The notes under the pieces were generated by a model that saw only the letters and a list, made by a program, of their open reading frames with translations, had not been told where the DNA came from and did no database searches. A program made the position numbers and the translations under genes. A DNA stretch of 64,000 nucleotides, taken from assembly GCA_037917685.1 (NCBI GenBank), contig JAVCBU010000006.1, positions 320,001-384,000 on the forward strand. Direction: 5' to 3'. This document shows positions 1 through 64,000 of the stretch, piece by piece; within the stretch, counting starts at the first letter, position 1; the number at the start of each line of letters is the position of its first letter. The stretch comes from Thermoproteota archaeon. Its GTDB lineage: Archaea > Korarchaeota > Korarchaeia > Korarchaeales > JAOZGB01.

Positions 1-595
1 CCACAACCTTATCTACCTTGTCCATGACGAACCTTGCTGCTGAGTCAACTATAAGGGTTACCGGAATGCCGTTCTCAGCAAGTATCCTAGATGTTATCCT
101 CCCCTGAAATTTCGGCCTAGTCTCCGTAGAGAACACCTTAAAACTTTTACCTTCTTTATGCGCATGTAAGAGAATACTTAGGGCGGCCGTGCTATGGCAG
201 TGGGTTAGAATTACATCCCCGTCTAAGATCCTTTTACTTCCAATCTCACCTATCCTCTCAACAGCAGCCAGCGAATTCTTTATGAACTCCTCCCCGCTCA
301 TAATGACTATTTCTCTCAAGTCGTCGACAGAATTTCCTTCGACATATCCCCTATAGGCCCTTATAAGCACGTACCTAAGAGCATTTGGTAGAGAAACAGC
401 TGTGGGACGAGTTGAATTCACAAACCTCGCTGTTTCTAAAAGTTCATGCCAGAATTCATCGCTGGTTCTAGCCTTTGACTCCCTAGCCACTATAACTAAG
501 CATTCAGCCGCAGCCCTAGCGATTTTTCCAGCTCCCCTAATAGTCATATCTCTAATCTTTTCAGCTATATCTACAACTTTCGGGTTAAACTTCAC
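1..595 (-). CDS. ribose-1,5-bisphosphate isomerase (eIF2B alpha/beta/delta family), 3' truncated by window edge
   Basis: Manual translation from GTG at 595: IRDMTIRGAGKIA...TRPTAVSLPNA...ILTHCHS...TETRPKFQG...VTLIVDSAARFVM; catalytic Cys in THCHS. Not in the ORF track because it runs off the edge. Confidence 0.88.
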   Translation of the reverse strand, partial: MKFNPKVVDIAEKIRDMTIRGAGKIARAAAECLVIVARESKARTSDEFWHELLETARFVNSTRPTAVSLPNALRYVLIRAYRGYVEGNSVDDLREIVIMSGEEFIKNSLAAVERIGEIGSKRILDGDVILTHCHSTAALSILLHAHKEGKSFKVFSTETRPKFQGRITSRILAENGIPVTLIVDSAARFVMDKVDKVV

Positions 596-649
596 AAAAG
601 TCTAACGGCATGTCAACCTTATTATTTTTCCCAGCCATATGTTAACTCA

Positions 650-937
650 ATGGTTGAAGAATTCCTATGTATGAACGCGCTGAAATACTGCGCCGAAGCG
701 AGAAAGCTCCAGCAGGAGGGAAAATATAAGCTTGCTGGTGAACTATGCATTAGAATCTCACAGCTGTGTAGGAAGAGGGGAGAAAACGCCAACATGGAGG
801 AGTGCATTCGAGAATCCAAACTATGCAGGAAGGCAGGTGAATTATTTATATCATCCGAAAATATCTCTGAAGCCCAGAAAATATGTCAGAAATCAGTAAA
901 ACTCTGTCCAAGAAGCAAGATTGGAATGTCAGGATAA
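650..937 (+). CDS. small Cys-rich helical-repeat (TPR/SNAP-like) hypothetical protein
   Basis: 95-aa ORF in a gap between genes; repeated AGEL motifs; 8 Cys; start may be ATG at 671. Confidence 0.5.
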   Translation: MVEEFLCMNALKYCAEARKLQQEGKYKLAGELCIRISQLCRKRGENANMEECIRESKLCRKAGELFISSENISEAQKICQKSVKLCPRSKIGMSG

Positions 938-1810
938 AACCCTTACAGATTCCCAAAACCTTGAGGTAAACGTAGCAACCCCCTCTCCCGGAGGATATAT
1001 CACCAACAAGGCAAACGCTCTACCAATCGTGAAGTCTTTCCAAAAGTAAACCCTACACTCACCCCTTCTCTTTCTAAGCAACGCATCCCTCACATAATAT
1101 TTCAAACCTCTGGACACAACATGAAACCCTCTAATATTCTTCTCCTCAGTCCATTCCTCAATAAATTTCCTCCCAACCATCTTTTCAGCTTCCCTAACCT
1201 TACGTTCCACGTCTTTAATCTTAATTTTCTCTGGGAAATGCCATCGGTAAAGTATAAAAAACTTTCTCCCACCCTTAAGTAGAGCTTTAGACTCTCCAAC
1301 CCGCAATTCTAGCTTAGAGACAACAAATCCCTTCGGTGTCTTAAACTCTAGGTTTAAAAGAGTCCAATATTCGTATTCTCCCCTCCAGTGGCACCTAAAC
1401 TTTTGTAGAATGTTGTTTAACGTCTCCTCAGCATCTTTAGGGCTCTGACTCCTATAGTAAACTAGAAAGTTAAGCCCTGATACATCGCAGTGCCAAATGC
1501 CACCCATGCCTTGAGCATCCTCCTCCTGAATCCTAAACTTCCCACACTTATGCCCCCTAATAGATGTAAAACCAGTCTTATATACATTAACAGTTTTCAA
1601 CTTTTTGGCCATAGCTTCGATGGAACGGTCGACATCAACAGTCCTACCAGGCTCCCATTTAACAATGAACCTCTCTCCAAACTCAATATCGCTTAGGGCT
1701 ACAATACCGCCACCCCGGCTAAAACCAAAACTTGAAATCTCCCAGTCCCTGCCCACCTCAACCTTAAAAACCCCCATCCCAAAGGGCTTACTCAAAAACC
1801 CCATACCCAT
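929..1810 (-). CDS. hypothetical protein, apparently two related alpha/beta halves
   Basis: 293-aa ORF; no recognised catalytic motif. Confidence 0.7.
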   Translation of the reverse strand: MGMGFLSKPFGMGVFKVEVGRDWEISSFGFSRGGGIVALSDIEFGERFIVKWEPGRTVDVDRSIEAMAKKLKTVNVYKTGFTSIRGHKCGKFRIQEEDAQGMGGIWHCDVSGLNFLVYYRSQSPKDAEETLNNILQKFRCHWRGEYEYWTLLNLEFKTPKGFVVSKLELRVGESKALLKGGRKFFILYRWHFPEKIKIKDVERKVREAEKMVGRKFIEEWTEEKNIRGFHVVSRGLKYYVRDALLRKRRGECRVYFWKDFTIGRAFALLVIYPPGEGVATFTSRFWESVRVLS

Positions 1811-1861
1811 TCTTATCCCCTATGAAACTTTATAAGCTCATTATGAGTAGCTATTCACAGA

Positions 1862-2485
1862 ATGACAGTGAATATTGCCGAACTGGAGAAACAGATAGAC
1901 ATGGATCTAACCCTAGGTAAAATCACCGAGGAAGAGTGGAAAAGGAAGATGGGTATAATTAAAAGCATTAAAAAACTTGATGAAGATTTAATCTACGGCA
2001 GGATAACAGAAGCCGAATATAAAAACAAGCGTGAAGCGCTAATTTCTCAACTCCAGCCACCCACGGCTGCCCCTACATACCAGCCTAAGCCTGAGACACC
2101 CCCTCCACCCCCGCTCTATACTAATATACAGAAAATCGTGTCAGAGCTTGAAATAGTGAAATCCAAGAGGAGAAAACTCTCTGATCTCCTCTTAAATAAG
2201 GAAATAAGCGAAAAAACCTTCAACAAGATAGATAACGAGCTGGAATCTGAGGAGAAGAAACTGGAGGAAAAACTGAAAAGTCTAAAATCTGAGATTGAAG
2301 AAAGAATAGAAAAGCTCTCATCCGAGCTGGAAGAACTAAAATTGCAGCTCGAAGAGGCACTAGCAAGGTGGAGAATAGGAGATATCACTGAGGATGAGTA
2401 TAACAGGAAGAAGTCGGAGCTGGAAGCAAGAAAAAACACGGTCGAGAACGAGCTGGAAACCTTGAAAAAGGCAGCGATAGACTAG
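1862..2485 (+). CDS. CdvA-like coiled-coil protein with tandem N-terminal SHOCT-like motifs and Pro-rich linker
   Basis: GKITEEEW and GRITEAEY motifs, PPPPP linker, then LSDLLLNKEISEKTF...coiled coil...ARWRIGDITEDEY as in the CdvA helical domain. Confidence 0.7.
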   Translation: MTVNIAELEKQIDMDLTLGKITEEEWKRKMGIIKSIKKLDEDLIYGRITEAEYKNKREALISQLQPPTAAPTYQPKPETPPPPPLYTNIQKIVSELEIVKSKRRKLSDLLLNKEISEKTFNKIDNELESEEKKLEEKLKSLKSEIEERIEKLSSELEELKLQLEEALARWRIGDITEDEYNRKKSELEARKNTVENELETLKKAAID

Positions 2486-2569
2486 CTCCCCCAGCCCCTT
2501 TATGTGCAAAATCCAAAACTCGACAGTACAAGGTAAATTTAAAAGACAGACAAGGTACAACATATCCAG

Positions 2570-4327
2570 ATGCCCAGTTTAGCAAAGCCTAAACAAAATA
2601 TCTATACAATAGGATACAGGTTCTTCAAACCTCTTGGAGAGCTGATAATGAAGCTCTACAAGGACCTACCAACAGATCTCGGCAAAGCAGATATGAGAGT
2701 ATACCCCCTAGCTTATGCATCAGCCGTCGCAATGCTAACCATAACCATGGCGGTCCTAATGGTTAGCATAAACCTAGTCCTCTACGCGGCTTTCAAAATA
2801 GTCTACCCCCTTATGATAGTCCTATGTATAATAATCCCAGTAATAACCTTCGCATTAGGATTGCTAGCCCCCGTCGTCTGGAAGTACAATAGGATAAAAT
2901 CTCTCGAGAATGAGACACCCTTCGCAGCAGCCTACATCTCTGTCATGTCCACAGGCGGGATAACACCCTTTAGAAGCATGAAAAGACTGAGCCAAGCCAA
3001 ACTACTGCCAAACCTGGCCAGAGTATCCAAGTACATAGTCTTCGATGTTTCATTGTTTGGAATAGACCCACTCTCAGCCATGGACAGAGCAGCCGAGAAT
3101 GTGCCGGCAAAAAGCTATTCCGAGCTAATAAAAGGATACGTTTCAACGGTTAGAACAGGAGGAGACTTCGTCCACTACCTGCTTCGGAAGACCGAGCTAA
3201 TGTTCAACGAGCGAATAGGACAACTAAGAATAATAGGGGAAAAGCTGGGTATGATGATGGAAGGATACATAGCGGTAACAGTACTCTTAGGCCTAGGGAT
3301 CTATGCCATATACATAACCAATGTAGCAATGCCAGTCCCTATGCCAATGTTCGGACAGGCGAGCTTCTTCCTGTTTACTTACATACTAACACCAATGATC
3401 TCGATTTTATTCTTATACCTTGGAGACATGATGCAACCATCCTATCCTGAAACTAACTGGAAAGTTTACAAGATATGGCTGGCGGGCCTAATACCTGGAA
3501 TAGTGGTAATCCTGTTATCAGCCATATTTCCAACCTTCCCGGTAAGAACCGCTGTAGAAAAACTTGTAATAGACATCCTAGGCTTAGGGCCTGGCACGGT
3601 TCTCCCAACTATCGTAGGATTATTGCTCATAATCTCAAGCATCCCGGGAGCCTGGGTAAGCATAAGATACGATAAAAGAAAGAGAGAAACGGAGAGAAAC
3701 CTGGCATTTTTCCTACGGGACCTCGTGGAGATAAGAAAGGCGGGATTACCACCTGAGAAGTGCATAGCAAACCTCAAAAATAGAGACTACGGTATCCTAT
3801 CACCACTGATAAAAAGGCTTTCAGCACAAATAGAATGGGGCATACCAATCCACAAAATTCTCCGTGATTTCAACAATTCAGTAAACAGCTGGCTTGCCAA
3901 AATGATGATGTTCCTCCTAGTAGACGCGATAGACATCGGTGGCGGAACCCCCCGCACGATGGAAGCAATGGCAAGCTACACCGAAATGATGAACGAAGTA
4001 GAAAATCAGAAGAGAGAACAGTTGAGACCACTCCTAATAGTACCATACATAGGAGCCCTAGTACTTGTAGTCTCAACGGTGATACTCCTAGGATTCATGA
4101 GAGGGGTTCTAGCCCTAGCAAGAATGGGAATAGCCTACGAATCTTTCCTTCAAATGTTCACAACACCCCTAGTGATAAACGTATACCTAATGGGCCTAGT
4201 ATCAGGAAAAGTAGGCGAAGAAAAAGTGTCAGCAGGAATAAAACACGCACTCCTACTAACCCTAATCTCAGTAGTAGCCCTGTGGATAACACCCTCAATA
4301 AGCATCACATTCGCACCAGTAGGATAA
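2570..4327 (+). CDS. type II/IV secretion system F-family membrane platform (PilC/FlaJ/TadC-like)
   Basis: Two T2SSF repeats (LENETPFAAAYISVMSTGGITP; LAFFLRDLVEIRKAGLPPE...IDIGGG) with multiple TM helices. Confidence 0.92.
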   Translation: MPSLAKPKQNIYTIGYRFFKPLGELIMKLYKDLPTDLGKADMRVYPLAYASAVAMLTITMAVLMVSINLVLYAAFKIVYPLMIVLCIIIPVITFALGLLAPVVWKYNRIKSLENETPFAAAYISVMSTGGITPFRSMKRLSQAKLLPNLARVSKYIVFDVSLFGIDPLSAMDRAAENVPAKSYSELIKGYVSTVRTGGDFVHYLLRKTELMFNERIGQLRIIGEKLGMMMEGYIAVTVLLGLGIYAIYITNVAMPVPMPMFGQASFFLFTYILTPMISILFLYLGDMMQPSYPETNWKVYKIWLAGLIPGIVVILLSAIFPTFPVRTAVEKLVIDILGLGPGTVLPTIVGLLLIISSIPGAWVSIRYDKRKRETERNLAFFLRDLVEIRKAGLPPEKCIANLKNRDYGILSPLIKRLSAQIEWGIPIHKILRDFNNSVNSWLAKMMMFLLVDAIDIGGGTPRTMEAMASYTEMMNEVENQKREQLRPLLIVPYIGALVLVVSTVILLGFMRGVLALARMGIAYESFLQMFTTPLVINVYLMGLVSGKVGEEKVSAGIKHALLLTLISVVALWITPSISITFAPVG

Positions 4328-4384
4328 CCAGACACACCCAAGCCTCAAAACCGAGAGCTTAAAAATCACATCAAGCCATTGAGC

Positions 4385-4984
4385 TTATAGAACTCTAAGT
4401 TTACTCTTAAGCCTAAGAGACAAAACAATAACCACAAACCCAACAATAACCAGTCCCGGAAGAATAAAACTAGTGATCAGGCTAGGCGGAGACCATCCTC
4501 CGGTAAAAGACAGTAATACAAGAGTATTAACGCCTGTCGAAAACATAAAGGTACCAAGGAACAACAACCAATTCGAACGCCGAACCATCTTTCGCTTATA
4601 ATTGGGATCAACCCTAAACTGCAAATAAGCCTTCCTCACAACTTCCTCAGGAACTCTAAGCCCTTCAAAACTCTTCAAAGCTTTCCTTGCAAACTCAACA
4701 GCCCCCCTGGCCTCCTCCATACTAGGCAAATACAAACTATGCAGACAATAATTCCTAAGCCTCCTATAATGATGTAACTCATCCCAAAAAGGAATCCTAA
4801 CCCCATGATCCCTCCCAAAAAACATCATATCAATTAAACCAGCCCTGTGAAGCTCCGGAATCCCGAAAGCCTCCCTAAGACCAATCTCTAAAGCCTTAAC
4901 TGACAAAATAACCGCAGCATCAAAAAGACCTGCCTTTAAAGCCTTATCAGCACGGTCCAAAAGCTCCCAACACCCACCGGGCAT
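4385..4984 (-). CDS. HEPN-domain protein with two C-terminal transmembrane helices
   Basis: FDAAVILSVKALE helix and RRLRNYCLH (RxxxxH) motif, followed by two hydrophobic segments and a basic tail. Confidence 0.72.
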   Translation of the reverse strand: MPGGCWELLDRADKALKAGLFDAAVILSVKALEIGLREAFGIPELHRAGLIDMMFFGRDHGVRIPFWDELHHYRRLRNYCLHSLYLPSMEEARGAVEFARKALKSFEGLRVPEEVVRKAYLQFRVDPNYKRKMVRRSNWLLFLGTFMFSTGVNTLVLLSFTGGWSPPSLITSFILPGLVIVGFVVIVLSLRLKSKLRVL

Positions 4985-4991
4985 ACAAACC

Positions 4992-5786
4992 CTACCTCCT
5001 CACCCGTTTCAAAAAGCCAAAACTAAATAAAAGTCTCCTCTTCGGCCTCACCACAATAGCCGGCGGCTTCACACCCATAATCCTAGCAGCCACACTCCTC
5101 AAAGCCAAAGCCGCAGGAGAATCAGGTTTAACCTTAGCCAAAACCTCAAGCCTAGCAGACGAAACTTTCATGGCAGGATCATGAGGGATGGCGCCCAAAA
5201 AAGGCATTTCCAGAATCCTCTCGAAACTCCGAACAACCTCAGGTCTAAGCAAACCCTGGTCTTCAACATCGTTCAAAACAAAACCCAAAGCCCGAGCCCT
5301 AACATTATCCCCTGTACCCTTAACAAACAAGGCAGCATCCAAGCTCCAAACATCAGGCTCTACAACGACTAGATACTCCCGGAAAGCGGACATAGCCCTA
5401 ACCACATTCCCCCCCAAACCCTGACCAGCATCCACAATAACATAATCAACACGGTCAGCAATAGAACCAAGCATCCTAACAAGATCATCAAAAAGAACAC
5501 CACCAGACCCCCGCCGGAAAGGCCTAACAGGAATAATTCCAAGCCTATCATGAATTCTCGTGGCATGAACAGCCTTCCACAGTGGAATACCCTCAGAAAC
5601 AACCCTCACCAAGTCAACCTCAACATCAGCAACCCCAAAAAGCCTCGACAAACAGGCAAACTCCAAATCACCATCAACCAACAAAACAACATTCCCAGCC
5701 TCAGCCAACAAAAAACCTAGGTTAGCACTAACAACAGTCTTACCAGTACCACCCTTCCCAGAAACCACCACAAAGCCACGCTTCAA
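4992..5786 (-). CDS. minD: MinD/ParA-family ATPase
   Basis: Deviant Walker A SGKGGTGKT, LLVDGDL, LGFVLN, IPHDP; C-terminal amphipathic RRLLFSFGFLKR; TTG start at 5786 with GAGG upstream. Confidence 0.85.
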   Translation of the reverse strand: MKRGFVVVSGKGGTGKTVVSANLGFLLAEAGNVVLLVDGDLEFACLSRLFGVADVEVDLVRVVSEGIPLWKAVHATRIHDRLGIIPVRPFRRGSGGVLFDDLVRMLGSIADRVDYVIVDAGQGLGGNVVRAMSAFREYLVVVEPDVWSLDAALFVKGTGDNVRARALGFVLNDVEDQGLLRPEVVRSFERILEMPFLGAIPHDPAMKVSSARLEVLAKVKPDSPAALALRSVAARIMGVKPPAIVVRPKRRLLFSFGFLKRVRR

Positions 5787-5872
5787 CCCCAACCTCAAAC
5801 ATACTAACAGACCGAAACATATAAAAATAATCCCAACCCCCCAAATAAATAGCAAGCCAACAACTAACAACA

Positions 5873-5902
5873 AACCAAAAAAGAAAGGGAAATAAAGGGA
5901 AG
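5873..5902 (-). terminator. oligo-pyrimidine terminator of pilin gene
   Basis: Minus strand reads TTCCCTTTATTTCCCTTTCTTTTTTGGTTTG immediately after the pilin stop. Confidence 0.55.
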
Positions 5903-5903
5903 T

Positions 5904-6341
5904 TTATGGGATAGCCACAGCCTTAGGATAATCCTTACCGCCTGCAGTATGCAGGGTAACTTCATATGTAACCCCGGATGACCAAGAGCCACCAGTTACA
6001 CTGGGCGGAATGTCACCATTGTAGATGTGTATAGTGACGCTAGCACCGCTAACCAGCGTTATAGGTAGCGTACCAGACAGATTCCCTCCACTTCTCACCG
6101 GGATTCCATTAATGAATACGTCAGTGATGGTGGCATCGGCGGACCCAGTATTCTTAACTCTTAGTGTAACTCTCTGGTTAGTTGAATCGTACCACGCAGC
6201 AGAGATTTCAAGCTTTTCAAATCTCGTAAAGATGCCGGCTATGCCAACGACCCAGTATGCGACCGCTATTGCTATTGCTATGGCGACTGCTACGATTATA
6301 ATGGTTGCTATTACCGGGGATATTCCCGCGTTTCTTCTCAT
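5904..6341 (-). CDS. archaeal type IV pilin (class III signal peptide)
   Basis: MRRNAG/ISPVIATIIIVAVAIAIAIAVAYW cleavage site and hydrophobic helix; beta-rich domain with VKNTG and VFING. Confidence 0.93.
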   Translation of the reverse strand: MRRNAGISPVIATIIIVAVAIAIAIAVAYWVVGIAGIFTRFEKLEISAAWYDSTNQRVTLRVKNTGSADATITDVFINGIPVRSGGNLSGTLPITLVSGASVTIHIYNGDIPPSVTGGSWSSGVTYEVTLHTAGGKDYPKAVAIP

Positions 6342-6371
6342 AACCTGATCATTTATTCTTGACTTTTCATA

Positions 6372-6387
6372 GAATTTAAATCTTTGT
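6372..6387 (-). promoter_or_regulatory. BRE/TATA promoter of pilin
   Basis: Minus strand CACAAAGATTTAAATTC about 35 nt upstream of the pilin ATG. Confidence 0.5.
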
Positions 6388-6614
6388 GATATTTTTGTTT
6401 GTTGTTGTTTTTTCTGGTAAATTTTTAAATATATGGCTATTTTCTAGGTATGTTTTTGATTTTTACATGATTTTATGTGTTTTTCAAGTTCATTCTTCCT
6501 TTTCGTGTTTTGAGTGGATTTTTAATGTTGTTAGATATGGTGGTTGTTTTCTTTTTAATATTATGGTTTTGACCTTGGCCTTTAGGTATGGTTTGGAGGT
6601 TAGATCCCCTCTCC

Positions 6615-6665
6615 TACATTGAGAGTTACATCTTCTAATATTTATTTGATGTAACTCTCAATGTA
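6615..6665. repeat. perfect 18-bp inverted repeat with 15-nt AT-rich spacer
   Basis: TACATTGAGAGTTACATC (6615-6632), TTCTAATATTTATTT, GATGTAACTCTCAATGTA (6648-6665). Confidence 0.95.
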
Positions 6666-6698
6666 AATACCCCCGTTCATTGGAGTGTGATGGTGCTT

Positions 6699-8297
6699 TT
6701 ACATTTTAATTGTTGTTTTAATCTTCCTTAAGTAGTATTCCCTTATCATTCTCCCTATTTCTCTGTAGTCTGTTACGTTTCTTTTGATCATTTCTTCTAT
6801 TAGCGCTTCTCTTTCTCTAATTTCGTTTATTATGTCTGGGACTGTTCTCGCTGTTTCTATGGCTATTTCTTTCAGTATCCTGCTTTTTGTTAGGTCTCCT
6901 ATGAACAGGTCCCTGCCTGCGTTCCACCAGAACACGGTGTTCTTCTGGAGGGTTGCGCCGTCATAGTCAATAATTTCATCTATTCTTTTTATCCTTCTAG
7001 CCATCCTTCCGTTAGGTAAGTTCACTCTTCCAAGTAGGATCGCTATTTTGATAAGGGGTATGTAAGCTGGTGCTATGTCCAGAGGTTTCTGTGTGAACCT
7101 CTTGATTGCTGCTTCGACACTGTCTGCGTGGAATGTTGTAAGTCCCCCGTGTCCTGTTGCTATTGCTTGTATTAGGGCGTATGCTTCTCTTCCTCTAATT
7201 TCTCCGACAATTATGTAGTCAGGTCGGTGTCTTAGGCTTGTCACTACTAGGTCGAATAGGTCTATTCCTCCTCCGGTTTCCTTGCTTACACCTAGCCCGT
7301 ATGCAGGTCTTGATATGAATTCTATCCAGTTTTCATGTGGTAGCCTTAGTTCCGCGGTTTCCTCTACTGTTATTATCTTTGCTTCAGGCCTTATCATACA
7401 TGATAGGGCATTTAGAAGTGTTGTTTTCCCAGCTGCTGTAGCCCCGATTATTAGTACAGCCTTTTTGTACTCCATGGCTATCCAGAGGTAGGCGGCCATT
7501 TCGCTTGTTAGAACTCCGAAGTTTATCAGGTCAACAATAGTGTAAGGTTTCTCTCTGAATTTTCTAATTGTGAATGTTCCACCTTTAGGGGTTATTTCAC
7601 GCCTGTAGCTTGCTGCAAGCCTGTGCTTTCCCTCGAGCATGACGTCTACTATGGGGAAGGCTGTTGAGATGTGTTTTCCAGCTCGATGGACGAGTTTTAC
7701 TATAAACTCGTCCAGGTATTCCTCGCTGTTGAAAATTATGTTTGTCTTCATGCTTTCATACTTTCTGTGCCAGATGTAAACTGGAACGCCGACTCCGTCG
7801 CACGATATGTCCTCGATGTTAGGATCCCTCATAAGTCCGTCGATCGGGCCGTAGCCTAGAAGGTTTCTTTTGATGTAGCACAGTATTTTAGGCCAGCTTA
7901 CCGTTTCTTTGAGTTTAATCTTATACTTTTTAGCTATCCTTGTAGCCTCTAGGGCGAGGTATTTCTCTCTGTCTTTTATCTCGTCAGGTGCCATTATTTC
8001 GCTTGACAGCATGTCGACTACAAGGTCGTATATCTCCTTCTCCTGCTTGTTCATTTTTTCCTCGATTACGAAATATCTTCTTTCCCCGTCAACAGGGTTC
8101 ATGGCTATGACAGCCTTGGAGAAAACCTTATATGTAGGGTATTCTTTCACTGTAGGAAACGGGTTAAGCTCTGGAGGGGCTGCTTCGAGCTCGGATGCTT
8201 CGTAAAGTTTATATGCTTCAATTATATCCCAGTCAGGGGGTAGTGGCTCTAGAGTGACTTCTTCAGGTTTTATTTCCCGTTCTAGTAATGACCACAT
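6699..8297 (-). CDS. type IV pilus/archaellum-family assembly ATPase (PilB/FlaI/VirB11)
   Basis: DPNIEDISCDG, FTIRKF, Walker A GATAAGKTT, EETAEL, RHRPDYIIVGEIRG, TGHGGLTTFHA. Confidence 0.95.
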   Translation of the reverse strand: MWSLLEREIKPEEVTLEPLPPDWDIIEAYKLYEASELEAAPPELNPFPTVKEYPTYKVFSKAVIAMNPVDGERRYFVIEEKMNKQEKEIYDLVVDMLSSEIMAPDEIKDREKYLALEATRIAKKYKIKLKETVSWPKILCYIKRNLLGYGPIDGLMRDPNIEDISCDGVGVPVYIWHRKYESMKTNIIFNSEEYLDEFIVKLVHRAGKHISTAFPIVDVMLEGKHRLAASYRREITPKGGTFTIRKFREKPYTIVDLINFGVLTSEMAAYLWIAMEYKKAVLIIGATAAGKTTLLNALSCMIRPEAKIITVEETAELRLPHENWIEFISRPAYGLGVSKETGGGIDLFDLVVTSLRHRPDYIIVGEIRGREAYALIQAIATGHGGLTTFHADSVEAAIKRFTQKPLDIAPAYIPLIKIAILLGRVNLPNGRMARRIKRIDEIIDYDGATLQKNTVFWWNAGRDLFIGDLTKSRILKEIAIETARTVPDIINEIREREALIEEMIKRNVTDYREIGRMIREYYLRKIKTTIKM

Positions 8298-8425
8298 ATC
8301 AACTATTATAGTATGGTGCTTACAATATTATAAATTAACATTGAAATCCTCTTATAAATTGTGAATTATCCTATGATTTCAAGTTAAAATCAAACATTTT
8401 ATATACAACTTAGGAGTTAGAACTA

Positions 8426-9304
8426 ATGATAATCTTGATTGAATTATCAAAACTGGAAGAAGAGCTGAGGGTTTTAGAAGATCTTTACAAATCGGGTCAG
8501 ATTTCAAGAGAAAAGTATATCAGTCGGATATCTGAAATTAAAGAGAGATTCGAGGCTATTAAAAGGAAGTACAGCTTGGAGAAGGGTGGAAAAGCCAAAG
8601 TGAAGCCTAGAATCTCACAAACAGAGTTGACCTATCTAAATATCATTAGAAAGTTCCCTGACATTTTAACACCGAAAATAGAGGGGTTCCTCCGAGTCTC
8701 ATTTAAGAAAGCCGCTGAGGTTTTCGGAGAGCAGGAAAGCGAAACGATGAGCACCCTTACCAGGCTGGAGTCGGCGGGTGTACTCAGAAAGGAGAGGATG
8801 TTATCTCTTTTGAAGTGCCCAAAATGTGGTAATGAGGGTCTGGTGCTGACCGTTAGGTGCCCTCACTGCGATAGCCCTAGCCTGCACAAAAGAATCATTC
8901 TGAAACACTTGCCATGCGGCCATGTGGACTTTACAGAAAACTATATGAGAGAAAGAGGGAGCCTGGTATGTCCTTCATGTTTTAGACCTATAGAGAACGA
9001 GTATGAGAAGCTAGGGATATTTGTGTGCGAAGAATGCGGGAGAGTATCCTCTCTTCCTCTCGTCAAAGGTTTCTGCACTGCTTGCCAAGCGGAAGTTGAT
9101 GTGAGAGACTCGGATATACTGCCTGTCTTTTCGTTCTCCATGCCATCCGAAATAGCTAAGCATGTTATGCCAGAGCTTTCAGCGTTTGAGTTTGAAAAGG
9201 AATTCACAGAAAGGATAGAGAAGCATCTCAGAGTTGCAAGGCAGGAGAGTGATAAGTCTACCGAGATAAGGAAGCTTTTCAAAGAGATTCTGGAAAAGAA
9301 GTAG
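8426..9304 (+). CDS. multi-zinc-ribbon TackOD1-like protein with N-terminal SHOCT-like motif
   Basis: wHTH-like LTRLESAGVL followed by CPKC, CPHC, HLPCGH, CPSC, CEEC, CTAC; N-terminal LYKSGQISREKY. Confidence 0.75.
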   Translation: MIILIELSKLEEELRVLEDLYKSGQISREKYISRISEIKERFEAIKRKYSLEKGGKAKVKPRISQTELTYLNIIRKFPDILTPKIEGFLRVSFKKAAEVFGEQESETMSTLTRLESAGVLRKERMLSLLKCPKCGNEGLVLTVRCPHCDSPSLHKRIILKHLPCGHVDFTENYMRERGSLVCPSCFRPIENEYEKLGIFVCEECGRVSSLPLVKGFCTACQAEVDVRDSDILPVFSFSMPSEIAKHVMPELSAFEFEKEFTERIEKHLRVARQESDKSTEIRKLFKEILEKK

Positions 9305-9371
9305 ATAGAATCGCAGGCTTGGAGATCCGAAGGTATGATTTAAATTATTAACATCATAAGATGGATAAATT

Positions 9372-10247
9372 ATGTTGTCTTCATCAAAGTCATTTCTCAT
9401 GATACTACTGGCTAATCTTTTATTGTCTCTCAGTCAGCCTCCAGTTCAGATTAAACTTTCATATCCTGAGAAGGTTAGGATTGGAGAGGTTGCAAATATA
9501 ACTGTAAGTATTAAAAATATGTGGGGTGGGGAAATCCCCTCCATTATAGTATGCGATAACGTAACCCATACCTGTAGATTTATTGGCCCATTGCAACCAG
9601 GTCAGGAGGATTATCTGACGTATCAAGCCAAGATACTTGAGCCTAAAGCATATAATTTCTACTTCACGGTGGATATTCCAAGCTTGAACTATACCTCAAC
9701 TTACTACGCGCACATACAGGGGTTTATGTATGATTCTCTCCTCCCATTTGTCATGGTTTCCGGGCCGCTGCTTCTAACAGTTTTGTTATATAGGCGCAGA
9801 AACCGAATTCCCTTTATATTAGCCTTGTTAGGCATGGTTTTATGGGCTTTATATGGTGTTTGGAGTGTGGAGTATAGTCTTATCCTAAGATTCTCAACCG
9901 AGATATGCCTGAGCTGCCTTGGTCTAGAGGCGGAGAAACATGTTGCGACACTTTCCCCCGAGAGTGTGGCCAGGCTTAACTCTCTGGAGAGGGAAGTACA
10001 CATAATCTTGTTCACAAGTGAGCATTGTAAGGCCTGTCCAGCTGCGAAACACCTTGTCAGCCTCATTTCAAACGCATCTGGAGGCATGGTCAAGTACGTT
10101 GAGCTAGACGTGGCAACACACAAGTCTGAGGCTGAGGAGTACGGCGTTAGGTTTGTTCCAACAATCATAGTTGGTAACGTTAAGATTGAGGGTGTGCCGT
10201 CGGAGGGGTATTTGGTTGACGTGATAGTTAAGGAAGCTGGAGGGTGA
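9372..10247 (+). CDS. membrane-anchored thioredoxin-fold protein with Ig-like N-domain and CLSCLG motif
   Basis: Signal peptide, CARDB-like segment (ITVSIKN...LQPGQE), 2 TM helices, ICLSCLGLE, thioredoxin CKAC and cis-Pro VPT. Confidence 0.8.
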   Translation: MLSSSKSFLMILLANLLLSLSQPPVQIKLSYPEKVRIGEVANITVSIKNMWGGEIPSIIVCDNVTHTCRFIGPLQPGQEDYLTYQAKILEPKAYNFYFTVDIPSLNYTSTYYAHIQGFMYDSLLPFVMVSGPLLLTVLLYRRRNRIPFILALLGMVLWALYGVWSVEYSLILRFSTEICLSCLGLEAEKHVATLSPESVARLNSLEREVHIILFTSEHCKACPAAKHLVSLISNASGGMVKYVELDVATHKSEAEEYGVRFVPTIIVGNVKIEGVPSEGYLVDVIVKEAGG

Positions 10248-11083
10248 GTGGTTTGAGGGGTAGGCTCATCCGCCTTAGAAGGGTGCTTCAATTCATCGGG
10301 TTAGTATTGGCAAACCTTGGAGTACTTGGTCTTTCCCACATAGGCTTCGTATATCCATACCTCTACTGCTACGCTTGTCCCTACTCCATTCTCGGCTGTC
10401 CATTCGGGGTTCTCCAAAACATGATGATCGTCCGGGCCATCCCCTTTCTAAGCATTGGAGGTCTATTCTCGATATATCTTTTTTCAGGTAGGTTCTTCTG
10501 CGGGTGGATCTGCCCTATAGGACTGCTCACGGAGATGTTTCATAAAGCTGAGAGACTTATATACACTAAACTCCTTAAAGTTGAGGTGAAAATGGCTTCA
10601 CCACCCAAGCCTTCAACATTCGTTAAGTACGGGGTTCTAGTAGTTTCGCTGATAGTAGCCTACATGTTTAAAGATACCTACTTCTGTAAAGGGTGCATAG
10701 CTGGGTTCTTGGTTGCGGGGATACCGTATAGGCTAAGGCTTCATATAGGTCTCTTCTCAGGTCTAACCCTAACCCATCCCTTTACAATACACATTATAAC
10801 CTTCATCATAATCCTAATTCTAAGCCTATCATACCTCGGAAAGTTCTGGTGCAGGTTTATATGTCCTGTCGGTGCGCTAGCGGGAATTCTAAACAATGTT
10901 TCACTTCTCAGGCTTGAATATGATGAGTCAAAATGTACAGGATGCATGTTATGTGTACAGGCGTGCCCTATGGCTATCAATCCCACGCATCTAGACGCTT
11001 ACACAGAGTCAGACTGTATAAGATGCGGCTCCTGCGTTGACGCATGTCAAAATGGGAGTCTAAGACTATTGTTTAAACCCTAA
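10244..11083 (+). CDS. membrane polyferredoxin (NapH/MauN-like 4Fe-4S binding protein)
   Basis: CYAC, GCP, FCGWICP, WCRFICP and two CxxCxxCxxxC motifs. Confidence 0.9.
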   Translation: MSGLRGRLIRLRRVLQFIGLVLANLGVLGLSHIGFVYPYLYCYACPYSILGCPFGVLQNMMIVRAIPFLSIGGLFSIYLFSGRFFCGWICPIGLLTEMFHKAERLIYTKLLKVEVKMASPPKPSTFVKYGVLVVSLIVAYMFKDTYFCKGCIAGFLVAGIPYRLRLHIGLFSGLTLTHPFTIHIITFIIILILSLSYLGKFWCRFICPVGALAGILNNVSLLRLEYDESKCTGCMLCVQACPMAINPTHLDAYTESDCIRCGSCVDACQNGSLRLLFKP

Positions 11084-12192
11084 TCTGTAATGACGATTAA
11101 ACACTCCGACAACTGTACCTGGCCATCGAAGTTTAGATCCCTCCACTCTATAACAGCCATTGTAATTCCTTGGAACAAGCTGCCTGATAAAGCAACCATA
11201 AGCGATGCAGCCTTCGTACCATATCTTGTGCATCCCTGGATAGAAAGAATATATCCATCCCCCTCCTCTGTAAAGTATATAACTGCGTAATCCCTCCATC
11301 CCCAGTATTCGCGCTTGTAGGTCCACTCAGAGCCAAGTGCTCTAAGTACTACCGCATCCTCTAGCACGGTAAAGTCCACGTCTACCTTATCATTCAATTT
11401 CGCTACTCCAGGTACTGCGACTGGTCCTCCAACGGTTATTAGAGGCCTGTCTTTCGGGATAGCGTATAGTTGAAGACTTCCCTCTGCCTTTAGCGCTGAA
11501 TCTAGTAACATTACAGAGGCATAGTCGCTGATGCTGCCATATACTATTGTTGAATACATAGATTTGTTGAGTATAAATCCGTAAATGTCATGGGCTGTGG
11601 CGTTGACAGGAGGTGGTGTTGGCGGAATGTAGCTTCTCTGATATCCTACCACAGCCCTAATCATAATGTTTCCATTTACAGGTGTATAACTTTTATTACC
11701 GCAAAAGTAAATGTAGCTCCTCCCTTTAGACGGGGAACTCGTGTCTAAACCTACCATGGGTCTGTAGCCATTTGGAGTTTCTTTTAAAGGTTTTATAAGT
11801 ATGTAGAAGCCTGGCATAGGAGCATCAAGACTGTAACCTTGAAGGTTAACTTCGCACCATCCGGAAGACTCAGGTTTAAAATGCTCACCGGTATAGATGC
11901 TGTATCTAAATGTTTCCACATACTCCGAACTCCACAAAACAATGTCAAACTCTTCAGCAGAGTCTAAGTAAACCTTTACTGACAAAAGCTTGCCTTCAGG
12001 CTGGTCTACAGTAAAGTAAACCATGTAATAGCATCCTCTTATGCTACCAAGGTTTAGAAACCCCTCCGCTGAACCGTCGTCGTAGCTTATCTCTACAGGC
12101 AATATCTGCGCCTCGGCGTATTGGTAAGTTGTTAGAATGAGGCATACAATGGCAAATACAGCAGTTAACCCCGAGAAACTGCGCATATGCAA
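11080..12192 (-). CDS. secreted/surface hypothetical protein with C-terminal DxNxDG Ca-binding motif
   Basis: Signal peptide; ISYDDG beta domain; Pro linker; VGGP; GTKAA; WRDLNFDG. Confidence 0.7.
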   Translation of the reverse strand: MHMRSFSGLTAVFAIVCLILTTYQYAEAQILPVEISYDDGSAEGFLNLGSIRGCYYMVYFTVDQPEGKLLSVKVYLDSAEEFDIVLWSSEYVETFRYSIYTGEHFKPESSGWCEVNLQGYSLDAPMPGFYILIKPLKETPNGYRPMVGLDTSSPSKGRSYIYFCGNKSYTPVNGNIMIRAVVGYQRSYIPPTPPPVNATAHDIYGFILNKSMYSTIVYGSISDYASVMLLDSALKAEGSLQLYAIPKDRPLITVGGPVAVPGVAKLNDKVDVDFTVLEDAVVLRALGSEWTYKREYWGWRDYAVIYFTEEGDGYILSIQGCTRYGTKAASLMVALSGSLFQGITMAVIEWRDLNFDGQVQLSECLIVITD

Positions 12193-12262
12193 CTATTACT
12201 TTTTCTTTACAATTAAAACTTTTCAATGCCGATATTTAATGATCATGTTAAACGTGTCTAAT

Positions 12263-13015
12263 ATGAAACATGTTCTCCTATATCTTCCTAGAAGGAGGAA
12301 GAAATTTCTGGTTAGAGCTGATATTGCTGAGTTCCACAGCCATAAAGGTGTAGTAAGCCTTGAGAAGGCATTAAGCAAGGGATACGGCTCAATAATAGAG
12401 AGTTCTACTGGAGAGAAGTTTTATGTCTTCCAGCCTTTGCCTGTTGACATAGCGTTGAAAATGCGGAGGAGAACACAGATAATCTACCCTAAGGATGCCG
12501 GATACATGATATTAAAATCCGGAGTCGGACCCGGCTCGAGGATTGTAGAAGGGGGGACTGGTACGGGAGCCTTAACCATACTCCTTTCTCACATTGTGGG
12601 GGATGAGGGAAAAGTATACAGCTACGAGGTTAGAGAGGAATTCATGAAGCTTGCCATGAGGAACGTTGAACTATACGGCTATCCTAATCGTGTTGAATTT
12701 AAGCTTAAAGACATATGTGAGGGCGTTGATGAGAAAGAGGTAGATGCGGTGTTCCTGGATATTCCAAACCCTTGGGATGCTGTAGATAAAGTGTGGGGAA
12801 GCCTTAAACCATCAAAGGTATTATGTGTCTTTGTTCCATCTGTGAACCAGGTGGAGAAAGCCTACTTTTCAATGTCTGGCTTGTTCGAAGACGTAGAAAT
12901 CGTTGAGATCTTCTTGAGAAGGATTTCAGTAACAAGGGAAAGGGTTAGACCAGAAACTAGGATGATCGGGCATACAGGCTATATAATAACTGGAAGGAAG
13001 GTGGTAAAGGAATGA
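12263..13015 (+). CDS. trmI: tRNA (adenine-N1)-methyltransferase
   Basis: TQIIYPKD, VEGGTGTGALT, DAVFLDIPNPW, RMIGHTGY; ATG at 12263 preferred over ORF start 12137. Confidence 0.93.
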   Translation: MKHVLLYLPRRRKKFLVRADIAEFHSHKGVVSLEKALSKGYGSIIESSTGEKFYVFQPLPVDIALKMRRRTQIIYPKDAGYMILKSGVGPGSRIVEGGTGTGALTILLSHIVGDEGKVYSYEVREEFMKLAMRNVELYGYPNRVEFKLKDICEGVDEKEVDAVFLDIPNPWDAVDKVWGSLKPSKVLCVFVPSVNQVEKAYFSMSGLFEDVEIVEIFLRRISVTRERVRPETRMIGHTGYIITGRKVVKE

Positions 13016-14283
13016 GATCTGAAAGAGTAGAGATAGGTAAAGCGTTAGTGTCTTTCTTTAAGTCACCCCTGCACACATTGCCTGAGGAGGAAACCTCCAG
13101 GACTATTGGGGACGTGCTTTCAGCCCTAGTAGAAGCTGGATTTGAACCTAAATCATTTGGGGTGCATAGTAGCCCTGTAAAGATAGATGAGGAATGTGAC
13201 GTACTGGTATTTTACTTCCTTACCGGTGGAACAGGCCGAATCGCCTTTGAAACATGGCTTACCTCAAAGAAGCCTGTAATACTTCTCGCGGGAGAGAAGA
13301 ATAATTCATTACCCTCTGCTAGAAGGACGGAGCAGCTAATAAGGTGGAATGGAGGATTTCCGGTAGTAGTATACCATGAGGATTTTCTAGGACGAACCCT
13401 CCGCAGGTTGGCCGAGTCAGCAACACTCTCTATGGTACCATGGAAGCTATCAGCCTCTACTTTCGGCGTAATCGGAGGGGATATATCACGTTTTAGGCTT
13501 GCAGAGTCGATGTTCGGCTTTAATACTGTTGAAATACCTGTTGAGTCGATTCTGGATGCTTTCAATAAGATTAGTAGGGAAAGAGCTGAAGAGGGGGCTA
13601 GGGAGATTGCATCGAGGGTTCTCGACATACTCGAACCATCAATGCTCGATATAACAGGGGCATACAAACTTTACATCGCGATAAAGAAAATAGTTGAGTC
13701 CCTAGGCCTCAACGCTATATCTGTAGACTGTTTTCCACTAATAGAGGAGTTTAAGGTTACACCTTGCCTTGCAGTCTCACTATTAAACGACGAAGGGATT
13801 ACGTTTGGGTGCGAGGCTGAAGCCGACAGCCTGATAACCATGCATATTTTCAGACTTCTAACGGGAAAGCCGTCGTGGATGGTGAACGTAAACACCCTGA
13901 ACTATGAGAAAAGAATGATTGGAGTGTCGCATTGTACAATGCCTGCAAGCCTTTCAGGAGGTATCGAATCGGTAACGCTGAGATCCCATTTTGAATCGAA
14001 GGCCAGCGTTGCAATCTCCGGCGACTACAAGCCTTTGAAAGTAACCCTTGCAAAGATTACAGGCAAGAAATTCGAAAAGCTGTATCTTGCAAGGGGCCGA
14101 GTGTTGAAGTCCAACCTTATGCTGGAATATATGTGCAGATCTCAAGCCTTCATAAAGCTGGATCAGGGATTTGAGAACTTCATTTTCAGCGATATGGGGA
14201 ACCATATTGTGATAATGGCCGGAGACCATATTAAAAGCCTAAAGAGGATAGCTGAATTCTACAGCATGGAAGTAAAAACATAA
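13012..14283 (+). CDS. L-fucose/L-arabinose isomerase-like protein
   Basis: NNSLPS, AISVDCF, PCLAVSLLND, CEAE, SHCT, LRSHFES, CRSQ, GNH. Confidence 0.75.
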   Translation: MRSERVEIGKALVSFFKSPLHTLPEEETSRTIGDVLSALVEAGFEPKSFGVHSSPVKIDEECDVLVFYFLTGGTGRIAFETWLTSKKPVILLAGEKNNSLPSARRTEQLIRWNGGFPVVVYHEDFLGRTLRRLAESATLSMVPWKLSASTFGVIGGDISRFRLAESMFGFNTVEIPVESILDAFNKISRERAEEGAREIASRVLDILEPSMLDITGAYKLYIAIKKIVESLGLNAISVDCFPLIEEFKVTPCLAVSLLNDEGITFGCEAEADSLITMHIFRLLTGKPSWMVNVNTLNYEKRMIGVSHCTMPASLSGGIESVTLRSHFESKASVAISGDYKPLKVTLAKITGKKFEKLYLARGRVLKSNLMLEYMCRSQAFIKLDQGFENFIFSDMGNHIVIMAGDHIKSLKRIAEFYSMEVKT

Positions 14284-14298
14284 TAAAATAAGGGGGGT

Positions 14299-14562
14299 TT
14301 AGGTTTTCCTTCCCCCGTCCTTGTCCTCTATTTCCATTAGACGCTTCTCATAGTCCTCTAGAAAGTTCAACCCCTTCTCGGTGATGTAAATCCTCTCTCC
14401 TCTAAACCTTCTTCTCCGCTGGATGTAACCCTTTCTCGTAAAGAGAGTCAAAACATACTCCCTAGCCTCCCTGTCCGAGACAAGCTCTGATGCAACGATG
14501 CCGTCGGGGAAGACATCGCGAAGCCGTTGAAGCGCTCGAATATGAGCCTCAAGCAATTCCAA
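14299..14562 (-). CDS. small winged-helix protein
   Basis: KGYI...IYITEKGLNFLE wHTH wing signature. Confidence 0.65.
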   Translation of the reverse strand: MELLEAHIRALQRLRDVFPDGIVASELVSDREAREYVLTLFTRKGYIQRRRRFRGERIYITEKGLNFLEDYEKRLMEIEDKDGGRKT

Positions 14563-14687
14563 GCCCTAGCCACCTATGTGGGGCAGTTAGTATTATAACT
14601 CCTCCCTAGCTTTTAAATCTTAATAAGGATGTGGAGACTCCTATTTTCACAGATGAACCGTAAACAAAACTATTTTTAACAAAATAT

Positions 14688-16097
14688 TCATTTGTGATGT
14701 CTTACTTTAACAAATGGATGATGGTCGAAATAATTTATTTCACATGCCGATAATAATGTTTTACCAGTTCCTATCACCTCCCCCGCCGGATCGACAATTA
14801 TTACTTCATCGGAGGGTCTAATTTGATCGTCTAACTCTAAAACGTGGTCCGTGTACACTGATAGTCCTTCCAAAACATTCTTTACAAATTTATCTCTAAC
14901 CTTAACGGTGAAACGGCCATTTAACACTCTAGAGAGCCTCCTCGCCCCCTCCATGTTCGGGATGAAAAAGCCGTCCTCCGGCCTTATCATGCCGATGACA
15001 ATGTCCCCGTCCAAGACGTTCCTAAGCATCCCAGTTCTCTTCGATTTTGAACCTCTAATATTCCTGAGACACGTAGACACGTCTACCCCGTACTGAAACT
15101 CTAATGTACTCCTCACCTGCTCTCTAACAGTAGGTTTAGCTCTCGGCTCTCTAAATAATGGAAATTCCATATGGCTAAACGGATACACAAACCTAAGGCC
15201 AATAGGCACCTTGCCTAATGGAGTGTTGAAGCTTTTTCCATCTTTGATTTCCTTAAGCCTTCCATACGCCCGTCTAAGATCAGGTCTAAACCATGTCTCT
15301 ACACCATAATAGAATACTGGCCCCCTTCTCGTTCTAGGCTCGAACTTCTCCAAGATATCGGCATAGCTATCAAAAATATGAAATAGGCATTCAAGGCTGT
15401 TGGAATAGGCTCTCGCCGTTTCTTCAGCGAGATTCCACAGTTCACCATTTAAGATGGCGTTTCTCACTCGTGCGAATACCATTCTATAAACGTATAAGTT
15501 ATGCCCATATACATCTCCGCTCTCAGAGAGGCAATATGGGCAGGAGCAAGGCGTTTCCTCAAGCCTCTCTTTACCAATGCTGGAATACATGGTTAAGTAT
15601 AGACCCCTCTGAGAATATCTGAATGCTCCATCTGTCGCTATAATATCGCATCCAACAGAGTAGAGTAGCGGAAGAGTGGAGGGATGTCCATTGTAGATGC
15701 CTATTATAAGCTTATCCATGCCCAAGCTGAGTCTTGAAGTTATGATTTGGTCTATAAGCACCGTATTAAGGTTTGCCGGGATTTCGATGAAAATAAGGGA
15801 GAACCCGCCTTTCTTTATATATGAGGTGAATCCTTCAATATCCCCTGGTTCATCTCGAAGCCTGACATATCCTATACCCATCTTATAGCCGTCCACAATG
15901 CGGTCATTGTTTGGAAGTTCAATCTTTACATTCCCCAGCATGAGGGCTCCATTCTCATAGTGGAAATCACATGTGGGTAGCCGCCTCCCTCTTCTTCTCT
16001 GGGCTAGCCCGGGGATACGGAATGTCGAATCAGATATTCCAACCCTGCCAGCCCTTGCGAGGCCCTCTCTAACCGTGATCTTCAGGTTTACTTTCAT
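14688..16097 (-). CDS. divergent archaeosine tRNA-guanine transglycosylase-like protein with PUA domain
   Basis: GLARAG N-terminus, Zn site CSCPYC...HNLY, VRNAILNGELWNLAE, C-terminal PUA (IRPSDEVIIV...VKVRH). Confidence 0.75.
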   Translation of the reverse strand: MKVNLKITVREGLARAGRVGISDSTFRIPGLAQRRRGRRLPTCDFHYENGALMLGNVKIELPNNDRIVDGYKMGIGYVRLRDEPGDIEGFTSYIKKGGFSLIFIEIPANLNTVLIDQIITSRLSLGMDKLIIGIYNGHPSTLPLLYSVGCDIIATDGAFRYSQRGLYLTMYSSIGKERLEETPCSCPYCLSESGDVYGHNLYVYRMVFARVRNAILNGELWNLAEETARAYSNSLECLFHIFDSYADILEKFEPRTRRGPVFYYGVETWFRPDLRRAYGRLKEIKDGKSFNTPLGKVPIGLRFVYPFSHMEFPLFREPRAKPTVREQVRSTLEFQYGVDVSTCLRNIRGSKSKRTGMLRNVLDGDIVIGMIRPEDGFFIPNMEGARRLSRVLNGRFTVKVRDKFVKNVLEGLSVYTDHVLELDDQIRPSDEVIIVDPAGEVIGTGKTLLSACEINYFDHHPFVKVRHHK

Positions 16098-16854
16098 GCC
16101 TCATCGATCCGAAAAATATACATTCATCTCTTGGTATAAACATTATATTGCTGTGTATCCATCTATCCGTGCATCTTACGGGTGCGTTTCTTATTAGCAC
16201 GAATGGGGTTAGCTCGTCTCTCTCGCCAAAGTAAAGCTCGGCTGTTGAAGCAAGCATATCTGCAAGGGCTCTTCTCGTCACAAGGAGGGGTTTGCCGTAA
16301 ATATCAGGCTTACCCCTCTCATCAGAAAGGGGTTCAAAACCAGCCACGGCGAGAGCCACCCCAACGGTTCCCCTTCTTAGGGGTTCAATCCTGCTGTCAA
16401 CAATCAGTATCCCAATTTTAACTCCTGTCCTCTCATATATTTCGCGTCGCAGCCTATGTGCTACAGCCTCAGGATTCTCTGGGGGGAGCACAACCATTCC
16501 ATAGGGGGCGTTCGACTTGTCCACCCCTGCATTGCCCAGGACAACACCGTCCCTGATGGTTAGAATATAATGTTTAACACCCCCTATCACTTCGTTAGCC
16601 TCTCGAATTACCAGTTCAGCGATTTCGGGTGTTAAGTCGTACTTTAAAGCCATTTTCACAGCCTCAGCCGACGGTTTAACCTCGGAGAGGCTGACAAGAC
16701 GGCCTTGGCTATAAGACACAACCTTGCTTGTTACAGCTACCACATCCCCATCACTAATTCTAACTCCTGAATCCTCTAGCGCCCTAATTAAGGCTTCAGC
16801 CAGGTCTTCACCTATCCCTATAGGTTTATCTACTTTAACACCGATAACCTCCAT
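16069..16854 (-). CDS. cofE: coenzyme F420-0:L-glutamate ligase
   Basis: GDVVAVTSKVVS, NAGVDKSN, VDS...PLRRG, DIYGKPL. Confidence 0.92.
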   Translation of the reverse strand: MEVIGVKVDKPIGIGEDLAEALIRALEDSGVRISDGDVVAVTSKVVSYSQGRLVSLSEVKPSAEAVKMALKYDLTPEIAELVIREANEVIGGVKHYILTIRDGVVLGNAGVDKSNAPYGMVVLPPENPEAVAHRLRREIYERTGVKIGILIVDSRIEPLRRGTVGVALAVAGFEPLSDERGKPDIYGKPLLVTRRALADMLASTAELYFGERDELTPFVLIRNAPVRCTDRWIHSNIMFIPRDECIFFGSMRHESKPEDHG

Positions 16855-16857
16855 TCC

Positions 16858-17634
16858 CTATACACCCAGATGGTCAGGCAGTTCAGCTATACTACTAACT
16901 ACGATATCAGGCTTATCCGTACTTTTCCTAATATCTTCAATGCCCGTTGCCCCTGTTAGAACCATAACCATCTCTGCACCGATCCTTCTAGCCAGGGCAA
17001 GATCTGTCTCGAACCTATCACCCACCACTATACACCTCCCCGTGGGAATCCCGATGGTCTCTTCTAGGATGAGGGTTGACGGCTTACCGATCAGTATAGG
17101 CCTCTTACCGGTGCAAGTCTCTATAGATGACACTATCGCACCAGCACCCGGCTCCAAACCCCCCTCCAACGGCAACGTTGCATCCCTATTCGTGGCGATA
17201 AAAACTGCGCCGTTAACCACAGCCTTAAAAGCTCTGCTAAGCTTTTCATAGTTGAAACCTCTGTCTAGACCAACGCAGACATAGTCAGCTGTCTTCCAGT
17301 CGCTTACAATGTCTAAACCTTGACCCTTAAGCTCAGCCAATAGCCCTTCTTCACCGATGACTAGCACTCTCCCGCCTTGTCTCTTTGCAATGTACCTCGC
17401 TGAAGCAAATCCAGATGTTATAACTTCATCGATGCTAACCTGTATCCCCATCCGCCAAAGCTTCTCTACATATTTGGCTCGGTGAAGGGTTGAATTGTTA
17501 GTGATAAAATATATGTTTCCTATCTTTCTGATCCTCGCTAGGGCATCTGAGGCTCCCTTTACTGGGGTGTTACCCCTGTACACCACCCCGTCAAGGTCTA
17601 TAAGAAAAGTAGGCATCCTAAGCCTTACCCTCAA
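16858..17634 (-). CDS. HAD-IIA family hydrolase (NagD-like)
   Basis: DLDGV, ITNNS, GKP, VGDRFETD, VLTG. Confidence 0.92.
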   Translation of the reverse strand: MRVRLRMPTFLIDLDGVVYRGNTPVKGASDALARIRKIGNIYFITNNSTLHRAKYVEKLWRMGIQVSIDEVITSGFASARYIAKRQGGRVLVIGEEGLLAELKGQGLDIVSDWKTADYVCVGLDRGFNYEKLSRAFKAVVNGAVFIATNRDATLPLEGGLEPGAGAIVSSIETCTGKRPILIGKPSTLILEETIGIPTGRCIVVGDRFETDLALARRIGAEMVMVLTGATGIEDIRKSTDKPDIVVSSIAELPDHLGV

Positions 17635-18604
17635 GAACTTCTGGGTTCACTATTGTCGGCGGTTTCCTACCCTCGAAGAATGCAATCAGATTCTCAGCGA
17701 CTATCTCAGCCATCCGTGACCTAGTTTCAATTGATGCACTGGCAATGTGGGGCGTAGCTACGAAATTGTCAAGCTCGAGCAGCGGGTTGGTTGTAGGTGT
17801 AGGCTCCTGCTCGAAAACATCACAGGCAGCAGCGAATATCCACTTCTCCTTCAAAGCCCTATACAACGCTTCCTGGTCGACAACCTTACCCCTAGCAGTA
17901 TTGATTAGTACAGCTGTCGGCTTCATAAGCTTAAGTTCCCTCTCACCAATGAGATGATACGTTCCCTCTGTTAATGGGACATGAAGACTTACAAAGTCAG
18001 CCTCCCTTAGAAGATCATCAAGCTCCCGGTACTCAATTCCAAGCTTCTCCTCGAGATCCTTCCTTCTTATAACATCGTAGTAAATAATCTTCATGTCGAA
18101 TCCCTTAGCGCGCTTTGCAACAGCGCTACCTATTCTACCAAGCCCCACGATCCCCAGAGTTCTGCCGTAGACATCTTGGCCAAGCATCATCAGGGGATGC
18201 CATCCAACCTTCCACTTACCAGCCCTAACATACTTATCAGCTTCAACAACCCTTCTAGCCGCTGAGAGTAGCAATGCCATCGTGAAGTCGGCAACTGTCT
18301 CAGTTAAAACGCCAGGAGTATTGGTGACTACTATACTCCTCTCCGTGGCAGCCTTAACATCAATATTATCGTATCCCACGGCGTACTGTGCAATAATCTT
18401 AAGGTTCGGCGCTGCATCCATCACCTCGGCGTCTATAGGATCCGTAAGAAGCGAAACAAGAGCATCCTTATCCCTAACCTTCTCAATGATCACCTTCTTC
18501 GGCGGGGGAGCCTCCTCAGGCCATATCTCAACATCAAACCTCTCCCTGATCTTATTAAGCCCCCTTTCGGGTATCATCCTCGTCATATACACTTTAGGCT
18601 TCAA
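17618..18604 (-). CDS. gyaR: glyoxylate reductase (D-2-hydroxyacid dehydrogenase)
   Basis: QYAVGYDNID, TNTPGVLT, GLGRIG, INTARG, PHIASA. Confidence 0.9.
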   Translation of the reverse strand: MKPKVYMTRMIPERGLNKIRERFDVEIWPEEAPPPKKVIIEKVRDKDALVSLLTDPIDAEVMDAAPNLKIIAQYAVGYDNIDVKAATERSIVVTNTPGVLTETVADFTMALLLSAARRVVEADKYVRAGKWKVGWHPLMMLGQDVYGRTLGIVGLGRIGSAVAKRAKGFDMKIIYYDVIRRKDLEEKLGIEYRELDDLLREADFVSLHVPLTEGTYHLIGERELKLMKPTAVLINTARGKVVDQEALYRALKEKWIFAAACDVFEQEPTPTTNPLLELDNFVATPHIASASIETRSRMAEIVAENLIAFFEGRKPPTIVNPEVLEGKA

Positions 18605-18650
18605 ACATTATCACCTCCACCAAACTCTTACCGATACATACCTATTAACC

Positions 18651-19187
18651 TTACCGCAGAGGCTTAAACAATGAGAGGAGATAAACAGCTTCCCTCCTCC
18701 TCTCACTTGTAACCCTGACAGCAACGAAACCCTCCCCTGGCTGGCCGTAAACCATTACCCAACCATCAGGGGCCAATATGACAGCCGGAAAGCCAAGCAG
18801 ATCCTCCTCACCATCAACAAGCACGAAAACTCTTACACCATCAATCGAAGACTCAATAGCAGACTTAACAGCATGCCAAGCCTTAACCGTTATGCATCCA
18901 GGCGGATTCTCAGTACTAAGAACCCTATAGCCCTCCGGGGGCTTCAAAGGGTACGGCATCCTCTCCACAAACCCGTCCCCAATAATAACTGCGGGCCTCA
19001 GCCCTGCAAGAACGAAGCTGGAGCCAACAAAATCCCCAACAGCCACGACATTCACTCCTTTGAAAATATGAGGATCTAAACTCCTATATAACATCCCCCT
19101 AGGCTTCCTAACAATCCTCGCAACCTCCTCTGTTACCCTAAGATCCACCAAAAGGTTCAAATTCTCATCCAGAAAACCCAACCACAC
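18651..19187 (-). CDS. GTP-dependent dephospho-CoA kinase (DUF359)
   Basis: VAVGD, NPPGCIT, VDGEEDL, YGQPGEG. Confidence 0.88.
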   Translation of the reverse strand: MWLGFLDENLNLLVDLRVTEEVARIVRKPRGMLYRSLDPHIFKGVNVVAVGDFVGSSFVLAGLRPAVIIGDGFVERMPYPLKPPEGYRVLSTENPPGCITVKAWHAVKSAIESSIDGVRVFVLVDGEEDLLGFPAVILAPDGWVMVYGQPGEGFVAVRVTSERRREAVYLLSLFKPLR

Positions 19188-19457
19188 CCCCCGGCCTATT
19201 ACCCCCTACGAAATTTAGAAATATTACCAGACCCTTTCCGAATTGAAAGTAGGCGTGGTTGAAATACGCGATAATGGAAGGATAATAAAAGTACATAGAC
19301 GGCTTAGAGGTGGCAGGGAAACCTTAATCAGCTATACCTCTCGATCCTTTCAAAACTGAAAACTTTTATCAGCAGAGGAATATTTGGCTTGGCTATTTGC
19401 AATGAGCTTATAAGCTGACTTATTAACTACATCAGGGTTACTATTTATAGGGTTTGT

Positions 19458-19898
19458 TTGAGCCTCGTTGAGGTAGCGGTCTGCAAGCTCGTTGAAAGTC
19501 TAGGTGACAGAGTTGTTGCAGTAGCCCTATTTGGCAGTAGGGCTAGAGGTGAATCCTCTGAGCATAGTGATTATGACTTCCTAGTCATTGTTAGGGATAT
19601 GGATGAATGTGACAGGAGATTTAAGATTTATGATCCGCTGTACAAAGTTTTAAAGCGGGATATCACAGTGATTGATATTTCTGAAGACAAGATTTTCAGG
19701 GAGAATCTTGAGATAGACTCCTTCCTTTTAAATATAGCTTATGATGGTGTTATCCTGTACGATCCATCCGGTAAGCTTAAAGAACTCTTTAATAGGATCA
19801 AGAAGGCTATTAAAGGTAAACTAGTCAGGTACAAGACAAAAGATGGGAAATATGGGTGGAAGCCCTTGGATGGGTTTTTAAAGCCAATAGAGGTGTAA
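19458..19898 (+). CDS. minimal nucleotidyltransferase (MNT antitoxin-like)
   Basis: LFGSRARG...SDYDFLVI, GVILYD. Confidence 0.9.
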   Translation: MSLVEVAVCKLVESLGDRVVAVALFGSRARGESSEHSDYDFLVIVRDMDECDRRFKIYDPLYKVLKRDITVIDISEDKIFRENLEIDSFLLNIAYDGVILYDPSGKLKELFNRIKKAIKGKLVRYKTKDGKYGWKPLDGFLKPIEV

Positions 19899-19902
19899 AA
19901 GT

Positions 19903-20338
19903 TTGAAGATAAATCCTGAGAGTGAGGTGAAGTATAGGATTAAGCTTGCAGAGGGGTATGCGGAGAGAGCCAGGAAATTTCTCAGGCAGGGCTTCTACAA
20001 AGAATGTGTCGAAGCAGCCCAGTTGTCAATAGAGAACTCGGCGAAGGCCATCGTAGCCCTTAGAAGAATGCCGAGCTGGAGCCATGATCCGTCTCAAGAG
20101 CTCTACGAGATAATACCTGAGCTACCAGAAAAATGTAGGAAGCTGGCAGAGAGACTTGCCCATTTATCTCACGCAGTTGCTCCTGAGCATGGCACCTCAA
20201 CTTATGGAAGACCCAGTGAGTCTAGCCCCCTGGGAGATTTACGATGAGGAAGATGCCAGAAACATTCTAAAAAAGGTTGAAGAAGCCCTTAAGCTTATGA
20301 AACAAATACTTCAAACATTGCATAAGCATGCCCCCTGA
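19903..20338 (+). pseudogene. HEPN-domain protein, frameshifted
   Basis: AQLSIENSAKA, WSHD, HGTSTYG in one frame; natural C-terminus LAPWEIYDEEDARNILKKVEEAL in another; shift near 20218-20223. Confidence 0.8.
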
Positions 20339-20641
20339 AAATTAGACCTTTTACGCGCGCGATCCTTGCAACTGTCTCCTGAACCTTGATTATCACACCT
20401 CATCATCCACCTCCTCCTCAAGTATCTTAAGAGATTTAACAATCATCTGTATCCCGCTATTAGCTGGCCAGCTACTATGGCGGTTATATCCGCAAGGGCG
20501 ACCCCGACGTATAGCCCTCTCTCGTATGGTGTTAAAGTACTATTGAATGTAGCCGTGCTCATCAAGTAGTCAAAGTTTGTCACCCAGTAGAGGTCATATA
20601 CTCCCTGGAAAATAAATCCTCAACAAAATCCAGGATACTAG

Positions 20642-20730
20642 TGGGGCCGCCGGGATTTGAACCCGGGATCACCAGCGCCCCAGGCTGGCATCCTTTTGTG
20701 CACATGCTTACCAAGCTGGACCACGGCCCC
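20642..20730 (-). tRNA. tRNA-Pro(GGG) with 15-nt D-loop intron (20694-20708)
   Basis: Acceptor stem GGGGCCG/CGGCCCC, anticodon arm CCAGC-CTGGGGC-GCTGG, T arm CCGGG-TTCAAAT-CCCGG; removing AGCATGTGCACAAAA restores D arm GTCC-AGCTTGGTA-GGAT; CCA not encoded. Confidence 0.93.
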
Positions 20731-20833
20731 AAAGAGCCTTCTGACAAGCTCACTAATATAACAGCCTATTGGTTTTTAATGTTTATTTTTGAATGTATTC
20801 CAGGTGTAAGCGATACTAGGGATATCATTTCGG

Positions 20834-21751
20834 CTAAAGGGGTATCTGAAATTCTTGAAGGTCTTTTGCTAGTATTACTTTGTTGAAGTATTGTTTCGCT
20901 TCTTGTAGTATCTCTTCTAGGTCTTGATTATCATATCTTGCACTGAAGTGCGTTAGGGCTAGAGCTTTTACCTGTGCCTCTCTAGCTATCTGACATGCTT
21001 CCTCCACGGTGCTGTGCCATGTTTCTTTGGCTCTTTCTTTCATGTCCGACCTGAACGTTGCATCATGTATTAGTAAGTCGGCTTTCCATGCAGCTTTAAC
21101 TGTCTCAGACGTTGGTCTTGTGTCGCTTGAGTATACTACTTTCCTCCCCGGTCTTGGAGGCCCTAATACGTCTTTTGGGTGGACTATTCTCCCGTTTGGT
21201 AGTTCTACGGGGATTCCCTTCTGTAAGAGCCCCCTTAGCATTCTTGGTACGCCTAGCTCGTCTGACTTCTTTACATCATACTTTCCGGGTAGCGGTTTCT
21301 CTTCTAGGACTATACCATAGGTTGGAATGTCCCCGTGCTCAACCTTGAACGTTTTTATCCTGTAGTCCTGGTAGGTATAGATTGTAGGTCTGTCAAATTC
21401 TTCTATTTTTATAGGGAACGCTTCCCTGAACCTTGCCACTCTGCATGCCGTTTCTACGTACTCTTTTATCCCTGTCGGCCCATATATCTCTAGAGGGCTT
21501 GTTCTCCTCAGTATCGACATTGTTTGCAGTAGGGCTGGCAAGCCTAAGAAGTGGTCGCCATGGAGGTGGGTTATGAATATTCTTTTCAGCCGGCTTATCC
21601 CCAGTTTGGACCTTATGATTTGCCTTTGGGTTCCATCCCCGCAGTCTATTAAGATGTATTCTCCTCCTCTTTTTATGGCTATGCTTGTTAGGCCTCTATC
21701 CTTGGTTGGGACGGCGCTGGAAGTGCCGAGGAATACTACTTTTAAGAGCAA
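20834..21751 (-). CDS. rnz: ribonuclease Z
   Basis: FLGTSSAVP, DCGDGTQ, ITHLHGDH, SDTRP, HDATF, HST, THFSARY. Confidence 0.95.
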   Translation of the reverse strand: MLLKVVFLGTSSAVPTKDRGLTSIAIKRGGEYILIDCGDGTQRQIIRSKLGISRLKRIFITHLHGDHFLGLPALLQTMSILRRTSPLEIYGPTGIKEYVETACRVARFREAFPIKIEEFDRPTIYTYQDYRIKTFKVEHGDIPTYGIVLEEKPLPGKYDVKKSDELGVPRMLRGLLQKGIPVELPNGRIVHPKDVLGPPRPGRKVVYSSDTRPTSETVKAAWKADLLIHDATFRSDMKERAKETWHSTVEEACQIAREAQVKALALTHFSARYDNQDLEEILQEAKQYFNKVILAKDLQEFQIPL

Positions 21752-21754
21752 GTT

Positions 21755-22777
21755 CTACCTCCTCGCGACGGTAAATTTTCTAGTTAGCCCTCCGTGGACA
21801 TACTGGTAGTGTTTTTCTAAAACTTTGAAGCCCGAGTCTTCAAGGTACTCCTCTATTTTTGACTCTTTAGGAGTTGCGATGCAAATGTATCCGCCTGGCT
21901 TGAGGTAGGTAGCTGCTTTTCGGGCGAATATTTTCAGCAGTTCCTCCCTACTTTGGCCGTGGGGCATAGTTCCTCTTCCGTACGGTGGATCAGTGGCTAT
22001 TGCATCGATGTTTTCATTATATTCCAAGTAAAGGGCGTTTCCATGGTGTAGTTCGACGTTTTCTATCCCATAGTATAGCATTACCTGTTCAGCTTCTCTT
22101 ATTCTTCTCATTGATATGTCTACTCCTATTGCGTGGCATCCTATTAGAGAAGCCTCGACTAGAATACCGCCAGATCCACAGAATGGGTCGAGGAGGGTTT
22201 CTCCAGGTTTGGCTCTTGCTAGATTAACCATTGCCCGGCACACTGTGGGTTTCATCGCCCCTGGGTGGAAGAACGCCTGTAGACTTGCCTCTCTTGCGAC
22301 AAGCACCGACCTGTCAACATCTTTGATTGTTTTCCCTACGATGCAGTATTTATCTGTGAGTAGGACAGTTATTTCAACCTGCGGGTTCTCCATATCTCCC
22401 TTAAGATGTGGATTCCAGGATTTTACCATCCTTCCAAGCTCTCTTTCAACCTTCAGTCTTTCAACTTCAGCCTTGAAGCTTCCTGTCTTGTAGGCTCTCA
22501 CCCTGAAGGTTTCAGCCTCCACCTCGAATGGTTCTATCCTTCTCAGGTCTTCCAAGCTTTTGAAGTTTTCCAGAGTTCGTATGTGTTGGCAAATTTTCTG
22601 TGTGTACGCTGCCCTTCTTGATATTGCTTCTATGGAGCTTTCGCCGGCTTCAAATATGAGGCATTTAAAACATGTCTTAATTATTCGGTATTTTACCCTT
22701 TCCGCTTCAAGTATGCCCCTAATCTCGGCTGCGGGTATGGTTGGGTTTTCTCCTGAGAGGATTGCAAATAGCTTCAA
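21755..22777 (-). CDS. tRNA (guanine-10-N2)-methyltransferase (THUMP + MTase)
   Basis: FFHPGAM, LDPFCGSGG, ATDPPYGR, VHGGLTR. Confidence 0.9.
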   Translation of the reverse strand: MKLFAILSGENPTIPAAEIRGILEAERVKYRIIKTCFKCLIFEAGESSIEAISRRAAYTQKICQHIRTLENFKSLEDLRRIEPFEVEAETFRVRAYKTGSFKAEVERLKVERELGRMVKSWNPHLKGDMENPQVEITVLLTDKYCIVGKTIKDVDRSVLVAREASLQAFFHPGAMKPTVCRAMVNLARAKPGETLLDPFCGSGGILVEASLIGCHAIGVDISMRRIREAEQVMLYYGIENVELHHGNALYLEYNENIDAIATDPPYGRGTMPHGQSREELLKIFARKAATYLKPGGYICIATPKESKIEEYLEDSGFKVLEKHYQYVHGGLTRKFTVARR

Positions 22778-23766
22778 CGAGTATCACCAATCAGCATGGA
22801 GACTTCTTCTAAGAGCTTGCTGATACCTTGGCCTGTGGCCGCTGATATTATGCGGATGTTCTTCACTCTCTCATTTAACTTTCTTAGCCCATACTTAAAT
22901 GTTTCAAGGTCGGATTTATTTGCTGTTACGATAAACTTTTCTTTGTCCACTATCTGCCTCAAACTATCCAGTATTGCAAGCTGATTCTCAAGCGGGTACC
23001 CACACGTCTCCGTTGGATCTACAAGAAACACGACAACCTTGGCTAAATGTCTTATGGCGGCGATAGCCCTTCTTTCAACATTATTATGCTCTTCTAGTGG
23101 CTTGTCAAGAATCCCAGGTGTGTCTATGACTTGAACCACCTGCCCTCTGAGTGTTATGTGTCCAACAATAATATTCTTAGTTGTGAAAGGGTATTCAGCT
23201 ATTTTAGGCTTAGCCTTTGTAATTCTTTTCAGAAGCGTGCTTTTACCTGTGTTTGGTGCGCCGGCAAGGACGAGTGACGGCATATCGGTGTCTATGGTTG
23301 CGAGTTTGTCAAGCTTAACTGCGACATCCTTTATGAATTCGAGCTCGGGTGAAATCTGCTTTATGACCGAGGAGAATCTCCCAGTTGCGCTCTTTCTAAT
23401 CCTAATAAGTTCCCTCTCCGAATCTGCAACCCTTAGAAGCCTTCTATGCTGCCTTAATATCCTCTTAACCGTGCGATATGCCCAGTCAGCAGCCCCTAGT
23501 GAATGTTTAAGCTTGTCTACATCGATGAATGTAGAAATGAGTTCCCTGTAGAATGGGTGTAGGCTATCTATGCTTGGAAATCCTCTCACGACATTGTAGA
23601 GAAATCTCTGGGCTGCACCCTCAAACTGTTCTAGCCGTACCCGTTCCACGTATCTTCGTCTATCTATCCCTTTGAGTGTTGTAGGGACTTGTTTCCTCCT
23701 AAATGCTTTGCGGAAGGCGTAGTCTATTATCTCGTCTGAAGTGTAAACCATTGGCAGTTTTAGCAT
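22774..23766 (-). CDS. NOG1-family GTP-binding protein
   Basis: LHPFYREL, GAPNTGKS, YPFTT, DTPG, NKSD. Confidence 0.93.
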   Translation of the reverse strand: MLKLPMVYTSDEIIDYAFRKAFRRKQVPTTLKGIDRRRYVERVRLEQFEGAAQRFLYNVVRGFPSIDSLHPFYRELISTFIDVDKLKHSLGAADWAYRTVKRILRQHRRLLRVADSERELIRIRKSATGRFSSVIKQISPELEFIKDVAVKLDKLATIDTDMPSLVLAGAPNTGKSTLLKRITKAKPKIAEYPFTTKNIIVGHITLRGQVVQVIDTPGILDKPLEEHNNVERRAIAAIRHLAKVVVFLVDPTETCGYPLENQLAILDSLRQIVDKEKFIVTANKSDLETFKYGLRKLNERVKNIRIISAATGQGISKLLEEVSMLIGDTR

Positions 23767-23767
23767 T

Positions 23768-24868
23768 CTAACCGCCCGGAAGGTAGAAAAGTAGCATGCT
23801 TAAGCCAAGGGTGCCCCAGACAGCTATACTTATAGCATAGAGTATTTTCCTCCTTCCCTCAAGGTACATCTCTACTATCTTACCCCCATCTGCGGGGAGA
23901 GCGGGTAGAAAGTTAAACATAGCTAATCCAAGGTTTATCCACATATTTAGACTTAGGTAGGTGTAGATTTTAACGGCAAGCTCTCCCTTGACGTTTATCC
24001 TAGGCTTGTAGTAATCGCCAGTGTATAATTTAAGACCCATAAACCCTATACTCCTGTTCCTAGGGTTTTCAGCAAGCCTGACTGTGAAATTCCCCCTCTC
24101 GGTTGTTATTACAAGGTCTTCCCCCGGCTTAGTACCCAACATATACCTTGCCAGCTCTAGGTAGCTTCTTATTCTGGTGTCATTCAGCGCTATAATTATA
24201 TCTCCAGCCCTCAAAACTCCTTCAGATGGCTGCCCCTTTAAAGGCTCAACTATGTACACGCCATATGGTTCTCGGGGGAAGCCTATGAACATTGACGCTA
24301 TAAGAATGAATGTGAGTCCTGCGACAATATAGTTTCCCACGCTTCCGGCGGAGTATATCCTAAACCTTTTCCTACGCGAAACCTTTTTAAGATCTTCATC
24401 TTCAAGCTCGACAAAAAAACCTATAAGCGCAAATAACACTGCAAGGCCAGCGTTTTTCACCCTAACCCCCATTGATAGTGCAGTTAGCCCATGGAAAGCC
24501 TCGTGTACCACGGCAAGCACTACTATCGTAGCTATTAAAGCCCAGTCAAATGGGATGGTTACATATGGGATTAATGGTATAGCAGCAGGCTGATTCGAGT
24601 ACCCAAGGACCTGATTTATGGTTTTCGAAGCCAGATACCACAAGCCGAATACAGCACTTGCTGGTGCGAGGATGTACCCTAAAACTGACAGCGTTGAAAC
24701 AACATTCCTTACCACGCCTGGAGTATTAAAGATTAGATCTTTAAGCTTTTCAATCCTCCACACTAATATGAAGGGGTCTATCTCTATCCCGTACCTTTCA
24801 AGTTTAGCTAAATTCCCTAAAAAGTACAACGCAGCCCAGAATACTATTAGGCAGATCAATAGGCTCAT
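23768..24868 (-). CDS. site-2 (M50) intramembrane protease with PDZ domain
   Basis: HEAFH, AGSVGN, NFLPALPADGG, central PDZ. Confidence 0.92.
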   Translation of the reverse strand: MSLLICLIVFWAALYFLGNLAKLERYGIEIDPFILVWRIEKLKDLIFNTPGVVRNVVSTLSVLGYILAPASAVFGLWYLASKTINQVLGYSNQPAAIPLIPYVTIPFDWALIATIVVLAVVHEAFHGLTALSMGVRVKNAGLAVLFALIGFFVELEDEDLKKVSRRKRFRIYSAGSVGNYIVAGLTFILIASMFIGFPREPYGVYIVEPLKGQPSEGVLRAGDIIIALNDTRIRSYLELARYMLGTKPGEDLVITTERGNFTVRLAENPRNRSIGFMGLKLYTGDYYKPRINVKGELAVKIYTYLSLNMWINLGLAMFNFLPALPADGGKIVEMYLEGRRKILYAISIAVWGTLGLSMLLFYLPGG

Positions 24869-26004
24869 TGCCCGGTCATCTCCTCAACGATGGTCGCATA
24901 CACCCTTGCGGAGGTAACTACACTATCAAATTCAACATATTCGTCAGGGGCATGCTCGTTCATCCCGGAAGGACCGAAGACCAGAGTTGGAATCTTGGCT
25001 CTATTGTTGAGGTAGTTTGCATCATTAACAGATGCTGAAATACCTAGCTCTGGGGGGCGTCTCAACACACGGGTGATGATTTCTCTCACTTTTTCGACGA
25101 TTTCGTTTTCGATGTAGTAGGGTTCCATGTAGGGTGTTGGTCTCTTCATTAAATCGATGTTTGGTTTAACTTTCAGGTTTGGCGTTTCGAAGACAGCCTT
25201 TATAAACCTCTTTCTAGCCGATATCTTACTAACCCCCGGCGGATAGTGGACGTCAACCCTTAATATGCATCTCTCCGGGTGAGTTAGGATTGATTCGCTT
25301 GACTTTATACTTAGAGGTGCAACGTTGGTTCTGGCTTTATCTTTTCCAGTTGGGAATGATGCTTTGGTTAGGTACAACACTATCTTACTTGCCTCAACTA
25401 TAGTGTTTATAGCACCCTTCGTTACTGCACCGTGGGAAGGCCTCCCTCTTATGTCAACATCGAACACAAGTCTCCCATGGCCTCCACGCACCAGTCTAAG
25501 CCTTGTGGGTTCGGCGACGATGGCTAACTTTACATTTCTTAATTTTCCACTTTCTATTAGTGTATATGTCCCCCTACTAAACCCTTCTTCGTCGCATACG
25601 GCTGAGAAGATAATTGTTTTCCTTGGCTTGAACTCGGAGTCTTTCATGGCATAGAAGACCTCCATTATGGCTGCAAGGCCAGCCTTGGTATCTAAGGCTC
25701 CCAAGCCGTATATTCTGCCGTCTTCTTCTTCGCCATTTATGTTCTTCGTCCATCCAGAAAAGGGCTCTACCGTGTCCATGTGTGTATTGAGGAGTAGCGC
25801 CTCACTGGATTCACCCCTTATTATTCCTATGATGTTCCCGCCACAATCTGGGACTGGCTGCAGCGTTACATTGTCGCAGATAGGCCGTAGCTTTCTGTTT
25901 AGATAGTCTACAATCATGTCTTCCTTGGTATAAATGCTTCTTATCGAGATGAGTCTTAAAAGAGTCTCCTTAAGCCTATCCTCATTAATATACTCTGCCA
26001 ACAT
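24865..26004 (-). CDS. M20/ArgE/DapE-family metallopeptidase
   Basis: HMDTV, GLGALDTKAG, DEE, AEP, HAPDE. Confidence 0.9.
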   Translation of the reverse strand: MLAEYINEDRLKETLLRLISIRSIYTKEDMIVDYLNRKLRPICDNVTLQPVPDCGGNIIGIIRGESSEALLLNTHMDTVEPFSGWTKNINGEEEDGRIYGLGALDTKAGLAAIMEVFYAMKDSEFKPRKTIIFSAVCDEEGFSRGTYTLIESGKLRNVKLAIVAEPTRLRLVRGGHGRLVFDVDIRGRPSHGAVTKGAINTIVEASKIVLYLTKASFPTGKDKARTNVAPLSIKSSESILTHPERCILRVDVHYPPGVSKISARKRFIKAVFETPNLKVKPNIDLMKRPTPYMEPYYIENEIVEKVREIITRVLRRPPELGISASVNDANYLNNRAKIPTLVFGPSGMNEHAPDEYVEFDSVVTSARVYATIVEEMTGQ

Positions 26005-26019
26005 GATAGATCCAGCCCC

Positions 26020-26619
26020 CTAGAACTTTACACGTTTCTCCCGGAAGCCCTTCCTATCTATTATGAGAAGATCTACACCATCTCCGGTTAAAACGTCCCT
26101 GCTTATAGCTGACTTAACTGCTTTAACCGCAAGCTCTTCACAATCTCCAATTTTCATGTCTTCCTTATACTCCTTCTCCATAATACCCATTGCGAGCTCA
26201 GCCCCCGAGCCTACGGCAGCATACTTCTCTAGTATTACAGAGCCCACGATGTCAAGGGTATATATTTGGCTTCCATCCTCATCTATTCCTCCGACTATTA
26301 TCTCTGTTATAAACGGATAGAGAAACCTTCTTCCAAACAAGATATTTGAGAGAAGGCGTGCGCAGGTTTTTACTTTTATCTCATCCAAACCCAACTCGAG
26401 CATGTATAGGTCAGCATTTGCCTTAACATACTTGGTGAGCCTCTGGAAATCCGAAGGCAGCCCAGCGCAGGCCATCCCAACGTTAAAAGCGATAGGAAAA
26501 GTCTTTTTAATCCTTTTAGACGCTATAAAAGTCCCATATGTTGCTCTCCTGTCTGTTGCAAGGACTACACCTTCTCTACATGCGATTCCTATAGCAGTTG
26601 CCCCTAGGTAAACTCCCAA
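26020..26619 (-). CDS. psmB: proteasome beta subunit (GAT-type N-terminus, probably the non-catalytic paralog)
   Basis: GATAIG, GVVLATDRRAT, AVGSG, RDVLTGDG. Confidence 0.9.
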   Translation of the reverse strand: MGVYLGATAIGIACREGVVLATDRRATYGTFIASKRIKKTFPIAFNVGMACAGLPSDFQRLTKYVKANADLYMLELGLDEIKVKTCARLLSNILFGRRFLYPFITEIIVGGIDEDGSQIYTLDIVGSVILEKYAAVGSGAELAMGIMEKEYKEDMKIGDCEELAVKAVKSAISRDVLTGDGVDLLIIDRKGFREKRVKF

Positions 26620-26666
26620 AGTTATCCCCCTTTACTATTTCTCAACCCTGGAGATAAATAATATAT

Positions 26667-27989
26667 TTAAGCTTTGATATAGCCAGGAGCCACATATACG
26701 AATCCAGCCTTTAAAACATCAATAGGTCTAAACATGTATCTCCCATCGTAAAGGACGGGTTTTTCATATTTTGTTAGTCTCTTTATCATTCCAAGGTCTA
26801 AACCAGCGAATTCAGGATGATCGGCGCCTATAACAACACAGCAGGAGTCTTTAACACATTCTATAATATTCCTGCAGCTGCTAGCTTCAGGTAAGTACGG
26901 ATCGTAAGATTCCACTTGGTACCCCATATCCTTTAACTGTTCAGCAATCCTGATTGCCGGGCTATTTGCAGTATCCCCGATTCCTCCCTTATAGGATAGC
27001 CCTAAGATCGCCACTTTCAAAGATTCCCCGGTAAAATACTTCTTTATCACTTTGTCAATCTGGTTTGCCGCGTACCTACTCATCTCATCATTTACGTTTC
27101 TAGCTTCAAGTATGAGTGGAGACTCATATCCATAGTCTTTTACATGGCTGTACAGTATTAGTGGATCTTTTGTTAGACAGGGTCCGCCCACCCCAATTCC
27201 AGGCTTTAAAATGTTTACCCTTGGGTGTTTGTTTGCGATTCTAATAGCCTCCTCAGGGTCTACTTTAAAATAGGAGCATATTCTTGCGATGACATTTGCC
27301 AGGGCTATGTTAACGTCTCTATAGGTGTTTTCTATAAGTTTTACTATTTCAGCGGTTTCAGGGCTTGTTACGTCGATTTCACCGGATGTTATCCTCTTGT
27401 AAAACTCTGTAGCCAGTAGGGCTGAGGTTTCGTCAAAACAGCCTAAAACCCTGTTACATGTAGTCAGCTCCTCAATCATCCTTCCAGGTAGTATCCTCTC
27501 CGGGGCATATGCGTAGAACAGGTTTTGTCCTATAACTAACCCCTTCTCCTTTAGTATAGGAGCGATCACCTTACGGCTTGCCCCCGGGGGGATTGTGCTT
27601 TCTACAACTACGAGTTCTCCGCCATCCATCATGTTTCTAATGGTTTTTAAAGCTGTTTTTAGGTAGTTTAAGTTGGCTCTACCGTTTTCTATCGGGGTTG
27701 GAACTGCAACTATGTATATTTCATACTTCTGGCGAGAATTAAGTTTAGAATCTACGTCCAACATGCCGGCACTTATCGTCTCAGAAAGTAGCCTTTCCAG
27801 CTTAGGTTCACTGTTAAGGTTTTTCCCCTCAATTATAGATTTAACCCTCTCAGCCGATATATCGTAGCCTTTAACCCTGTATCCCTTGCTGCAAATAACT
27901 GTAGCTAAGGGTAGGCCGACTCTTCCCATGCCTAATACGCACACCCTAGCTGTTTTCTCTTTTATCTTCTTTAATAGCGTGTTCTCCAT
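26667..27989 (-). CDS. wecC: UDP-N-acetyl-D-mannosamine/nucleotide-sugar dehydrogenase
   Basis: GMGRVGLP, VPTP, ESTIPPG, PERILPG, KLIENTYRDVNIA, GGPCLTKDP. Confidence 0.88.
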   Translation of the reverse strand: MENTLLKKIKEKTARVCVLGMGRVGLPLATVICSKGYRVKGYDISAERVKSIIEGKNLNSEPKLERLLSETISAGMLDVDSKLNSRQKYEIYIVAVPTPIENGRANLNYLKTALKTIRNMMDGGELVVVESTIPPGASRKVIAPILKEKGLVIGQNLFYAYAPERILPGRMIEELTTCNRVLGCFDETSALLATEFYKRITSGEIDVTSPETAEIVKLIENTYRDVNIALANVIARICSYFKVDPEEAIRIANKHPRVNILKPGIGVGGPCLTKDPLILYSHVKDYGYESPLILEARNVNDEMSRYAANQIDKVIKKYFTGESLKVAILGLSYKGGIGDTANSPAIRIAEQLKDMGYQVESYDPYLPEASSCRNIIECVKDSCCVVIGADHPEFAGLDLGMIKRLTKYEKPVLYDGRYMFRPIDVLKAGFVYVAPGYIKA

Positions 27990-28055
27990 CTATAACAGGA
28001 ATGTGCTCTCTTTGATTTAAATTTTATAATCATTCTGGGTTGAAAGTGTTGAAAT

Positions 28056-28262
28056 CTACTTAAAGAGAGTTCCAGCTTCCTCCCTCTTCTTGAGAACCAC
28101 AAGATACCCTGCTATTCGATTCCTAATCTTTTTAGAATCTATCTCACATATCTCTTTTAATATCTGCTTGTTTTTTTCAAAGTCCCTTGTGAAAAGATCC
28201 GGGTACTCTTTAAACAGCTTCCACGCGTATCTCTTTACTACCGCAGACCTTACCTTTCCCAA
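28056..28262 (-). CDS. rps17e: 30S ribosomal protein S17e
   Basis: MGKVR...FTRDFEKNK...SKKIRNRIAGY. Confidence 0.96.
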   Translation of the reverse strand: MGKVRSAVVKRYAWKLFKEYPDLFTRDFEKNKQILKEICEIDSKKIRNRIAGYLVVLKKREEAGTLFK

Positions 28263-28298
28263 ATCTCTGAACCCAGATTTATGTAGTTAAGGTAAGTT

Positions 28299-29354
28299 TT
28301 AAAGTTTAACCCAGAGGAGCCTCCTGCTAGCTGCTTTCTCAACTATCTGCGCTGGACTGAGAACCTTAGGCTTACCCAGGCCCTCCACAGATTTAAGATT
28401 CAGGTATCCTACTGGGCATGGGGCGACGATGATGTCTGCCCCCATTGACATTGCTTCTATCATTAACAGCTCTGCCATCTTTTTTGCTGAGTTCTCGTGT
28501 GCAAAGTAAGTTACACCACCTCCCCCTCCACAGCACCCGGTCTCCTTTAACTCTATAGGTTCAACTCCAGGCATCTGCTCAAGCATTTCTAAAGTTTTAT
28601 TCCTTTCTTTCGGGAGGTAGCAAGGTTTATAATACGCTATTTTGGATCTGAACCTCTTCTTATACTTTATTTCAAGTTCTACTATAACCTCTGTCATATG
28701 GCTTACTCTATCCTTTCCAACTATTTTTTCAAGCCTCACTAGGCATATCGGGCATGATGTAATGATCTTTTCAAATTCTAGGTCTTCTAAGCTGGATTTC
28801 AACTTCATAAGGCTTATATCGCCGAGCGCCTCATAACCAGCTTCGCTTATAAGTCCACCCCCGCATACCGGCATAAATGTTTGCGCCGTTTGGGATAAGA
28901 AGTTCATGATCACCTTGTAATCTGATTTTCCGCAGTCTTGGGCGAAGTTTTTCACCACACAACCCGGGTAGTATATAACTTCAGAGTCTTTCACCTGTGA
29001 TGGCTCTGGCTCTCCTGCTATAAAGCCTTTATTACGTAATTGTGTTGCCATCTCGTCTATCACGGGGGAAACCAGATACCCCTCATCTATTAGCCTAGTC
29101 CTAGCCTTTCTTATTTCGCTTGCAACGTTTATCCCTGATACGCATATTTCCCCACATTTATTACAGAGGGTGCAAGTGTACATTTTTTTAATGTACTCGA
29201 GGCTAACCTTCATTACATTTCTATTCAGCATCCCCAGAAGTTGTAGCCTACCGCGGGGGGAGTTGCTCTCCCTATAGCCAAGAGCTTTATATGAGGGGCA
29301 AGTGTAGAGGCAATATCCGCATTTCTTACAACTTTCATAGTCCATTATGATCAC
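28299..29354 (-). CDS. GlcF-like Fe-S protein (two ferredoxin motifs + CCG domains)
   Basis: CKKCGYCLYTCP, SPRGR, CTLCNKCGEIC, YYPGC, CCGGGGG. Confidence 0.85.
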   Translation of the reverse strand: MIIMDYESCKKCGYCLYTCPSYKALGYRESNSPRGRLQLLGMLNRNVMKVSLEYIKKMYTCTLCNKCGEICVSGINVASEIRKARTRLIDEGYLVSPVIDEMATQLRNKGFIAGEPEPSQVKDSEVIYYPGCVVKNFAQDCGKSDYKVIMNFLSQTAQTFMPVCGGGLISEAGYEALGDISLMKLKSSLEDLEFEKIITSCPICLVRLEKIVGKDRVSHMTEVIVELEIKYKKRFRSKIAYYKPCYLPKERNKTLEMLEQMPGVEPIELKETGCCGGGGGVTYFAHENSAKKMAELLMIEAMSMGADIIVAPCPVGYLNLKSVEGLGKPKVLSPAQIVEKAASRRLLWVKL

Positions 29355-30653
29355 CTATATCTTTCCAGGATTCATAATTCCCGAAGGGTCTAAGCTCTTC
29401 TTTATTTGGATCAACCTCTTAATATCATCAGTTGAATAGCCTAGAGCTACCCACTGCCTCCACCCCGGCCTCAACACTTCGCTTTCTCCACTATTCATAT
29501 GTACGGCTAAATCTATAATCTTCTTTCTAGCCTTAATAGCTCTCTCAGCTTCGCTGGCTTCCAACTTTGCCACTATGGTGGGGTAGAACTCGCAGTTAAG
29601 AGCATTCCCATAGATTCCAATGTCAAGTCTATACTCTCCGGAGATCCTTTCAACCCCCCAGAAAAATTCAGGGAGGCTGTTCTTCGGTATCTTAACCCTA
29701 CACCTCACGATGAACTTGTTTTGTCTGCAGATTGAAGCGAATAGGCTGTCTCTGAAGTTCCATACGATGCTGGGTTCATTCTCATAAATTTGATACTGGA
29801 TGGGTTGAACTTCACTAACTATTTCCGTTATCCTTTTTGTAACATCTTCTTTAAACTCGGCAAGGATGAACGCTTGTCCTATCGGCTCAGGCCAACCTTT
29901 AAGTTTGTAGTTGAACGAAACAGTTTTTTGGTCTATGATCTCCATATTTACAATTTCACTTATGCTTGAGAGCAGTGTTGTGGCCTTAATAGCTTCTTCA
30001 ACGGTTCCATATTCAGCGTAAAATCCTACTTTGCCTGTAACTTTTCTTAGGATTAATGTTGCATCTATTATTATTCCAAAAATCCCTTTCGATCCAACTA
30101 TATCTCTAACGCTAGGGTTGCTTTCTCGGGTGATATCGATAACACCTTTTCCAGGTGTTACCATTCTAATCCTTTCAACATTTTCTATGATGCCTCCCAA
30201 ACCTTGGATGCATGAATATCCTTCTGATATTAATCCACCTATAGTTTTTGGCAGTGTGTAAACAGTTGCCAGGGGGAAAATCATGTCTGCTGCACTCTGC
30301 TCAATCTCATCAATCAAGCACCCAGCTTCTGCTTTGACATAGCCGTTTTCAGCTTTAACGATGAAGTTTCTCATTCTAGCCATATGTACAACTATCCCAC
30401 CCTTTTCCGGGATAGCTGATCCCTCGATACTTGTTCCGGAGCCTCTTGGTACCATGGGGACTTGCTTCTCCCTTGCTATGTCAATTATCTTAATGACGTC
30501 CTCTATTGTTTCTGGCCAAACTATAACATCAGGTTTCCCTGTGATAGGACTTGAGTCGTAACTATAGCATAAAAGTTCAAGTTCATCTGTGGAGATCTTG
30601 TCATCCCCCAGCTCCTTCACTAACTCTTTGTATACATCGGAGCTTATGGGCAT
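29355..30653 (-). CDS. GlcD-like FAD-binding oxidoreductase (divergent)
   Basis: PDVIVWP, PRGSGTS, TIGG, GSKGIFGII, LDPSGIMNPGK. Confidence 0.82.
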   Translation of the reverse strand: MPISSDVYKELVKELGDDKISTDELELLCYSYDSSPITGKPDVIVWPETIEDVIKIIDIAREKQVPMVPRGSGTSIEGSAIPEKGGIVVHMARMRNFIVKAENGYVKAEAGCLIDEIEQSAADMIFPLATVYTLPKTIGGLISEGYSCIQGLGGIIENVERIRMVTPGKGVIDITRESNPSVRDIVGSKGIFGIIIDATLILRKVTGKVGFYAEYGTVEEAIKATTLLSSISEIVNMEIIDQKTVSFNYKLKGWPEPIGQAFILAEFKEDVTKRITEIVSEVQPIQYQIYENEPSIVWNFRDSLFASICRQNKFIVRCRVKIPKNSLPEFFWGVERISGEYRLDIGIYGNALNCEFYPTIVAKLEASEAERAIKARKKIIDLAVHMNSGESEVLRPGWRQWVALGYSTDDIKRLIQIKKSLDPSGIMNPGKI

Positions 30654-30707
30654 CTATTAGTTAAGTGATTGGGAATAGTTAAAAGTTTCATCAGCCGCCA
30701 TGGAATT

Positions 30708-31853
30708 ATGGAGAAACAATTAAAGACGCTTCTATATAACATACATGTTAGTAAAGGGGCTAAGATTGTGGACTTTGCAGGATGGCTAATGCCTCTGTGG
30801 TATTCGGGTACCACTGATGAGGTTTTAGCAGTTCGGAACAACGCTGGGATATTTGATGTCTCTCATATGGGCAGGTTTATTATCGAAGGTCCGGATGCTG
30901 AAAAGCTGTTACAGCATGTAACAACGAATAATGTTTCAAAGCTTACACCTGGGAGGGCCCACTACACAACGTTAACCAATGAAAATGGTGGAATTAAAGA
31001 TGACGAGGTAATACTGAGGATAGGTGAAGAAAAATTCATAGAGGTCACTAATGCGGCGACGAGAAAGAAAATATGGAATTGGATAAATAAGATTGCCCGA
31101 GAAAAAGGCTTCAAAGTTTCGATAAGTGACGAAACATTTAATTCAACGATGCTAGCACTTCAAGGTCCTAAATCCATCGAAATTATCAAAAAGCTTGCTG
31201 GAAGTAACGTGTCAGACATGAAAAGGTTTAGGCTTTCACTAGTTGAGATAGCTGGCTCCGAGAGAGTTGTTAGCAAGACGGGATATACCGGTGAAGCTGG
31301 GTTTGAAATAATAACTCTAGGAGAAGAGCCTGGAAACCCTAAGAAGACTTTGAAGCTTGTTGAAGAGATAGAGAGGATAGGGAAAAATTATGGTTTAAAA
31401 TTCTGCGGTCTCAGTGCGAGGGATGTCCTGAGACTTGAGGCCGGCATGATACTTTATGACCATGACGCTGATGAAACAACAACCCCCTTTGAGGCTAATA
31501 TTTCATTTGTGGTCAAATTGGACAAGGGTGATTTCATAGGCCGTGAAGCTCTGGCGAGGCAGGCCGAAGAAGGGGTTAAAAGGCTTAGAGTCGGCCTCAA
31601 GATGCTTGGAAAATCTATAGCGAGGCATGGATACAAAGTTTTCAGCAAGGATGGAAAGGAGATAGGGAGGATTACTAGTGGAAACTACAGCCCAATAGTT
31701 GGCTGTGGGATTGCGATGGCCTATTTACCCGTTGAGTACTCAGAGATAGGAGTAAAGGTAAAAGTGGAGATTCGGGGGAGAATTGAGGAAGCAGTAGTTC
31801 ATAAGATGCCATTCTACGATGAGTCTAAGTATGGCTGGCGGAGATCAGCCTAG
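30708..31853 (+). CDS. gcvT: glycine cleavage system aminomethyltransferase T
   Basis: FAGWLMP, FDVSHMG, LQGP, TGYTGEAGFE, ARDVLRLEAG; ATG at 30708 preferred. Confidence 0.95.
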   Translation: MEKQLKTLLYNIHVSKGAKIVDFAGWLMPLWYSGTTDEVLAVRNNAGIFDVSHMGRFIIEGPDAEKLLQHVTTNNVSKLTPGRAHYTTLTNENGGIKDDEVILRIGEEKFIEVTNAATRKKIWNWINKIAREKGFKVSISDETFNSTMLALQGPKSIEIIKKLAGSNVSDMKRFRLSLVEIAGSERVVSKTGYTGEAGFEIITLGEEPGNPKKTLKLVEEIERIGKNYGLKFCGLSARDVLRLEAGMILYDHDADETTTPFEANISFVVKLDKGDFIGREALARQAEEGVKRLRVGLKMLGKSIARHGYKVFSKDGKEIGRITSGNYSPIVGCGIAMAYLPVEYSEIGVKVKVEIRGRIEEAVVHKMPFYDESKYGWRRSA

Positions 31854-33975
31854 AAGCTTCTTCTATAATCTTTGAGGCTAAAACCCTACCTACACCCTCC
31901 ACTGATGACAAGTCTTCGACGCTCGCTGAGGCTAAAGAGCTGAGACTCCTATACCCAGCGTTAAATAGGCGCCTTGCCCTGACCCTGCCAACTCCTCTTA
32001 TCGCGATTATAGGTATAAGCTCCTCCTTAATGCCATGCATTACCCTAATTCTAAGCTTTCTTAGTTTCTCATATACATCTTTAACTCTGAAGAGCCTCGC
32101 TAATTCACCCATGCTGTATAAGAGCCACTGGCATGCTTCAACTATCCTGTAAACATCTCCAGGCTGAAGACCTAGCTCCGCTTCAATCCATGCTTCGGAA
32201 GCTTCCATTATCCACGCCTTCATTGTTACTGCTGCTTTCGTTCCCATCATGAATTCTTCATAATCCTCTATCTCGTCAAACTTATATGGTACATCTATAA
32301 GTAAATGATCCCTGTAATCCTCCAGATATGATTCTAGCAGTTCGTCATCTCCTGACCTTAGGAATGGCTTGTCCATGTCCGGTGTTATGCAGACTGCGTG
32401 TAGAAGGCTAAAATCATTAATCTTAACCTCACTGCTACGCTTCAAACACTCCCTTAAAATTATAGCCGTAGATGGGGATATATAGAGTTGTGAGGTTCTA
32501 AGCCCGAACCTCGTCGGCTTAAAAATCCTATCTCCCCTTATAAAACCGTTATCTTTCAGATACTCTAAAATGTTTTCAACGTCAAACTTAACCCTGCTTA
32601 ACCCCTCTTGTACAGCTAGGAGGGTGTTTTTTAATATTCTAAGGATTCCTCTTCTCCCGGTGCTCTCCAATATGCATATAAGTGAAAGTACATGGGATGG
32701 TAAGACATTTGGGTTTCTAAGATTTGATTTTATAGGTTCTGGCTCACCTTTGACATAATAGTCTATGAATCTCTCCATATCCCTTTTATTTCTCGCCACG
32801 ATTATTGCTTCCCCATACTCGTCATACTGGGGCCTACCAGCCCTTCCAGCCATCTGTTTATACTCCATAACTGGTATAAGACCTCCTCCTAACGCGGAGA
32901 ACCTATATAGGCTGTGAATAACAACTCTACGTGCTGGCAGATTTACGCCTGCTGCGAGGGTGGGTGTGGCGCAGAGCACCTTTATAAATCCTCTTCTAAA
33001 ACCCTCTTCAACCACTTTCCTGACGCTGTATGGTATGCCAGCATGGTGGAACGCTACACCAGCGGGGATGCATGAGGCAAGTTTTTCAATAATCTCAGTG
33101 CGCGGCTGTCCTGCTCTAAGCCTTTCAGACGCGTTCCATAACCAATCATTGCTTTCAATGACCCCTAGGAGCTTTTCAGAATATTTGAACGCTGCGTTGA
33201 CCGCCATACTTCTTGTATTGTAGAATATTAGTATTTGCCCTCCTTCTTCAAGTTCGTCAAAGATCAGGTTCAAAACCGGGTCCTCTACACCATCGCTGAT
33301 TCTCTCTACTCTTCCGTCTTCAAAGTATAATTTTCCCCGATAATACACCCCCTCACGTAGAGGAACAGGTCTCCAGCTTGTGGATATATATTTGGCTTTA
33401 AGCCATTTGCTTATCTCGTCAGGGTTTCTGACAGTAGCGCTTAAAGCGATTATTCTAACATTAGGTTTCATATACATAAGTTTGGCAACTGTGAGTTCGA
33501 GTGTTGGTCCTCTCTCCCTGCTTGACACGGTGTGAACCTCGTCGAGTACCACGTCTGTGATCCTTTCAAGCCATGTAGGTTTATGCCTTATAATTGAGTC
33601 AAATTTTTCATATGTCATTATCACTATGTCCGAGTCAGAAAGTCTCGCCTCCTTCGAATCATAATCTCCTACACTCATGGCTACTCTGGCAAATTTGCCG
33701 TATCTAGACTTTAATAGCTCGTACTTTTCGGATGCTAGGGCTCTTAAAGGTACGAGGTATATACAGACGCCTCCCCTCTCTAGGACTGACTTCATGATGG
33801 AGACTTCAGCTATTAACGTTTTTCCGCTAGCAGTCGGGGTGCAAACAAGCCAGTTACCACCATCTGCAACCCCTTTGGCGAAAGCCTCCTCTTGAGGCGG
33901 GTAGAGCTCTCTTATCCCATCTTTAAGTAGGACATCTATTACTTTTCGGGGTATTTTAAGTTGGGAAATTAACAT
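31825..33975 (-). CDS. hel308: Ski2-like DNA helicase Hel308/Hjm
   Basis: PTASGKT, DEVH, LSAT, FHHAG, TLAAGVNLP, QMAGRAGRP, C-terminal HhH. Confidence 0.93.
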   Translation of the reverse strand: MLISQLKIPRKVIDVLLKDGIRELYPPQEEAFAKGVADGGNWLVCTPTASGKTLIAEVSIMKSVLERGGVCIYLVPLRALASEKYELLKSRYGKFARVAMSVGDYDSKEARLSDSDIVIMTYEKFDSIIRHKPTWLERITDVVLDEVHTVSSRERGPTLELTVAKLMYMKPNVRIIALSATVRNPDEISKWLKAKYISTSWRPVPLREGVYYRGKLYFEDGRVERISDGVEDPVLNLIFDELEEGGQILIFYNTRSMAVNAAFKYSEKLLGVIESNDWLWNASERLRAGQPRTEIIEKLASCIPAGVAFHHAGIPYSVRKVVEEGFRRGFIKVLCATPTLAAGVNLPARRVVIHSLYRFSALGGGLIPVMEYKQMAGRAGRPQYDEYGEAIIVARNKRDMERFIDYYVKGEPEPIKSNLRNPNVLPSHVLSLICILESTGRRGILRILKNTLLAVQEGLSRVKFDVENILEYLKDNGFIRGDRIFKPTRFGLRTSQLYISPSTAIILRECLKRSSEVKINDFSLLHAVCITPDMDKPFLRSGDDELLESYLEDYRDHLLIDVPYKFDEIEDYEEFMMGTKAAVTMKAWIMEASEAWIEAELGLQPGDVYRIVEACQWLLYSMGELARLFRVKDVYEKLRKLRIRVMHGIKEELIPIIAIRGVGRVRARRLFNAGYRSLSSLASASVEDLSSVEGVGRVLASKIIEEASRLISASHT

Positions 33976-33976
33976 G

Positions 33977-36900
33977 TTAACTCTCTTCTGCTGGTTTGAA
34001 ATACCCTGCTCTTGGCATATATAGGTTTCCGGTCTCCCTTAGCTCGTCGATAAGTTCTTTAACCATCTTTTCCGTGTATCCTATTCTCTTCACCTTCAAC
34101 TCGTCCATTACAGCTTTTATAAGCTCCCCTCTCGAGACACCCTCATCCTTTCCTTTGGAAAGCTCACGGGCCTTCTCCATTATTATATTGGATACAAGCA
34201 TCTTTGAATGTCTATGGCCGTCTAACATGTGTATATCGAAGCCCCTGATGCTCACATCATAAGCTACTGTTCTAAGCATATAATTCATAAGCTCTATGGC
34301 AGCCTCTGCATCCTCGATATCCACTGTTTCCTTGAGCAGCATTTTCGCATGTGCCTCCGCCAGCCTTATAAGAGCCTCAAGCTGCCTGGGAGTTATAGGT
34401 ATCGGAGTTTCGCCTTCATACATAGCTTCGCTCTGGGGAGTTTGCATTCTCAATGTCAGATAGTACTCTTTTATTCTCTCTACAGCCCTTCGACTGACCT
34501 TAGGCCTTATCCTCCTTGCGAATGCTATGTATTTCTTCAAGGTTTCAGAGTCCATGATAGGCTTCGCCATAGGGTTTACACCTATATGTGTGTCAACTAT
34601 GTGTTCAGCTATAGCCCTATCCCTCTCGATCTCCGGTCTGTCCTCCATAACAAAGATAAGGTCAAACCTAGAGAGTATGGTGGGCGGTAAGTTTATATTC
34701 TCAGCTACAGACTTTGTTGAAATCCACCTTCCACCCTTAGGATTGGCAGCTGCTATTATAGTTGTCCTCGCATTTAGGGTGGATATTATCCCGGCCTTAG
34801 CCACCGAAATAGTCTGTTGCTCCATAGCCTCATGTATCGCAACACGGTCGTTCTCCCCCATCTTATCAAACTCATCGATGCATGCGATTCCCCCGTCAGC
34901 TATGACAAGCGCGCCAGCCTCAAGACTCCACCCCCCTGTAAACGGGTCCCTAACAACCGCCGCCGTCAACCCCGCTGCCGTAGCTCCCTTACCTGTGGTA
35001 TACAGCCCTCTGGGTGCAAGCTGTGAGACATACTTCAGTATCTGACTGTTATGTACGAATACCCCGTTCGCTATGAAGTTGTGAGTTTTTTCAACTTGGA
35101 TATCGTAAACCCATTCATCACTGCTTTCCTCGCAGATAGACACAACTTCATCCCAGTAGATGTCTGTGTTAATTTGAGTTTCTAGCTCTTTAAGACTCCA
35201 TGGGATGTCAAACGGATTTGTAACATTTTCCTTAAGCGTTCTAACTATGCTGCGAAGGGTTTCCCTGGGGACCGGTCTCTTCCCAGATTCATATCTCTGC
35301 AGTGAAGTTTTCGGGATATTAAACTCATCCATCGAAATAGCCAAGCTTTGTCTCGCATCTCTTATTAGCCCGCCGACTCCTGGGATCACATCTCTCGGGC
35401 TGGTGTTTAGGGAAGCCCTACGGCTTATCCTTCTCAAGGTTTTAAGTCTAGCCTCGTATGCTGTGCCTACCTCTTCAATAAACTTTTTAATGTATCGTCC
35501 TCTTATCTTCAGCTTTATATAGTTTCCTTCGTCTTCAACGACAGCTATGATCCTATGCGACAGGAGAAGGTGTCTTATCTGTTCAATGAAGTCCCTGCTT
35601 GCACTAACTATGTGCATCTGGCCTCTCCTTACTGAAAGCTTTCCAGCAGCGTCGAAGAACGTCCTAAGGAAAGCTCTTGTCTCGTCGAGACTGCCGGACA
35701 TTACAAATGGTGGAACTCTCTTCTTACCCTTGTATATTCCACACTGGTCTAGTAAGACCTCTATGTCCGGACTATAAATCGATACCTCCACTTTAAGCCC
35801 TTCATAGTTACCATCGATTTTAACATTACGTAGGTTTCTTTTCGCAAGATATAAAATACTATTAACAAGGCTTTTCGGGCATGAAATCACTGCCCCCTTA
35901 AGTCCCCCCTTCTTTGACGGCTTTCCAGCCGCGATAAGATATCCAGCGATCGCTGCAAGCCCTACATTTTTACCATTTTTTCCACGGGGGATATAATAGG
36001 GTGTGGCGATAAACATCCTAGGTTTCAGCTCGGATGCTCTAATCCTTGTTATCTTACCATTTTCACAGGTGAAGAAGGGATGAGTCGGAGTTACCCTTAT
36101 GATCCTCCCAGTCTTGGTTTTTACCTTCAGAATTTTCCCGGGCGATCTTCTTTTCAACACCACAGTCGACAAGGCATCGCTAACCTTTCCCTCCGCATTC
36201 ATGGTTTTTAACATCAGTTTACCCCTGGCAGCATGACCATCATCTAGGGGTATCCTGTCCTTCGAGAGGAGATCGTTAACAATTTCGTCGACTCTCACCA
36301 GGCTTCCATCACTCATTACAATCATGGATTCTCCAGTGACACATTTAGCAGTGCCGGGATCCCCTACCAACAGTATGTTGATTTCACCCTTGACCCTTGT
36401 CCCATCTTCAAATACTTTAGCGTTTCCACCGAACAAGGCAAGGGCTATCGCCTTTTTGATGTAGCCCCAGTTATGTATTGAGGGAGCTATCGATCTAATT
36501 ATTGCCTCCTTAAGCCTTTCTCTGTCTCTAGCAAGCTCCATAAACCTTCTTTCATCCTCCTCCGTTACCTCTATTCTCTCGTATTCCCTCGTCTCATGAA
36601 TTATATTGTTAACCTTAATGTAGCTTGTATATAGTGTACCTCTTCCCCTAAATCGTTTCCCGCTTTCTCTAAGAAGGTCTAGGATTCCTATTACGGTAAC
36701 CCTGTCGCCGGGCTTAACCTCGTCAACGATGTCGTCAAGCAAGACACAGTCTACGTATCTAGGCATAGCTCCTGGAGAGAGTTCTTCAGGCTTCTCCTGA
36801 ATCCTTATTACCTGCCAGTTTACAAACTTGCTTAGGTTCTCATCAAGTTCAAACTTGTTATTGTTGCATTCGTCACATACCACTGGCTTCTTCAGCCCGG

Positions 36901-37369
36901 GGCCCGCTTGCTTCACTCGCACTACATTTCCACAATCCGGATTTGTGCATCTGAAAGCTGCTTCTTCGAGAAGCCTGAGTACAGGGGTGCATCGCGTTAC
37001 AATTCCCGAGAGACATATTAGTTTACCGGGTAAGATGAGGTTCAAATCTTTAAAGGAGTGTATCTTTGGAGGATCTACAATCCTCACATGAAACTTCTTA
37101 TTAACGGAATACTCGTAGTCTATCAGGGCAACTATCCTACTTAGAGCCTTGCTCGCTTCCTCAACGAATCTCTGAGGTTCACATATGAAAACCTCAGAAA
37201 GCTCTGGGTCATAGCTCCTAATATGCTGGTAGGATACCTCTAGGCTTCTTTTTTCATCTCTAATCATGTCTCCAACTTTCTCGAAGTATAATAGCTTTCC
37301 CTTCTCATCCCTAAATGACCTAATAAACTCTTCAAACTCACTTGATATTTGTTTGAGCGCGCTCTCCAA
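33977..37369 (-). CDS. mcm: MCM replicative helicase, intein-containing
   Basis: Zn finger, IQEKPE, GDPGTAK/SQ split Walker A, IDEFDKM, HEAMEQQT, SRFD. Confidence 0.96.
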   Translation of the reverse strand: MESALKQISSEFEEFIRSFRDEKGKLLYFEKVGDMIRDEKRSLEVSYQHIRSYDPELSEVFICEPQRFVEEASKALSRIVALIDYEYSVNKKFHVRIVDPPKIHSFKDLNLILPGKLICLSGIVTRCTPVLRLLEEAAFRCTNPDCGNVVRVKQAGPGLKKPVVCDECNNNKFELDENLSKFVNWQVIRIQEKPEELSPGAMPRYVDCVLLDDIVDEVKPGDRVTVIGILDLLRESGKRFRGRGTLYTSYIKVNNIIHETREYERIEVTEEDERRFMELARDRERLKEAIIRSIAPSIHNWGYIKKAIALALFGGNAKVFEDGTRVKGEINILLVGDPGTAKCVTGESMIVMSDGSLVRVDEIVNDLLSKDRIPLDDGHAARGKLMLKTMNAEGKVSDALSTVVLKRRSPGKILKVKTKTGRIIRVTPTHPFFTCENGKITRIRASELKPRMFIATPYYIPRGKNGKNVGLAAIAGYLIAAGKPSKKGGLKGAVISCPKSLVNSILYLAKRNLRNVKIDGNYEGLKVEVSIYSPDIEVLLDQCGIYKGKKRVPPFVMSGSLDETRAFLRTFFDAAGKLSVRRGQMHIVSASRDFIEQIRHLLLSHRIIAVVEDEGNYIKLKIRGRYIKKFIEEVGTAYEARLKTLRRISRRASLNTSPRDVIPGVGGLIRDARQSLAISMDEFNIPKTSLQRYESGKRPVPRETLRSIVRTLKENVTNPFDIPWSLKELETQINTDIYWDEVVSICEESSDEWVYDIQVEKTHNFIANGVFVHNSQILKYVSQLAPRGLYTTGKGATAAGLTAAVVRDPFTGGWSLEAGALVIADGGIACIDEFDKMGENDRVAIHEAMEQQTISVAKAGIISTLNARTTIIAAANPKGGRWISTKSVAENINLPPTILSRFDLIFVMEDRPEIERDRAIAEHIVDTHIGVNPMAKPIMDSETLKKYIAFARRIRPKVSRRAVERIKEYYLTLRMQTPQSEAMYEGETPIPITPRQLEALIRLAEAHAKMLLKETVDIEDAEAAIELMNYMLRTVAYDVSIRGFDIHMLDGHRHSKMLVSNIIMEKARELSKGKDEGVSRGELIKAVMDELKVKRIGYTEKMVKELIDELRETGNLYMPRAGYFKPAEES
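35048..36343 (-). mobile_element. 432-aa intein in MCM Walker A, with degenerate LAGLIDADG endonuclease and HTH insert
   Basis: Begins C-VTGES after GDPGTAK; block B TPTHPF; block F WVYDIQV..THNF; ends FVHN before Ser. Confidence 0.93.
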
Positions 37370-37895
37370 TAGTTTCCCTCAGGACACCCTGAACCCAGGC
37401 AGAAATTAAATCCTTTAATTTATAAAGCAATACAGCCTCCTCATCAGTAACATTTAGGCTGTCAATGTTAACATCCCCAGGTATCATAGCAAGCCTTACA
37501 ATCTTTTGAAGCCTCAAAAAAACTAATTCTTCCAAATCTCTCTTAACCTTCTTCTTCTCCTCATCTGTAAGATTTCTCGAGAGAAGTTTAACCTCCAGGT
37601 AAAAGTTCTTCGAGAGAGGGTTCAATTTTGTCCTTCCGCTGAATCTTTCCCCATCAACGTAGCTACCGAGCATTTTAAGCTCTGCCTCAGTAAGATTATA
37701 CTCGTAAACAGCCTTCCCATCGTCGACAAGCTTAAAAGCCAGCCAAAGGGGTAGAGTTACCACATCTCCCTCTCCGTACTGCTCATTGAAGATTCCACTA
37801 ACATACTTGGCCCCCTCCTCTGTCAGTCTGACCTTTACAGGTCTGAAATCTCCAAGTAAAAGCTTTAACACCTGCAACCTAAAACTATTGATCAT
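37338..37895 (-). CDS. GINS subunit (Gins23/Psf2-Psf3 type)
   Basis: GDVVTLPLWLA B-domain first, then L..NFY and RLQKIVRLA; overlaps the mcm start. Confidence 0.8.
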   Translation of the reverse strand: MINSFRLQVLKLLLGDFRPVKVRLTEEGAKYVSGIFNEQYGEGDVVTLPLWLAFKLVDDGKAVYEYNLTEAELKMLGSYVDGERFSGRTKLNPLSKNFYLEVKLLSRNLTDEEKKKVKRDLEELVFLRLQKIVRLAMIPGDVNIDSLNVTDEEAVLLYKLKDLISAWVQGVLRETIGERAQTNIK

Positions 37896-38010
37896 GTGGC
37901 TAATAAAACTTTTTACGTCAACAATTACGATGAAGTTTTACGTGAGCATTAGCGCGCGCTTTACAGCTATCATCCTTTAGAATTTAATATTGGCTGTAGA
38001 TTAGTATAGC

Positions 38011-38325
38011 CTACCGTTGGATGTTTTGCTGGGCGTTGAACTTACGGAGTTTAAAGATTTGGTAAGGAATATTTGCCAGCAAAGCGAAAAAGAAAAATAG
38101 ACCGATGGGGTTCATTTCTAAAGCCTCTCTTATTCTAAGATGTCCTGTAAGGACAAAGCTTCTTGTAGACCCACAGAGTGGGCAGGGCTTACCTGTGATT
38201 GTTCTATAAGGACATGTTATTACTGTTATGGGAAGCTCTCCGTTATCACTGATCGGCATAAATACCCCAAAGAGTACTCCAACGAGGGAAAAAATAAGGG
38301 AGAGAGTTCTCTCCTCGTGCACCAT
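38011..38325 (-). CDS. DUF2752-like membrane protein
   Basis: CPYRTITGKPCPLCGSTRS...NP motif. Confidence 0.85.
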   Translation of the reverse strand: MVHEERTLSLIFSLVGVLFGVFMPISDNGELPITVITCPYRTITGKPCPLCGSTRSFVLTGHLRIREALEMNPIGLFFFFALLANIPYQIFKLRKFNAQQNIQR

Positions 38326-38326
38326 T

Positions 38327-39250
38327 CTAGACCACTACGGTCTTCCTCTTATCGTAGTATATCATCGTTAGAACTACTGCAAGGTATGTCAGGAATAGTG
38401 CACCTATAAGGGATGAGACAACCGTCGACACAACTGGTATGATGACAATCCCCGTGAACATGAAAGCCACGATGAAGTATGCTACGAGTGGGAGGAAGAT
38501 GGCCGCGAATATCGTGAGGAAGTTATTTTTCCCAATGTTAAAACTCACACTTAGAGCTTCGATTGCATCGTGGTCGTCAATCATTATAGCCTGGGTGGTC
38601 AACGCCAGTAGAACAAATAGTATAATCCCTGGTATGACACACAGCAAAAGGCCGATGGTCACTGCAACTGCTACAACGATTCCTGCAATTACCAGGGGAA
38701 CTATCTTCCCCAGCGCCTCGGAAAACGTTAAGCTAAGGTCGATAGGCCGGCCCTGCAATCCGTGTGATACCATTGCTACCGTCCATCCTTCAAGTATCCT
38801 GTATATCAGGAATACTAGGAAAGTGTACAGTATTATGGCTGAACCTATAAAGCCGAACCCTCCTAAACCATACTGTGGTGGAGCCGGTCCAGGTCTAGGC
38901 CAGCCTGTGAGGGTCGCTCCTAAGATGGCTAGAGATATGATCGATGTTAAGATTGCAGCCGCTATGAAGGGTACGAAAACTATGTAGTTGGCGGTGCAAA
39001 AGCGGAAAGCATCACTTAGAATATCAAATACACCCCTCTCCGGCTGTGCATACACTGTTGGAGGTGGTGCGTGAGGCGGCGTGGGCGGCGGGGCTGGTGT
39101 AGGAGCTGGCGCGCCTGCCCTCTGTATCTCTGCAAGTTGAGCTTCATACTTTGCTTTTAGCTCTCTATACGTTTCAGATGATATTTTGCCTTCAATATAC
39201 GATTCCTCAAGTTTCCTTATAAGTTCCTTTAACCTTTCTTCCTCGGACAT
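38327..39250 (-). CDS. multi-pass membrane protein with N-terminal SHOCT-like motif and Pro-rich linker
   Basis: LEESYIEGKISSETY, PAPTPAPPPTPP, about 6 TM helices, CVIPGI. Confidence 0.78.
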   Translation of the reverse strand: MSEEERLKELIRKLEESYIEGKISSETYRELKAKYEAQLAEIQRAGAPAPTPAPPPTPPHAPPPTVYAQPERGVFDILSDAFRFCTANYIVFVPFIAAAILTSIISLAILGATLTGWPRPGPAPPQYGLGGFGFIGSAIILYTFLVFLIYRILEGWTVAMVSHGLQGRPIDLSLTFSEALGKIVPLVIAGIVVAVAVTIGLLLCVIPGIILFVLLALTTQAIMIDDHDAIEALSVSFNIGKNNFLTIFAAIFLPLVAYFIVAFMFTGIVIIPVVSTVVSSLIGALFLTYLAVVLTMIYYDKRKTVVV

Positions 39251-39314
39251 CGTATCTCATAATCTACCGAAATGGTACACTTTTAAAAATACTGTATCTA
39301 TGGTTCAATTATCT

Positions 39315-39584
39315 ATGAAGATAGATGAGATATTCTCAAGCAAGGGGAGAGTAACCATACTTGTCAAGTTAGCGATCAACGGCGAACTATACATTTCAGA
39401 GCTTGCGCGACACTCGAAAATAAGTGTAGAATCTGTCAGGTCGCACCTTAAAAAACTTAAGGGCCTCAAAATTGTTAGCTACAAGGTTGTGGGAAACAAA
39501 AAAGTTTACATGTTAAACAAGCAAAACCCGTATGCTAGAGAAATAGAGGACTTCATCCTCAAATGGTATAGAAGGAAAAATTGA
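39315..39584 (+). CDS. ArsR-like winged-helix regulator
   Basis: IFSSKGRVTIL...ELYISELAR...HLKKL..LKIV; ATG at 39315 preferred. Confidence 0.8.
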   Translation: MKIDEIFSSKGRVTILVKLAINGELYISELARHSKISVESVRSHLKKLKGLKIVSYKVVGNKKVYMLNKQNPYAREIEDFILKWYRRKN

Positions 39585-39616
39585 TAACTTCCAAATAGTA
39601 TAACTAAACGGTAACG

Positions 39617-40267
39617 ATGATAGAATTTAAAGGAATAAAAATATACTGGCTTGGACACGCAGGCTTCAAGATTAAAAACAATCTGACAATATACACAGAT
39701 CCCTACATGATACAACCAGGCGAGACAGGAGACCTAATCCTTATAACCCATGATCACTTCGATCACCTCTCTATAGAAGACATTTCAAAAGTATCCGGCG
39801 AAGAAACAATCATCGTTGCGCCCAAACACTGTGAAAGCAAGCTTTCTGGAAAATTTCAGTCTAGAATAGTAAGCCCTGGGGATACATTAGAGGTTAAGGG
39901 AGTGAAAATAAAAGCTGTTCCGGCCTATAATGTTAACCCCGACAGGCTCGGGTTTCACCCACGTGGGAAAGGATATGTAGGCTACATCATAGGGCTAGAC
40001 GGGGTAAAAATATACCATGCCGGGGACACCGATTTCATACCTGAAATGAAGAGCATAAACGTTGACGTTGCCCTCCTACCAGTAAGTGGAACCTACGTTA
40101 TGGACTACAAGGAGGCCGCAGAAGCCGCAATGGCAATCAAACCTGAACTTGCTATTCCAATGCACTACGGAGCAATAGTAGGCGGGCTGGGAGACGCTGA
40201 AAAGTTTAAAGAGACCGTGATAAAGAAGGGTATAAGAGTTGAAATCCTAGAGAAGGAGAAACCTTGA
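39617..40267 (+). CDS. MBL-fold metallo-hydrolase (UPF0173-like)
   Basis: WLGHAGF, THDHFDH, YHAGDT, IPMHYG. Confidence 0.9.
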   Translation: MIEFKGIKIYWLGHAGFKIKNNLTIYTDPYMIQPGETGDLILITHDHFDHLSIEDISKVSGEETIIVAPKHCESKLSGKFQSRIVSPGDTLEVKGVKIKAVPAYNVNPDRLGFHPRGKGYVGYIIGLDGVKIYHAGDTDFIPEMKSINVDVALLPVSGTYVMDYKEAAEAAMAIKPELAIPMHYGAIVGGLGDAEKFKETVIKKGIRVEILEKEKP

Positions 40268-41418
40268 AGCTTGCAGTAGTAGGAGCCGGTAATATAGGAT
40301 TTAAGCTAGCGGAAGCCGCAAGTGAGTCGGGAAAACTTGAAGTAACAGTTATAGATAAAGACGAGGGGAGACTAAAGCTCATAAAGGAAAAGCTAGGAGT
40401 TGAAACAGTTCAGCTTGACATACTCAGAAACACACCAGTGGTAGAGGCCGCCCTAAAAGGCTTCGATATCGTATGCAGCCTACTTCCCGGCGTAATAGGG
40501 GATAGGATCTGGGCTCCAGCAATAAATGCTAGAGCCAATTTAGTAGACGTTTCATTTACAAACGCCAACCCTCTCAAACTACATAAATTGGCTTTGGAGA
40601 AGAACGTAATCTTTATACCCGATTCTGGAATAGCCCCTGGCCTCAGCAATATAATCGCAGGCAGAATATACTCGTCGGATAAGCCCCGCAGGATAAAAAT
40701 TATGGTGGGAGGCATGTCCGCAGAGTACGTGAGCCCTTTAGGGCTCTCCGCGACATGGAACATCCACGATCTTATAGAGGAATACCTAAGACCAGCTAGA
40801 CTTTTGAGAAACGGTAGATTAGTTTCTGTAAACCCGTTAGACGAGATATACCTGGTTAACATTCCAGGGATAGGAGTACTTGAGGCATTCCCAACAGATG
40901 GTTTAAGGACGATGCTTAACACGTTAACAGGCCTAGAGGAACTCGTAGAATTAACCCTCCGCTACAGGGGGCATTGTGAAAAAATGAGGTTTCTTCGAGA
41001 TATAGGATTACTGTCCAATAGAGAGATTAAAGTGGGAGGTAGACATGTGAATTCAGCCTCAGTCCTAGCAGAGCTCCTAAGACTAAGCCTGCCCACCGTT
41101 AAGGATAAACTAATTATGGTAGTCCAAGCGGAAAACCATGTTAAAAGAACATTTAAGCTTGTGCATCATGGACTACGTGGGTCAGCAATGGCTGAAGCTA
41201 CAGCTTATACAGCCATGTCTGTTATTGAGGCTATAGCCGCTGGAATCGTAGATCTAAAAGGCGTAGTCCCACCCGAAGTCCTAGGTTTTAAGCAGGAGAC
41301 CTATAACTATATAATTAGGAGGCTCTCCACCAGAGGCGTAAAGGTAGAGGAGGTGGAACCTATTGATGTGCGTCTTTCTACTAGGAACCGCAGGGTCGGG
41401 GAAGTCAACAACTGTTAG
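40264..41418 (+). CDS. saccharopine/lysine dehydrogenase family protein
   Basis: GAGNIG, GIAPGLSN, LIEEY, TDGLRT, TLRYRGH. Confidence 0.88.
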   Translation: MKLAVVGAGNIGFKLAEAASESGKLEVTVIDKDEGRLKLIKEKLGVETVQLDILRNTPVVEAALKGFDIVCSLLPGVIGDRIWAPAINARANLVDVSFTNANPLKLHKLALEKNVIFIPDSGIAPGLSNIIAGRIYSSDKPRRIKIMVGGMSAEYVSPLGLSATWNIHDLIEEYLRPARLLRNGRLVSVNPLDEIYLVNIPGIGVLEAFPTDGLRTMLNTLTGLEELVELTLRYRGHCEKMRFLRDIGLLSNREIKVGGRHVNSASVLAELLRLSLPTVKDKLIMVVQAENHVKRTFKLVHHGLRGSAMAEATAYTAMSVIEAIAAGIVDLKGVVPPEVLGFKQETYNYIIRRLSTRGVKVEEVEPIDVRLSTRNRRVGEVNNC

Positions 41419-42118
41419 AGCCCTAGCCAGATACCTCGATGAGGAAGGATTTAGTTACGCCGCTGTAAACCTTGATCCCGGCGCCGAGTATCTCCCATAT
41501 AAACCCGGATATGACGTGAGAAGAAAAGTAACTGTAAGGAAGCTTATGCTTGAGAGGGGCCTCGGACCTAATAGTGCGCAGATAGAGGCCCTAAAGATAG
41601 TCTCAGACATGATATGGAGCTTCATGCCTAAAGACGAGGTGGAATACTGTTTAATAGATACTCCGGGTCAGCTTGAGATATTTGCATTCACAAGCATAGG
41701 CCCAGCTGTAACATCAGCTATAGCAGAGCATCATAGATCCGTAGCCCTATTCCTTGTAGATGCAACCCAAACAGAATCCCTAGCGGAGATGGTTTTTATG
41801 ATATCAATGGCTAAAGCAGTCGAGCTTAGGCTCGGTATTCCATCCATCCCTGTAGTAAACAAGTCGGATCTACTGAGTGATGAAGATAAAAGAAAGATAG
41901 AAATCCTACTGTCGTTCGAAACAGAAAAACTTGAGAAGCTGATAACCGAAGAAACAGCTGGGATTATAGCTGACATAGCGGTAGGCATAGCCGGAGTACT
42001 ATCCCAGTATAGGCTGGCGGCGAGGATAGTATCAATTTCAGCCTTGAACAACACGGGGATAGCCGAAGTTTTTGATCTCATAAATGAGACAGCGTGTGTA
42101 TGCGGCGATCTAACGTAA
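41363..42118 (+). CDS. GPN-loop GTPase
   Basis: GTAGSGKS, VNLDPG, GLGPN, DTPGQLE, NKSD. Confidence 0.92.
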   Translation: MMCVFLLGTAGSGKSTTVRALARYLDEEGFSYAAVNLDPGAEYLPYKPGYDVRRKVTVRKLMLERGLGPNSAQIEALKIVSDMIWSFMPKDEVEYCLIDTPGQLEIFAFTSIGPAVTSAIAEHHRSVALFLVDATQTESLAEMVFMISMAKAVELRLGIPSIPVVNKSDLLSDEDKRKIEILLSFETEKLEKLITEETAGIIADIAVGIAGVLSQYRLAARIVSISALNNTGIAEVFDLINETACVCGDLT

Positions 42119-42971
42119 AATAGACTTTTCCGACTGTTACTGGCTTGTTCAAAACATCAATCATCTTATTCCGCAGTATGTCGATCCCTATATCACTAAA
42201 GGTTACATTTATGATTTTATACCCGATATCCGGCCTGCTAGAATAGTTTAAGACTGCTATGCAGTAGCATATAGGCGTAGCCTCCCAGGAAAATCCTTCA
42301 GATTCGAAAACATAATCATATGACATGTTTAAGAATCCTAAATTAGCATTGTATGGTAGTTCAAATATCTCAAACCCGTATCTTAAAGCGAGAGACTTAT
42401 AAGTTATTCCGCAATCCGCCTCATCCCTATCAAGTTTATAGAATACCTCCATGACGCTGTTGCACTCCACAACCTTACCTAGATACTCGAAGCTTTTGTT
42501 AAATGCAAGCATTAAGAAAGCTTTAGTCCTAAGCCCCAGGATGCTACACTCCCCGGTTACAGCTGCAACCCTCGCCTCACTGAGAATTTCGATGCCTTTT
42601 CCCTTTATATCTCTCGAAACCCAGCTGGTGTTCTTATAGCATATTACTAGGCTGTCGCTGGCGAAAATAGTATAATTCCAGATAAGATTTTCTGACAGAA
42701 GCTGATCCATAACGAATCTGTCATCAAACACTATGAGATCTGGTCTTTCAAATCTAATCCTCTCCGGAAGATCGCAAATGTCAACATTCAGAATTACTAC
42801 CTTGTAGGAAGGACATAACTTAAGAAAATATCCTGTTATAAGCTCGTATGGCTCGATTAACGACTCACAGCATAATAATTTGACTGTGTAGCGTCTGTCT
42901 CTCCCCACATATACTCCTGTAAGGCTTGACACTAGGATCAGCAGGGCTATTATAATTATGTCCCTCTCCAA
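42078..42971 (-). CDS. divergent WtpA/ModA-like molybdate/tungstate-binding protein
   Basis: N-terminal anchor, FASDSLVICY, LGLRT, YKSLA, ELPYNANLG, PICY; lies in the Moco cluster. Confidence 0.65.
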   Translation of the reverse strand: MERDIIIIALLILVSSLTGVYVGRDRRYTVKLLCCESLIEPYELITGYFLKLCPSYKVVILNVDICDLPERIRFERPDLIVFDDRFVMDQLLSENLIWNYTIFASDSLVICYKNTSWVSRDIKGKGIEILSEARVAAVTGECSILGLRTKAFLMLAFNKSFEYLGKVVECNSVMEVFYKLDRDEADCGITYKSLALRYGFEIFELPYNANLGFLNMSYDYVFESEGFSWEATPICYCIAVLNYSSRPDIGYKIINVTFSDIGIDILRNKMIDVLNKPVTVGKVYFTLDRRIHTLSHL

Positions 42972-42973
42972 CT

Positions 42974-43900
42974 TTAACCCTTGTAAAATGGTTCTCTTAC
43001 GCTGACAGCCTTTAAAAACACCTTTCTAATTTCAGCCTTTGGATTATCAGATTCGAAAGCGTGCATAAAATCTAAGTGGTTATCAGTCCTCATCAAGCAA
43101 GGTTTAAATTTACCATCCGATGTAACCCTCATCCTGTCACACTTCAGGCAGAATAAGCTATTATGTACTGGTGCTACTATCTCAACTATACCACCATCGT
43201 CAAGATAGTACTGCTTTCTACCATGAAGGCTCCTTTCCAAAATTTTAGCCGCTCTCTCGGCAAAGAACTTTTCAAAGTCATTTAAGCCCCTATGATACCT
43301 TGTATAGGATGATGTGCCCCCCACAGGTTCAAGTTCGATTAGCTGCAGCATAGCTGATGTACTTCTTGCGAATTCCAAGAGATTAAATACCTCATCTTCA
43401 TTAACGTCTTTGAGTAGAACCATATTTATCTTAATAGGTTTTAAACCCGCGTTCCTGGCCGCTTCGATTCCAGCGATGACCTTTGAGGGATCATAGTTTG
43501 AGCCAGTGATAAACCGATACCGTTCGGATCTAAGTGATGGGAGACTAACGTTAACCCTCTTAAGTCCGGCTTCAGCAAGCCTATAAGCATACGTCTCAAG
43601 GAGTATCCCATTTGTCGTTAGTGAAACCTCCTCTATTTCCTCAACGCTTGAGATCCCCCTAACTATTTCTACGACGTCTTTTCTAACCAGGGGTTCGCCT
43701 CCTGTAATTTTTACCTTAGATATTCCAAGTTCTGACAGAGTTTCCGTCAGAATCCTGATTTGTCTTGGCGTTAAATCATCCGTGGATGAGGGAATCCCCT
43801 CCTTATGGCAGTAAATACATGAAAGGTTACATTTCTTTGTGATCGAGATTCTAAGCCTCCTAACAGGTCTCCCATACTTGTCTCTGACAGGAAGTTTCAC
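42974..43900 (-). CDS. moaA: GTP 3',8-cyclase
   Basis: DKYGRP, CNLSCIYC, TGGEP, TTNG, FCLKCDRMRVTSDG..KPCL. Confidence 0.95.
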   Translation of the reverse strand: MKLPVRDKYGRPVRRLRISITKKCNLSCIYCHKEGIPSSTDDLTPRQIRILTETLSELGISKVKITGGEPLVRKDVVEIVRGISSVEEIEEVSLTTNGILLETYAYRLAEAGLKRVNVSLPSLRSERYRFITGSNYDPSKVIAGIEAARNAGLKPIKINMVLLKDVNEDEVFNLLEFARSTSAMLQLIELEPVGGTSSYTRYHRGLNDFEKFFAERAAKILERSLHGRKQYYLDDGGIVEIVAPVHNSLFCLKCDRMRVTSDGKFKPCLMRTDNHLDFMHAFESDNPKAEIRKVFLKAVSVREPFYKG

Positions 43901-43903
43901 AGA

Positions 43904-44422
43904 TTACTCCCTCCTTATCTCCCTAATCGCGTGCGGTGATGCCGGGATAATGAGGCTTCTAAGAGCGAGGAGAGCTCCCTCAGGCGAGCCTGGTATGCAA
44001 TAAATTATTGATTCTCCTATTATACCGGCGACGGCTTTACTCAGAATTGCTGATGCACCGATTTCTCTGTAGCTAAGCCATCTGAAAATCTCTCCAAACC
44101 CGTCTATTATCCTACTGAAGAGAGGCTTCAAGGTTTCTGTGGTTATATCGGTCTTGCTAAGCCCGGTCCCCCCGCTAAATATCACTACGTCAGCATCGGC
44201 CGCAAGGCACTTTTTCAAAGCATTAATTATCTCTTCCCTCTTATCTCCAACTATCATCTTAAGGTAAACCTTATGGCCGCTTTTCACTATCTCGCTTTTA
44301 AGCAGCTCCCCGGTAACATCCTCCACACCCCCCTTAGAACGGGATGTACTCACGATTACGATGGCGAAGTTCAGAGTTTTGGGTGCTGAACTCATGTGAA
44401 GCTCATGAGTTTTCATTCTCAC
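43904..44422 (-). CDS. moaB: molybdopterin adenylyltransferase MoaB/MogA
   Basis: SGGTG...DIT, GFGEIFR, IPGSP. Confidence 0.92.
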   Translation of the reverse strand: MRMKTHELHMSSAPKTLNFAIVIVSTSRSKGGVEDVTGELLKSEIVKSGHKVYLKMIVGDKREEIINALKKCLAADADVVIFSGGTGLSKTDITTETLKPLFSRIIDGFGEIFRWLSYREIGASAILSKAVAGIIGESIIYCIPGSPEGALLALRSLIIPASPHAIREIRRE

Positions 44423-44428
44423 CAGCCC

Positions 44429-46303
44429 CTATATAGGTTCTACTCCTGGCAACCTTTTTAGGAAGCTTCTAAATCTATTACCATTCAGAATTCTAATAAA
44501 CCTTTTAACCAGGTCAACATTAAGAAACTGATCGCTGGTGTAGAATTCGTACACGTCCCACATGAGTAAGTTAAAACTCAGATTAAAGCCTACAGCTGTA
44601 GATTCAAGACCGAAAACCACGTCAACATCCCCCGACATCAATGCCCTCAAAGCTGAAGAAGGGGTTCGGTAAACCCTAATCTTAAAGGCTGATTCCTCAA
44701 TTCCTATTTCCCCTGCTTTTCTCAATAGCATGTCATGAAGATACCGCCCCCCTCCACCGATACCAATGGTTAAGCCCTTAAGCCCTTCAAATCTTAGTTT
44801 AACCTCCTTCTTGGAAATCAAGCCGATCCTTCTTCTAAACCCTCCAACCTTAACACCAGCATACCATGCAGGCTCCCCATCTGCATGTGGATATCCTGCT
44901 ATATGAAGCCCCCCCGCCTCTAATACCTCAATAGATTCTACTCTCCCCATTCTAAGGAGTCTCGCCGGGACTCCAGAATCATATAAGAACCGGGCTATCG
45001 CCTCAATGGTTGGGCACCATGGTCCACCCATAGTTAAACCATTAAATAAGCCGCCAAACGGGGTGAACCTGACAGTTTCACCCTTCTCAACATACTCGGT
45101 CATTTCAGGGATCTCAATATACCCATCTGAGAGAGACAGGAGGCTTATGGTTCCACTGCCTCCGGGTATGGGCGTTACAATACTCTTCCCCATCGGAGAT
45201 TTTACAAGAGCCACTGGTACTATGTGTCTTCTCCCCTTTGCAGCATAAACTCTCCTTGAAAGTACCGCGTCAAAAGATCTATACTTTCCACGCTTTATCC
45301 CGGTCAATACCGACAGGAATGGAGCTACGAATCTAAGGAAAGAGATAAGGCATGAAACCGGGTATCCCGGAAGGCCAAATACAGGCTTTCCCATTACAAC
45401 TCCGAACATAAATGGCTTACCGGGTTTAGCTGCCACCCCATGTATAAGTATCTTCCCACCCAAAAGCTCGACAGCCTTATAAACCATGTCCCCAGGCCCC
45501 GCGCTGCTACTACCAGAGACTAAAACCACGTCGGTACTTCTTAGAGCCTCCACGAGTGCTTCCTTGATGTTTTCAAGCCTGTCGGGGACGACGCCGTAGG
45601 TTAAAGGCTTGCATCCGTGCTCTGTTAACATTGAGGCAATCGTGTAGGTGTTAACGTCGTAAACTTCCCCAACATGTAAGGTCTCTCCTGGAGGCTTTAG
45701 CTCTTTCCCTGTAGATATTACTCCTACAAGAGGCTTTCTATAAACCTTAACTTTTCCATAGCCGGAGGCTGCGAGCAGAGCAATGTCAGAGATTCCCAAA
45801 ACCTTGCCCTTTGGAACTATAAGGCTTCCTTTGGAGATGTCTGAGCCTGAGGGATATATATTCTCCCCCGGATTTACAGGCTTCTTAACCAAGACCTTTG
45901 AGCCAGCCCTAAAGGTGTGCTCCACCATAACTACAGAGTCAGCTCCCGGGGGAATCGCTGATCCCGTTGCCACTACTACTGCTGTTCCAGGTTTAACACT
46001 AATAGTGGGTTTTTCTCCGGGTAGAATTTCACCAATTACAGTAAGACTCACAGGGTTTAGGTCTGATGCACCATATGTATCCGCAGATATAACGGCGTAC
46101 CCGTCAAAAGCAGCCCTGTCGAATCCTGGGATATCTATCTGAGAGTAGTAGTTTTCTGCTATCCTCCTTCCATTAGCCAGTTTAATATCAACATCCTCTA
46201 TACCCGGCTGAAGGCTTTCTGCATGGCTGAGTATGATTTTCAGAGCGTCTTCAATACTCATAAGTCTTCTAAAGACTTTACCTGAGGCCGAGGAACTCGT
46301 CAA
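44429..46303 (-). CDS. moeA: molybdopterin molybdotransferase MoeA fused to a PBP-like domain
   Basis: FDRAAFDGYA, VMVE, STGKEL, SGSSSAG, KPGKP plus about 210-aa C-terminal extension. Confidence 0.9.
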   Translation of the reverse strand: MTSSSASGKVFRRLMSIEDALKIILSHAESLQPGIEDVDIKLANGRRIAENYYSQIDIPGFDRAAFDGYAVISADTYGASDLNPVSLTVIGEILPGEKPTISVKPGTAVVVATGSAIPPGADSVVMVEHTFRAGSKVLVKKPVNPGENIYPSGSDISKGSLIVPKGKVLGISDIALLAASGYGKVKVYRKPLVGVISTGKELKPPGETLHVGEVYDVNTYTIASMLTEHGCKPLTYGVVPDRLENIKEALVEALRSTDVVLVSGSSSAGPGDMVYKAVELLGGKILIHGVAAKPGKPFMFGVVMGKPVFGLPGYPVSCLISFLRFVAPFLSVLTGIKRGKYRSFDAVLSRRVYAAKGRRHIVPVALVKSPMGKSIVTPIPGGSGTISLLSLSDGYIEIPEMTEYVEKGETVRFTPFGGLFNGLTMGGPWCPTIEAIARFLYDSGVPARLLRMGRVESIEVLEAGGLHIAGYPHADGEPAWYAGVKVGGFRRRIGLISKKEVKLRFEGLKGLTIGIGGGGRYLHDMLLRKAGEIGIEESAFKIRVYRTPSSALRALMSGDVDVVFGLESTAVGFNLSFNLLMWDVYEFYTSDQFLNVDLVKRFIRILNGNRFRSFLKRLPGVEPI

Positions 46304-47501
46304 TAGGTATCACCTCAACTATCTCCCCCTCAGCATATCCTTCTACGTCAGTTTCAACAATCAATACCCCATCAGCTGCTGAAACTGATGTTAGCATGTC
46401 TGACCCTGCTACAGTTATCGGGTAGGCGTCTCCACCTCTTATTTTGACTCTAACATAGCATCTCACTCCGGGCTCGCATGCTACGGGCTCAGCAAGCGTA
46501 ACTCTAAGCCTATATTTCGGCCATTTATCTCTAATCCCAAGCATACTGTATAATACCGGTATAACAAACTGGCTAAAACACATAAGTGTCGATACCGGGA
46601 AGCCCGGAAGCCCCAGATGAAGCCTCCGACCTATAATTCCGGCTAGGAGGGGCTTGCCTGGCTTTTGAGAAACACCGTGAACAACTACCCTTCCTGTTTT
46701 CTCCACAGCCTGTCTTACAAGATCCTGTTCGCCAACGGAAGTCCCGCTAAACGAGATGGAAAGGTCGTATCCATCCCTTGCTATAATCTCAGCTATTTCG
46801 TCGACGTCGTCGGGGGCTATACCAAAATCATCTACAACCCCATACCTAGACAGTATTCTTCCTACGATCCTTCTGTTGGTTTCGACGGTATAGCCTGGTT
46901 CTAAATCGCTGACAGAGTCGACTAGTTCATCTCCGATGGAGAATATAAGTATCCTAGGCTTTCTTCTAACCCTTACTGAATCAACTCCTGCCTGTAGCAT
47001 AAGGCCGTATTCGACAGGTGATATAAATTTTCCCCTCTCGATAACAGTTTCCCCTACTCTCAAAACTCTTCCTCTTCTCGATATATTTTTACCAGGCGGA
47101 GACTGCGTATATACGATGAGTTCCCCGTCCCTCTCATCAGCATACTCCACCATCACCACGGTGTCTGCCCCCCCAGGGATGACTGCTCCTGTAGCTATTT
47201 TAACAGCCTCCCCCCTCGAGATCGCTCCGTTAAACGGCTTCCCAGCCGTCGAAAAGCCGATTATTTTAAGTTTTACTGGTGAATCGTAGCTTGCCGACAT
47301 AATATCGTCTGATCTAACTGCGTATCCATCGACAGCAGATATATCCCATGGTGGTATGTCAATCCTCGACTGTACATCTTCAGCCGTCACCATCCCAAGA
47401 GACTCCTCTACGCTAACAGTCTCATCGTCTAAAAGACTGACATGCTGTAGAACCTTACTTAGAGCTACATCGTATCTCTCAAGCTTTTTGAAAGGCTTCA
47501 C
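46278..47501 (-). CDS. moeA: molybdopterin molybdotransferase MoeA
   Basis: SAVDGYA, ATGAVIP, GDEL, GTSVG, KPGKP, LPGFP. Confidence 0.92.
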   Translation of the reverse strand: MKPFKKLERYDVALSKVLQHVSLLDDETVSVEESLGMVTAEDVQSRIDIPPWDISAVDGYAVRSDDIMSASYDSPVKLKIIGFSTAGKPFNGAISRGEAVKIATGAVIPGGADTVVMVEYADERDGELIVYTQSPPGKNISRRGRVLRVGETVIERGKFISPVEYGLMLQAGVDSVRVRRKPRILIFSIGDELVDSVSDLEPGYTVETNRRIVGRILSRYGVVDDFGIAPDDVDEIAEIIARDGYDLSISFSGTSVGEQDLVRQAVEKTGRVVVHGVSQKPGKPLLAGIIGRRLHLGLPGFPVSTLMCFSQFVIPVLYSMLGIRDKWPKYRLRVTLAEPVACEPGVRCYVRVKIRGGDAYPITVAGSDMLTSVSAADGVLIVETDVEGYAEGEIVEVIPIDEFLGLR

Positions 47502-47562
47502 AAGACTCTAAAACATCTTGAAACTTTAAAACAATACTTTGACTATCCATATGTGAATTTAA

Positions 47563-48018
47563 TTGCCGGTCAGAATGGTTGACATTCATGCTAAAAGGCC
47601 GATTCTAAGGATTGCAAAGGCTGAAGGGGCGATATACCTAAAACCCGAGACCATAGAGCTTATACGTAGGCGTAAAATAGAGAAGGGAGATGTTATCTCA
47701 GTGTCAACTGTCTCCGCGATAATGGCTGCGAAGAATACGCCGCAAATCCTACCCTTATGCCACCCTATCCCAATCGAAAATGTAAACGTAGAATTTGAAT
47801 TACACAAGGACAAGGTAAAGGTGATAGTAACTGTTAAGTCTACAAGCAAAACAGGAGTAGAGATGGAAGCCCTTACAGCTGTTTCAGCTGCTTTACTATG
47901 TATTTGGGATATGGTTAAAAAATACGAAAAGGACAAGCTAGGCCAGTACCCCTACACTAGAATAGAGTATATACGTGTCTTAGAGAAGATTAAAAAAGGG
48001 AGCACAGATGAAAGTTAG
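47563..48018 (+). CDS. moaC: cyclic pyranopterin monophosphate synthase
   Basis: MVDI, KGDV, LPLCHP, TGVEMEAL, IWDMVK. Confidence 0.95.
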   Translation: MPVRMVDIHAKRPILRIAKAEGAIYLKPETIELIRRRKIEKGDVISVSTVSAIMAAKNTPQILPLCHPIPIENVNVEFELHKDKVKVIVTVKSTSKTGVEMEALTAVSAALLCIWDMVKKYEKDKLGQYPYTRIEYIRVLEKIKKGSTDES

Positions 48019-48277
48019 AGTAAAGTACTATGGAATGGCCTCAGAACTTGCTGGAATAAAAGAAGAATTAATAGAGATAGATGGAAAGCCAACTCTAAGG
48101 CAGCTTATCAGCGCACTCCCGTCCAAGTCCAAAGCGAACCTAAGTAGTCTCTTAAAAGACGGAGTGCTAAGGGAGGATTTGCGAATAGCTTTAAACCACA
48201 AAATAGTGGAAGACATGGATATAGAGGTTGCTGAGGACTCTACAATCGCGTTTCTCCCTCCTTCCTCTGGTGGGTAG
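48008..48277 (+). CDS. moaD: MoaD/SAMP sulfur carrier
   Basis: Beta-grasp size; C-terminal LPPSSGG. Confidence 0.9.
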   Translation: MKVRVKYYGMASELAGIKEELIEIDGKPTLRQLISALPSKSKANLSSLLKDGVLREDLRIALNHKIVEDMDIEVAEDSTIAFLPPSSGG

Positions 48278-48279
48278 AT

Positions 48280-48708
48280 ATGGAGAGGGTAGGAATATTC
48301 AGGTATGGTGAACACCCGTTAGAGAGAATACTGCAACAAGTAAGGAATCATCCTGAAAAAGACCGTGTCGGAGCCATAGTTATGTTTACAGGCGTAGTTA
48401 GGGGAATATCCTCGGAAGGAAGAGTTAGAGAACTCTCATATGAAGTCTACAGAGAAATGGTTCTTAACGTACTCAAGGAGATAAGGAAGGAAATAATCGA
48501 GAAATATGGAATAATAGACCTATGGATACACCACATCGAAGGAAGAGCTATGGTGGGTGTAGAAACCTTCTTCGTTGTTGCAATCTCTGAGCACAGGCAT
48601 GAAGCCTTTGAAGCAGTTAGAGAAGCAGTAGACAAGGTTAAAAAGGAAGCCCCTATATGGAAGAAGGAAATATTAAAGGATGGAAGAGAGTACTGGGTTC
48701 AAGAGTAA
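48280..48708 (+). CDS. moaE: molybdopterin synthase catalytic subunit
   Basis: GAIVMFTGVVR, HRHEAF, APIWKKE. Confidence 0.94.
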   Translation: MERVGIFRYGEHPLERILQQVRNHPEKDRVGAIVMFTGVVRGISSEGRVRELSYEVYREMVLNVLKEIRKEIIEKYGIIDLWIHHIEGRAMVGVETFFVVAISEHRHEAFEAVREAVDKVKKEAPIWKKEILKDGREYWVQE

Positions 48709-48737
48709 TTTATGGCTTTATCAATTAGGAGGGCGTT

Positions 48738-49178
48738 ATGATAGTGATGGATAGCGATCTTTCAGAAAGTCTTGAAGACTATCTCGAAGCCGCCCTCATC
48801 ATTCTTCTAGAAAAGGGTAAAGTTAGGGTTAAATATCTCTCAGAACAGCTAAGGGTCTCACCAGCAAGCGTAACCGAAGCCCTAAAAAAACTTGAAAAAT
48901 TGGGCTACGTCAAATATGAAGGCCACGGCAAAATTCTACTAACATCAAGGGGCCACGACAAAGCTGAGGAGGTACTTGAGAAGCATCTAAGCCTGTTTAA
49001 TTTTCTCCATAACGTTCTAGGGGTTGATAGGGAGACCGCCGAGGTTGAGGCCTGTAAGATGGAACATATACTCTCACGTGATACACTTAATAAAATGGCT
49101 ATGTTGGGGGAGCTTGTAAGCTTGGAATCCGAAAGAGATACGGTTTTTCGGAAGAAGCTTAACAGGATCAAGGGCTAA
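48738..49178 (+). CDS. DtxR/MntR-family metal-dependent repressor
   Basis: SLEDYLE, VSPASVT, KH, EACKMEH. Confidence 0.92.
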   Translation: MIVMDSDLSESLEDYLEAALIILLEKGKVRVKYLSEQLRVSPASVTEALKKLEKLGYVKYEGHGKILLTSRGHDKAEEVLEKHLSLFNFLHNVLGVDRETAEVEACKMEHILSRDTLNKMAMLGELVSLESERDTVFRKKLNRIKG

Positions 49179-49410
49179 AATCTTCTACTGAGACGAGAAC
49201 CCGGGAGGCGAGTCCCCTCCCGATTACAAGTCTAGAACCCTTTACCTCTATTTCGACAGGTCCCCGGAACAACGCGTTCCTAACAACTCTAATTTTCTCC
49301 CCAGGAACCAAACCCATATCGTAGAGTCTCTTAACAGCACCCCTCCCACCGCTAACCTTAACTACGACTCCTCTCATTCCTTCCTTGAGTTTCGAAAGTT
49401 GAACCATCAA
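49168..49410 (-). CDS. feoA: ferrous iron transport protein A
   Basis: RLYDMGLVPG...GP...IGRGLA. Confidence 0.9.
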   Translation of the reverse strand: MMVQLSKLKEGMRGVVVKVSGGRGAVKRLYDMGLVPGEKIRVVRNALFRGPVEIEVKGSRLVIGRGLASRVLVSVEDFSP

Positions 49411-49420
49411 GTTAATATTT

Positions 49421-49436
49421 CTAGGCTTACCTAAAA
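49421..49436 (-). promoter_or_regulatory. putative DtxR/MntR operator upstream of feoA
   Basis: Minus strand TTTAGGTAAGCCTAG (TAGG-N4-CCTA palindrome) 11-26 nt upstream of the feoA start. Confidence 0.6.
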
Positions 49437-49437
49437 T

Positions 49438-50466
49438 TTAAAACTGTCTATAAACAGCGATCTCATTAATTAATACGTCTAGGGGATTATCAAATTCTTC
49501 TAATAAACTCGAAGTGTTAATCCTGTATTGATCGGGGTCCTTAGCAACCTTAAATATCTGATCAGATATCTCAATATTATTTTTAGCAGAATATAATGGA
49601 AAACCACGTTCAGATAGGAACCTTTCGATATCTGATGGTATAGAAAATAGTATTGATGGAACACCCATTAGAGATGCCTCTCTCGCCATTAGGGACCCTC
49701 CGCTGACAACGAATGCTGCAGTCTTTAATAGGCTTAATACATCATGATCAAAGTTTACGATCTTAACCCTCCTAGCATAATTTTTCTTTATCTCGCTTTT
49801 CTGAGACTTATTTCTAACGATAGCAATAATACTACCATCCCAGCAATTCACCATCCTTTCTAGAAAGCGCAGCGATGTGGAGTTAAGACCCAATGTAGCA
49901 GCAGGCCTAAAAACAGCGTATTCTCCCGCCCTAACACCGAGCCTCCTAAGGACGCCCGACGTGTAATGATGTTTTCTAATCCACGTAACTTCAAAAGCCC
50001 CCTTGAAAAACTTTATGGCACCCATGTTCGCCCCATGTCGCAAAAGTTTACTTCTCCCGATGGCTAGGGGCGCCAATATTCTTCTGCTTAATGGTATGAT
50101 AGATTTTAATACTGTGTGGTGGGCAGAGTAGTCTGTTAAAACGATGAAAGGAATGCCAAGCATATAAGATATGGAGCAAGCCTCAGATGGAAAAGATATC
50201 AATAATTTAGGCTTCCTCCTAAGCCTCTTTATACACCTAGTTAAGGCCTGTACTCTCCTCCAGTAAGAGTCTAGCCTTCCCTCCCTACTGTAGCTTTCAA
50301 TCTTACCAGCGGACTTGTACTTTACATAGTAAAACTTGAAAATAGTTGATAATTCCCTATGCCTCTGGCACGTGACGAAAAAGTTAAACCTATCTTTAAA
50401 CTCTTCATAGACTGCAGATATAAACCTAGCATCTCTAATAGAAGTTGCATCCATCCATATTTCCAT
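49438..50466 (-). CDS. DUF354 GT-B-fold protein
   Basis: IWMDA, LGIP, G..EVTW, GGSLMAREASLMGVPSI. Confidence 0.8.
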   Translation of the reverse strand: MEIWMDATSIRDARFISAVYEEFKDRFNFFVTCQRHRELSTIFKFYYVKYKSAGKIESYSREGRLDSYWRRVQALTRCIKRLRRKPKLLISFPSEACSISYMLGIPFIVLTDYSAHHTVLKSIIPLSRRILAPLAIGRSKLLRHGANMGAIKFFKGAFEVTWIRKHHYTSGVLRRLGVRAGEYAVFRPAATLGLNSTSLRFLERMVNCWDGSIIAIVRNKSQKSEIKKNYARRVKIVNFDHDVLSLLKTAAFVVSGGSLMAREASLMGVPSILFSIPSDIERFLSERGFPLYSAKNNIEISDQIFKVAKDPDQYRINTSSLLEEFDNPLDVLINEIAVYRQF

Positions 50467-50485
50467 GCTAGACCAGCCTCAAACT

Positions 50486-51007
50486 CTACGTTCTACCCGG
50501 TCTTAACAGCAGAATTACAGTTAAAGGAAACATTACAAGCATTAAAAGCAGATCCGTAGAGATGCTTCTAACCATACCTCCCAATAGCGAGCGTATAGCT
50601 ACCACGTTAAATTCTAACAATACTTTAAGCCCGACTCTTAACAGCTCATACATTATGACGGCTGTGAGTCCGCCAGATATAAGACCTCTATCTGTCTTTT
50701 CAGATCTAGCTGCGACATATATGTACAGTAGCGAGGCGAGGGAAACAGAGAGCACACGGGCAGTTTCATACTCTGTATATGGTGATAGTGCTATTATGGA
50801 TAATGAAAAGCCAACCGCGGCGGATAAACCCTGATCCAGATAGCATGAAACCGCCGCTGTAATAGAGAGTATTATAACTCCTACCCATCTAAATCCGATA
50901 AGGTAAATGTCAAGCTGGTTCAGCTGAATGGTGAGAATACCCATTGCAATTCCAAAGAGCAATATTATCATTGCCCACGGAATCCCTGCGACACTCTTCA
51001 TCATCAC
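50486..51007 (-). CDS. ECF S-component-like membrane protein
   Basis: 173 aa, 5-6 TM helices; family call weak. Confidence 0.5.
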   Translation of the reverse strand: MMMKSVAGIPWAMIILLFGIAMGILTIQLNQLDIYLIGFRWVGVIILSITAAVSCYLDQGLSAAVGFSLSIIALSPYTEYETARVLSVSLASLLYIYVAARSEKTDRGLISGGLTAVIMYELLRVGLKVLLEFNVVAIRSLLGGMVRSISTDLLLMLVMFPLTVILLLRPGRT

Positions 51008-51056
51008 GCATGTAGCATATACTAAAATTAAAATAATTCCCCTAGAAACTTTAGGG

Positions 51057-53756
51057 ATTAATACGAGAATACCAGCGCTACTAATCCTTGTTCTAAGCTT
51101 AAGTATGTATTCAGATGTTGCTTCCCAGGCGGAGCCTTCCCTCTCGCATTATACAATCGAGGCGGCGCTTAACCCTTTGAATCACACCATAGAATGCATT
51201 ATGAGATTCAACTATTTTAACAGTGAGTCTGAGCCTATAGATGTACTTGTCTTTAACGTCTATCCAAATGCCTTTAAGCCGTCGGGATACATCGCGGTAG
51301 ACGGGGTGTACGGTGTAGGAGGCGAAAAGCTTCACTTTCAAATCGAAAAAACTGTTCTAAGCATAACCCTGCCGGGTAAAGTTAGTCCTGGTCTAAACTA
51401 CACTGTAACCTTGAACTTTAAGGTTAAGATCCCACCAAAAGATTACAGATTTGGATACTCAGCGGAGACGGATACCTATATGCTAGGGAATTGGTTTCCA
51501 ATTCTAGCTGTTTACGACAAGGACGGCTGGCACACTTACCCATACTTTCGGGATGGAGAAGCGTTCTATAGTGAGGTAGCAATATACGACGTTTCAATAA
51601 CCGTCCCAGAAGAATATGTGGTTGCAGCATCGGGATGGCTTATAGGTGAAGAAAGCACCGGTGGCTATGCCACCTATCATTTCCATGGAGAGCCTATTAG
51701 AGACTTCGCGTTCACAGCATCCAAAAACTACAAAGTAGCCGTTGAACAGACTCAAAACAACATAACGATTAAATCATACTATTACAACCAGCATGAGAGA
51801 GGAGGGAAAATAGCCCTACATGTCGCGAAGACATGCGTAGAACTATATGGTAAGCTGTTCGGCGAGTATCCCTATCCTGAGTTTACAGTCGCAGAAACCT
51901 CTCTAGGCGCCAATATTGCAGGAATGGAATATCCAACCCTAATAATGATCGACCACAGACTTTACAATACTTGGAGGAGCCTAGAGCTAGTAGTAGCCCA
52001 TGAAACAGGCCATCAATGGTGGTACGGGGTTGTTGGAAACGACCAGTACATGGAGCCGTGGCTGGACGAGGGCCTGACAAACTATTGTGAAAACTTGTTC
52101 TTCGAGTACCAGTATGGACCAGAAGAAATGCAAGCAGTAATCCAAACAACTGTGAAGATGAACTACCTATTGTACATGGATAGAGGAAGACTAGACCAGG
52201 CTGTAGCCAAGCCCTCCTACGCATTTGGCAGTCCAGAGGCATACTTCCAGATAGTATACAATAAGGGTGCATGGATAGTTGATATGCTGCGATACCACTT
52301 AGGCGATGAAAAGTTCTTTAAAGCCATGTCAACCTACTATCAAAGATACAAGTTTAAAATAGCAAGAATATCAGACTTCGTAGAAGTTTTCAACGAAGTA
52401 TCCGGCGAAGATCTCTCGTGGTTCTTCGAGCAATGGCTTTACAACAGCGGAATTCCTAAACTCGGTAGCGAATATAACGTAGATAAGGGCGAACTCGGAT
52501 ATAATGTATCCTTATCACTATTCCAACTTGGAAGCGTATTTAAACTTAAGATACCAGTCGTCATTTATACTGAGGACGGCTCCCGCTATGTCTTCCACGT
52601 ATGGCTTAACGGTTCAAGCGGTAGCTACAGTTTTATCGTAAGAGATAGGCCTACCCAGATCATCGTAGACGAAGACAACTACATACTTAAAGTGCAGGTA
52701 TTCACAAGTCTTAAGCAAGCCAGGCTACTAAAGGCTTTCGCAGTAACCCTGATAAGCCTTGTGATCCTTCTCTCCGTAAGTTCGGCCCTATGGGGATATA
52801 GCATTTACAAGAAGGGATTTGAGGAGAGAGGTAAAAGACTAAGTTTCGGCCCTAACTTTTTCACCCTATTCCCAAGAGCAGTAGCCCTGGGGCTGAGAGA
52901 AAGGCTGACAAGGCGGCCCGAAGCCTTATTGACGATTCTAACCTATACCCTTGTCTCAGGGGCGTCTGTACTTAACTATCTGCTACTTGGCAGCGGAGCT
53001 ATAACATGGTTCATGTTCGTACTTGGAGGTCTCATACTGTTAAATATGCACCTAACAATAGCCTACAGGATGAGGGGCGAAATAGCAACGTACAGTGCCC
53101 TCGGCGGCAATCCATCAAACATAGCTGGAATCTACATTAGTGGAAACTTATCGTCAGCCTTTATAGGGGGAATACTTGGAGTCCTATGGGCTATTACATC
53201 ATATACGCTTAAAATGTACTTCAGCTACATCCGAGTAGAAGAGATAGAGATGGTAAAGGGCTTGGTATACGGCCTACTCTTCTGCATTATAGTGTCCCTT
53301 ATATCTGCAATATATCCAGCGGTAAAGGTATCGCTTCTAGTTACACCTTCAATACTCAGAATATGGAAACTCCCCAGAAACAAGGTTTACATTACAAAAA
53401 CAGGTGACTACGCTGTAGAACTCAAACTACCATTCAGATTTCCAATTGAATGGTTTAAAGACCTAGTAACCTACATAAGAGAGAAGTATGATTCAAGTAT
53501 ATGGATGAGAAATCTTAGATGGAGATACACCCCAGAGGCCGCTGTTCTCTCTTTTGACAGGGACACCATAGACCTCGTGTCAGGAAGGGAGGGAACCTGT
53601 AACGTTTCGATAATAGCTAAGAGAGTCGGGGGAAGCGCCGAATGGTTTATGAGGGTATGCTCTAAGGGAACAATCTATGCTAGAAATGAGAGAATCGTTC
53701 ATCAAGTCGCAGACCTTGTAAGGAAAGACATTTTAGAATGGTTCTGTCTAAAATAA
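51057..53756 (+). CDS. M1-family aminopeptidase fused to FtsX-like membrane domain (start uncertain)
   Basis: GMEYP, VAHETGHQWW, WLDEG, YNKG; C-terminal EIATYSALGGNP...AIYPA...TPS..RIWKLP. Confidence 0.85.
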   Translation: MNTRIPALLILVLSLSMYSDVASQAEPSLSHYTIEAALNPLNHTIECIMRFNYFNSESEPIDVLVFNVYPNAFKPSGYIAVDGVYGVGGEKLHFQIEKTVLSITLPGKVSPGLNYTVTLNFKVKIPPKDYRFGYSAETDTYMLGNWFPILAVYDKDGWHTYPYFRDGEAFYSEVAIYDVSITVPEEYVVAASGWLIGEESTGGYATYHFHGEPIRDFAFTASKNYKVAVEQTQNNITIKSYYYNQHERGGKIALHVAKTCVELYGKLFGEYPYPEFTVAETSLGANIAGMEYPTLIMIDHRLYNTWRSLELVVAHETGHQWWYGVVGNDQYMEPWLDEGLTNYCENLFFEYQYGPEEMQAVIQTTVKMNYLLYMDRGRLDQAVAKPSYAFGSPEAYFQIVYNKGAWIVDMLRYHLGDEKFFKAMSTYYQRYKFKIARISDFVEVFNEVSGEDLSWFFEQWLYNSGIPKLGSEYNVDKGELGYNVSLSLFQLGSVFKLKIPVVIYTEDGSRYVFHVWLNGSSGSYSFIVRDRPTQIIVDEDNYILKVQVFTSLKQARLLKAFAVTLISLVILLSVSSALWGYSIYKKGFEERGKRLSFGPNFFTLFPRAVALGLRERLTRRPEALLTILTYTLVSGASVLNYLLLGSGAITWFMFVLGGLILLNMHLTIAYRMRGEIATYSALGGNPSNIAGIYISGNLSSAFIGGILGVLWAITSYTLKMYFSYIRVEEIEMVKGLVYGLLFCIIVSLISAIYPAVKVSLLVTPSILRIWKLPRNKVYITKTGDYAVELKLPFRFPIEWFKDLVTYIREKYDSSIWMRNLRWRYTPEAAVLSFDRDTIDLVSGREGTCNVSIIAKRVGGSAEWFMRVCSKGTIYARNERIVHQVADLVRKDILEWFCLK

Positions 53757-54055
53757 ACGTGTACCAAGTAGAAGTTATAGTTGAGAAAGTTAGGGGAAAC
53801 TGCCCCCTATACAGGCCTGGGGCCAGCTTCATAGTAGAAGGCTACTATATTAAACCCGGTAGAACGCCAATATGCATTCACGCCTTCTCAGCCATGTTAA
53901 CTCTACTATCAGCGTTCTCCCATGGTACGTCGGCCTCAGATCTGGGTATAGGTAGCGAAGAAGACGTAGGATACCTTCAATGCCCGGATCCAGGAGCCCC
54001 CTATACTAGAGGGGGAACAGTAACCTTTAAGCTAGTAAGGAGACCGAAATATTAA
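53738..54055 (+). CDS. TIGR04076-like Cys-containing protein
   Basis: GNCP, ICIHA, QCPDP, GTVTF. Confidence 0.8.
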   Translation: MVLSKINVYQVEVIVEKVRGNCPLYRPGASFIVEGYYIKPGRTPICIHAFSAMLTLLSAFSHGTSASDLGIGSEEDVGYLQCPDPGAPYTRGGTVTFKLVRRPKY

Positions 54056-54083
54056 ACAACTACCCAGTAGGATATAATATCAG

Positions 54084-55058
54084 ATGCAGGAAATAGTTCA
54101 TCCAATACCAGAGCATGTTCTAAAGGTCCTTAAAAGGCAGCATTACGCTGTAGTTGGGCTTAACACAGGGGTGAAGCTGTGCGACTGGCTTAGAAAAAGC
54201 CTCCTAGACAGGGGGGTCTGCTACAAGCAGGACTTCTACGGGATCCAATCACATAGATGCCTTCAAATGTCCCCCTCTGTAATATGGTGTACTCACAGGT
54301 GCATATACTGCTGGAGAATACAGTCGGGAGACGAGCCTGAACTAAGATGGAAAGAGTACCCCTTCCCCGAAGCCTATGACGATCCAGAGTTTATAGTGGA
54401 GAACGCGGTTAAAGCTCAAAGGCAGCTTATCTCAGGGTATAAGCCGTTTGCAAATCCACGGAAGTACGTTGAAGCGTTGAACCCCAACCAGGCGGCTATA
54501 TCCCTGTCAGGCGAGCCGACGCTCTACCCGGTCCTCGGAGATCTGATACATGAATTCCACAGGAGGCATTTCACAACTTTCCTTGTAACCAATGGAACCA
54601 TGCCTGAAAGGCTTGAGTCTCTAAGCGAACTTCCAACTCAGCTCTATATAACCCTTCCAGCCCCCAGAAGAGAGGTTTATCTCAAAACCTCGAGGCCTAT
54701 AATACGTGACGGCTGGGATCGCATACAGAGAAGCCTTGAGATAATGTCAACTGTTCAGACAAGAACTGTGATAAGGATGACGCTTACAAAAGGTCTGAAT
54801 TTCAGAGAACCAGAGGGCTACGCTAAGCTAATAGAGAAAGCTAACCCCATGTTTGTCGAGCTTAAAGCAGCCATGGCCCTCGGCTATGCCAGGAAGAGGG
54901 GGATGGAGGATAGGGGGATGCTTCTCCACTGGGAAATAAGGGAGTTCGCGGAGGAGCTTTCAAAAATAATAGGATATAGGTTGGCAGGAGAGAAACTGCC
55001 TTCAAGAGTGGTTTTACTGACTAGGATTAAGGGCGACACTAAGATACCAGGATTATAG
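54084..55058 (+). CDS. taw1: 4-demethylwyosine synthase (radical SAM)
   Basis: VKLCDW, CYKQDFYGIQSHRC, CTHRCIYCWR, SLSGEP, LVTNG. Confidence 0.95.
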   Translation: MQEIVHPIPEHVLKVLKRQHYAVVGLNTGVKLCDWLRKSLLDRGVCYKQDFYGIQSHRCLQMSPSVIWCTHRCIYCWRIQSGDEPELRWKEYPFPEAYDDPEFIVENAVKAQRQLISGYKPFANPRKYVEALNPNQAAISLSGEPTLYPVLGDLIHEFHRRHFTTFLVTNGTMPERLESLSELPTQLYITLPAPRREVYLKTSRPIIRDGWDRIQRSLEIMSTVQTRTVIRMTLTKGLNFREPEGYAKLIEKANPMFVELKAAMALGYARKRGMEDRGMLLHWEIREFAEELSKIIGYRLAGEKLPSRVVLLTRIKGDTKIPGL

Positions 55059-55089
55059 GTGGAGACTCAAGTCGGTCTTGCCTTATATT

Positions 55090-56421
55090 TTACTTTGAGA
55101 CTCTTTTTATCTCCTCCTCTATTATATCGAGTGCCGGGTCTATGTACTCTCTCGTTATTGAGAGTGGTGGTGCTATTCTTATTGTTGATATTCCCGCAAG
55201 TATTAAGGCAACTCCTCTCTTCCAGGATTCAATCATAACAGTTTCTGCCTCTTTCTTTGCGTACTCCTTGGTTTTCCTGTTTTTGACGAGTTCGACTCCT
55301 ATCATCAAGCCCTTGCCTCTTACATCGCCTATGATCTCATATTTTTCCATCATCTCCCTGAACCGCTTCATTATGTACTCTCCCTGCTTTGTAGCGTTTT
55401 CCATTAATTTTTCCTCTTTAATGATGGATATAACCTCTATGGCGGCTGCGCAGCTTACAGGGTTGCCGCCAAAAGTGGAAGCATGGCTTCCTCCCTCCCA
55501 GTTCATAATGTTGCTCCACGCCATCATTGCGCCTAGAGGGAGGCCGGCAGCGATGGCCTTGGCGGATGCTACGATGTGAGGTTTTACTCCCCAGTGTTCT
55601 ATTGCCCACCACTTGCCTGTTCTCCCGATTCCCGACTGAACTTCATCATCGATAAGTAGCATGTCATACTTTGATGCAAGCCTTTCAAGCTGCTTGAAAT
55701 ACCCCTCAGGCGGTACGATATAGCCTCCTTCCCCTTGTATCGGCTCAAATATTATGCCTGCAACCTCCTCCGGTGGAACGTATTTTTTCAGGGTCCAATC
55801 TTCGATGAAACCTATACAGTAAAAGCCGCATTCGGGATATTCAAGGTTAAAGGGACACCTGTAACAGTATGGATATGGGACATGAGTTACACCAGGGATT
55901 AATGGTGAGAAATGCCTCACCTGAACTGGCTTGCTGGCTGTGAAGCTTAATGCTCCGAGAGTTCTACCATGAAATGCACCTATGAAGGCTAGCATCCTAG
56001 GCCTTCTCTTATTCCATCTTGCAAGTTTGAAGGCTGCCTCAACAGCCTCAGCGCCACTATTACCGAAGTAGACCTTCCAATCACCTCCTCCGGGCGCTAT
56101 CTCAACAAGCTTCTCAGCCAGTTCTATTGATGGCTCATAGTAGAAGTCCGTGTTAGAGTAGTGAATTAGCTTCTTCGCCTGTTTTCTGATTGCACCCACA
56201 ACTCTTGGGTGCGAATGACCTACGTTCAGAACAGCTATGCCAGAGTTTAAATCTATGTACTCGTTACCGTCAACGTCCTTTACAATAACTCCCTCTCCAG
56301 TCTCAGCTACTAGGGGGTACCACCGTACGTAGGACCCGGATATAACCCTCTTATCCCGCTCTAAAAGGCTTCTAGCCTTAGGTCCGGGTGGAGTTACCAG
56401 TATCTTCGGATATCTGGTCAT
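55090..56421 (-). CDS. class III PLP aminotransferase (acetylornithine/GABA-AT or racemase-like)
   Basis: SGAEAVE, FHGRT, EPIQGEGG, DEVQSG.GRTG, AKA, STFGGNP. Confidence 0.92.
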   Translation of the reverse strand: MTRYPKILVTPPGPKARSLLERDKRVISGSYVRWYPLVAETGEGVIVKDVDGNEYIDLNSGIAVLNVGHSHPRVVGAIRKQAKKLIHYSNTDFYYEPSIELAEKLVEIAPGGGDWKVYFGNSGAEAVEAAFKLARWNKRRPRMLAFIGAFHGRTLGALSFTASKPVQVRHFSPLIPGVTHVPYPYCYRCPFNLEYPECGFYCIGFIEDWTLKKYVPPEEVAGIIFEPIQGEGGYIVPPEGYFKQLERLASKYDMLLIDDEVQSGIGRTGKWWAIEHWGVKPHIVASAKAIAAGLPLGAMMAWSNIMNWEGGSHASTFGGNPVSCAAAIEVISIIKEEKLMENATKQGEYIMKRFREMMEKYEIIGDVRGKGLMIGVELVKNRKTKEYAKKEAETVMIESWKRGVALILAGISTIRIAPPLSITREYIDPALDIIEEEIKRVSK

Positions 56422-56542
56422 CCTGTCTAATGTCCATCCTGAAACTTAAAGATTTTAACATATTGTCTACAAGTAATTCCAATAATAACCTCTGATTTTT
56501 CGCTCTTCCCGTCGGTGTTAAAGAAATTCTCCTAAGCCACTC

Positions 56543-57601
56543 TTATAGGGGAATTATGAGGGTATTCTCTTTCTTAATGTAAAGTGTGATTCTCTTCCCA
56601 AGTCCTAGCCTCACGTAGGGTGGAAGCTCTGCTATTATCCTATGACCCTCCGAGTTGCAGTAGACCCTTTGACTTTTGCCTATGAATGCTATGTGGTCTA
56701 TTACGGCGTTTATGGGGTTTACCTCGCCCTCCGGCTTTAGCGTGAAGTATTCTGGCCTCATACTTACGACGACCTTCGAGCCGACGGTTAGGTTAACATC
56801 CTCTCTTGAAGGTATGCCCTCTAGAGTTCCTATTTCAGTGTCGACTTTAACAGTTCCATTCCTACCTGTTACTTCTCCTTCGATCATTGTTGCTTGTCCT
56901 ATGAAGTCGGCCACGAATGTGTTTCTCGGTCTTTGATATATCTCTTGTGGAGTCCCTACTTGCATTATTTTCCCCTGATGCATCACTGCTATCTTGTCTG
57001 AGATGCTCATAGCCTCCTCCTGGTCGTGTGTGACGTATATCGTGGTTATCCCAAGTTCTCTCTGTATTCTTCTAAGCTCTGCCCTTGTCTCTATTCTCAG
57101 TTTAGCGTCGAGGTTGCTTAGCGGCTCGTCTAGTAGAAGGGTTTTCGGCCTGACAGCTATAGCCCTTGCAAGAGCTATCCTTTGCTGTTGGCCGCCGCTA
57201 AGCTGGCTTGGATACCTCTTCTCGAATCCTTCTAGCTTTACAAGTTTTAGAACCTCCTTTACACGCTTCTTTATCTCGTCTCTCGGTAGTTTCCTAATCT
57301 TTAATCCGTAGGCAATATTCTCTTCAACGGTCATGTGCGGCCACAACGCATAATTCTGGAAAACCATTCCAGTCTCACGTTTGAACGGGGGAATATCCGT
57401 AATATCGGCTCCATCAAAATAGATTCTACCTTCTGTTGGCATCTCAAACCCTGCTATAAGCCTTAGAGTAGTAGTTTTTCCGCAGCCGCTTGGTCCCAAA
57501 AGGGCGAAGAATAAGCCGTCATCAATGCTTAGGCTCACATGGTCGACTGCTACAACCTCGCCAAACCTTTTTGTAAGCTTCTCAAGGGTAATATTAACCA
57601 T
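56543..57601 (-). CDS. ABC transporter ATP-binding subunit (FbpC/PotA type)
   Basis: GPSGCGKT, LSGGQQQR, LLLDEP, YVTHD, TOBE. Confidence 0.95.
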   Translation of the reverse strand: MVNITLEKLTKRFGEVVAVDHVSLSIDDGLFFALLGPSGCGKTTTLRLIAGFEMPTEGRIYFDGADITDIPPFKRETGMVFQNYALWPHMTVEENIAYGLKIRKLPRDEIKKRVKEVLKLVKLEGFEKRYPSQLSGGQQQRIALARAIAVRPKTLLLDEPLSNLDAKLRIETRAELRRIQRELGITTIYVTHDQEEAMSISDKIAVMHQGKIMQVGTPQEIYQRPRNTFVADFIGQATMIEGEVTGRNGTVKVDTEIGTLEGIPSREDVNLTVGSKVVVSMRPEYFTLKPEGEVNPINAVIDHIAFIGKSQRVYCNSEGHRIIAELPPYVRLGLGKRITLYIKKENTLIIPL

Positions 57602-57611
57602 AGCCTCACCC

Positions 57612-59435
57612 CTATATGGTAATTAGGGCTGTCGCCCTTTGTCTGAGCAGGTATGTTGAGATTAAGATTGATGCCAGCTGAAGAAGCATAAGGATCACAC
57701 CTATAGCCGCTGTTAGGTGGGGGCCGCCTGCAAGCATGTATAAAACATCAAGCATCTTAAGTGTTATGGGGCCCTCCTCAGGCTTGGCGCTTCCTATGAC
57801 TATTCCAGTGCTTACCTCGTTCATACAATAAACGAATGATAGCATCCCACCTGCTAGGATGTTCATCCATACAAGCTTTAAGGATATGTCTAGGAAGGTT
57901 CTCGTCCTGCTGGCTCCGAGATTTAATGCTGCCTCTTCGAATTCCACATGGGTCTGCTCAAACCCCGCGAACGCTGCTCTAACTGTGAATGGAAACTTTC
58001 TGATAGTGTATGACAGTATCAACAATGGTATTGGACTTTTGAGAGGATCGAGTGGCGAGTTAAGAAATATCAGGAACAGGCCGGTTGCTATTACCACGCC
58101 TGGAATACTTATCGGAAGGGTTACAAGCGTGTCTAATGCGCTCATGCCTGGAATATGCTTTCTTGCTACAAGGTATGCGGCACTTGTCCCCAGTACTATT
58201 ATTAGGATTGTTGCAGCTGTAGAATAGGTTAGGCTGTTCGTGAACGCCCTTATGATTTCCTTGTCGGTAAATATTTCTTTAAAGTTGATAATGGTGAATT
58301 CTTCTGGTAGGAGCCTTGTACCCCAGTGCTCTGAGAAAGCAAGGAGGAATACACCTATATGAGGGAGTAGGGCGAAGAATAGTATTCCTACTAGCAGAAT
58401 GTATATTATGGCGCATTGGATTTTAGACGCCCTATTTACAACCCTTCTACCAGCTTCTCCCTTGCTGAGCATGGCGTACTTCCTCATACTAACATACTTC
58501 CGTATAATTACAAAACTAAACATTGATATCGAGAGTAGAATCGCAGCGAGCGCAGTAGCGTCAGGCCTTATAAGGCCTTTTGGAGTGAATATTTTTGTGA
58601 ATATCTGGTATGTGAGGGTTTTCTCAGCTGTTGTTCCCTGGAATATTATGGGAGTTCCAAGGTCCTCTATGCTTAGTATCAGTGTTAGTATCGCTCCAGC
58701 CTCTATTCCGGGGAGTGCAAGCGGCAGTGTTACCGTTCTAAACAAGTGAAACCCGTGGGCACCAAGATTTTTAGCCTGCTCCTCCATGGCAGGATCTATA
58801 TTCATGAATGCCGTGAAGGCATTCACGTACACAATAGGGTAGAACATCAACGTTTGGACGAACACTACAGCAGCTAAACCTTCTACTCCGATCTTGACCG
58901 GGAGAAGCCCGAGTTTCTCGTAGAATAATGTGTTTAGAAATCCATCGACATGTATCATTTTCCTAAGGCCTATGGCTCCTACGAAAGGTATTGACAACAT
59001 AGGGATCATTATGGCTATTCGGAAATATTCTTTGAGTGGAAAATCGTATCTGGAGAATATAAAGGCTAGAGTTACGCCGATTATCGTTGCAAATATCGTT
59101 GTGGAGATTCCTACGATGAGTGTGTTAGGGATAACGCCGATATCCGGTCCTGTGATTATTATTCTATTTCCTCCAGCCCTTCTATAGAAGGAAAGGGCCC
59201 TGCTGTCCAGGCTATGTGGGAAATAGAAAGCGTCGCTAAAGACTTGTTTAATCCAGAAGAATGAGAAGCTTCCTTCATGGACAAACGCGTGGTAAAGCAC
59301 GCTTACCAGAGGGATGATCATAAAAATGGTGAATATTGAGACAACTAAGACTAGCTGGGTTATTGATAAGCTGTCAAGTTCCCACTTAATCTCCCTAAGT
59401 CTAGCCCTTACATCGGCTGTTATCATCCTATCCAC
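57612..59435 (-). CDS. ABC transporter permease (FbpB/AfuB/ThiP-type duplicated)
   Basis: Two EAA loops (EEQAKNLGA, EEAALNLGA). Confidence 0.92.
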   Translation of the reverse strand: MDRMITADVRARLREIKWELDSLSITQLVLVVSIFTIFMIIPLVSVLYHAFVHEGSFSFFWIKQVFSDAFYFPHSLDSRALSFYRRAGGNRIIITGPDIGVIPNTLIVGISTTIFATIIGVTLAFIFSRYDFPLKEYFRIAIMIPMLSIPFVGAIGLRKMIHVDGFLNTLFYEKLGLLPVKIGVEGLAAVVFVQTLMFYPIVYVNAFTAFMNIDPAMEEQAKNLGAHGFHLFRTVTLPLALPGIEAGAILTLILSIEDLGTPIIFQGTTAEKTLTYQIFTKIFTPKGLIRPDATALAAILLSISMFSFVIIRKYVSMRKYAMLSKGEAGRRVVNRASKIQCAIIYILLVGILFFALLPHIGVFLLAFSEHWGTRLLPEEFTIINFKEIFTDKEIIRAFTNSLTYSTAATILIIVLGTSAAYLVARKHIPGMSALDTLVTLPISIPGVVIATGLFLIFLNSPLDPLKSPIPLLILSYTIRKFPFTVRAAFAGFEQTHVEFEEAALNLGASRTRTFLDISLKLVWMNILAGGMLSFVYCMNEVSTGIVIGSAKPEEGPITLKMLDVLYMLAGGPHLTAAIGVILMLLQLASILISTYLLRQRATALITI

Positions 59436-60804
59436 CGGCTATCAGCTTCTGAAGCTCGTTGTAAACCCTTTGATATTGTTCTCTAGCAGCATCTTTCCAC
59501 TTAACCATCTCCTGAGCTTGGAACTCAGAGTCCGTTCTAATCCTATCGTTTATGGACTGAGCGTACTCAACAGTCATCGTTACATTTCTACCATCCTCTG
59601 TCCACGTCACCGGAGTGCCCAGCATGTCGGCAAGCATCCAGAACTGATCTTCAGTTATTTTTCCATCCCTGTACGACTGAACCATGCTTCTCCACACATC
59701 AGAAAGCTCCGAGTGCAGGTCTGAGATCACAGCTTCGAAGTACGCCCGCATGGTAGCCTCATACGAGAGGGCGAGAGCGTCGCTGAACTCTATTCCAATA
59801 TTAGTAATCGTCAGATTATATAGTCTGTAAAGGTCAGGCCTTGCCTTCCCAGCTTCTGTTCTAAAGACCTCTCCCCTAACAGGCATCCTGTTAAGTTTAG
59901 GATTCAGCCAGTTAGCTTGACCCTCGACAGAGAGGACGTAAGCAATGAATGCCTCGGCTGCTTCCACGTGCTGGGTTCCATTGACCAGTGCTATCGGGTC
60001 TCCGTTGATGATGGTTTCTCCTTGGGGGAGTACATATTCAAGGTTGGGATCTTTGACCTGACTCGTGTAGCCATAGAAGTCTATGGCTATGGAAACTCCG
60101 ACCTCACCGGTTTCGACTGCGCTCCATGCCTCTACGCTTCCACCATACAACCTGCCGTTTGCCGCCATCCTGGTGATAAGCCTCCATCCATCCTCCCATC
60201 CAAACGCTTGGAGGATGATTTCATAGATTCTTGTATGGCTAGTTGACGTGAAAGGCTTCGCCATCGCTATTGTAGGAAAGTCCCGGAGGAAGTCGGGGGA
60301 TGCAAGATCCTCCCATGTCTGGGGTTTCTCTAACCCATACTTGTCGATGAAGTTATGGTTAACGATGAAACCGAAGGAGGAGATGGCAGATGCCACCCAT
60401 AAGACTCTTCCTTGATCATCGAATCTCTTCATCGGGCTTCCGGCGATATCATCTGGTATTGCATTAACCTCAGCCATAACTGTGCTTCCAGAGAGTGGCT
60501 GAAATAGATCTATATTTTCGTCAAACAGTGTGGGACCACCTCCCCATGCGATGTCTATCCCACCTCTTCCAATCACTGATCTCCAATACTGTGGCGGGGT
60601 GCCTATGAACTTTAGGTCGACAATATTGTACTGTTTTGCCAGATCTGTCTGCAGGAAAGCCTCCTCAAATATTAGTTGTATTGCCGTATCATGTCTGGTG
60701 ATTATGGTGAGAACCACACCTTCCTCTTTTGGCTTTCTGAAAACCATCAGCGCAGCTACAGCTATGATGACAAGGAGTATGGGGACAATAATCTTAGGCT
60801 TCAT
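59428..60804 (-). CDS. ABC substrate-binding protein (AfuA/Fe3+-type)
   Basis: N-terminal anchor, DIAWGGG, AISSFG, STSHT, IDFYG, INGDPIA. Confidence 0.88.
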   Translation of the reverse strand: MKPKIIVPILLVIIAVAALMVFRKPKEEGVVLTIITRHDTAIQLIFEEAFLQTDLAKQYNIVDLKFIGTPPQYWRSVIGRGGIDIAWGGGPTLFDENIDLFQPLSGSTVMAEVNAIPDDIAGSPMKRFDDQGRVLWVASAISSFGFIVNHNFIDKYGLEKPQTWEDLASPDFLRDFPTIAMAKPFTSTSHTRIYEIILQAFGWEDGWRLITRMAANGRLYGGSVEAWSAVETGEVGVSIAIDFYGYTSQVKDPNLEYVLPQGETIINGDPIALVNGTQHVEAAEAFIAYVLSVEGQANWLNPKLNRMPVRGEVFRTEAGKARPDLYRLYNLTITNIGIEFSDALALSYEATMRAYFEAVISDLHSELSDVWRSMVQSYRDGKITEDQFWMLADMLGTPVTWTEDGRNVTMTVEYAQSINDRIRTDSEFQAQEMVKWKDAAREQYQRVYNELQKLIAGG

Positions 60805-60907
60805 GGGTCACCACCTAGATGAGTCTTAGTAATGTAATTAAAATTTCACCACTAGACGGTTAACACTTCGTCGTAAAGCAACACTTAAAAAGTATTGTAT
60901 ATGGTAA

Positions 60908-61933
60908 ATGATGATCAGCATGAGAGAAGTAAAAATTGCTATCCTGATATCCCTACTCCTAGTTCCATCCGCTATCGTTGCGACTAACCTCTTCGTGAGC
61001 GCAGCGACACCGGCAAAGATAGTTCTCGAAAATACTACTGGAAGGACGTGGGATGGATACCATGACCAGCTGGGCTCCCTGGTCAGCGAGCTGCAGGCTA
61101 GGGGGTACGAGGTTGTTGTGGCAACCGACGGGATAACCGCCTCCATACTGCAGGGGGCCCAGGGGCTGATCATGATAAAGCCTAAGGACCCGTCAAGACC
61201 ATACACAAGTGAGGAGATCCAGGCTATTAAGGACTGGTTCAACCAAGGAGGAAAGTTCCTATGGGTTTCAAGCGATTCAGACTACATAGAGCCATTCCTA
61301 ACCGAGACCACTTTCAAGACTGACTGGATGAACGGTATCCTTGAGGCCGTAGGGACACCGCTAAGGTTCGACTACTGCAGCGTAGAGGATCCGGTTGTAA
61401 ATGCTGGGGCTCCATACAGAGTTGTTTCGAACACTACGAACAAGGACCACCCTGACGCGGCCAAGATGACGGCTGGCGTTACAAACTACCTATTCCATGG
61501 GCCAACCGTGATATGCGGCTTCAAGGACGGCAAGCTCGTAAGGTTCGAAGAGATAGAGTCAGACGAGATATTCTGGATCTTCAAGACGAGTGAGAACGGC
61601 GTGATAGTTGACAACGACCCCGCCGTCGGGCCTAAGGCCTACGAGGTTGGGGAACAGGGAAGCTTCGTGATGATGGCCGCACACAAGTATGCTGGGCCCA
61701 ACAAGGATTGTAAGATAGTAGTTTCAGCTGAGGGGCCGTACGGAGACCACGGCTCATTCACGACATCCTACAAGGAAGTCGCGCTACAGGGGCCGACAGC
61801 AGTCCTACAGATAATTGACTGGGGTATGACTGTCGAGAAGCCGGCTGCCGCACTGCCAACAACCATGATCCTAGCAATCGTTGTAGTAATAATCATTATA
61901 ATCGTAGCAATGCTCCTGCTGAAGAAAAAATAG
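60908..61933 (+). CDS. secreted GATase-like (DUF4350-type) surface protein with C-terminal TM anchor
   Basis: Signal peptide, EIQAIKDWFNQGGK, DSDY, NAGAPYRV, LFHGP, hydrophobic tail + KKK. Confidence 0.7.
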   Translation: MMISMREVKIAILISLLLVPSAIVATNLFVSAATPAKIVLENTTGRTWDGYHDQLGSLVSELQARGYEVVVATDGITASILQGAQGLIMIKPKDPSRPYTSEEIQAIKDWFNQGGKFLWVSSDSDYIEPFLTETTFKTDWMNGILEAVGTPLRFDYCSVEDPVVNAGAPYRVVSNTTNKDHPDAAKMTAGVTNYLFHGPTVICGFKDGKLVRFEEIESDEIFWIFKTSENGVIVDNDPAVGPKAYEVGEQGSFVMMAAHKYAGPNKDCKIVVSAEGPYGDHGSFTTSYKEVALQGPTAVLQIIDWGMTVEKPAAALPTTMILAIVVVIIIIIVAMLLLKKK

Positions 61934-61952
61934 GGAGGATGAAGCGAGGCAG

Positions 61953-63650
61953 TCAGTCCCTTTTACCCCCCTTCTTTATCCATACTGCTATTGCAATTAC
62001 AGCTACGAGGACTCCTGCCACCAGTACCATCTTGTTTACTTGAATGCCGGTTTTTACCTGGATTGTTTCGACAGCTGTTTCATAGGTGTTTCCAGCCCAG
62101 TCTATGGCTGAAACCTTATATTCTATTGTTTTTACATCCTTTCCAAGCTTCACCTTGAAGTTTAGCCTTCCGCCTCCGGTTTTAACATCACTCTTCCATT
62201 CACCGTTTATTTTATAGTTTAGTCTGACTTCTTTAACTCCCCATCCCTTGTCTTCAGCGTACACGCCTACTTCGAAGATTATAGAGTCATCCTGCTTCGA
62301 CCACGTGGCTTCTTCAATGCTTACTTTAGGCCTGTCCTGGTCTTCGGAGTAGTAGCATTTAACACTGGAACTACCGCCAGGGCTTATTGTGAGTTTTAGT
62401 TCAACATATCTCACTCCTTCGTAGACGTATTCAGAGCTCTTTTCTACACCCTCCACTTTGGCTTCCAAGCCCATGTCTTTCAGTCTTATGACAGGTCTAA
62501 GCTCTATTTCCTCATTGGTGGGGTTTCCAAAGGTTGCGGTCATGGCAACCATACTTCCATCATTCGGCATCTCCATGGCTGCGAATGAGCCAACCTCGTA
62601 AGTCTCCTGGTAAGATAGAGTTTCACCTTTCACTCTTATAACCCTGTTTTCAGCCTTTCCGTCAGACGGATTTGTTGGTGAAACAGTGACGATCTCGACA
62701 ACGTTGTCGTATTTCGTAACTTTGTTCCTATGGATGTGGCCTGCCAGTATGTAAACGTTTTCCCTACTGTTGAGGATTTTTAGGAGATCATCTGTTCCGC
62801 TGGGGTCGTTCTCCTTTAGAGAGTCGATGGGGTGATGGAACAAGACGAATACATGCTTACCCTTCAGTTTAGGCAGCACTTCAGCTAGCCAGCTTCTCTG
62901 ATCTTCCCTTATAATCCCGTTGCCCGAGTTCAGTATGACAATTGATATGGGTCCCACCTCCCTATACGCTATGGCCTCCCCTTCGTATTTTATAAAGAGG
63001 TCTGGCTTGTTGTTTACAAAATCGTTGTTGCCGCATACAAGTATAGCTGGAACTTCCAGCTGCAGCAGTTCATCCATGAATGCCTGGAACTGTGTCTCAT
63101 TCCTGGTATAGTCGACCTGGTCTCCGACGAATATTGCTAGGTCTGGCCTGAAACTGTTGATGTCATCTACTACTTTCCTCAAGCCTTTAACCATTTTCCA
63201 CATATGTGGCAGTAGGCTGTAATGTACGTCACCGATAACCATTATTGTAAGTTCGTCGGTGAACCTTCTTACGACCACAGAGTGAGGCTCAACTAGCGTT
63301 TGACCGTCAGCGACGACCTCAAGGTCAAAGAGCCCGATTGCGTTATCAGGAGGCCTAACAACGAGTAATGCTTCTCCACCGGTCTTTGAAGATCTTATAA
63401 TTGTTGCTGCACCCCTCCAGGTTCTATTTCTTAGATAGACCTCCCAGCTTGAAGCTTCCAGTTCAACGGTGACGTTGAAGGCCCCTCCAGGCTCTATGAA
63501 AACTGGGGTGCCCATCCTCGGTGATTCGATTCCGCTGATCGATTTTTGATGTGTAATTGCATTAGCCCTGGTGGGTATTATTAAACATAGCAAGAGTAGT
63601 ATCGCGATTTTTCTCATATTTATCCCAGTAGGCATTATCCACACTTCCAT
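61953..63650 (-). CDS. surface calcineurin-like metallophosphoesterase with C-terminal TM anchor
   Basis: GDVH, GDQVD, GNND, HHP, GHIH; signal peptide; likely start ATG near 63617. Confidence 0.82.
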   Translation of the reverse strand: MEVWIMPTGINMRKIAILLLLCLIIPTRANAITHQKSISGIESPRMGTPVFIEPGGAFNVTVELEASSWEVYLRNRTWRGAATIIRSSKTGGEALLVVRPPDNAIGLFDLEVVADGQTLVEPHSVVVRRFTDELTIMVIGDVHYSLLPHMWKMVKGLRKVVDDINSFRPDLAIFVGDQVDYTRNETQFQAFMDELLQLEVPAILVCGNNDFVNNKPDLFIKYEGEAIAYREVGPISIVILNSGNGIIREDQRSWLAEVLPKLKGKHVFVLFHHPIDSLKENDPSGTDDLLKILNSRENVYILAGHIHRNKVTKYDNVVEIVTVSPTNPSDGKAENRVIRVKGETLSYQETYEVGSFAAMEMPNDGSMVAMTATFGNPTNEEIELRPVIRLKDMGLEAKVEGVEKSSEYVYEGVRYVELKLTISPGGSSSVKCYYSEDQDRPKVSIEEATWSKQDDSIIFEVGVYAEDKGWGVKEVRLNYKINGEWKSDVKTGGGRLNFKVKLGKDVKTIEYKVSAIDWAGNTYETAVETIQVKTGIQVNKMVLVAGVLVAVIAIAVWIKKGGKRD

Positions 63651-63677
63651 TTAAAATCATAGGCGGTGAGGACACTA

Positions 63678-64000
63678 TTAAACGAGTCTTTTAAATGCTT
63701 CGATCTCTTCAACGAGGGGCTTCGGCGGCCTAACGCCTCTCTGCCACTGATATATCCCTCTGTATGGTTTTTCGACCTTGTTTAGGCATTTAAGAAAGAT
63801 TACATGGAGGAATCTTATCCCAGGGTAGACCTTTACAGGGAAGTCGTGTGTCCAGTAGACCTCTATGGTGAGCTGGCCTTTGAAGCCTGCGTCAACATAG
63901 GTTGTCGGGGAGGTGAAGCCGAGCCTTGCGATAGTGGAGCGTAGTCCGCATATCGCCATAAGGTCGTCCGGCATCTCCACAACCTCTATCGTTGTAAATA
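63678..64000 (-). CDS. dcd: dCTP deaminase, 5' truncated by window edge
   Basis: LRSTIARLG, VDAGFKGQLTIE, YRGIYQWQRG. Confidence 0.88.
   Translation of the reverse strand, partial: FTTIEVVEMPDDLMAICGLRSTIARLGFTSPTTYVDAGFKGQLTIEVYWTHDFPVKVYPGIRFLHVIFLKCLNKVEKPYRGIYQWQRGVRPPKPLVEEIEAFKRLV

Follow-up and report, generated by a model that had tools for sequence, protein, structure and literature searches.

A clade-4-like type IV pilus locus with MinD-type and TackOD1 proteins and a candidate pilus-linked membrane HEPN protein in an uncultured archaeon

The region between positions 1862 and 9304 of the window, i.e. of the whole 64,000-nucleotide stretch of DNA that we analysed, is a real cluster of type IV pilus (T4P) genes, and belongs to an archaeon of hot sediment, uncultured and from a small TACK-group phylum. 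Our main reading, to which we give a probability of roughly 0.55, is that of an uncharacterised clade-4-like pilus locus holding regulators of the MinD and TackOD1 types together with a new pilus-linked protein, HEPN-2TM, while a coiled-coil protein at its edge is probably a neighbour. Archaeal type IV pili serve in adhesion and DNA exchange and act as virus receptors; to our knowledge, their placement and control are largely unknown beyond a few model species. For MinD and TackOD1 the locus is another example and teaches nothing new on either. What deserves notice is HEPN-2TM, a membrane-tethered HEPN protein that is very rare and lineage-restricted and accompanies pilus genes across rearrangements. 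Should this link prove functional, a surface filament would be tied to an effector of the RNase type; the protein is also readily testable because its soluble domain is small.

The sequence-only reading had placed a platform gene at 2570, a pilin gene at 5904 and an ATPase gene at 6699 within a set of seven genes, and the listing of open reading frames in the window bears out all seven, in coordinates and in order. The assembly ATPase (VirB11/FlaI-like; 6699..8297, minus strand, 532 aa) and the polytopic platform protein (TadC/FlaJ/UpsF-like; 2570..4327, plus strand, 585 aa) are well above the Pfam cut-offs: 111.3 bits vs 24.9 for T2SSE (PF00437) and, over two stretches, 79.8 bits vs 25.2 for T2SSF (PF00482). 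The probable pilin (5904..6341, minus strand, 145 aa) has a class III signal-peptide-like N-terminus, which is of the GISPVIATIIIVAV type and reads RRNAG/ISPVIATIIIVAVAIAIAIAVA in the sequence; its scores are below the curated cut-offs (Pilin_N 19.9 vs 25.2, TIGR02537 16.9 vs 20, UpsA 31.6 vs 130). Domain calls stood for the platform, ATPase, MinD and TackOD1 proteins, all over their Pfam cut-offs, and for HEPN, and that of the pilin is probable from its N-terminus; the one that fell was the CdvA label given to the coiled-coil protein. Among the 43 genomes of the phylum, orthologues of the ATPase (41-55% identity) occur in five besides that of the window (G038-G042), the best matches in family f2 being just 36-39% identical. 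In G040 and G041 the platform orthologues (45% identity) lie directly 3' of the ATPase gene. G040 also encodes pilin homologues of 59-63% identity, one of which adjoins the genes for an A24 prepilin peptidase and HEPN-2TM, the 59%-identical homologue being next to the peptidase. In the window's own genome (G000) a prepilin peptidase of this type is encoded outside the locus, on another contig (PF01478, 46.4 bits; G000:C1:195143-195460).

The cluster could be set apart from several characterised filaments. An archaellum was rejected, the ATPase scoring 354.7 against a cut-off of 550 for the FlaI-like model NF058587, the pilin matching ArlF/ArlG only at E 0.002-0.05, and the locus having no KaiC-like ArlH. 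The same holds for the Ups pilus (UpsF 89.6 vs 400; UpsA below its cut-off, as given above) and for the bindosome (BasE 257 vs 1000; BasF 60.5 vs 1300). Among the closest known systems are the clade 4 archaeal T4P that have ATPases of the FleN/MinD family (Makarova, Koonin & Albers 2016, PMC4858521); the available part of Sivabalasarma & Albers 2026 (PMC13705601) describes subsystem 4G. Like these, the locus belongs to a TACK-group archaeon and combines an ATPase-platform-pilin core with a MinD-type ATPase and with further small helical proteins of the cytoplasm whose role is unknown, but it differs in gene complement and order: here there is one pilin gene and no adhesin gene, and the ATPase and platform genes are separated and convergent.

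HEPN-2TM (4385..4984, minus strand, 199 aa) consists of an N-terminal HEPN domain (approximately residues 1-125, predicted to be cytoplasmic) and a C-terminal hairpin of two predicted membrane helices (approximately 129-197). The HEPN call holds on a conserved RNxCLH motif together with the predicted fold. Residues R74, R77, N78, C80, L81 and H82 are invariant in seven homologues, in all of which R77-N78-Y-C-L-H82 satisfies the Rx4-6H signature of the HEPN superfamily. The AF2 model (pLDDT 85.7) has helices consistent with this domain layout, and HEPN structures lead the list of its structural matches, with 2hsb at Z 13.3 (rmsd 2.9 over 110 residues), 1ufb at Z 12.8, the sacsin HEPN domain at Z 11.3 and 1wol at Z 11.2, a Z of about 13 being a grey zone for helical bundles. 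The top five Foldseek matches are all HEPN or HEPN-type, yet at E values of about 1. A direct scan gave no Pfam match at E ≤ 0.1; the family profile finds PF05168/DUF4145 proteins at E 3e-11 to 1e-4, and 9 of the 16 remote matches that were scanned carry a Pfam HEPN domain. In a search of 1.84 billion representative proteins, the whole family amounts to five clusters.

Within the phylum, HEPN-2TM is present in 6 of 43 genomes (G000 and G038-G042) and in none of the 36 of family f2; these six are exactly the genomes that hold this ATPase subfamily (at least 41% identity). It adjoins pilus genes in three of the five informative genomes, each time in a different arrangement: it sits between the MinD and platform genes in the window, is flanked by two pilin genes with the A24 peptidase gene adjacent in G040, and in G041 precedes the operon of ATPase and platform genes by 530 bp. 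In G038 and G039 its neighbours are HD-domain, TmcA and AlaX-like genes, without pilus genes, and in G042 the gene is found at a contig end. The link is drawn from few, related genomes, i.e. three linked lineages of which two belong to one family. Part of the window order is repeated in one metagenome contig (L070, 82% identical), where MinD, HEPN-2TM and platform genes follow each other as they do here. The HEPN-2TM start lies 7 nt past the MinD stop, with a GAGGAGG box within the 3' end of the MinD gene. The two are not obligate partners, since G040 and G041 have HEPN-2TM and no MinD of the window type at E ≤ 1e-20.

That the gene combination went unrecognised in the sequence-only reading is justified in part. 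Of the regulators associated with archaeal T4P, MinD/FleN ATPases are named as the most abundant by Makarova, Koonin & Albers 2016 (PMC4858521, in the portion available), and TackOD1, i.e. arCOG06883, is found within thaumarchaeal T4P loci according to the accessible text of Galperin et al. 2018 (PMC5847659) and Makarova 2016 (PMC4858521), so both of these pilus links are already in print. The link of HEPN-2TM to pilus genes, on the other hand, seems new. The available main text of PMC4858521 and PMC13705601 contains no occurrence of HEPN (their supplements, which stand apart from this count, may list the lineage), and that of Anantharaman et al. 2013 (PMC3710099) no occurrence of pili; coupling between an RNase-type effector and a surface filament was not found in the portions of the archaeal T4P and HEPN literature covered here. 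The closest parallel, in the available text of PMC3710099, is a membrane-associated bacterial HEPN group whose members begin with a HEPN domain, continue with a transmembrane pair and end in a Zn ribbon, and are predicted to target RNA at the inner membrane face. HEPN-2TM is similar in that a predicted cytoplasmic N-terminal HEPN domain with the catalytic signature precedes two membrane helices, and the predicted site of action is shared, but it is archaeal, lacks the Zn ribbon, forms a separate small family and is linked to pilus genes.

The MinD/ParA-type ATPase (4992..5786, minus strand) has 264 residues when read from a TTG at 5786. This start is the more likely one: GAGGT stands 5 nt ahead of the TTG and a 94%-identical protein begins MKRGFVVVSGKGG, whereas the longest ORF, from 5873, would carry an additional hydrophobic N-terminus of 29 residues. 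The protein is above the Pfam cut-off for CbiA (PF01656, 55.7 bits) and below that of the archaeal MinD subfamily (TIGR01969, 145.2 vs 201.75 bits). In an alignment of 10 MinD sequences the deviant Walker A motif SGKGGTGKT, with its signature lysine, and the switch and Walker B aspartates (D38, D40 and D119) are invariant, and tails similar to its C-terminal amphipathic tail PKRRLLFSFGFLKRVRR are found in 7 of the 9 other sequences; the tail may bind the membrane, and the protein may have a role in positioning. Only two close relatives (94% and 61% identity) were found among 5.8 billion clusters, and database neighbours at about 30% identity carry the source names FlhG or CpaE. In both G038 and G039, the genes for MinD and the ATPase orthologue are neighbours. 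Bacterial TadZ/CpaE and FlhG/FleN, and haloarchaeal MinD4 (cited in the available part of PMC13705601), are ATPases of the MinD/ParA kind with a role in placing pili, flagella or archaella. Like the window protein, they are deviant Walker A ATPases whose genes accompany those for a filament machine, and they have a C-terminal amphipathic tail; unlike CpaE, the window MinD has no receiver-like N-domain.

The TackOD1 protein (8426..9304, plus strand, 292 aa) reaches 75.6 bits against a PF18551 cut-off of 32. Its model (pLDDT 81.9) starts with a helical hairpin that bears a single SHOCT-like turn; a wHTH-like domain and the TackOD1 domain with its several zinc ribbons follow, and the protein ends in a short helical tail. 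Residues 57-118 or so resemble wHTH regulators of the ArsR/MarR type at Z 7.5-8.3, a middling range. Its 11 cysteines, in five CxxC motifs and HLPC (CPKC, CPHC, HLPC, CPSC, CEEC, CTAC), agree with the description of arCOG06883 in the accessible text of PMC5847659. The likeness to the TackOD1 proteins of thaumarchaeal loci thus extends to the PF18551 domain, the five CxxC and one HxxC, the wHTH-like domain in front and the adjacent pilus genes; what differs is that the window protein has no receiver domain and has an extra N-terminal SHOCT-like helical hairpin. Homologues within the phylum have another architecture, in which some 100 residues at the C-terminus form an alpha/beta domain that is missing here, and none of their 11 loci is near T4P genes. 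The adjacency of TackOD1 and pilus genes is one that can be checked in the window's genome only.

What has been observed is which genes are present, their folds and motifs, their phyletic pattern and their neighbourhoods; the activities, operon structure, topology and physical contacts that follow are proposals. The ATPase, platform and pilin would assemble a filament, the prepilin peptidase being supplied from elsewhere in the genome. The MinD/ParA-type ATPase, with its membrane-targeting tail, would most likely govern where or whether the machine assembles (compare TadZ/CpaE, FlhG and haloarchaeal MinD4), and the TackOD1 protein, with its wHTH and zinc-ribbon domains and a gene divergent to that of the ATPase, would most likely regulate the locus or the motor. 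HEPN-2TM, whose gene seems to share a transcript with that of MinD and to be coupled to it in translation, downstream of the pilin gene, would expose its HEPN domain to the cytoplasm, tethered to the membrane by the two-helix hairpin. As the RNxxxH signature of HEPN RNases is kept, we infer that it may be a membrane-tethered RNase or an RNA/nucleotide-binding regulator acting at or with the pilus machine.

HEPN-2TM could instead be a non-catalytic membrane adaptor, i.e. a structural or regulatory subunit that cuts no RNA and whose HEPN domain has a nucleotide or a protein (for instance the ATPase, MinD or a prepilin) as its ligand. Many HEPN domains are non-catalytic binders and that of sacsin ranks high among the fold matches; the gene is tightly coupled to MinD; and the loop outside the membrane spans just a few residues, so that any signal would have to reach the protein through its membrane helices or from the cytoplasm. 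The R-x-x-R-N-x-C-L-H stretch is nonetheless invariant across homologues of 33-89% identity, as expected of an active HEPN site, and we regard the adaptor as quite unlikely. The boldest proposal, which we hold to be a long shot, makes HEPN-2TM a pilus-coupled membrane RNase whose hairpin senses how the machine, or the pilin pool in the membrane, is faring, as an archaeal surveillance or abortive-infection device in a filament locus; the triggers one can imagine for such sensing are virus docking or entry via the pilus, or stalled assembly. A two-gene cassette of MinD and HEPN-2TM, acquired separately, inserted into a variable pilus locus and without a role in the pilus, has to be weighed too; it might, for instance, pair an RNase of toxin-like or abortive-infection type with an ATPase partner. 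The two genes are compositional outliers in the genome (AT-skew z -4.3 and -3.2, respectively), with a G+T-rich coding strand and V/G/R/L-rich products unlike their neighbours, MinD ranking first of 1337 ORFs in G+V+R+L+A content; this could mean that they arrived as a separate cassette. They also come between the ATPase and platform genes, which are adjacent in G040 and G041; the MinD clade linked to T4P has a long branch in the tree; and HEPN toxins from HEPN-MNT pairs, along with Abi proteins, are among the nearest structural relatives of HEPN-2TM. Against this, no nucleotidyltransferase antitoxin, integrase or transposase was found nearby (window ORFs, Pfam), PADLOC gave no match for HEPN-2TM and weak ones only for MinD, and HEPN-2TM did not appear in the viral contigs searched. 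HEPN-2TM, moreover, recurs next to pilus genes in G040 and G041, differently arranged and without MinD, and the flanks of the window's locus (a TPR-like 95-aa ORF and a 293-aa gene) are common to the G038 pilus region. Such a cassette is unlikely, and a pilus locus with MinD, TackOD1 and HEPN-2TM is the reading that we retain.

The most inclusive proposal was that the coiled-coil SHOCT protein, MinD, HEPN-2TM and TackOD1 form one dedicated module for positioning or surveillance of the pilus. The seven genes are contiguous, both bracketing proteins have a SHOCT-like turn and weak GvpG matches (1.6e-6 and 0.092), and a T4P locus in G038 has a 67-aa SHOCT-like and a 225-aa coiled-coil protein beside its ATPase, platform and MinD genes. 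Of the 43 species-level genomes in the phylum, however, none besides that of the window has the seven genes together, and each accessory gene is distributed on its own. When neighbourhoods were compared across these genomes, co-occurrence with pilus genes was seen for HEPN-2TM (G040, G041) and for MinD (G038, G039) but not for the TackOD1 or coiled-coil homologues; those of the latter (35-47% identity) were away from T4P core genes at all eight loci, next to acetyl-CoA-synthetase-like, PAP2 or methyltransferase genes. We consider a single module highly improbable.

The coiled-coil protein itself (1862..2485, plus strand, 207 aa, predicted cytoplasmic) had been called a CdvA/SHOCT scaffold, and the CdvA part of this label has to be dropped. 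Its matches are below cut-off for SHOCT (PF09851, 17.2 vs 27 bits, residues 173-187), for GvpG (28.6 bits) and for the CdvA-like coiled coil PF18822 (26.6 vs 30), and NF041007 gives 16 vs 350; an N-terminal PRC-barrel domain is expected in CdvA, and there was no such match. Three SHOCT/GvpG-like G-x-I-T-x-x-E-Y/W repeats are clear within its own family, whose repeat HMM finds the three copies at E of about 1e-11. The motif said to be shared with the TackOD1 protein is statistically weak. Of the genome's 2092 ORFs, 7 contain the expression GxIxxxxY, and among these only the two bracketing proteins look SHOCT-like, the remaining five being enzymes or unrelated proteins; the repeat HMM matches the TackOD1 protein at just E = 0.76. 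The adjacency of coiled-coil and platform genes is kept only in L070, and the protein is probably a neighbour whose membership of the pilus system is doubtful.

The ATPase and TackOD1 genes diverge from an AT-rich intergenic stretch (8298..8425) that has TATA-like boxes in both directions, with TTTATATA about 25 nt ahead of the TackOD1 ATG and a TTTATAAT-like box ahead of the ATPase ATG, which we take as putative promoters.

Seven genes lie in the window's first 9.3 kb, in the order that the sequence-only reading had given: a coiled-coil protein (1862-2485, + strand, 207 aa), a platform protein (2570-4327, +, 585 aa), a HEPN protein with two membrane helices (HEPN-2TM; 4385-4984, -, 199 aa), a MinD-type ATPase (4992-5873, -, 293 aa, or 264 aa from 5786), a pilin (5904-6341, -, 145 aa), an assembly ATPase (6699-8297, -, 532 aa) and a TackOD1 protein (8426-9304, +, 292 aa). 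Its calls for platform (Pfam T2SSF, 79.8 bits), assembly ATPase (T2SSE, 111.3 bits), MinD (CbiA, 55.7 bits) and TackOD1 (75.6 bits against a cut-off of 32) all passed Pfam thresholds. The pilin has a typical N-terminus, yet scores under every curated threshold in Pfam and NCBIfam. The best NCBIfam models for the locus (FlaI, BasE, UpsF and UpsA) remain far under their cut-offs and Pfam/NCBIfam searches found no archaellum accessory gene in it, so this is not an archaellum, Ups pilus or bindosome; the machine is an uncharacterised system related to these three. Four T2SSE matches pass the cut-off in the genome (1.81 Mb, 22 contigs), and two of the other three lie within pilus-like gene clusters. 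The genome's sole A24 prepilin peptidase is encoded on a different contig from the locus. No Rfam match (E ≤ 0.01) was found across window positions 1-12000 or in L070, a metagenome contig 82% identical to window positions 3-5547.

In general terms the locus is a known kind of pilus system, with two regulators from families already associated with pili. Makarova 2016 (PMC4858521) places the double zinc-ribbon proteins of arCOG06883 mostly in thaumarchaeal pilus loci, Galperin 2018 (PMC5847659) equates arCOG06883 with TackOD1 and repeats the pilus link, and a census of archaeal type 4 filaments from 2026 (PMC13705601) also notes MinD-like ATPases. HEPN, SHOCT and CdvA go unmentioned in the searched passages of PMC4858521 and PMC13705601. 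A 2013 HEPN survey (PMC3710099) describes bacterial membrane-associated HEPN groups, one of which combines an N-terminal HEPN domain with a pair of membrane helices and a zinc ribbon; its searched passages make no mention of pili. A literature search on transmembrane HEPN proteins and archaeal type IV pili gave no paper linking them among the matches listed.

HEPN-2TM has no Pfam match, but the earlier HEPN call is upheld by an invariant motif and by structure. R74, R77, N78, C80, L81 and H82 are invariant across seven homologues, and the AlphaFold model (pLDDT 85.7) is confident and consists of an N-terminal domain of six helices and, after it, two long helices. In an exhaustive structural comparison of residues 1-111, HEPN proteins rank first (2hsb, Z 13.3; 1ufb, Z 12.8; sacsin HEPN, Z 11.3; 1wol, Z 11.2; Csm6, Z 9.0); Foldseek places the same proteins on top, but with E ~1, and Protein Atlas was uninformative (scores of 0.75-0.77 only). 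A family profile run against 1.84 billion representative proteins recovered only five full-length clusters, beyond which it reaches the HEPN domains of other proteins: 9 of the 16 remote hits scanned pass the Pfam HEPN cut-off, and some are fused to nucleotidyltransferase or SIR2 domains. Both membrane helices are flanked by basic residues on the HEPN side, so the domain would face the cytoplasm. Only 7 nt separate the MinD stop codon from the start of the HEPN-2TM gene, with GAGGAGG within the MinD 3' end, an arrangement that makes co-transcription and coupled translation of the two likely. A complex between MinD (264 aa) and the HEPN domain (residues 1-128), predicted twice without controls, scored 0.00, which is evidence neither way.

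We sought HEPN-2TM in 43 genomes of the phylum, 36 of which belong to one neighbouring family (f2). It is present in six (the window's genome, G000, and G038-G042), and all 36 f2 genomes lack it. The same six genomes hold assembly ATPase orthologues at 41-55% identity; the best matches in f2 reach only 36-39%. In G040 the gene sits between two pilin genes and adjoins an A24 peptidase, ~20 kb from an ATPase-platform pair, and in G041 a 530-bp stretch separates it from the ATPase-platform operon downstream. Its neighbours in G038 and G039 are HD-domain, TmcA and AlaX-like genes, and in G042 it stands at a contig end. In L070 the genes MinD, HEPN-2TM, platform, coiled-coil protein and a 293-aa gene follow one another in the window's order. 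A homologous-protein search returned only the protein itself and one 89% identical protein, a profile scan of genome contigs gave no locus beyond the four already known, the metagenome scan gave three matches (L070, a duplicate of G039 and a weak one), and viral contigs gave none. PADLOC left HEPN-2TM unmatched and returned only weak matches (E ~1e-3) for other proteins of the locus.

We regard the link between HEPN-2TM and the pilus as the new element of the locus. It rests on a perfect match between the genomes with HEPN-2TM and those with one ATPase subfamily, and on adjacency in three lineages and three arrangements, in a sample that is small and phylogenetically clustered and with adjacency broken in one genus. 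There are about even odds that HEPN-2TM, as a HEPN RNase or regulator tethered to the membrane, works together with the pilus machine. A different history, in which MinD and HEPN-2TM arrived as a separate cassette, is a possibility, since both genes (4385-5873, -) are strong compositional outliers in the genome. Their coding strand is G+T-rich, with AT-skew z of -4.3 (MinD) and -3.2 (HEPN-2TM) and GC-skew z of +3.2 and +2.4 among 1337 ORFs; MinD is the genome's most G+V+R+L+A-rich protein, with a V/(V+I) ratio at the 99.6th percentile. GC and GC3 of both genes are normal. In a tree of ten MinD sequences, too weak to separate duplication from transfer, the window's clade is sister to the genus's own paralogue (support 85/88) on a long stem.

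The longest MinD ORF, from 5873, carries 29 extra hydrophobic residues compared with an alternative TTG start at 5786, which is preceded by GAGGT and yields MKRGFVVVSGKGG, the exact N-terminus of a 94% identical database protein. Its ATPase motifs are intact in the alignment, and the C-terminus is an amphipathic basic tail common to its relatives. Among 5.8 billion clusters it has just two close relatives (94% and 61%), beyond which identity falls to ~31%, in proteins named FlhG or CpaE by their sources. At E ≤ 1e-20 this MinD type occurs, among the 43 genomes, only in the window's genome (two copies), G001, G038 and G039; in the last two a single small gene separates it from the orthologous ATPase. 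The genus also has a second, ordinary MinD (L073 7261-8663, G000:C6; L074 in G001), 40% identical to the pilus-locus copy in the window's genome; after it comes a conserved 215-aa protein without a Pfam family, which may be its dedicated partner.

Neighbourhood comparison among the 43 genomes speaks against the earlier proposal that the accessory genes form one module with the pilus: the set of seven genes is not a conserved module. The coiled-coil protein had been labelled a CdvA/SHOCT scaffold, but it is not CdvA (CdvA equivalog score 16 against 350); its GvpG, CdvA-like coiled-coil and SHOCT matches are all under threshold. It has homologues in 17 of 43 genomes (E ≤ 0.01), and tblastn with the window's proteins found pilus core genes at none of eight such loci and pilus genes at none of eleven TackOD1 homologue loci (ORF lists were read for four of these), although very divergent pilus genes of other kinds could escape these tblastn/BLAST searches. 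G008 has a 35% identical ATPase ~10 kb from its coiled-coil homologue, not counted as adjacent, and an ATPase is present on the minus strand of the high-GC locus L069.

The TackOD1 protein has five CxxC motifs and an HxxC, as described for the domain; a 128-bp intergenic region (8298-8425) separates its gene from the divergent assembly ATPase gene. Its model (pLDDT 81.9) shows an N-terminal helical hairpin, then a domain resembling a winged helix, with middling Z (7.5-8.3) against ArsR/MarR-type regulators, and last the zinc ribbons. Of the 36 f2 genomes, 24 have TackOD1 homologues, frequently in tandem pairs; those in the phylum lack the hairpin and carry an additional C-terminal domain of ~100 residues absent from the window's protein, and are paralogues that say little about the window's gene. 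At L033-L043 (f2), tandem pairs are followed by a multi-pass membrane protein of ~490 aa. As for the SHOCT-like motif said to be shared by the two bracketing proteins, the regular expression does match both, but it is weak evidence of kinship: a repeat HMM finds three clear G-x-I-T-x-x-E-Y/W repeats in the coiled-coil protein and a single turn in the TackOD1 protein, at E = 0.76 among 2092 ORFs. The genome's only other significant match (E ~1e-3) is the N-terminus of a 307-aa protein (38327-39250, -), whose C-terminal half has weak, sub-cut-off membrane-protein matches (UPF0259, DUF1673).

Related loci show other companions. In G038 (L045 7569-14027) the orthologous ATPase clusters with a KaiC-like ATPase, a 225-aa coiled-coil protein, a platform gene, a 67-aa SHOCT-like protein, MinD, a 69-aa membrane protein and an actin-family (crenactin-like) gene, with a second T2SSE ATPase upstream; the G039 locus likewise has the KaiC-like ATPase, coiled-coil protein and crenactin. 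In G041 (L076 1216-3839) a pilin homologue (38% identity) adjoins an Arf-like small GTPase and two Roadblock/LC7 proteins, one below the Pfam cut-off, an arrangement reminiscent of MglA/MglB-type polarity modules. Only 84 bp lie between the coiled-coil and platform genes of the window; L070 has ~700 bp of extra DNA there (2956-3706), with no convincing ORF and no Rfam match. The locus is flanked at 650-1810 by a 95-aa Cys-rich, TPR-like ORF and the 293-aa gene of unknown family; both have counterparts in G038, ~5 kb from its pilus ATPase, where the copy of the 293-aa gene contains 8 in-frame stops. Three further genes lie downstream of TackOD1 (9372-12192): one for a membrane protein whose C-terminus is a thioredoxin domain, one for a NapH-like 4Fe-4S membrane protein, overlapping the first by 4 nt, and, on the minus strand, one for a secreted 370-aa protein. 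The C-terminal region of this last protein gives a weak S-layer-like match, and the genome encodes at least 11 other homologues of it.

Follow-up and report, generated by a model that had tools for sequence, protein, structure and literature searches.

Why does the base composition of a DNA strand invert at a type IV pilin gene, and what does the point of inversion mark? A preliminary description of the window, a 64,000-nt stretch of a Thermoproteota archaeon genome, had claimed a sharp skew inversion centred on this gene and given base counts for either side. Both counts proved exact: the plus strand contains A26 C23 G5 T6 at 5641-5700 and T32 G12 A10 C6 at 6481-6540. Expressed as keto skew, (G+T)-(A+C), and compared between 1.5-kb flanks, the jump amounts to 0.58, the largest in the 1.81 Mb genome. 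At 5001-6000 the keto skew is -0.404, the second most extreme value among 7,176 1-kb windows genome-wide (mean 0.003, sd 0.079), and at 5601-5800, within a MinD-like gene, it reaches -0.60. Between 4251 and 6000, GC skew ranges from -0.34 to -0.47 and AT skew from +0.28 to +0.46. The locus comprises the following parts, where k3 denotes the coding-strand skew at third codon positions (1,752 ORFs, mean -0.03, sd 0.16).

800-4327, no strand: distal left arm; plus strand moderately A/C-rich, third-position skew -0.42 to -0.10, up to -0.58 at 4001-4400.
2570-4327, plus strand: T2SSF platform gene in the distal left arm (PF00482, 2.2e-22; k3 -0.41).
4385-4984, minus strand: gene for a 199-aa product with a hydrophobic C-terminal part, core left arm (k3 +0.66, rank 4 of 1,752 ORFs).
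4992-5873, minus strand: MinD/ParA-like ATPase gene, where left-arm skew is strongest (PF01656, 6.3e-15; k3 +0.71, rank 3 of 1,752).
5904-6341, minus strand: archaeal type IV pilin gene, the switch zone of near-zero skew (k3 -0.04).
6250-6440, no strand: block near-identical in a sister lineage by alignment, with the pilin 5' end, a TATA-like TTTAAAT and a T-rich leader.
6342-6698, no strand: 357-bp non-coding spacer in which the right arm begins; plus strand T-rich (A73 C43 G64 T177).
6615-6665, no strand: perfect inverted repeat, 18-bp arms around a 15-nt spacer, just past the stop codon of the pilus ATPase gene; not present in the sister lineage.
6699-8297, minus strand: type IV pilus ATPase gene (T2SSE/PilB-like), the right arm (PF00437, 5.5e-32; k3 -0.36).

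The pilin product gave a weak Pilin_N match (0.0013), below the Pfam cut-off. The 4385-4984 product, previously labelled HEPN, matched no Pfam family at E <= 0.01, and that label was dropped. Repeats at 5800-6900 consist of short T-rich words and one 18-bp palindrome.

The base composition swaps abruptly between the strands at the pilin gene, independently of gene direction. Left of this gene the third-position skew of the plus strand passes through -0.4, -0.58 and -0.7, spanning one plus-strand and two minus-strand genes, and it is unbroken where the gene strand changes at 4327/4385 (-0.58 at 4001-4400, -0.68 at 4401-4800). The sign changes within the pilin gene, where the skew is about 0. 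From 6.8 to 8.8 kb the plus-strand values are +0.48, +0.40, +0.32, +0.17 and +0.02; along the ATPase gene, whose plus strand is G/T-rich, the skew thus drops from +0.48 to +0.17. By 8.4 kb nothing of the right arm is left, and from there to 16 kb, on the way to the next site 13 kb away, the skew is flat and near zero. Non-coding DNA carries the bias as well (+0.35 at 6342-6698, -0.47 at 4328-4384). It had been claimed that the bias fades over a few kb and that gene orientation does not explain it; the former agrees with its loss over 2-5 kb and the latter with a third-position skew continuous across plus and minus genes. The further claim that protein composition follows the skew holds for the MinD-like protein (residues with G/T-rich codons, z = +2.8; with A/C-rich codons, z = -2.1) and is weak for the ATPase (z = -1.4).

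At the switch the plus strand passes from A/C-rich to G/T-rich, left to right, which is the polarity of forks leaving the point, as the preliminary description had noted in proposing a replication initiation site. The fork-like polarity and a local minimum of cumulative skew, at window position 6099, bear this proposal out in part. A chromosomal origin is not borne out: the cumulative skew of the contig declines between 210 kb and 428 kb, a 220-kb slope running straight through the pilin locus, and has its minimum at ~130 kb, next to orc1/cdc6 and a pair of ORB-like repeats. A canonical Orc1/Cdc6-dependent origin at the pilin site, with forks replicating a whole replichore, would account for the leading-strand polarity and suit both the AT-rich 357-bp spacer (GC 0.32 at 6251-6750) and the presence of mcm 28 kb away within the window. 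Nevertheless, it is very unlikely. The pattern TTCCN4GAAA, which contains the TTCC..GAA core of ORB as given in PMC1904270, occurs five times in the 64-kb window but nowhere at 5.8-6.8 kb. No orc1/cdc6 initiator gene adjoins the pilin site: TIGR02928 scored above cut-off only at C6:126,594-127,676 and C1:427,677-428,792, the nearest orc1/cdc6 lies ~199 kb away, and a profile search found none in the window, as had been claimed. On the replichore scale the locus is a small dent in the 220-kb slope, and the right arm vanishes too soon for such forks. With no ORB motif, no orc1/cdc6 initiator gene nearby and a skew minimum that is only local on the contig scale, the pilin site is not the main chromosomal origin.

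The pilin site is the strongest of at least ten jumps of the same type, and hence not unique. Genome-wide, all ten jumps above 0.3 are upward, while 17 upward and 7 downward jumps exceed 0.25. Synthesis that departs from a point should give strong jumps of just this, upward, polarity. The arms generally end after 2-8 kb, some reaching 5-12 kb and into housekeeping genes such as nrdD. Arms that end after 2-8 kb, followed by flat skew to the next site, are not expected of ordinary diverging forks, and a simple long-range origin does not explain these ends. Nine to ten of the 17 sites above 0.25 fall in gaps of at least 500 bp, a length attained by 81 of the 1,730 gaps of the genome. No 8-10-mer is common to all 17, and several adjoin surface-protein, restriction-modification, CRISPR or toxin genes.

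One site of this class, the only one with readable content, looks like an origin. C6:133.2-133.35k, the third strongest jump in the genome, contains two G-rich + TTCCACTCGA(A/G)AA elements in inverted orientation, separated by 99 bp with an AT-rich spacer between them, together with five TAGAGAACAA repeats. It sits at the local skew minimum of the contig, 5.5 kb from orc1/cdc6; its arm is 6-12 kb long and is retained in the same-genus genome G001. The replichore-scale skew here is ~0.03-0.06, compared with ~0.55 in the local arm, so plain fork direction is not the whole cause.

An acquired block, GRINS-like selection for skewed sequence or an assembly artefact was also considered. The composition matches the GRINS signature described in PMC8256042 (correlated GC and TA skew, a third-position peak and an amino-acid shift). 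However, contigs L042/L043 of the sister lineage, from two other metagenome assemblies and at 80-87% DNA identity, show the same sawtooth, kept even though ~50% of four-fold sites have changed, and it recurs in G001. The gradient runs smoothly through five genes at an ordinary GC content of 0.43-0.48. A search of 2500-8400 against the whole genome matched only itself and its own 51-bp palindrome, the arms being single copy, and all seventeen sites have one polarity. The skew at the pilin site is not due to gene strand, an acquired block or an artefact, and this group of explanations taken together is scarcely credible.

Transitions are redistributed between the strands of the arms. In the G000/G001 arm, C>T was estimated at 1.48 on the G/T-rich strand and 0.29 on its partner (outside, 1.00 and 0.89), and A>G at 0.86 and 0.21 (outside, 0.44 and 0.47). 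Partner-strand transitions are thus lowered ~3-fold and those of the G/T-rich strand raised 1.5-1.9 fold, in estimates that come from one genome pair under a reversible model with C>T near saturation. Four-fold identity is 0.65 in the arm (n = 716) and 0.53 outside (n = 636), that is, divergence in the arm is not raised; transversions are ~2-fold higher there. The redistribution of transitions and the unraised divergence indicate a fixed polarity and not hypermutation. A reverse gyrase scoring 1166 bits and a growth temperature of ~85 C, estimated from proteome composition, mark the organism as a hyperthermophile, so that single-strand deamination should matter.

Transcription could in principle impose such a polarity. 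If the pilin promoter region drove strong divergent transcription, reading through leftward and running antisense rightward, the non-template strand would be left single-stranded in R-loops. Its polarity agrees with the switch, the core left arm coincides with the pair of genes that follow the pilin gene, the C6:188,427 site lies exactly between divergent tRNA genes, and tRNA genes show a small mean jump (~0.08; upstream -0.063 +/- 0.012). This version of the earlier reading is nonetheless disfavoured, and we consider it quite improbable. The -0.58 skew carries on into the convergent plus-strand gene, the genes that hold right arms are transcribed toward the site, and two sites are flanked by convergent genes. 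Among genes no more than 4 kb from one of the 17 sites, the 67 pointing toward it have a mean k3 of -0.18 and the 70 pointing away one of +0.10, equal and opposite shifts about the genome mean of -0.03; as the sites were picked by skew, there is some circularity in such sign tests. The highly expressed EF-1alpha, thermosome, Alba and RNA polymerase genes have k3 values of -0.05 to -0.29, their coding strands not being G/T-rich, and downstream of the rRNA operon the effect is weak (one 500-bp bin at -0.19). Judged from sequence, the skew neither follows transcription nor scales with expression, as R-loop promoter skew does. Moreover, a fixed polarity with partner-strand transitions reduced argues against R-loops, which leave unexplained a ~3-fold decrease on the template strand without raised divergence.

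The preliminary description had also called the pilin gene frequently exchanged, a remark that fits a hypervariable C-terminal part between near-identical blocks. Relative to the sister lineage, the C-terminal part of the pilin is 44-66% and the N-terminal part 87-98% identical, whereas the flanking blocks at 5584-5785 and 6250-6410 are 96-98% identical. Identity reaches 0.98 at 6301-6400, with identical runs at 6304-6355 and 6357-6407; past 6440 the spacer is unalignable, measuring 406 bp there versus 241 bp in the window. Four-fold-site identity is 0.82 in the 5' half of the MinD-like gene (n = 72) versus 0.40-0.51 outside. The skew might then stem from exchange itself, the variable allele being often replaced by incoming fragments whose resected 3' tails, of the minus strand on the left and the plus strand on the right, would be deaminated before pairing with the flanks and so import transitions. 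The polarity agrees, as do the mosaic, the high identity in the MinD-like gene, the replaced spacer, a break in G001 synteny at another switch site, and the surface-protein and defence-type neighbours of several sites. We consider this explanation unlikely, since exchange adds damage to one strand and cannot reduce transitions on its partner. Homogenisation by gene flow should cut transversions, yet these are doubled in the G000/G001 arm; thousands of exchanges would be required for 85% G/T at third positions, and the 5-12 kb arms extend into housekeeping genes.

Our tentative preference is that the pilin site is a short-range, outward DNA-synthesis start zone. The pilin region (~5.9-6.4 kb) would be the fixed polarity-switch point of the main single-strand-dependent mutation process. 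Synthesis or unwinding, origin-like or recombination-dependent, would start there repeatedly and travel outward for a few kb. The outward-running strand would in every case serve as the displaced or lagging-template strand, with its partner invariably copied and proof-read; on each side C>T and A>G would enrich the strand running 5'->3' outward in T and G, the same changes being suppressed on the partner. We infer that outward synthesis causes the skew, and the interpretation given in the preliminary description is, overall, partly supported. Counting against such a start zone, mapped origins number, to our knowledge, up to four in any archaeon, a figure that at least ten start zones would exceed.

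The main rival to a start zone is a roadblock, which we regard as possible, if rather doubtful. Most transitions would stem from single-stranded tails formed by 5'->3' resection from random breaks, and the pilin region, like an Orc1-bound origin and other long intergenic regions, would block the tracts. Beside the block, DNA would be exposed only by tracts from the far side, and the exposed strand would be fixed. We are aware of no earlier case in which base composition was shaped by proteins blocking resection in archaea. Resection geometry, as set out in PMC7615360, yields the upward polarity at a block and its reverse at a break hot spot. A block predicts one-tract arms (2-3 kb) with flat zero between sites, as at 8.4-16 kb, and partner-strand suppression without added divergence; it makes a shared motif unnecessary, suits the siting in long gaps and agrees with the small replichore skew beside large local arms at the ORB-like site. 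G000 has NucS/EndoMS, which makes double-strand cuts at mismatches, and G004 and G006 are without it, a comparison of one genome with two; the first 400 kb of G004, the sole NucS/EndoMS-free genome scanned, show no sawtooth. On the other hand, the loci with the heaviest transcription, the rRNA operon and tRNA genes, are weak sites, the arm at C6:133k would require very long tracts, and rates on the G/T-rich strand look raised, not unchanged, in an estimate near saturation. Across the genome the switch points resemble fixed turning points of a mutation process acting on one strand, and they could be places at which DNA copying or repair begins or ends.

In bacterial and archaeal chirochores and in mammalian 'N-domains', skew switches upward at replication origins. 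The sites described here are alike in that the strand directed 5'->3' outward is G/T-rich, sharp jumps go upward only, and one of the sites coincides with an ORB-like pair beside orc1/cdc6. They differ in an amplitude 10-20 times the replichore-scale skew of the genome, in arms that stop after 2-8 kb, in their number (at least ten in 1.8 Mb) and, at the pilin site, in lacking an ORB motif or initiator gene. In vertebrate mitochondria, strand asymmetry results from strand-displacement replication. As there, C>T and A>G build up on one strand, and third-position skews are similar in size and graded with distance from the start point, a gradient seen here in composition. Unlike in mitochondria, the pattern is two-sided, mirrored, local and on a cellular chromosome, and partner-strand rates are lowered, not unchanged.

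For archaea, PMC12999951 argues that there is little strand-specific mutational skew. GRINS, as defined in PMC8256042, are repeats of >500 bp that are >80% identical to another copy. The likeness extends to G+T-rich and A+C-rich zones that flip within 1 kb, to an effect strongest at third codon positions (0.6-0.7 here, with correlated mean absolute GC/TA skews >0.15), to proteins shifted to Gly/Val/Cys/Trp or Pro/Thr/His/Gln, and to a tie with recombination and high sequence identity. However, the arms here have no such second copy, and GRINS as described there have no fixed polarity around a point. PMC7615360 describes strand-asymmetric mutation at human meiotic double-strand-break hot spots, where the forward strand is single left of the break. 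The main resection footprint there (C>N and A>N, forward strand left of the break) has the opposite polarity to the forward strand seen here, which changes from A/C-rich to G/T-rich going left to right, and mutation is concentrated at those hot spots, in contrast to the unraised four-fold divergence here. Both, however, show mirrored kb-scale arms, caused there by single-stranded DNA, and the same source describes a long-range break-induced-replication component whose polarity is the one observed at the pilin gene.

The genome under study (G000; 1.81 Mb in 22 contigs, 95% complete) is archaeal, encodes a reverse gyrase (1166 bits) and has a proteome whose composition predicts growth near 85 °C. 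The window corresponds to C6:320,001-384,000. The part of its type IV pilus locus that concerns us is arranged as follows.

2570-4327, + strand: T2SSF platform gene of the type IV pilus locus
4385-4984, - strand: gene for a 199-aa protein without a Pfam family
4992-5873, - strand: MinD/ParA-like ATPase gene
5904-6341, - strand: pilin gene, with a weak Pilin_N match
6342-6698, non-coding: spacer of 357 bp
6699-8297, - strand: T2SSE ATPase gene

The second of these had been called HEPN in the preliminary description, a label that is not confirmed, no Pfam family having been matched.

Left of the pilin gene the + strand is A/C-rich and right of it G/T-rich, giving the skew the shape of a sawtooth. 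Two 60-nt base counts reported earlier (5641-5700 and 6481-6540) were reproduced exactly. The keto skew, (G+T)-(A+C), of positions 5001-6000 is -0.404, the second most extreme value among 7,176 one-kb genome windows and 5 sd from the mean, and the jump at the pilin locus (0.58, comparing 1.5-kb flanks at every position) is the largest genome-wide. Among 1,752 ORFs called in G000 by a simple longest-ORF rule, keto skew at third codon positions of the coding strand (k3) has a mean of -0.03 (sd 0.16). Ranks three and four belong to the MinD-like gene (+0.71) and the 199-aa gene (+0.66), both on the - strand to the left of the pilin gene, while the T2SSF gene (+) and the ATPase gene at 6699-8297 (-) have values of -0.41 and -0.36. 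Along the + strand, third-position skew changes smoothly: it is mostly -0.23 to -0.40 in the T2SSF gene, -0.58 at 4001-4400, then -0.68, -0.71, -0.70 and -0.61 up to 6000, +0.13 in the pilin gene and +0.47, +0.48, +0.40, +0.32, +0.17 and +0.02 to the right of it. The gradient is unbroken where the gene strand changes (4327/4385), and the non-coding DNA at 6342-6698 is also skewed (+0.35). Thus, as had been proposed, gene orientation does not explain the skew. The arms, meaning the skewed kb-scale flanks of the switch point, recode proteins, the MinD-like protein having been moved toward Val, Gly and Phe. At the 5' end of its gene (window 4992-5090), the longest ORF starts at a TTG and adds about 30 hydrophobic residues before the Walker A motif; this N-terminus may be a genuine membrane anchor, or it may merely reflect the G/T-rich sequence, with its runs of Leu, Val, Gly and Phe codons. 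A search with the MinD-like protein for related loci on the genome contigs found no relative.

The same locus occurs in a sister lineage, on two metagenome contigs (L042 and L043) that share 99.6% identity. Compared with the window, DNA identity is 80-87% and the ATPase protein is 97% identical. Both contigs show the same sawtooth, although roughly one four-fold site in two has changed; in L042, where the spacer is longer, skew in 250-bp bins runs -0.46, -0.55, about 0 and +0.13, rising to about +0.3 over the spacer and the ATPase gene. The GC content of the locus is ordinary (0.43-0.48), and a genome-wide search found no second copy of the arms in G000. A foreign block or an assembly artefact is ruled out by these three observations. 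Relative to the sister lineage, the pilin C-terminal domain is hypervariable (44-66% DNA identity), whereas blocks at 5584-5785, inside the MinD-like gene, and at 6250-6410, covering the pilin N-terminal helix and promoter, are 96-98% identical. Such a mosaic in these alignments suggests that alleles are exchanged through recombination within the conserved flanks.

Comparable switch points were found throughout the genome. Upward jumps outnumber downward jumps in G000 by 10 to 0 above 0.3, 17 to 7 above 0.25 and 31 to 16 above 0.2, reaching parity at 0.15 (72 and 70). When the 17 sites above 0.25 were aligned on the jump, a gradual build-up, an abrupt flip and a gradual decay were observed, with arms of 2-8 kb. 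Flanking genes are tandem, divergent or convergent, and for neighbouring genes on opposite strands the skew correlation is +0.33 when strand-based and -0.34 when coding-based (n = 648). Nine or ten of the 17 sites lie in gaps of at least 500 bp, of which there are 81 among 1,730 genome-wide, one counted gap containing orc1 and histone genes missed by the ORF caller. At 15 of 19 sites the dominant arm has the sign of the 100-kb background, an agreement that is mostly gone after subtraction of this background (about 0.04). No 8-10-mer was enriched across the 17 sites once the number of words tested was allowed for. The palindrome AGTTACA..TGTAACT has only two copies in G000, at window 6624 and at the ORB-like site described below; it was dropped as evidence because it was noticed post hoc, shorter cores occur elsewhere and the sister lineage lacks the copy found in the window. 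Likewise rejected was GAGTGGAAG, which lies near the second strongest site (C6:414,541) without ORB-like context. In Rfam and tRNA scans of the 16 other sites, four tRNA genes at C6:188.4k were the only known RNAs, and the sole match in the window is partial and tRNA-like (20,639-20,730, - strand; not called by ARAGORN).

Several switch points, and one contig end, have further features. The window holds a second, weaker sawtooth at about 19.2-20.8 kb (region 17,600-23,800), with third-position strand skew around 19.2 kb of -0.36 and -0.53 on the left and +0.18, +0.08, +0.37 and +0.28 on the right. Two genes, one for a DNA methyltransferase and one with a NucS/EndoMS domain (k3 +0.46), lie immediately right of the switch point C1:169,617 (C1:169,709-171,585); in the two complete relatives, G004 and G006, no NucS was found. 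Exactly on another switch point, C11:3,990-4,070 carries two tandem copies of a 41-bp unit with CCCCTCAGTGGGG. At a contig end, C19:67,311-67,811 consists of about 13 tandem 36-nt repeats with an extremely G/T-rich - strand; read as an ORF it gives repeated FPGFVDGLSCLL and is probably not a gene.

The preliminary description had read the pilin locus as a replication initiation site, or else as a place of synthesis primed by transcription, R-loops or recombination. Both G000 orc1/cdc6 genes above cut-off lie outside the window, as it had stated. The cumulative skew of contig C6 has a local minimum at about 130 kb; beyond 210 kb it declines steadily as far as the contig end, passing through the pilin locus, which is therefore only a local dent. 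An ORB-like motif is absent from the pilin site. The third strongest jump, at C6:133.1k, is 5.5 kb from orc1, and an archaeal histone gene occupies the gap immediately upstream of that gene. The interval C6:132,750-133,360 contains two G-rich + TTCCACTCGA(A/G)AA elements in inverted orientation, which flank an AT-rich spacer and are separated by 99 bp. It also has five TAGAGAACAA repeats; three of these are exact, and G000 as a whole has nine exact copies. TTCC..GAA is described as the conserved core of mini-ORB/ORB elements (PMC1904270, in excerpt). The interval is likely to be oriC, in which case a sawtooth is able to sit on an origin. Replichore-scale skew there is about 0.03-0.06, compared with about 0.55 for the local arm.

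The polarity of the sawtooth separates the possible mechanisms. On the left side of a break, resection turns the forward strand into single-stranded DNA (PMC7615360, in excerpt), so that a break at the centre would make this strand G/T-rich on the left. The opposite is observed, and a break hot spot at the pilin locus is excluded. The observed polarity is given by DNA synthesis that departs from the point (origin-like or break-induced), by divergent R-loops, by the 3' tails of incoming fragments or by a block to resection tracts. Tentatively, we favour the first of these: the pilin region would act as a short-range start zone from which DNA synthesis moves outward. A close second, possible but less probable, is that the site blocks resection tracts arriving from random breaks, which accounts for arms being short, for skew being flat from one site to the next and for a small replichore skew occurring together with large local arms. 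However, rRNA and tRNA loci, expected to be strong protein blocks, are only weak sites. The 41 tRNA genes show a small mean jump (-0.063 +/- 0.012 upstream, +0.014 downstream) and the 23S rRNA gene flank is weakly skewed; one site lies exactly between divergent tRNA genes. The weakness of these loci and the origin-like character of the one readable site are the grounds for preferring the start zone.

As regards transcription, the coding strands of the EF-1alpha, EF-2, thermosome, Alba and RNA polymerase genes are not G/T-rich (k3 -0.05 to -0.29). At distances of up to 4 kb from the 17 sites, mean k3 is -0.18 for the 67 genes pointing toward the site (54 negative, 12 positive) and +0.10 for the 70 pointing away (46 positive, 24 negative). 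These shifts are equal and opposite around the genome mean; their sign is partly circular, the sites having been chosen by skew, but their symmetry is not.

Substitutions were compared at four-fold degenerate sites between genome pairs, with rates (times divergence time) from a reversible model. Between G000 and the same-genus genome G001, identity is 0.65 in the arm (n = 716) and 0.53 outside (n = 636), and sites differing by A/G make up 6.0% and 14.0%, respectively (z about 5, our own two-proportion estimate). Between the window and L042/L043 identity is 0.52 in the ATPase arm (n = 200), 0.82 in the MinD part (n = 72) and 0.40-0.51 outside. These comparisons use single genome pairs, C>T is close to saturation, and the genes within the arms are not those outside them. 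The rates below are for G000 and G001.

Four-fold substitution rates by strand
C>T: G/T-rich arm strand 1.48; arm partner strand 0.29; outside, two strands 1.00 and 0.89
A>G: G/T-rich arm strand 0.86; arm partner strand 0.21; outside, two strands 0.44 and 0.47

Summed over both strands, arm and outside are about equal (C>T 1.77 and 1.89; A>G 1.07 and 0.91); transversions are not lowered in the arm, G>T rising from 0.10 outside to 0.27. Since identity is not lower in the arms and the sums are about equal, mutation is not increased in the arms. Their partner strand is spared about 3-fold, which fits a process whose polarity is random elsewhere and fixed here. R-loops would add damage to one strand only and do not predict this sparing. 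Nor do deaminated recombination tails, which likewise only add one-strand damage. Cassette exchange is improbable as the cause and a contributor at most; the mosaic at the pilin gene is itself real. A wider reading, which we regard as unlikely, is that this TACK hyperthermophile has no set of 1-4 fixed origins, fork direction being near-random and fixed only around at least 10 initiation zones without sequence specificity, located in long, AT-rich intergenic DNA, the pilin locus being the most efficient. If true, this would be a eukaryote-like origin landscape, legible from base composition alone.

Other genomes served as controls. The sawtooth is absent from the homologous pilus loci of six genomes of other families, and the first 400 kb of the complete G004 (same order, other family) have no upward and two downward jumps at 0.2. 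In 281 kb sampled from G001 there are three upward jumps and one downward at 0.2 and none at 0.25; the sole clear arm stops at a contig end. Contig C13 of G001 is syntenic with C6:133.6-148.4k and keeps the arm of that site, synteny stopping at the switch point, which carries a methyltransferase gene copy 70% identical to the one on C1. The site at C6:404-420k has no match in G001, a genome only 66% complete. On C13 of G001, anaerobic ribonucleotide reductase NrdD (G001:C13:10,859-13,756; one 983-aa frame) is 93% identical to that of G000; an insertion of about 320 residues, between query residues 187 and 185, may be an intein. Lost deamination repair was rejected as a cause, since G000, like G004 and G006, has both EndoV and UDG.

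In this uncultured hyperthermophile, gene-independent skew, with about 85% G/T at third positions, is limited to mirrored arms on the kb scale around points that are fixed and conserved. If these points are start zones, replication or recombination-dependent initiation could be mapped from sequence alone in unculturable organisms; if they are barriers to resection, mutation at high temperature would arise mainly from break repair. Under either reading, the arms distort codon-usage and horizontal-transfer tests. In published full text we found no account of local sawtooth skews of this kind for the chromosome of any archaeon; supplementary files lay outside the search and may bear on this. Archaeal strand skews are described as weak and due to gene orientation, with little strand-specific mutational skew (PMC12999951, in excerpt), to which G000 is a clear exception at local scale. 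Among known systems, the pilin-locus skew matches every compositional trait of GRINS as described in PMC8256042, but the G000 arms lack the repeats that define them. Mitochondrial strand-displacement gradients and the skew switches at origins are also alike; however, the pattern in G000 is local, mirrored and multi-site.

What the first reader, a model, noticed from the sequence alone, without database searches (positions are those of the whole stretch)
4385..4984. Membrane-tethered HEPN RNase-like protein cotranscribed with MinD inside a pilus locus
Seen: a HEPN fold with intact RNYCLH (RxxxxH), two C-terminal TM helices, only 7 nt after the minD stop, and no adjacent MNT antitoxin. Known: RxxxxH HEPN domains are dimerisation-activated RNases in toxin and abortive-infection systems, and many archaeal viruses adsorb to type IV pili. 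Inference: either a pilus-linked antiviral sensor/effector activated by membrane clustering, or a membrane-localised RNase controlled by MinD.
Basis: partly seen in the sequence, partly recalled or inferred. Interest (0 to 1): 0.75.

Follow-up and report, generated by a model that had tools for sequence, protein, structure and literature searches.

The report
Membrane-anchored HEPN protein beside pilus genes
A small archaeal gene encodes a probable RNA-cutting (HEPN) domain fastened to the inner face of the cell membrane and co-transcribed with a MinD-type positioning ATPase inside a type IV pilus gene cluster; it belongs to a rare, uncharacterised family whose biological role is still open.

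Summary
ORF 4385-4984(-) encodes 199 aa and starts 7 nt after the stop of a MinD-like gene. It has two C-terminal hydrophobic helices and no adjacent MNT gene. The window protein itself gets no significant Pfam hit. It belongs to a tiny family: 5 relatives among 1.84 billion representatives, and 7 sequences in all. Of these, 2 of 7 pass the Pfam HEPN cut-off and 3 of 7 match it below cut-off. R77-N78-x-C80-x-H82 and E33-x3-R37 are invariant in 7 of 7. The AlphaFold model (pLDDT 85.5) finds HEPN structures first in the PDB, though with weak E-values. The best reading is an archaeal member of the predicted class of membrane-associated HEPN RNases (Anantharaman 2013). Pilin adjacency is conserved in 2 of 4 contexts. 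MinD adjacency is seen in 1 of 4, plus one inferred contig. The antiviral-sensor and MinD-control ideas remain untested. A conserved strand-composition anomaly covers the operon and is unexplained. Verdict: a new variant of a known kind, of moderate interest.

The parts
4385..4984 (-). HEPN-TM gene, 199 aa: cytoplasmic N-terminal HEPN domain, juxtamembrane helix and a C-terminal two-helix membrane hairpin
   Evidence: ORF; 7-member family; AF2 model with pLDDT 85.5; Foldseek HEPN hits
4661..4975 (-). HEPN domain, about residues 4-108 (helices 4-17, 21-40, 50-59, 67-82, 89-107)
   Evidence: Model secondary structure. Relatives align to Pfam HEPN profile positions 6-115 of 117. hhalign to a classical HEPN spans 5-104 (weak, E 0.045).
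4874..4888 (-). E33-x3-R37, the second HEPN hallmark motif Ex3[KR]
   Evidence: E33 and R37 invariant in 7 of 7; motif definition from PMC3710099 passages
4739..4756 (-). R77-N78-Y-C80-L-H82, an Rx4H motif with a polar residue after R and an invariant Cys
   Evidence: R77, N78, C80 and H82 invariant in 7 of 7; codons read
4505..4573 (-). TM helix 1, about residues 138-160, preceded by basic KRKMVRRSN
   Evidence: Hydropathy peak 140-158; model helix 127-160
4415..4483 (-). TM helix 2, about residues 168-190, followed by basic RLKSKLRVL; the short loop GGWSPPS faces outward (inferred N-in/C-in hairpin)
   Evidence: Hydropathy peak 169-187; model helix 168-195; topology inferred from the positive-inside rule
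4992..5786 (-). MinD/ParA-family ATPase, 264 aa from TTG 5786 (the ORF is open to 5873), with a deviant Walker A and a C-terminal amphipathic membrane-targeting-like tail
   Evidence: NCBIfam minD_arch E 1.8e-42, 145.2 bits, below cut-off 201.75; CbiA/ParA Pfam hits; homologs start at MKRGF...
4995..5000 (-). AGGAGG Shine-Dalgarno-like element inside the end of minD, 11-16 nt before the HEPN-TM ATG; suggests translational coupling
   Evidence: Sequence; inference
5819..5827 (-). TATA-like TTTTTATAT about 37 nt upstream of the TTG 5786 start; candidate promoter of a bicistronic minD-HEPN-TM operon
   Evidence: Sequence; inference from recalled archaeal promoter geometry
5877..5882 (-). Oligo-T run 22 nt after the pilin stop; candidate archaeal terminator separating the pilin from minD
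   Evidence: Sequence; inference
4361..4365 (-). Oligo-T run about 20 nt after the HEPN-TM stop; candidate operon terminator
   Evidence: Sequence; inference
5904..6341 (-). Type IV pilin (class III signal peptide), UpsA-like
   Evidence: NCBIfam UpsA E 1.5e-07 and Pfam Pilin_N E 0.0013, both below cut-off; 55% identical to the pilin next to the HEPN-TM homolog in L001
6699..8297 (-). Type IV pilus assembly ATPase (FlaI/PilB family)
   Evidence: T2SSE E 5.5e-32; FlaI model E 8.7e-106, below cut-off
2570..4327 (+). TadC/UpsF-like pilus platform membrane protein, convergent with HEPN-TM
   Evidence: T2SSF E 2.2e-22; UpsF E 1.9e-25, below cut-off

Best explanation
The gene encodes an inner-membrane-anchored HEPN protein. 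Its first ~110 residues form a cytoplasmic HEPN four-helix bundle that keeps both superfamily hallmarks: E33x3R37, and R77-N-x-C-x-H82 with a polar residue after R. A conserved juxtamembrane helix (K118, A119 and F123 are invariant) and a C-terminal two-helix hairpin hold the domain at the cytoplasmic face of the membrane. Most likely it is a metal-independent endoribonuclease that becomes active when two HEPN domains pair face-to-face. It would then act on RNAs close to the membrane. That makes it an archaeal, Zn-ribbon-less counterpart of the 'membrane-associated HEPN' proteins predicted in bacteria for stimulus-dependent RNA degradation. It is the second gene of a probable bicistronic operon with a MinD/ParA-type ATPase that carries its own amphipathic membrane-targeting tail. 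The operon sits in a type IV pilus locus. Shown here: the gene, its family, the conserved motifs, the predicted fold, the TM hairpin, the operon geometry, and conserved adjacency to an orthologous pilin in one other genome. Inferred: RNase activity, dimer activation, topology, and any link to pilus function.
For: Family: 5 relatives at E<=0.001 among 1,835,955,588 representatives; 7 sequences after a profile search. Motifs: E33, R37, R77, N78, C80 and H82 are invariant in 7 of 7 at 31-89% identity. Pfam HEPN PF05168: P0006 scores 30.8 bits and P0007 31.2 bits against a cut-off of 22, covering profile positions 6-115 of 117. P0003, P0004 and P0005 score 14-16 bits over the same span. Five of 7 also touch Hypoth_Ymh, and 2 of 7 touch DUF4145; both are listed as HEPN families in PMC3710099 (passages). 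Structure: the AF2 model built from the 7-row alignment has mean pLDDT 85.5. The 9 best Foldseek PDB matches are HEPN proteins (1wol, 2hsb, 1o3u, 1ufb, 2q00) or Csm6 chains, with probability 0.87-1.00 and TM normalised to target 0.55-0.66 for the single-domain ones. Membrane anchor: two hydrophobic segments in 6 of 7 members. Operon: 7-nt gap and AGGAGG. Context: in L001 the homolog (47% overall, 55% in the best segment) lies between two pilin genes, one of them 55% identical to the window pilin, and next to a class III signal peptidase. Precedent: three bacterial TM-HEPN groups are described, one of them with an N-terminal HEPN followed by a pair of TM helices (PMC3710099 section 15, read whole).
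Against: The window protein and its 89% relative get no Pfam HEPN match at E<=1. Membership therefore rests on relatives and on a predicted structure. Foldseek found 0 matches at E<=0.001; the best is E=0.16. Sequence searches of the PDB found nothing meaningful. No RNase activity is shown. Csx28 shows that a membrane-bound HEPN-like protein can work as a pore with an inactive nuclease interface (preprint passages). Context is not conserved across the family. In L002 and L003 the gene sits between an HD-domain gene and an AlaX-like gene, with no pilus or MinD genes within the DNA held. No PADLOC or NCBIfam family matches. The alignment behind the model has only 7 rows.
Confidence: 0.6

Rival explanations
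1. Pilus-linked antiviral (abortive-infection-like) effector. The tethered HEPN RNase would be kept inactive as dispersed monomers. It would be switched on by clustering when a virus engages or enters at the pilus, shutting down host or viral RNA.
For: The intact, invariant catalytic-type motif is typical of toxin and Abi HEPN families (PMC3710099 passages). There is no cognate antitoxin next to it, so another control such as membrane tethering is needed. Pilin adjacency is seen in 2 of 4 contexts. An AbiEi/AbiEii-like pair lies about 5 kb away in L001. That archaeal viruses use type IV pili as receptors is recalled knowledge, not checked here.
Against: PADLOC finds 0 families for the protein. 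There is no match in phage or plasmid collections. The window is housekeeping chromosome without a defence island: 1 MNT-HEPN pair 14.5 kb away, and no cas genes among the ORFs scanned. Conserved synteny with an orthologous pilin at about 50% identity looks like vertical inheritance, not the patchy mobility of defence genes. L002 and L003 have no pilus context.
Confidence: 0.15
2. MinD partner or cargo, the first reader's second option in a broader form. The HEPN-TM protein would be the membrane-bound partner of the co-transcribed MinD/ParA ATPase. MinD would either position it, and with it the pilus machinery, or regulate it. The analogy is ParA/MinD ATPases encoded with a downstream partner gene.
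For: The 7-nt gap with an internal AGGAGG suggests coupled translation. Both genes share an extreme codon-position-3 G+T bias, 0.86 and 0.83, against 0.30-0.77 for the other 54 window ORFs. This MinD belongs to a small subfamily: 3 relatives at 94, 62 and 46% identity, after which scores fall to about 30%. Its 46% relative (P0010) and the 45% HEPN-TM relative (P0004, partial) are both labelled Candidatus Baldrarchaeia, and both come from a single contig of 2623 bp. That suggests the pair recurs; it is an inference, and adjacency was not verified. MinD-like ATPases in archaeal pilus loci are documented (PMC4858521 and PMC13705601 passages). A co-operonic gene downstream of minD2 exists in Haloferax (PMC11588486 passages).
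Against: No MinD-like gene lies within the DNA held around 3 of 3 fetched homologs (tblastn). The invariant catalytic-type residues are not explained by a pure adaptor role. The Haloferax downstream gene showed no phenotype.
Confidence: 0.12
3. Non-catalytic membrane protein. The HEPN-like bundle would serve as an oligomerisation or ligand-binding module of a small membrane pore or scaffold, as in Csx28, or as an accessory structural subunit of this pilus type.
For: Csx28 combines a TM helix with a four-helix HEPN-like bundle and forms an octameric pore with face-to-back contacts (preprint passages). The family has further invariant residues outside the catalytic motif (W67, D52, K118, A119, F123, G144, F148). 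Some of these lie in or next to the membrane part.
Against: The domain order is the reverse of Csx28, and no Cas13b is present. The family is absent from pilus loci in 2 of 4 contexts.
Confidence: 0.08

Closest known systems
Bacterial membrane-associated HEPN proteins predicted by Anantharaman et al. 2013 (PMC3710099, section 15), especially the group with an N-terminal HEPN, a pair of TM helices and a C-terminal Zn-ribbon
   Same: A cytoplasmic HEPN domain with the catalytic motif, followed by a pair of TM helices. The proposed logic is the same: RNA processing at the inner face of the membrane, possibly in response to a stimulus.
   Different: This family is archaeal and has no Zn-ribbon; the protein ends 9 residues after TM2. 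Its closest profile is PF05168. It has pilus and MinD neighbours. Homology to that bacterial group was not tested. Only a weak Atlas lead points to a Planctomycetota cluster (score 0.77-0.85).
HEPN toxins of MNT-HEPN (HepT/MntA-type) toxin-antitoxin pairs, Pfam PF05168
   Same: This is the best-matching sequence profile and fold. It has Rx4H with a polar residue after R, and Ex3[KR].
   Different: No adjacent MNT in 0 of 4 contexts. This protein carries a membrane hairpin, whereas those toxins are soluble proteins of about 110-140 aa. A classical pair exists elsewhere in the window, at 19458-20338.
Csx28, the Cas13b accessory membrane protein
   Same: A small protein of about 200 aa that joins a TM segment to a HEPN-like four-helix bundle on the cytoplasmic side.
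   Different: Csx28 has an N-terminal single TM helix, a divergent motif, an octameric pore and a Cas13b dependence. Here the hairpin is C-terminal, the motif is canonical and invariant, and there are no cas genes.
Ire1 / RNase L KEN domains and C6orf70 (eukaryotic membrane-tethered HEPN RNases)
   Same: Works-like analogy only: a HEPN-type RNase held at a membrane. For Ire1, the RNase is activated by self-association (recalled; the membrane localisation is stated in PMC3710099 passages).
   Different: No kinase or lumenal sensor domain, no detectable sequence relationship, and a different domain of life.
FleN/MinD-family ATPases (arCOG00589) of archaeal type IV pilus loci; TadZ/CpaE of bacterial Tad pili (recalled)
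   Same: The upstream gene is a MinD/ParA ATPase inside a pilus locus, as described for several archaeal T4P subsystems.
   Different: This MinD forms a small separate subfamily. The word HEPN does not occur in the main text of either survey. Their supplementary tables were not read.

Membership tests
HEPN superfamily | Up-down four-helix bundle fold | tested here: met
   The AF2 model has pLDDT 85.5. The Foldseek PDB top 9 are all HEPN or Csm6 chains with probability 0.87-1.00, although the best E-value is 0.16 and 0 matches reach E<=0.001.
HEPN superfamily | Rx4-6H motif with a polar residue (N/D/H) after R | tested here: met
   R77-N78-x-C80-x-H82 is invariant in 7 of 7. Motif definition is from PMC3710099 passages.
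HEPN superfamily | Second conserved acidic residue in an Ex3[KR] motif | tested here: met
   E33 and R37 are invariant in 7 of 7.
HEPN superfamily | Match to a curated HEPN profile (Pfam PF05168) above the gathering score | tested here: inconclusive
   The window protein has no hit at E<=1; its best is Hypoth_Ymh at E 0.11. Two of 7 relatives pass (30.8 and 31.2 bits against 22), and 3 of 7 match below cut-off.
HEPN superfamily | Metal-independent RNase activity dependent on R and H | not testable with these tools
   Needs biochemistry.
MNT-HEPN toxin-antitoxin module | Adjacent minimal nucleotidyltransferase gene | tested here: not met
   None next to the gene in the window, L001, L002 or L003. 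The nearest window MNT is 14.5 kb away and has its own HEPN.
Membrane-associated HEPN, group 3 of PMC3710099 | N-terminal HEPN followed by a pair of TM helices | tested here: met
Membrane-associated HEPN, group 3 of PMC3710099 | C-terminal Zn-ribbon after the TM pair | tested here: not met
   The protein ends 9 residues after TM2 and has only 2 Cys (C5, C80).
Csx28 | N-terminal TM helix plus a divergent HEPN motif, encoded beside cas13b | tested here: not met
   The domain order is reversed and the motif is canonical. No Cas domain was found among the 56 window ORFs scanned.
Known anti-phage defence systems (PADLOC-DB 2.0) | Match to any defence-protein model | tested here: not met
   0 families at E<=1 for the HEPN-TM protein.
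MinD/ParA ATPase (neighbour gene) | Deviant Walker A (KGGxGK[ST]) and a profile match | tested here: met
   S38-G-K-G-G-x-G-K-T46 is invariant in 8 of 8 aligned. CbiA scores 55.7 bits against 25.4. The equivalog-level minD_arch model scores 145.2 against cut-off 201.75, so that level is not met.

The most novel reading that the evidence does not exclude
The minD-HEPN-TM pair is an archaeal surface-surveillance module that works like Ire1/RIDD. A HEPN RNase tethered under the membrane would be positioned at the pilus base by its own MinD ATPase. It would be switched on by clustering when the pilus is perturbed, for example by virus docking or by assembly stress. It would then cut membrane-proximal transcripts, either pilus mRNAs or incoming viral RNA. 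The conserved strand-composition anomaly over the operon and the genes convergent with it would then reflect an unusual transcriptional regime, such as read-through antisense transcription into the pilus genes, that belongs to the same control circuit.
Probability: 0.1. Interest if true: 0.8.

Novelty: new variant of a known kind. Interest (0 to 1): 0.45.

Why it matters
Membrane-tethered HEPN RNases have been predicted in bacteria since 2013 but remain essentially uncharacterised. The one well-studied small membrane HEPN-like protein, Csx28, turned out to be a pore. This family is a compact archaeal version that keeps every catalytic hallmark. In two genomes it is wired to type IV pilin genes, and in at least one to a dedicated MinD ATPase. 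If it is an active RNase, it would be a tractable model for two questions: how membrane anchoring restrains a potentially toxic nuclease without an antitoxin, and whether archaea couple RNA decay to surface structures. If it is inactive, it would be a second example of HEPN exaptation at the membrane. The family is rare, so its ecological weight is small.

Tried and rejected
- **MinD + HEPN-TM complex prediction:** no verdict (score 0.00, mark 0.32). This is neither for nor against binding.
- **PDB by sequence:** the family profile and P0007 gave only chance-level hits, all with E>0.4. The one HEPN entry, 1o3u, came at E 1.6.
- **BFVD viral fold library:** 0 matches at E<=0.001.
- **tblastn against phages and plasmids:** no match, so there is no support for a mobile-element origin.
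- **NCBIfam and PADLOC:** nothing for the HEPN-TM protein.
- **ESM Atlas:** scores 0.75-0.85, which are leads only. They point to DUF4145 and HEPN clusters, a Planctomycetota cluster, and a 78-member archaeal cluster of 225-aa proteins.
- **The listing of cluster members:** the service was off. The P0004/P0010 adjacency and the accession numbers therefore stayed unchecked.
- **The missing antitoxin as the MNT at 19458-19898:** rejected. That MNT is followed 4 nt later by its own HEPN ORF.
- **The 29-residue hydrophobic N-terminus of the MinD ORF (from TTG 5873) as a TM anchor:** rejected. Homologs start at the equivalent of TTG 5786, and a TATA-like box lies inside the extension.
- **Codon bias as avoidance of the RNase's own cleavage site:** no 2- or 3-mer is specifically absent from the operon mRNA beyond the general A/C depletion.
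- **P0005 STING_TM hit:** 18.2 bits against a cut-off of 28.1, taken as hydrophobic noise.
- **Closed collections:** Contexts of the 89% relative (P0002), of P0005 and of the MinD relatives P0008 and P0009 could not be seen.

Full report
**The observation**

The minus strand carries a 199-aa ORF at 4385-4984. It starts 7 nt after the TAG (4994-4992) of a MinD-like ORF, and an AGGAGG lies at 5000-4995. Upstream on the same strand are a type IV pilin (5904-6341) and a FlaI/PilB-type ATPase (6699-8297). A TadC/UpsF-like platform gene (2570-4327, + strand) converges on the ORF.

The protein has one Rx4H motif, R77-N-Y-C-L-H82. It has two hydrophobic segments, with peaks at 140-158 and 169-187, flanked by basic stretches.

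The motif alone is not beyond chance. It appears in 7437 of 20000 shuffles of the protein; the stricter R[NDH]x3H appears in 659 of 20000.

**Is it a HEPN domain?**

The window protein itself gets no Pfam family at E<=0.1. Its best hit at E<=10 is Hypoth_Ymh at E 0.11. NCBIfam and PADLOC give nothing.

An exhaustive phmmer run over 1.84 billion representatives found only 5 relatives at E<=0.001: 89, 46, 45, 33 and 39% identity, lengths 162-218 aa. A profile search added one more, so the family alignment A2 has 7 sequences.

Scanning each member against Pfam gave these results:
- P0006 (30.8 bits) and P0007 (31.2 bits) pass the HEPN PF05168 cut-off of 22 bits over profile positions 6-115 of 117.
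- P0003, P0004 and P0005 match the same span at 14-16 bits.
- The window protein and P0002 do not match.

In A2, 27 of 223 columns are invariant. They include R77, N78, C80 and H82, and also E33 and R37. These are the two hallmarks of catalytic HEPN domains as defined by Anantharaman et al. 2013: Rx4-6H with a polar residue after R, and Ex3[KR] (PMC3710099, passages).

A single-sequence AlphaFold model was poor (pLDDT 64.1). With the 7-row alignment it reached pLDDT 85.5. Its helices are 4-17, 21-40, 50-59, 67-82, 89-107 and 113-123, plus two long C-terminal helices at 127-160 and 168-195.

The nine best Foldseek PDB matches are HEPN proteins or Csm6 chains: 1wol, 5fsh, 2hsb, 1ufb, 1o3u, 2q00, 8jbc and 8jbb. 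Probabilities are 0.87-1.00, and TM normalised to target is 0.55-0.66 for the single-domain entries. HepT/MntA-type toxins appear further down the list. That 1ufb and 2q00 are HEPN proteins is my recollection, not a call result. The E-values are weak (best 0.16; none at or below 0.001). Part of the reason is that one third of the query is the membrane hairpin.

A pairwise hhalign to a classical HEPN found in L003 spans residues 5-104 and puts R77 on that protein's motif arginine, but only at E 0.045.

I conclude that the HEPN assignment is sound at the family level, although the window protein alone would not have been called.

**Membrane anchor and topology**

Six of 7 members have two hydrophobic segments after the HEPN domain. 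The seventh (P0004) is a partial protein with one. The basic residues before TM1 and after TM2, and the short GGWSPPS loop, suggest an N-in/C-in hairpin with the HEPN domain in the cytoplasm. This is inferred from the positive-inside rule.

A juxtamembrane helix (113-123) carries invariant K118, A119 and F123.

**The neighbour and the operon**

The upstream gene is a MinD/ParA ATPase. CbiA scores 55.7 bits and minD_arch gives E 1.8e-42, though below its equivalog cut-off. Homologs begin at the position of TTG 5786, so the hydrophobic 29-residue extension of the ORF is probably not translated.

The C-terminus is a basic amphipathic tail of the MinD membrane-targeting type; it aligns with similar tails of other archaeal MinDs.

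Three sequence features suggest a bicistronic minD-HEPN-TM unit separate from the pilin (sequence; inference):
- a TATA-like TTTTTATAT at 5827-5819;
- an oligo-T run at 5882-5877, after the pilin stop;
- another oligo-T run at 4365-4361, after the HEPN-TM stop.

This MinD forms a small subfamily. Its relatives are at 94, 62 and 46% identity, after which scores fall to generic MinDs at about 30%.

**Contexts elsewhere**

One scan of species-representative genomes gave three loci.

*L001 (Thermoproteota MAG; 47% overall, 55% in the best segment).* The gene lies between two pilin genes. One of them is 55% identical to the window pilin. It is also next to a class III signal peptidase and an Lrp/AsnC regulator. 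There is no MinD within the 20.6 kb held.

*L002 and L003 (38% identity).* The gene follows an HD-domain gene and converges on an AlaX-like gene. TmcA and ASCH genes lie nearby, and there are no pilus or MinD genes.

In summary:

| Neighbour | Contexts out of 4 |
|---|---|
| Pilin | 2 |
| MinD | 1 |
| MNT | 0 |

One further pairing is likely. The HEPN-TM relative P0004 (45%, partial) and the MinD relative P0010 (46%) are both labelled Candidatus Baldrarchaeia, and each comes from a single contig of 2623 bp.

The window as a whole is ordinary chromosome. It carries MCM with an intein, a Hel308-like helicase, a proteasome subunit, molybdopterin genes and ABC transporters. It has one classical MNT-HEPN pair at 19458-20338 and no cas genes.

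**An unexplained composition anomaly**

The operon is the strongest compositional outlier in the window. The + strand G+T fraction is 0.24-0.34 over 4200-6000, against a window mean of 0.488 (sd 0.05). It flips to 0.57-0.67 over 6200-8200.

G+T at codon position 3:

| Gene | G+T at position 3 |
|---|---|
| MinD | 0.86 |
| HEPN-TM | 0.83 |
| Pilin | 0.48 |
| ATPase | 0.32 |
| Convergent TadC gene | 0.30 |
| All other 54 window ORFs (includes the three above) | 0.30-0.77 |

The L001 homolog shows the same pattern: 0.80, with 0.27-0.30 in the three genes convergent with it. L002 and L003 do not (0.49-0.50).

The bias therefore survives about 50% protein divergence, and it is continuous at the DNA-strand level across convergent genes. 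Foreign origin finds no support. A cleavage-site-avoidance test found no specifically missing k-mer. Local transcription- or replication-linked asymmetry remains possible. I leave it open.

**How it most likely works**

Shown here: a conserved, membrane-anchored protein with a HEPN domain keeping all catalytic hallmarks, co-transcribed with a membrane-binding MinD ATPase, and next to an orthologous pilin in two genomes.

Inferred: it is an endoribonuclease whose active site forms when two HEPN domains pair (the general HEPN rule; see the Csx28 preprint passages, and PMC3710099). Tethering would confine it to RNAs near the membrane and could control pairing.

This is the logic proposed in 2013 for three bacterial groups of TM-linked HEPN proteins. 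One of those groups has the same order, HEPN then two TM helices, followed by a Zn-ribbon that is missing here (PMC3710099 section 15, read whole).

My confidence estimates are 0.6 for the core reading, about 0.15 for an antiviral role, about 0.12 for a MinD-partner role and about 0.08 for a non-catalytic, Csx28-like role.

**Novelty**

MinD-like ATPases in archaeal pilus loci are documented (PMC4858521 and PMC13705601, passages). The word HEPN does not occur in the main text of either paper (same calls). Full-text searches combining HEPN with pili, archaea, MinD or membrane terms turned up no description of such a family. Supplementary tables were not read.

I rate it a new variant of a known kind. 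It is of moderate interest because the family is tiny and its function is untested.

Noticed in passing
window 800-8300; L001 9800-13800: There is a sharp local switch of strand composition. The + strand G+T fraction is 0.24-0.34 over 4200-6000 and 0.57-0.67 over 6200-8200, with the switch at the pilin gene and the AT-rich intergenic region 6342-6698. Codon-position-3 G+T is 0.83-0.86 in minD and HEPN-TM, against 0.30-0.32 in the TadC and ATPase genes. A similar step and bias occur at the homologous locus in L001, but not in L002 or L003.
   Followed up: partly
window 19458-20338: This is a classical MNT-HEPN pair: MNT at 19458-19898(+), followed 4 nt later by a PF05168 HEPN ORF at 19903-20247. 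That ORF matches only profile positions 2-84 of 117. The remainder seems to continue in another frame (20156-20338), so the HEPN gene may be frameshifted.
   Followed up: partly
window 6615-6665: A perfect 18-nt inverted repeat (6615-6632 / 6648-6665, 15-nt spacer) lies 34 nt downstream of the pilus ATPase stop, inside the AT-rich region upstream of the pilin gene. It could be a terminator hairpin or a regulator binding site.
   Followed up: no
window 33977-37369: The MCM helicase gene is interrupted by an intein with a LAGLIDADG homing-endonuclease domain.
   Followed up: no
window 8426-9304 and 1862-2485: Two genes flank the pilus locus. One is a TackOD1 zinc-ribbon protein, divergent from the ATPase. 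The other is a coiled-coil protein with CdvA-like and SHOCT-like repeats, directly upstream of the TadC-like gene. Both are possible accessory or regulatory components of this pilus system.
   Followed up: no
window 5787-5873: The MinD ORF can be read from TTG 5873, which adds a 29-residue hydrophobic N-terminus. Homologs lack this extension and a TATA-like box lies inside it, so annotation pipelines may mis-call the start.
   Followed up: yes
L003 624-1249; L001 15489-17271: L003 carries a classical small HEPN gene (PF05168, 26.5 bits) with an overlapping 97-aa upstream ORF. L001 carries an HTH protein plus an AbiEii nucleotidyltransferase pair about 5 kb from the HEPN-TM homolog.
   Followed up: no
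window 18651-19187: The DUF359 gene is the only other ORF in the window with a strongly G+T-biased third codon position (0.77). The bias is therefore not confined to the pilus locus.
   Followed up: no
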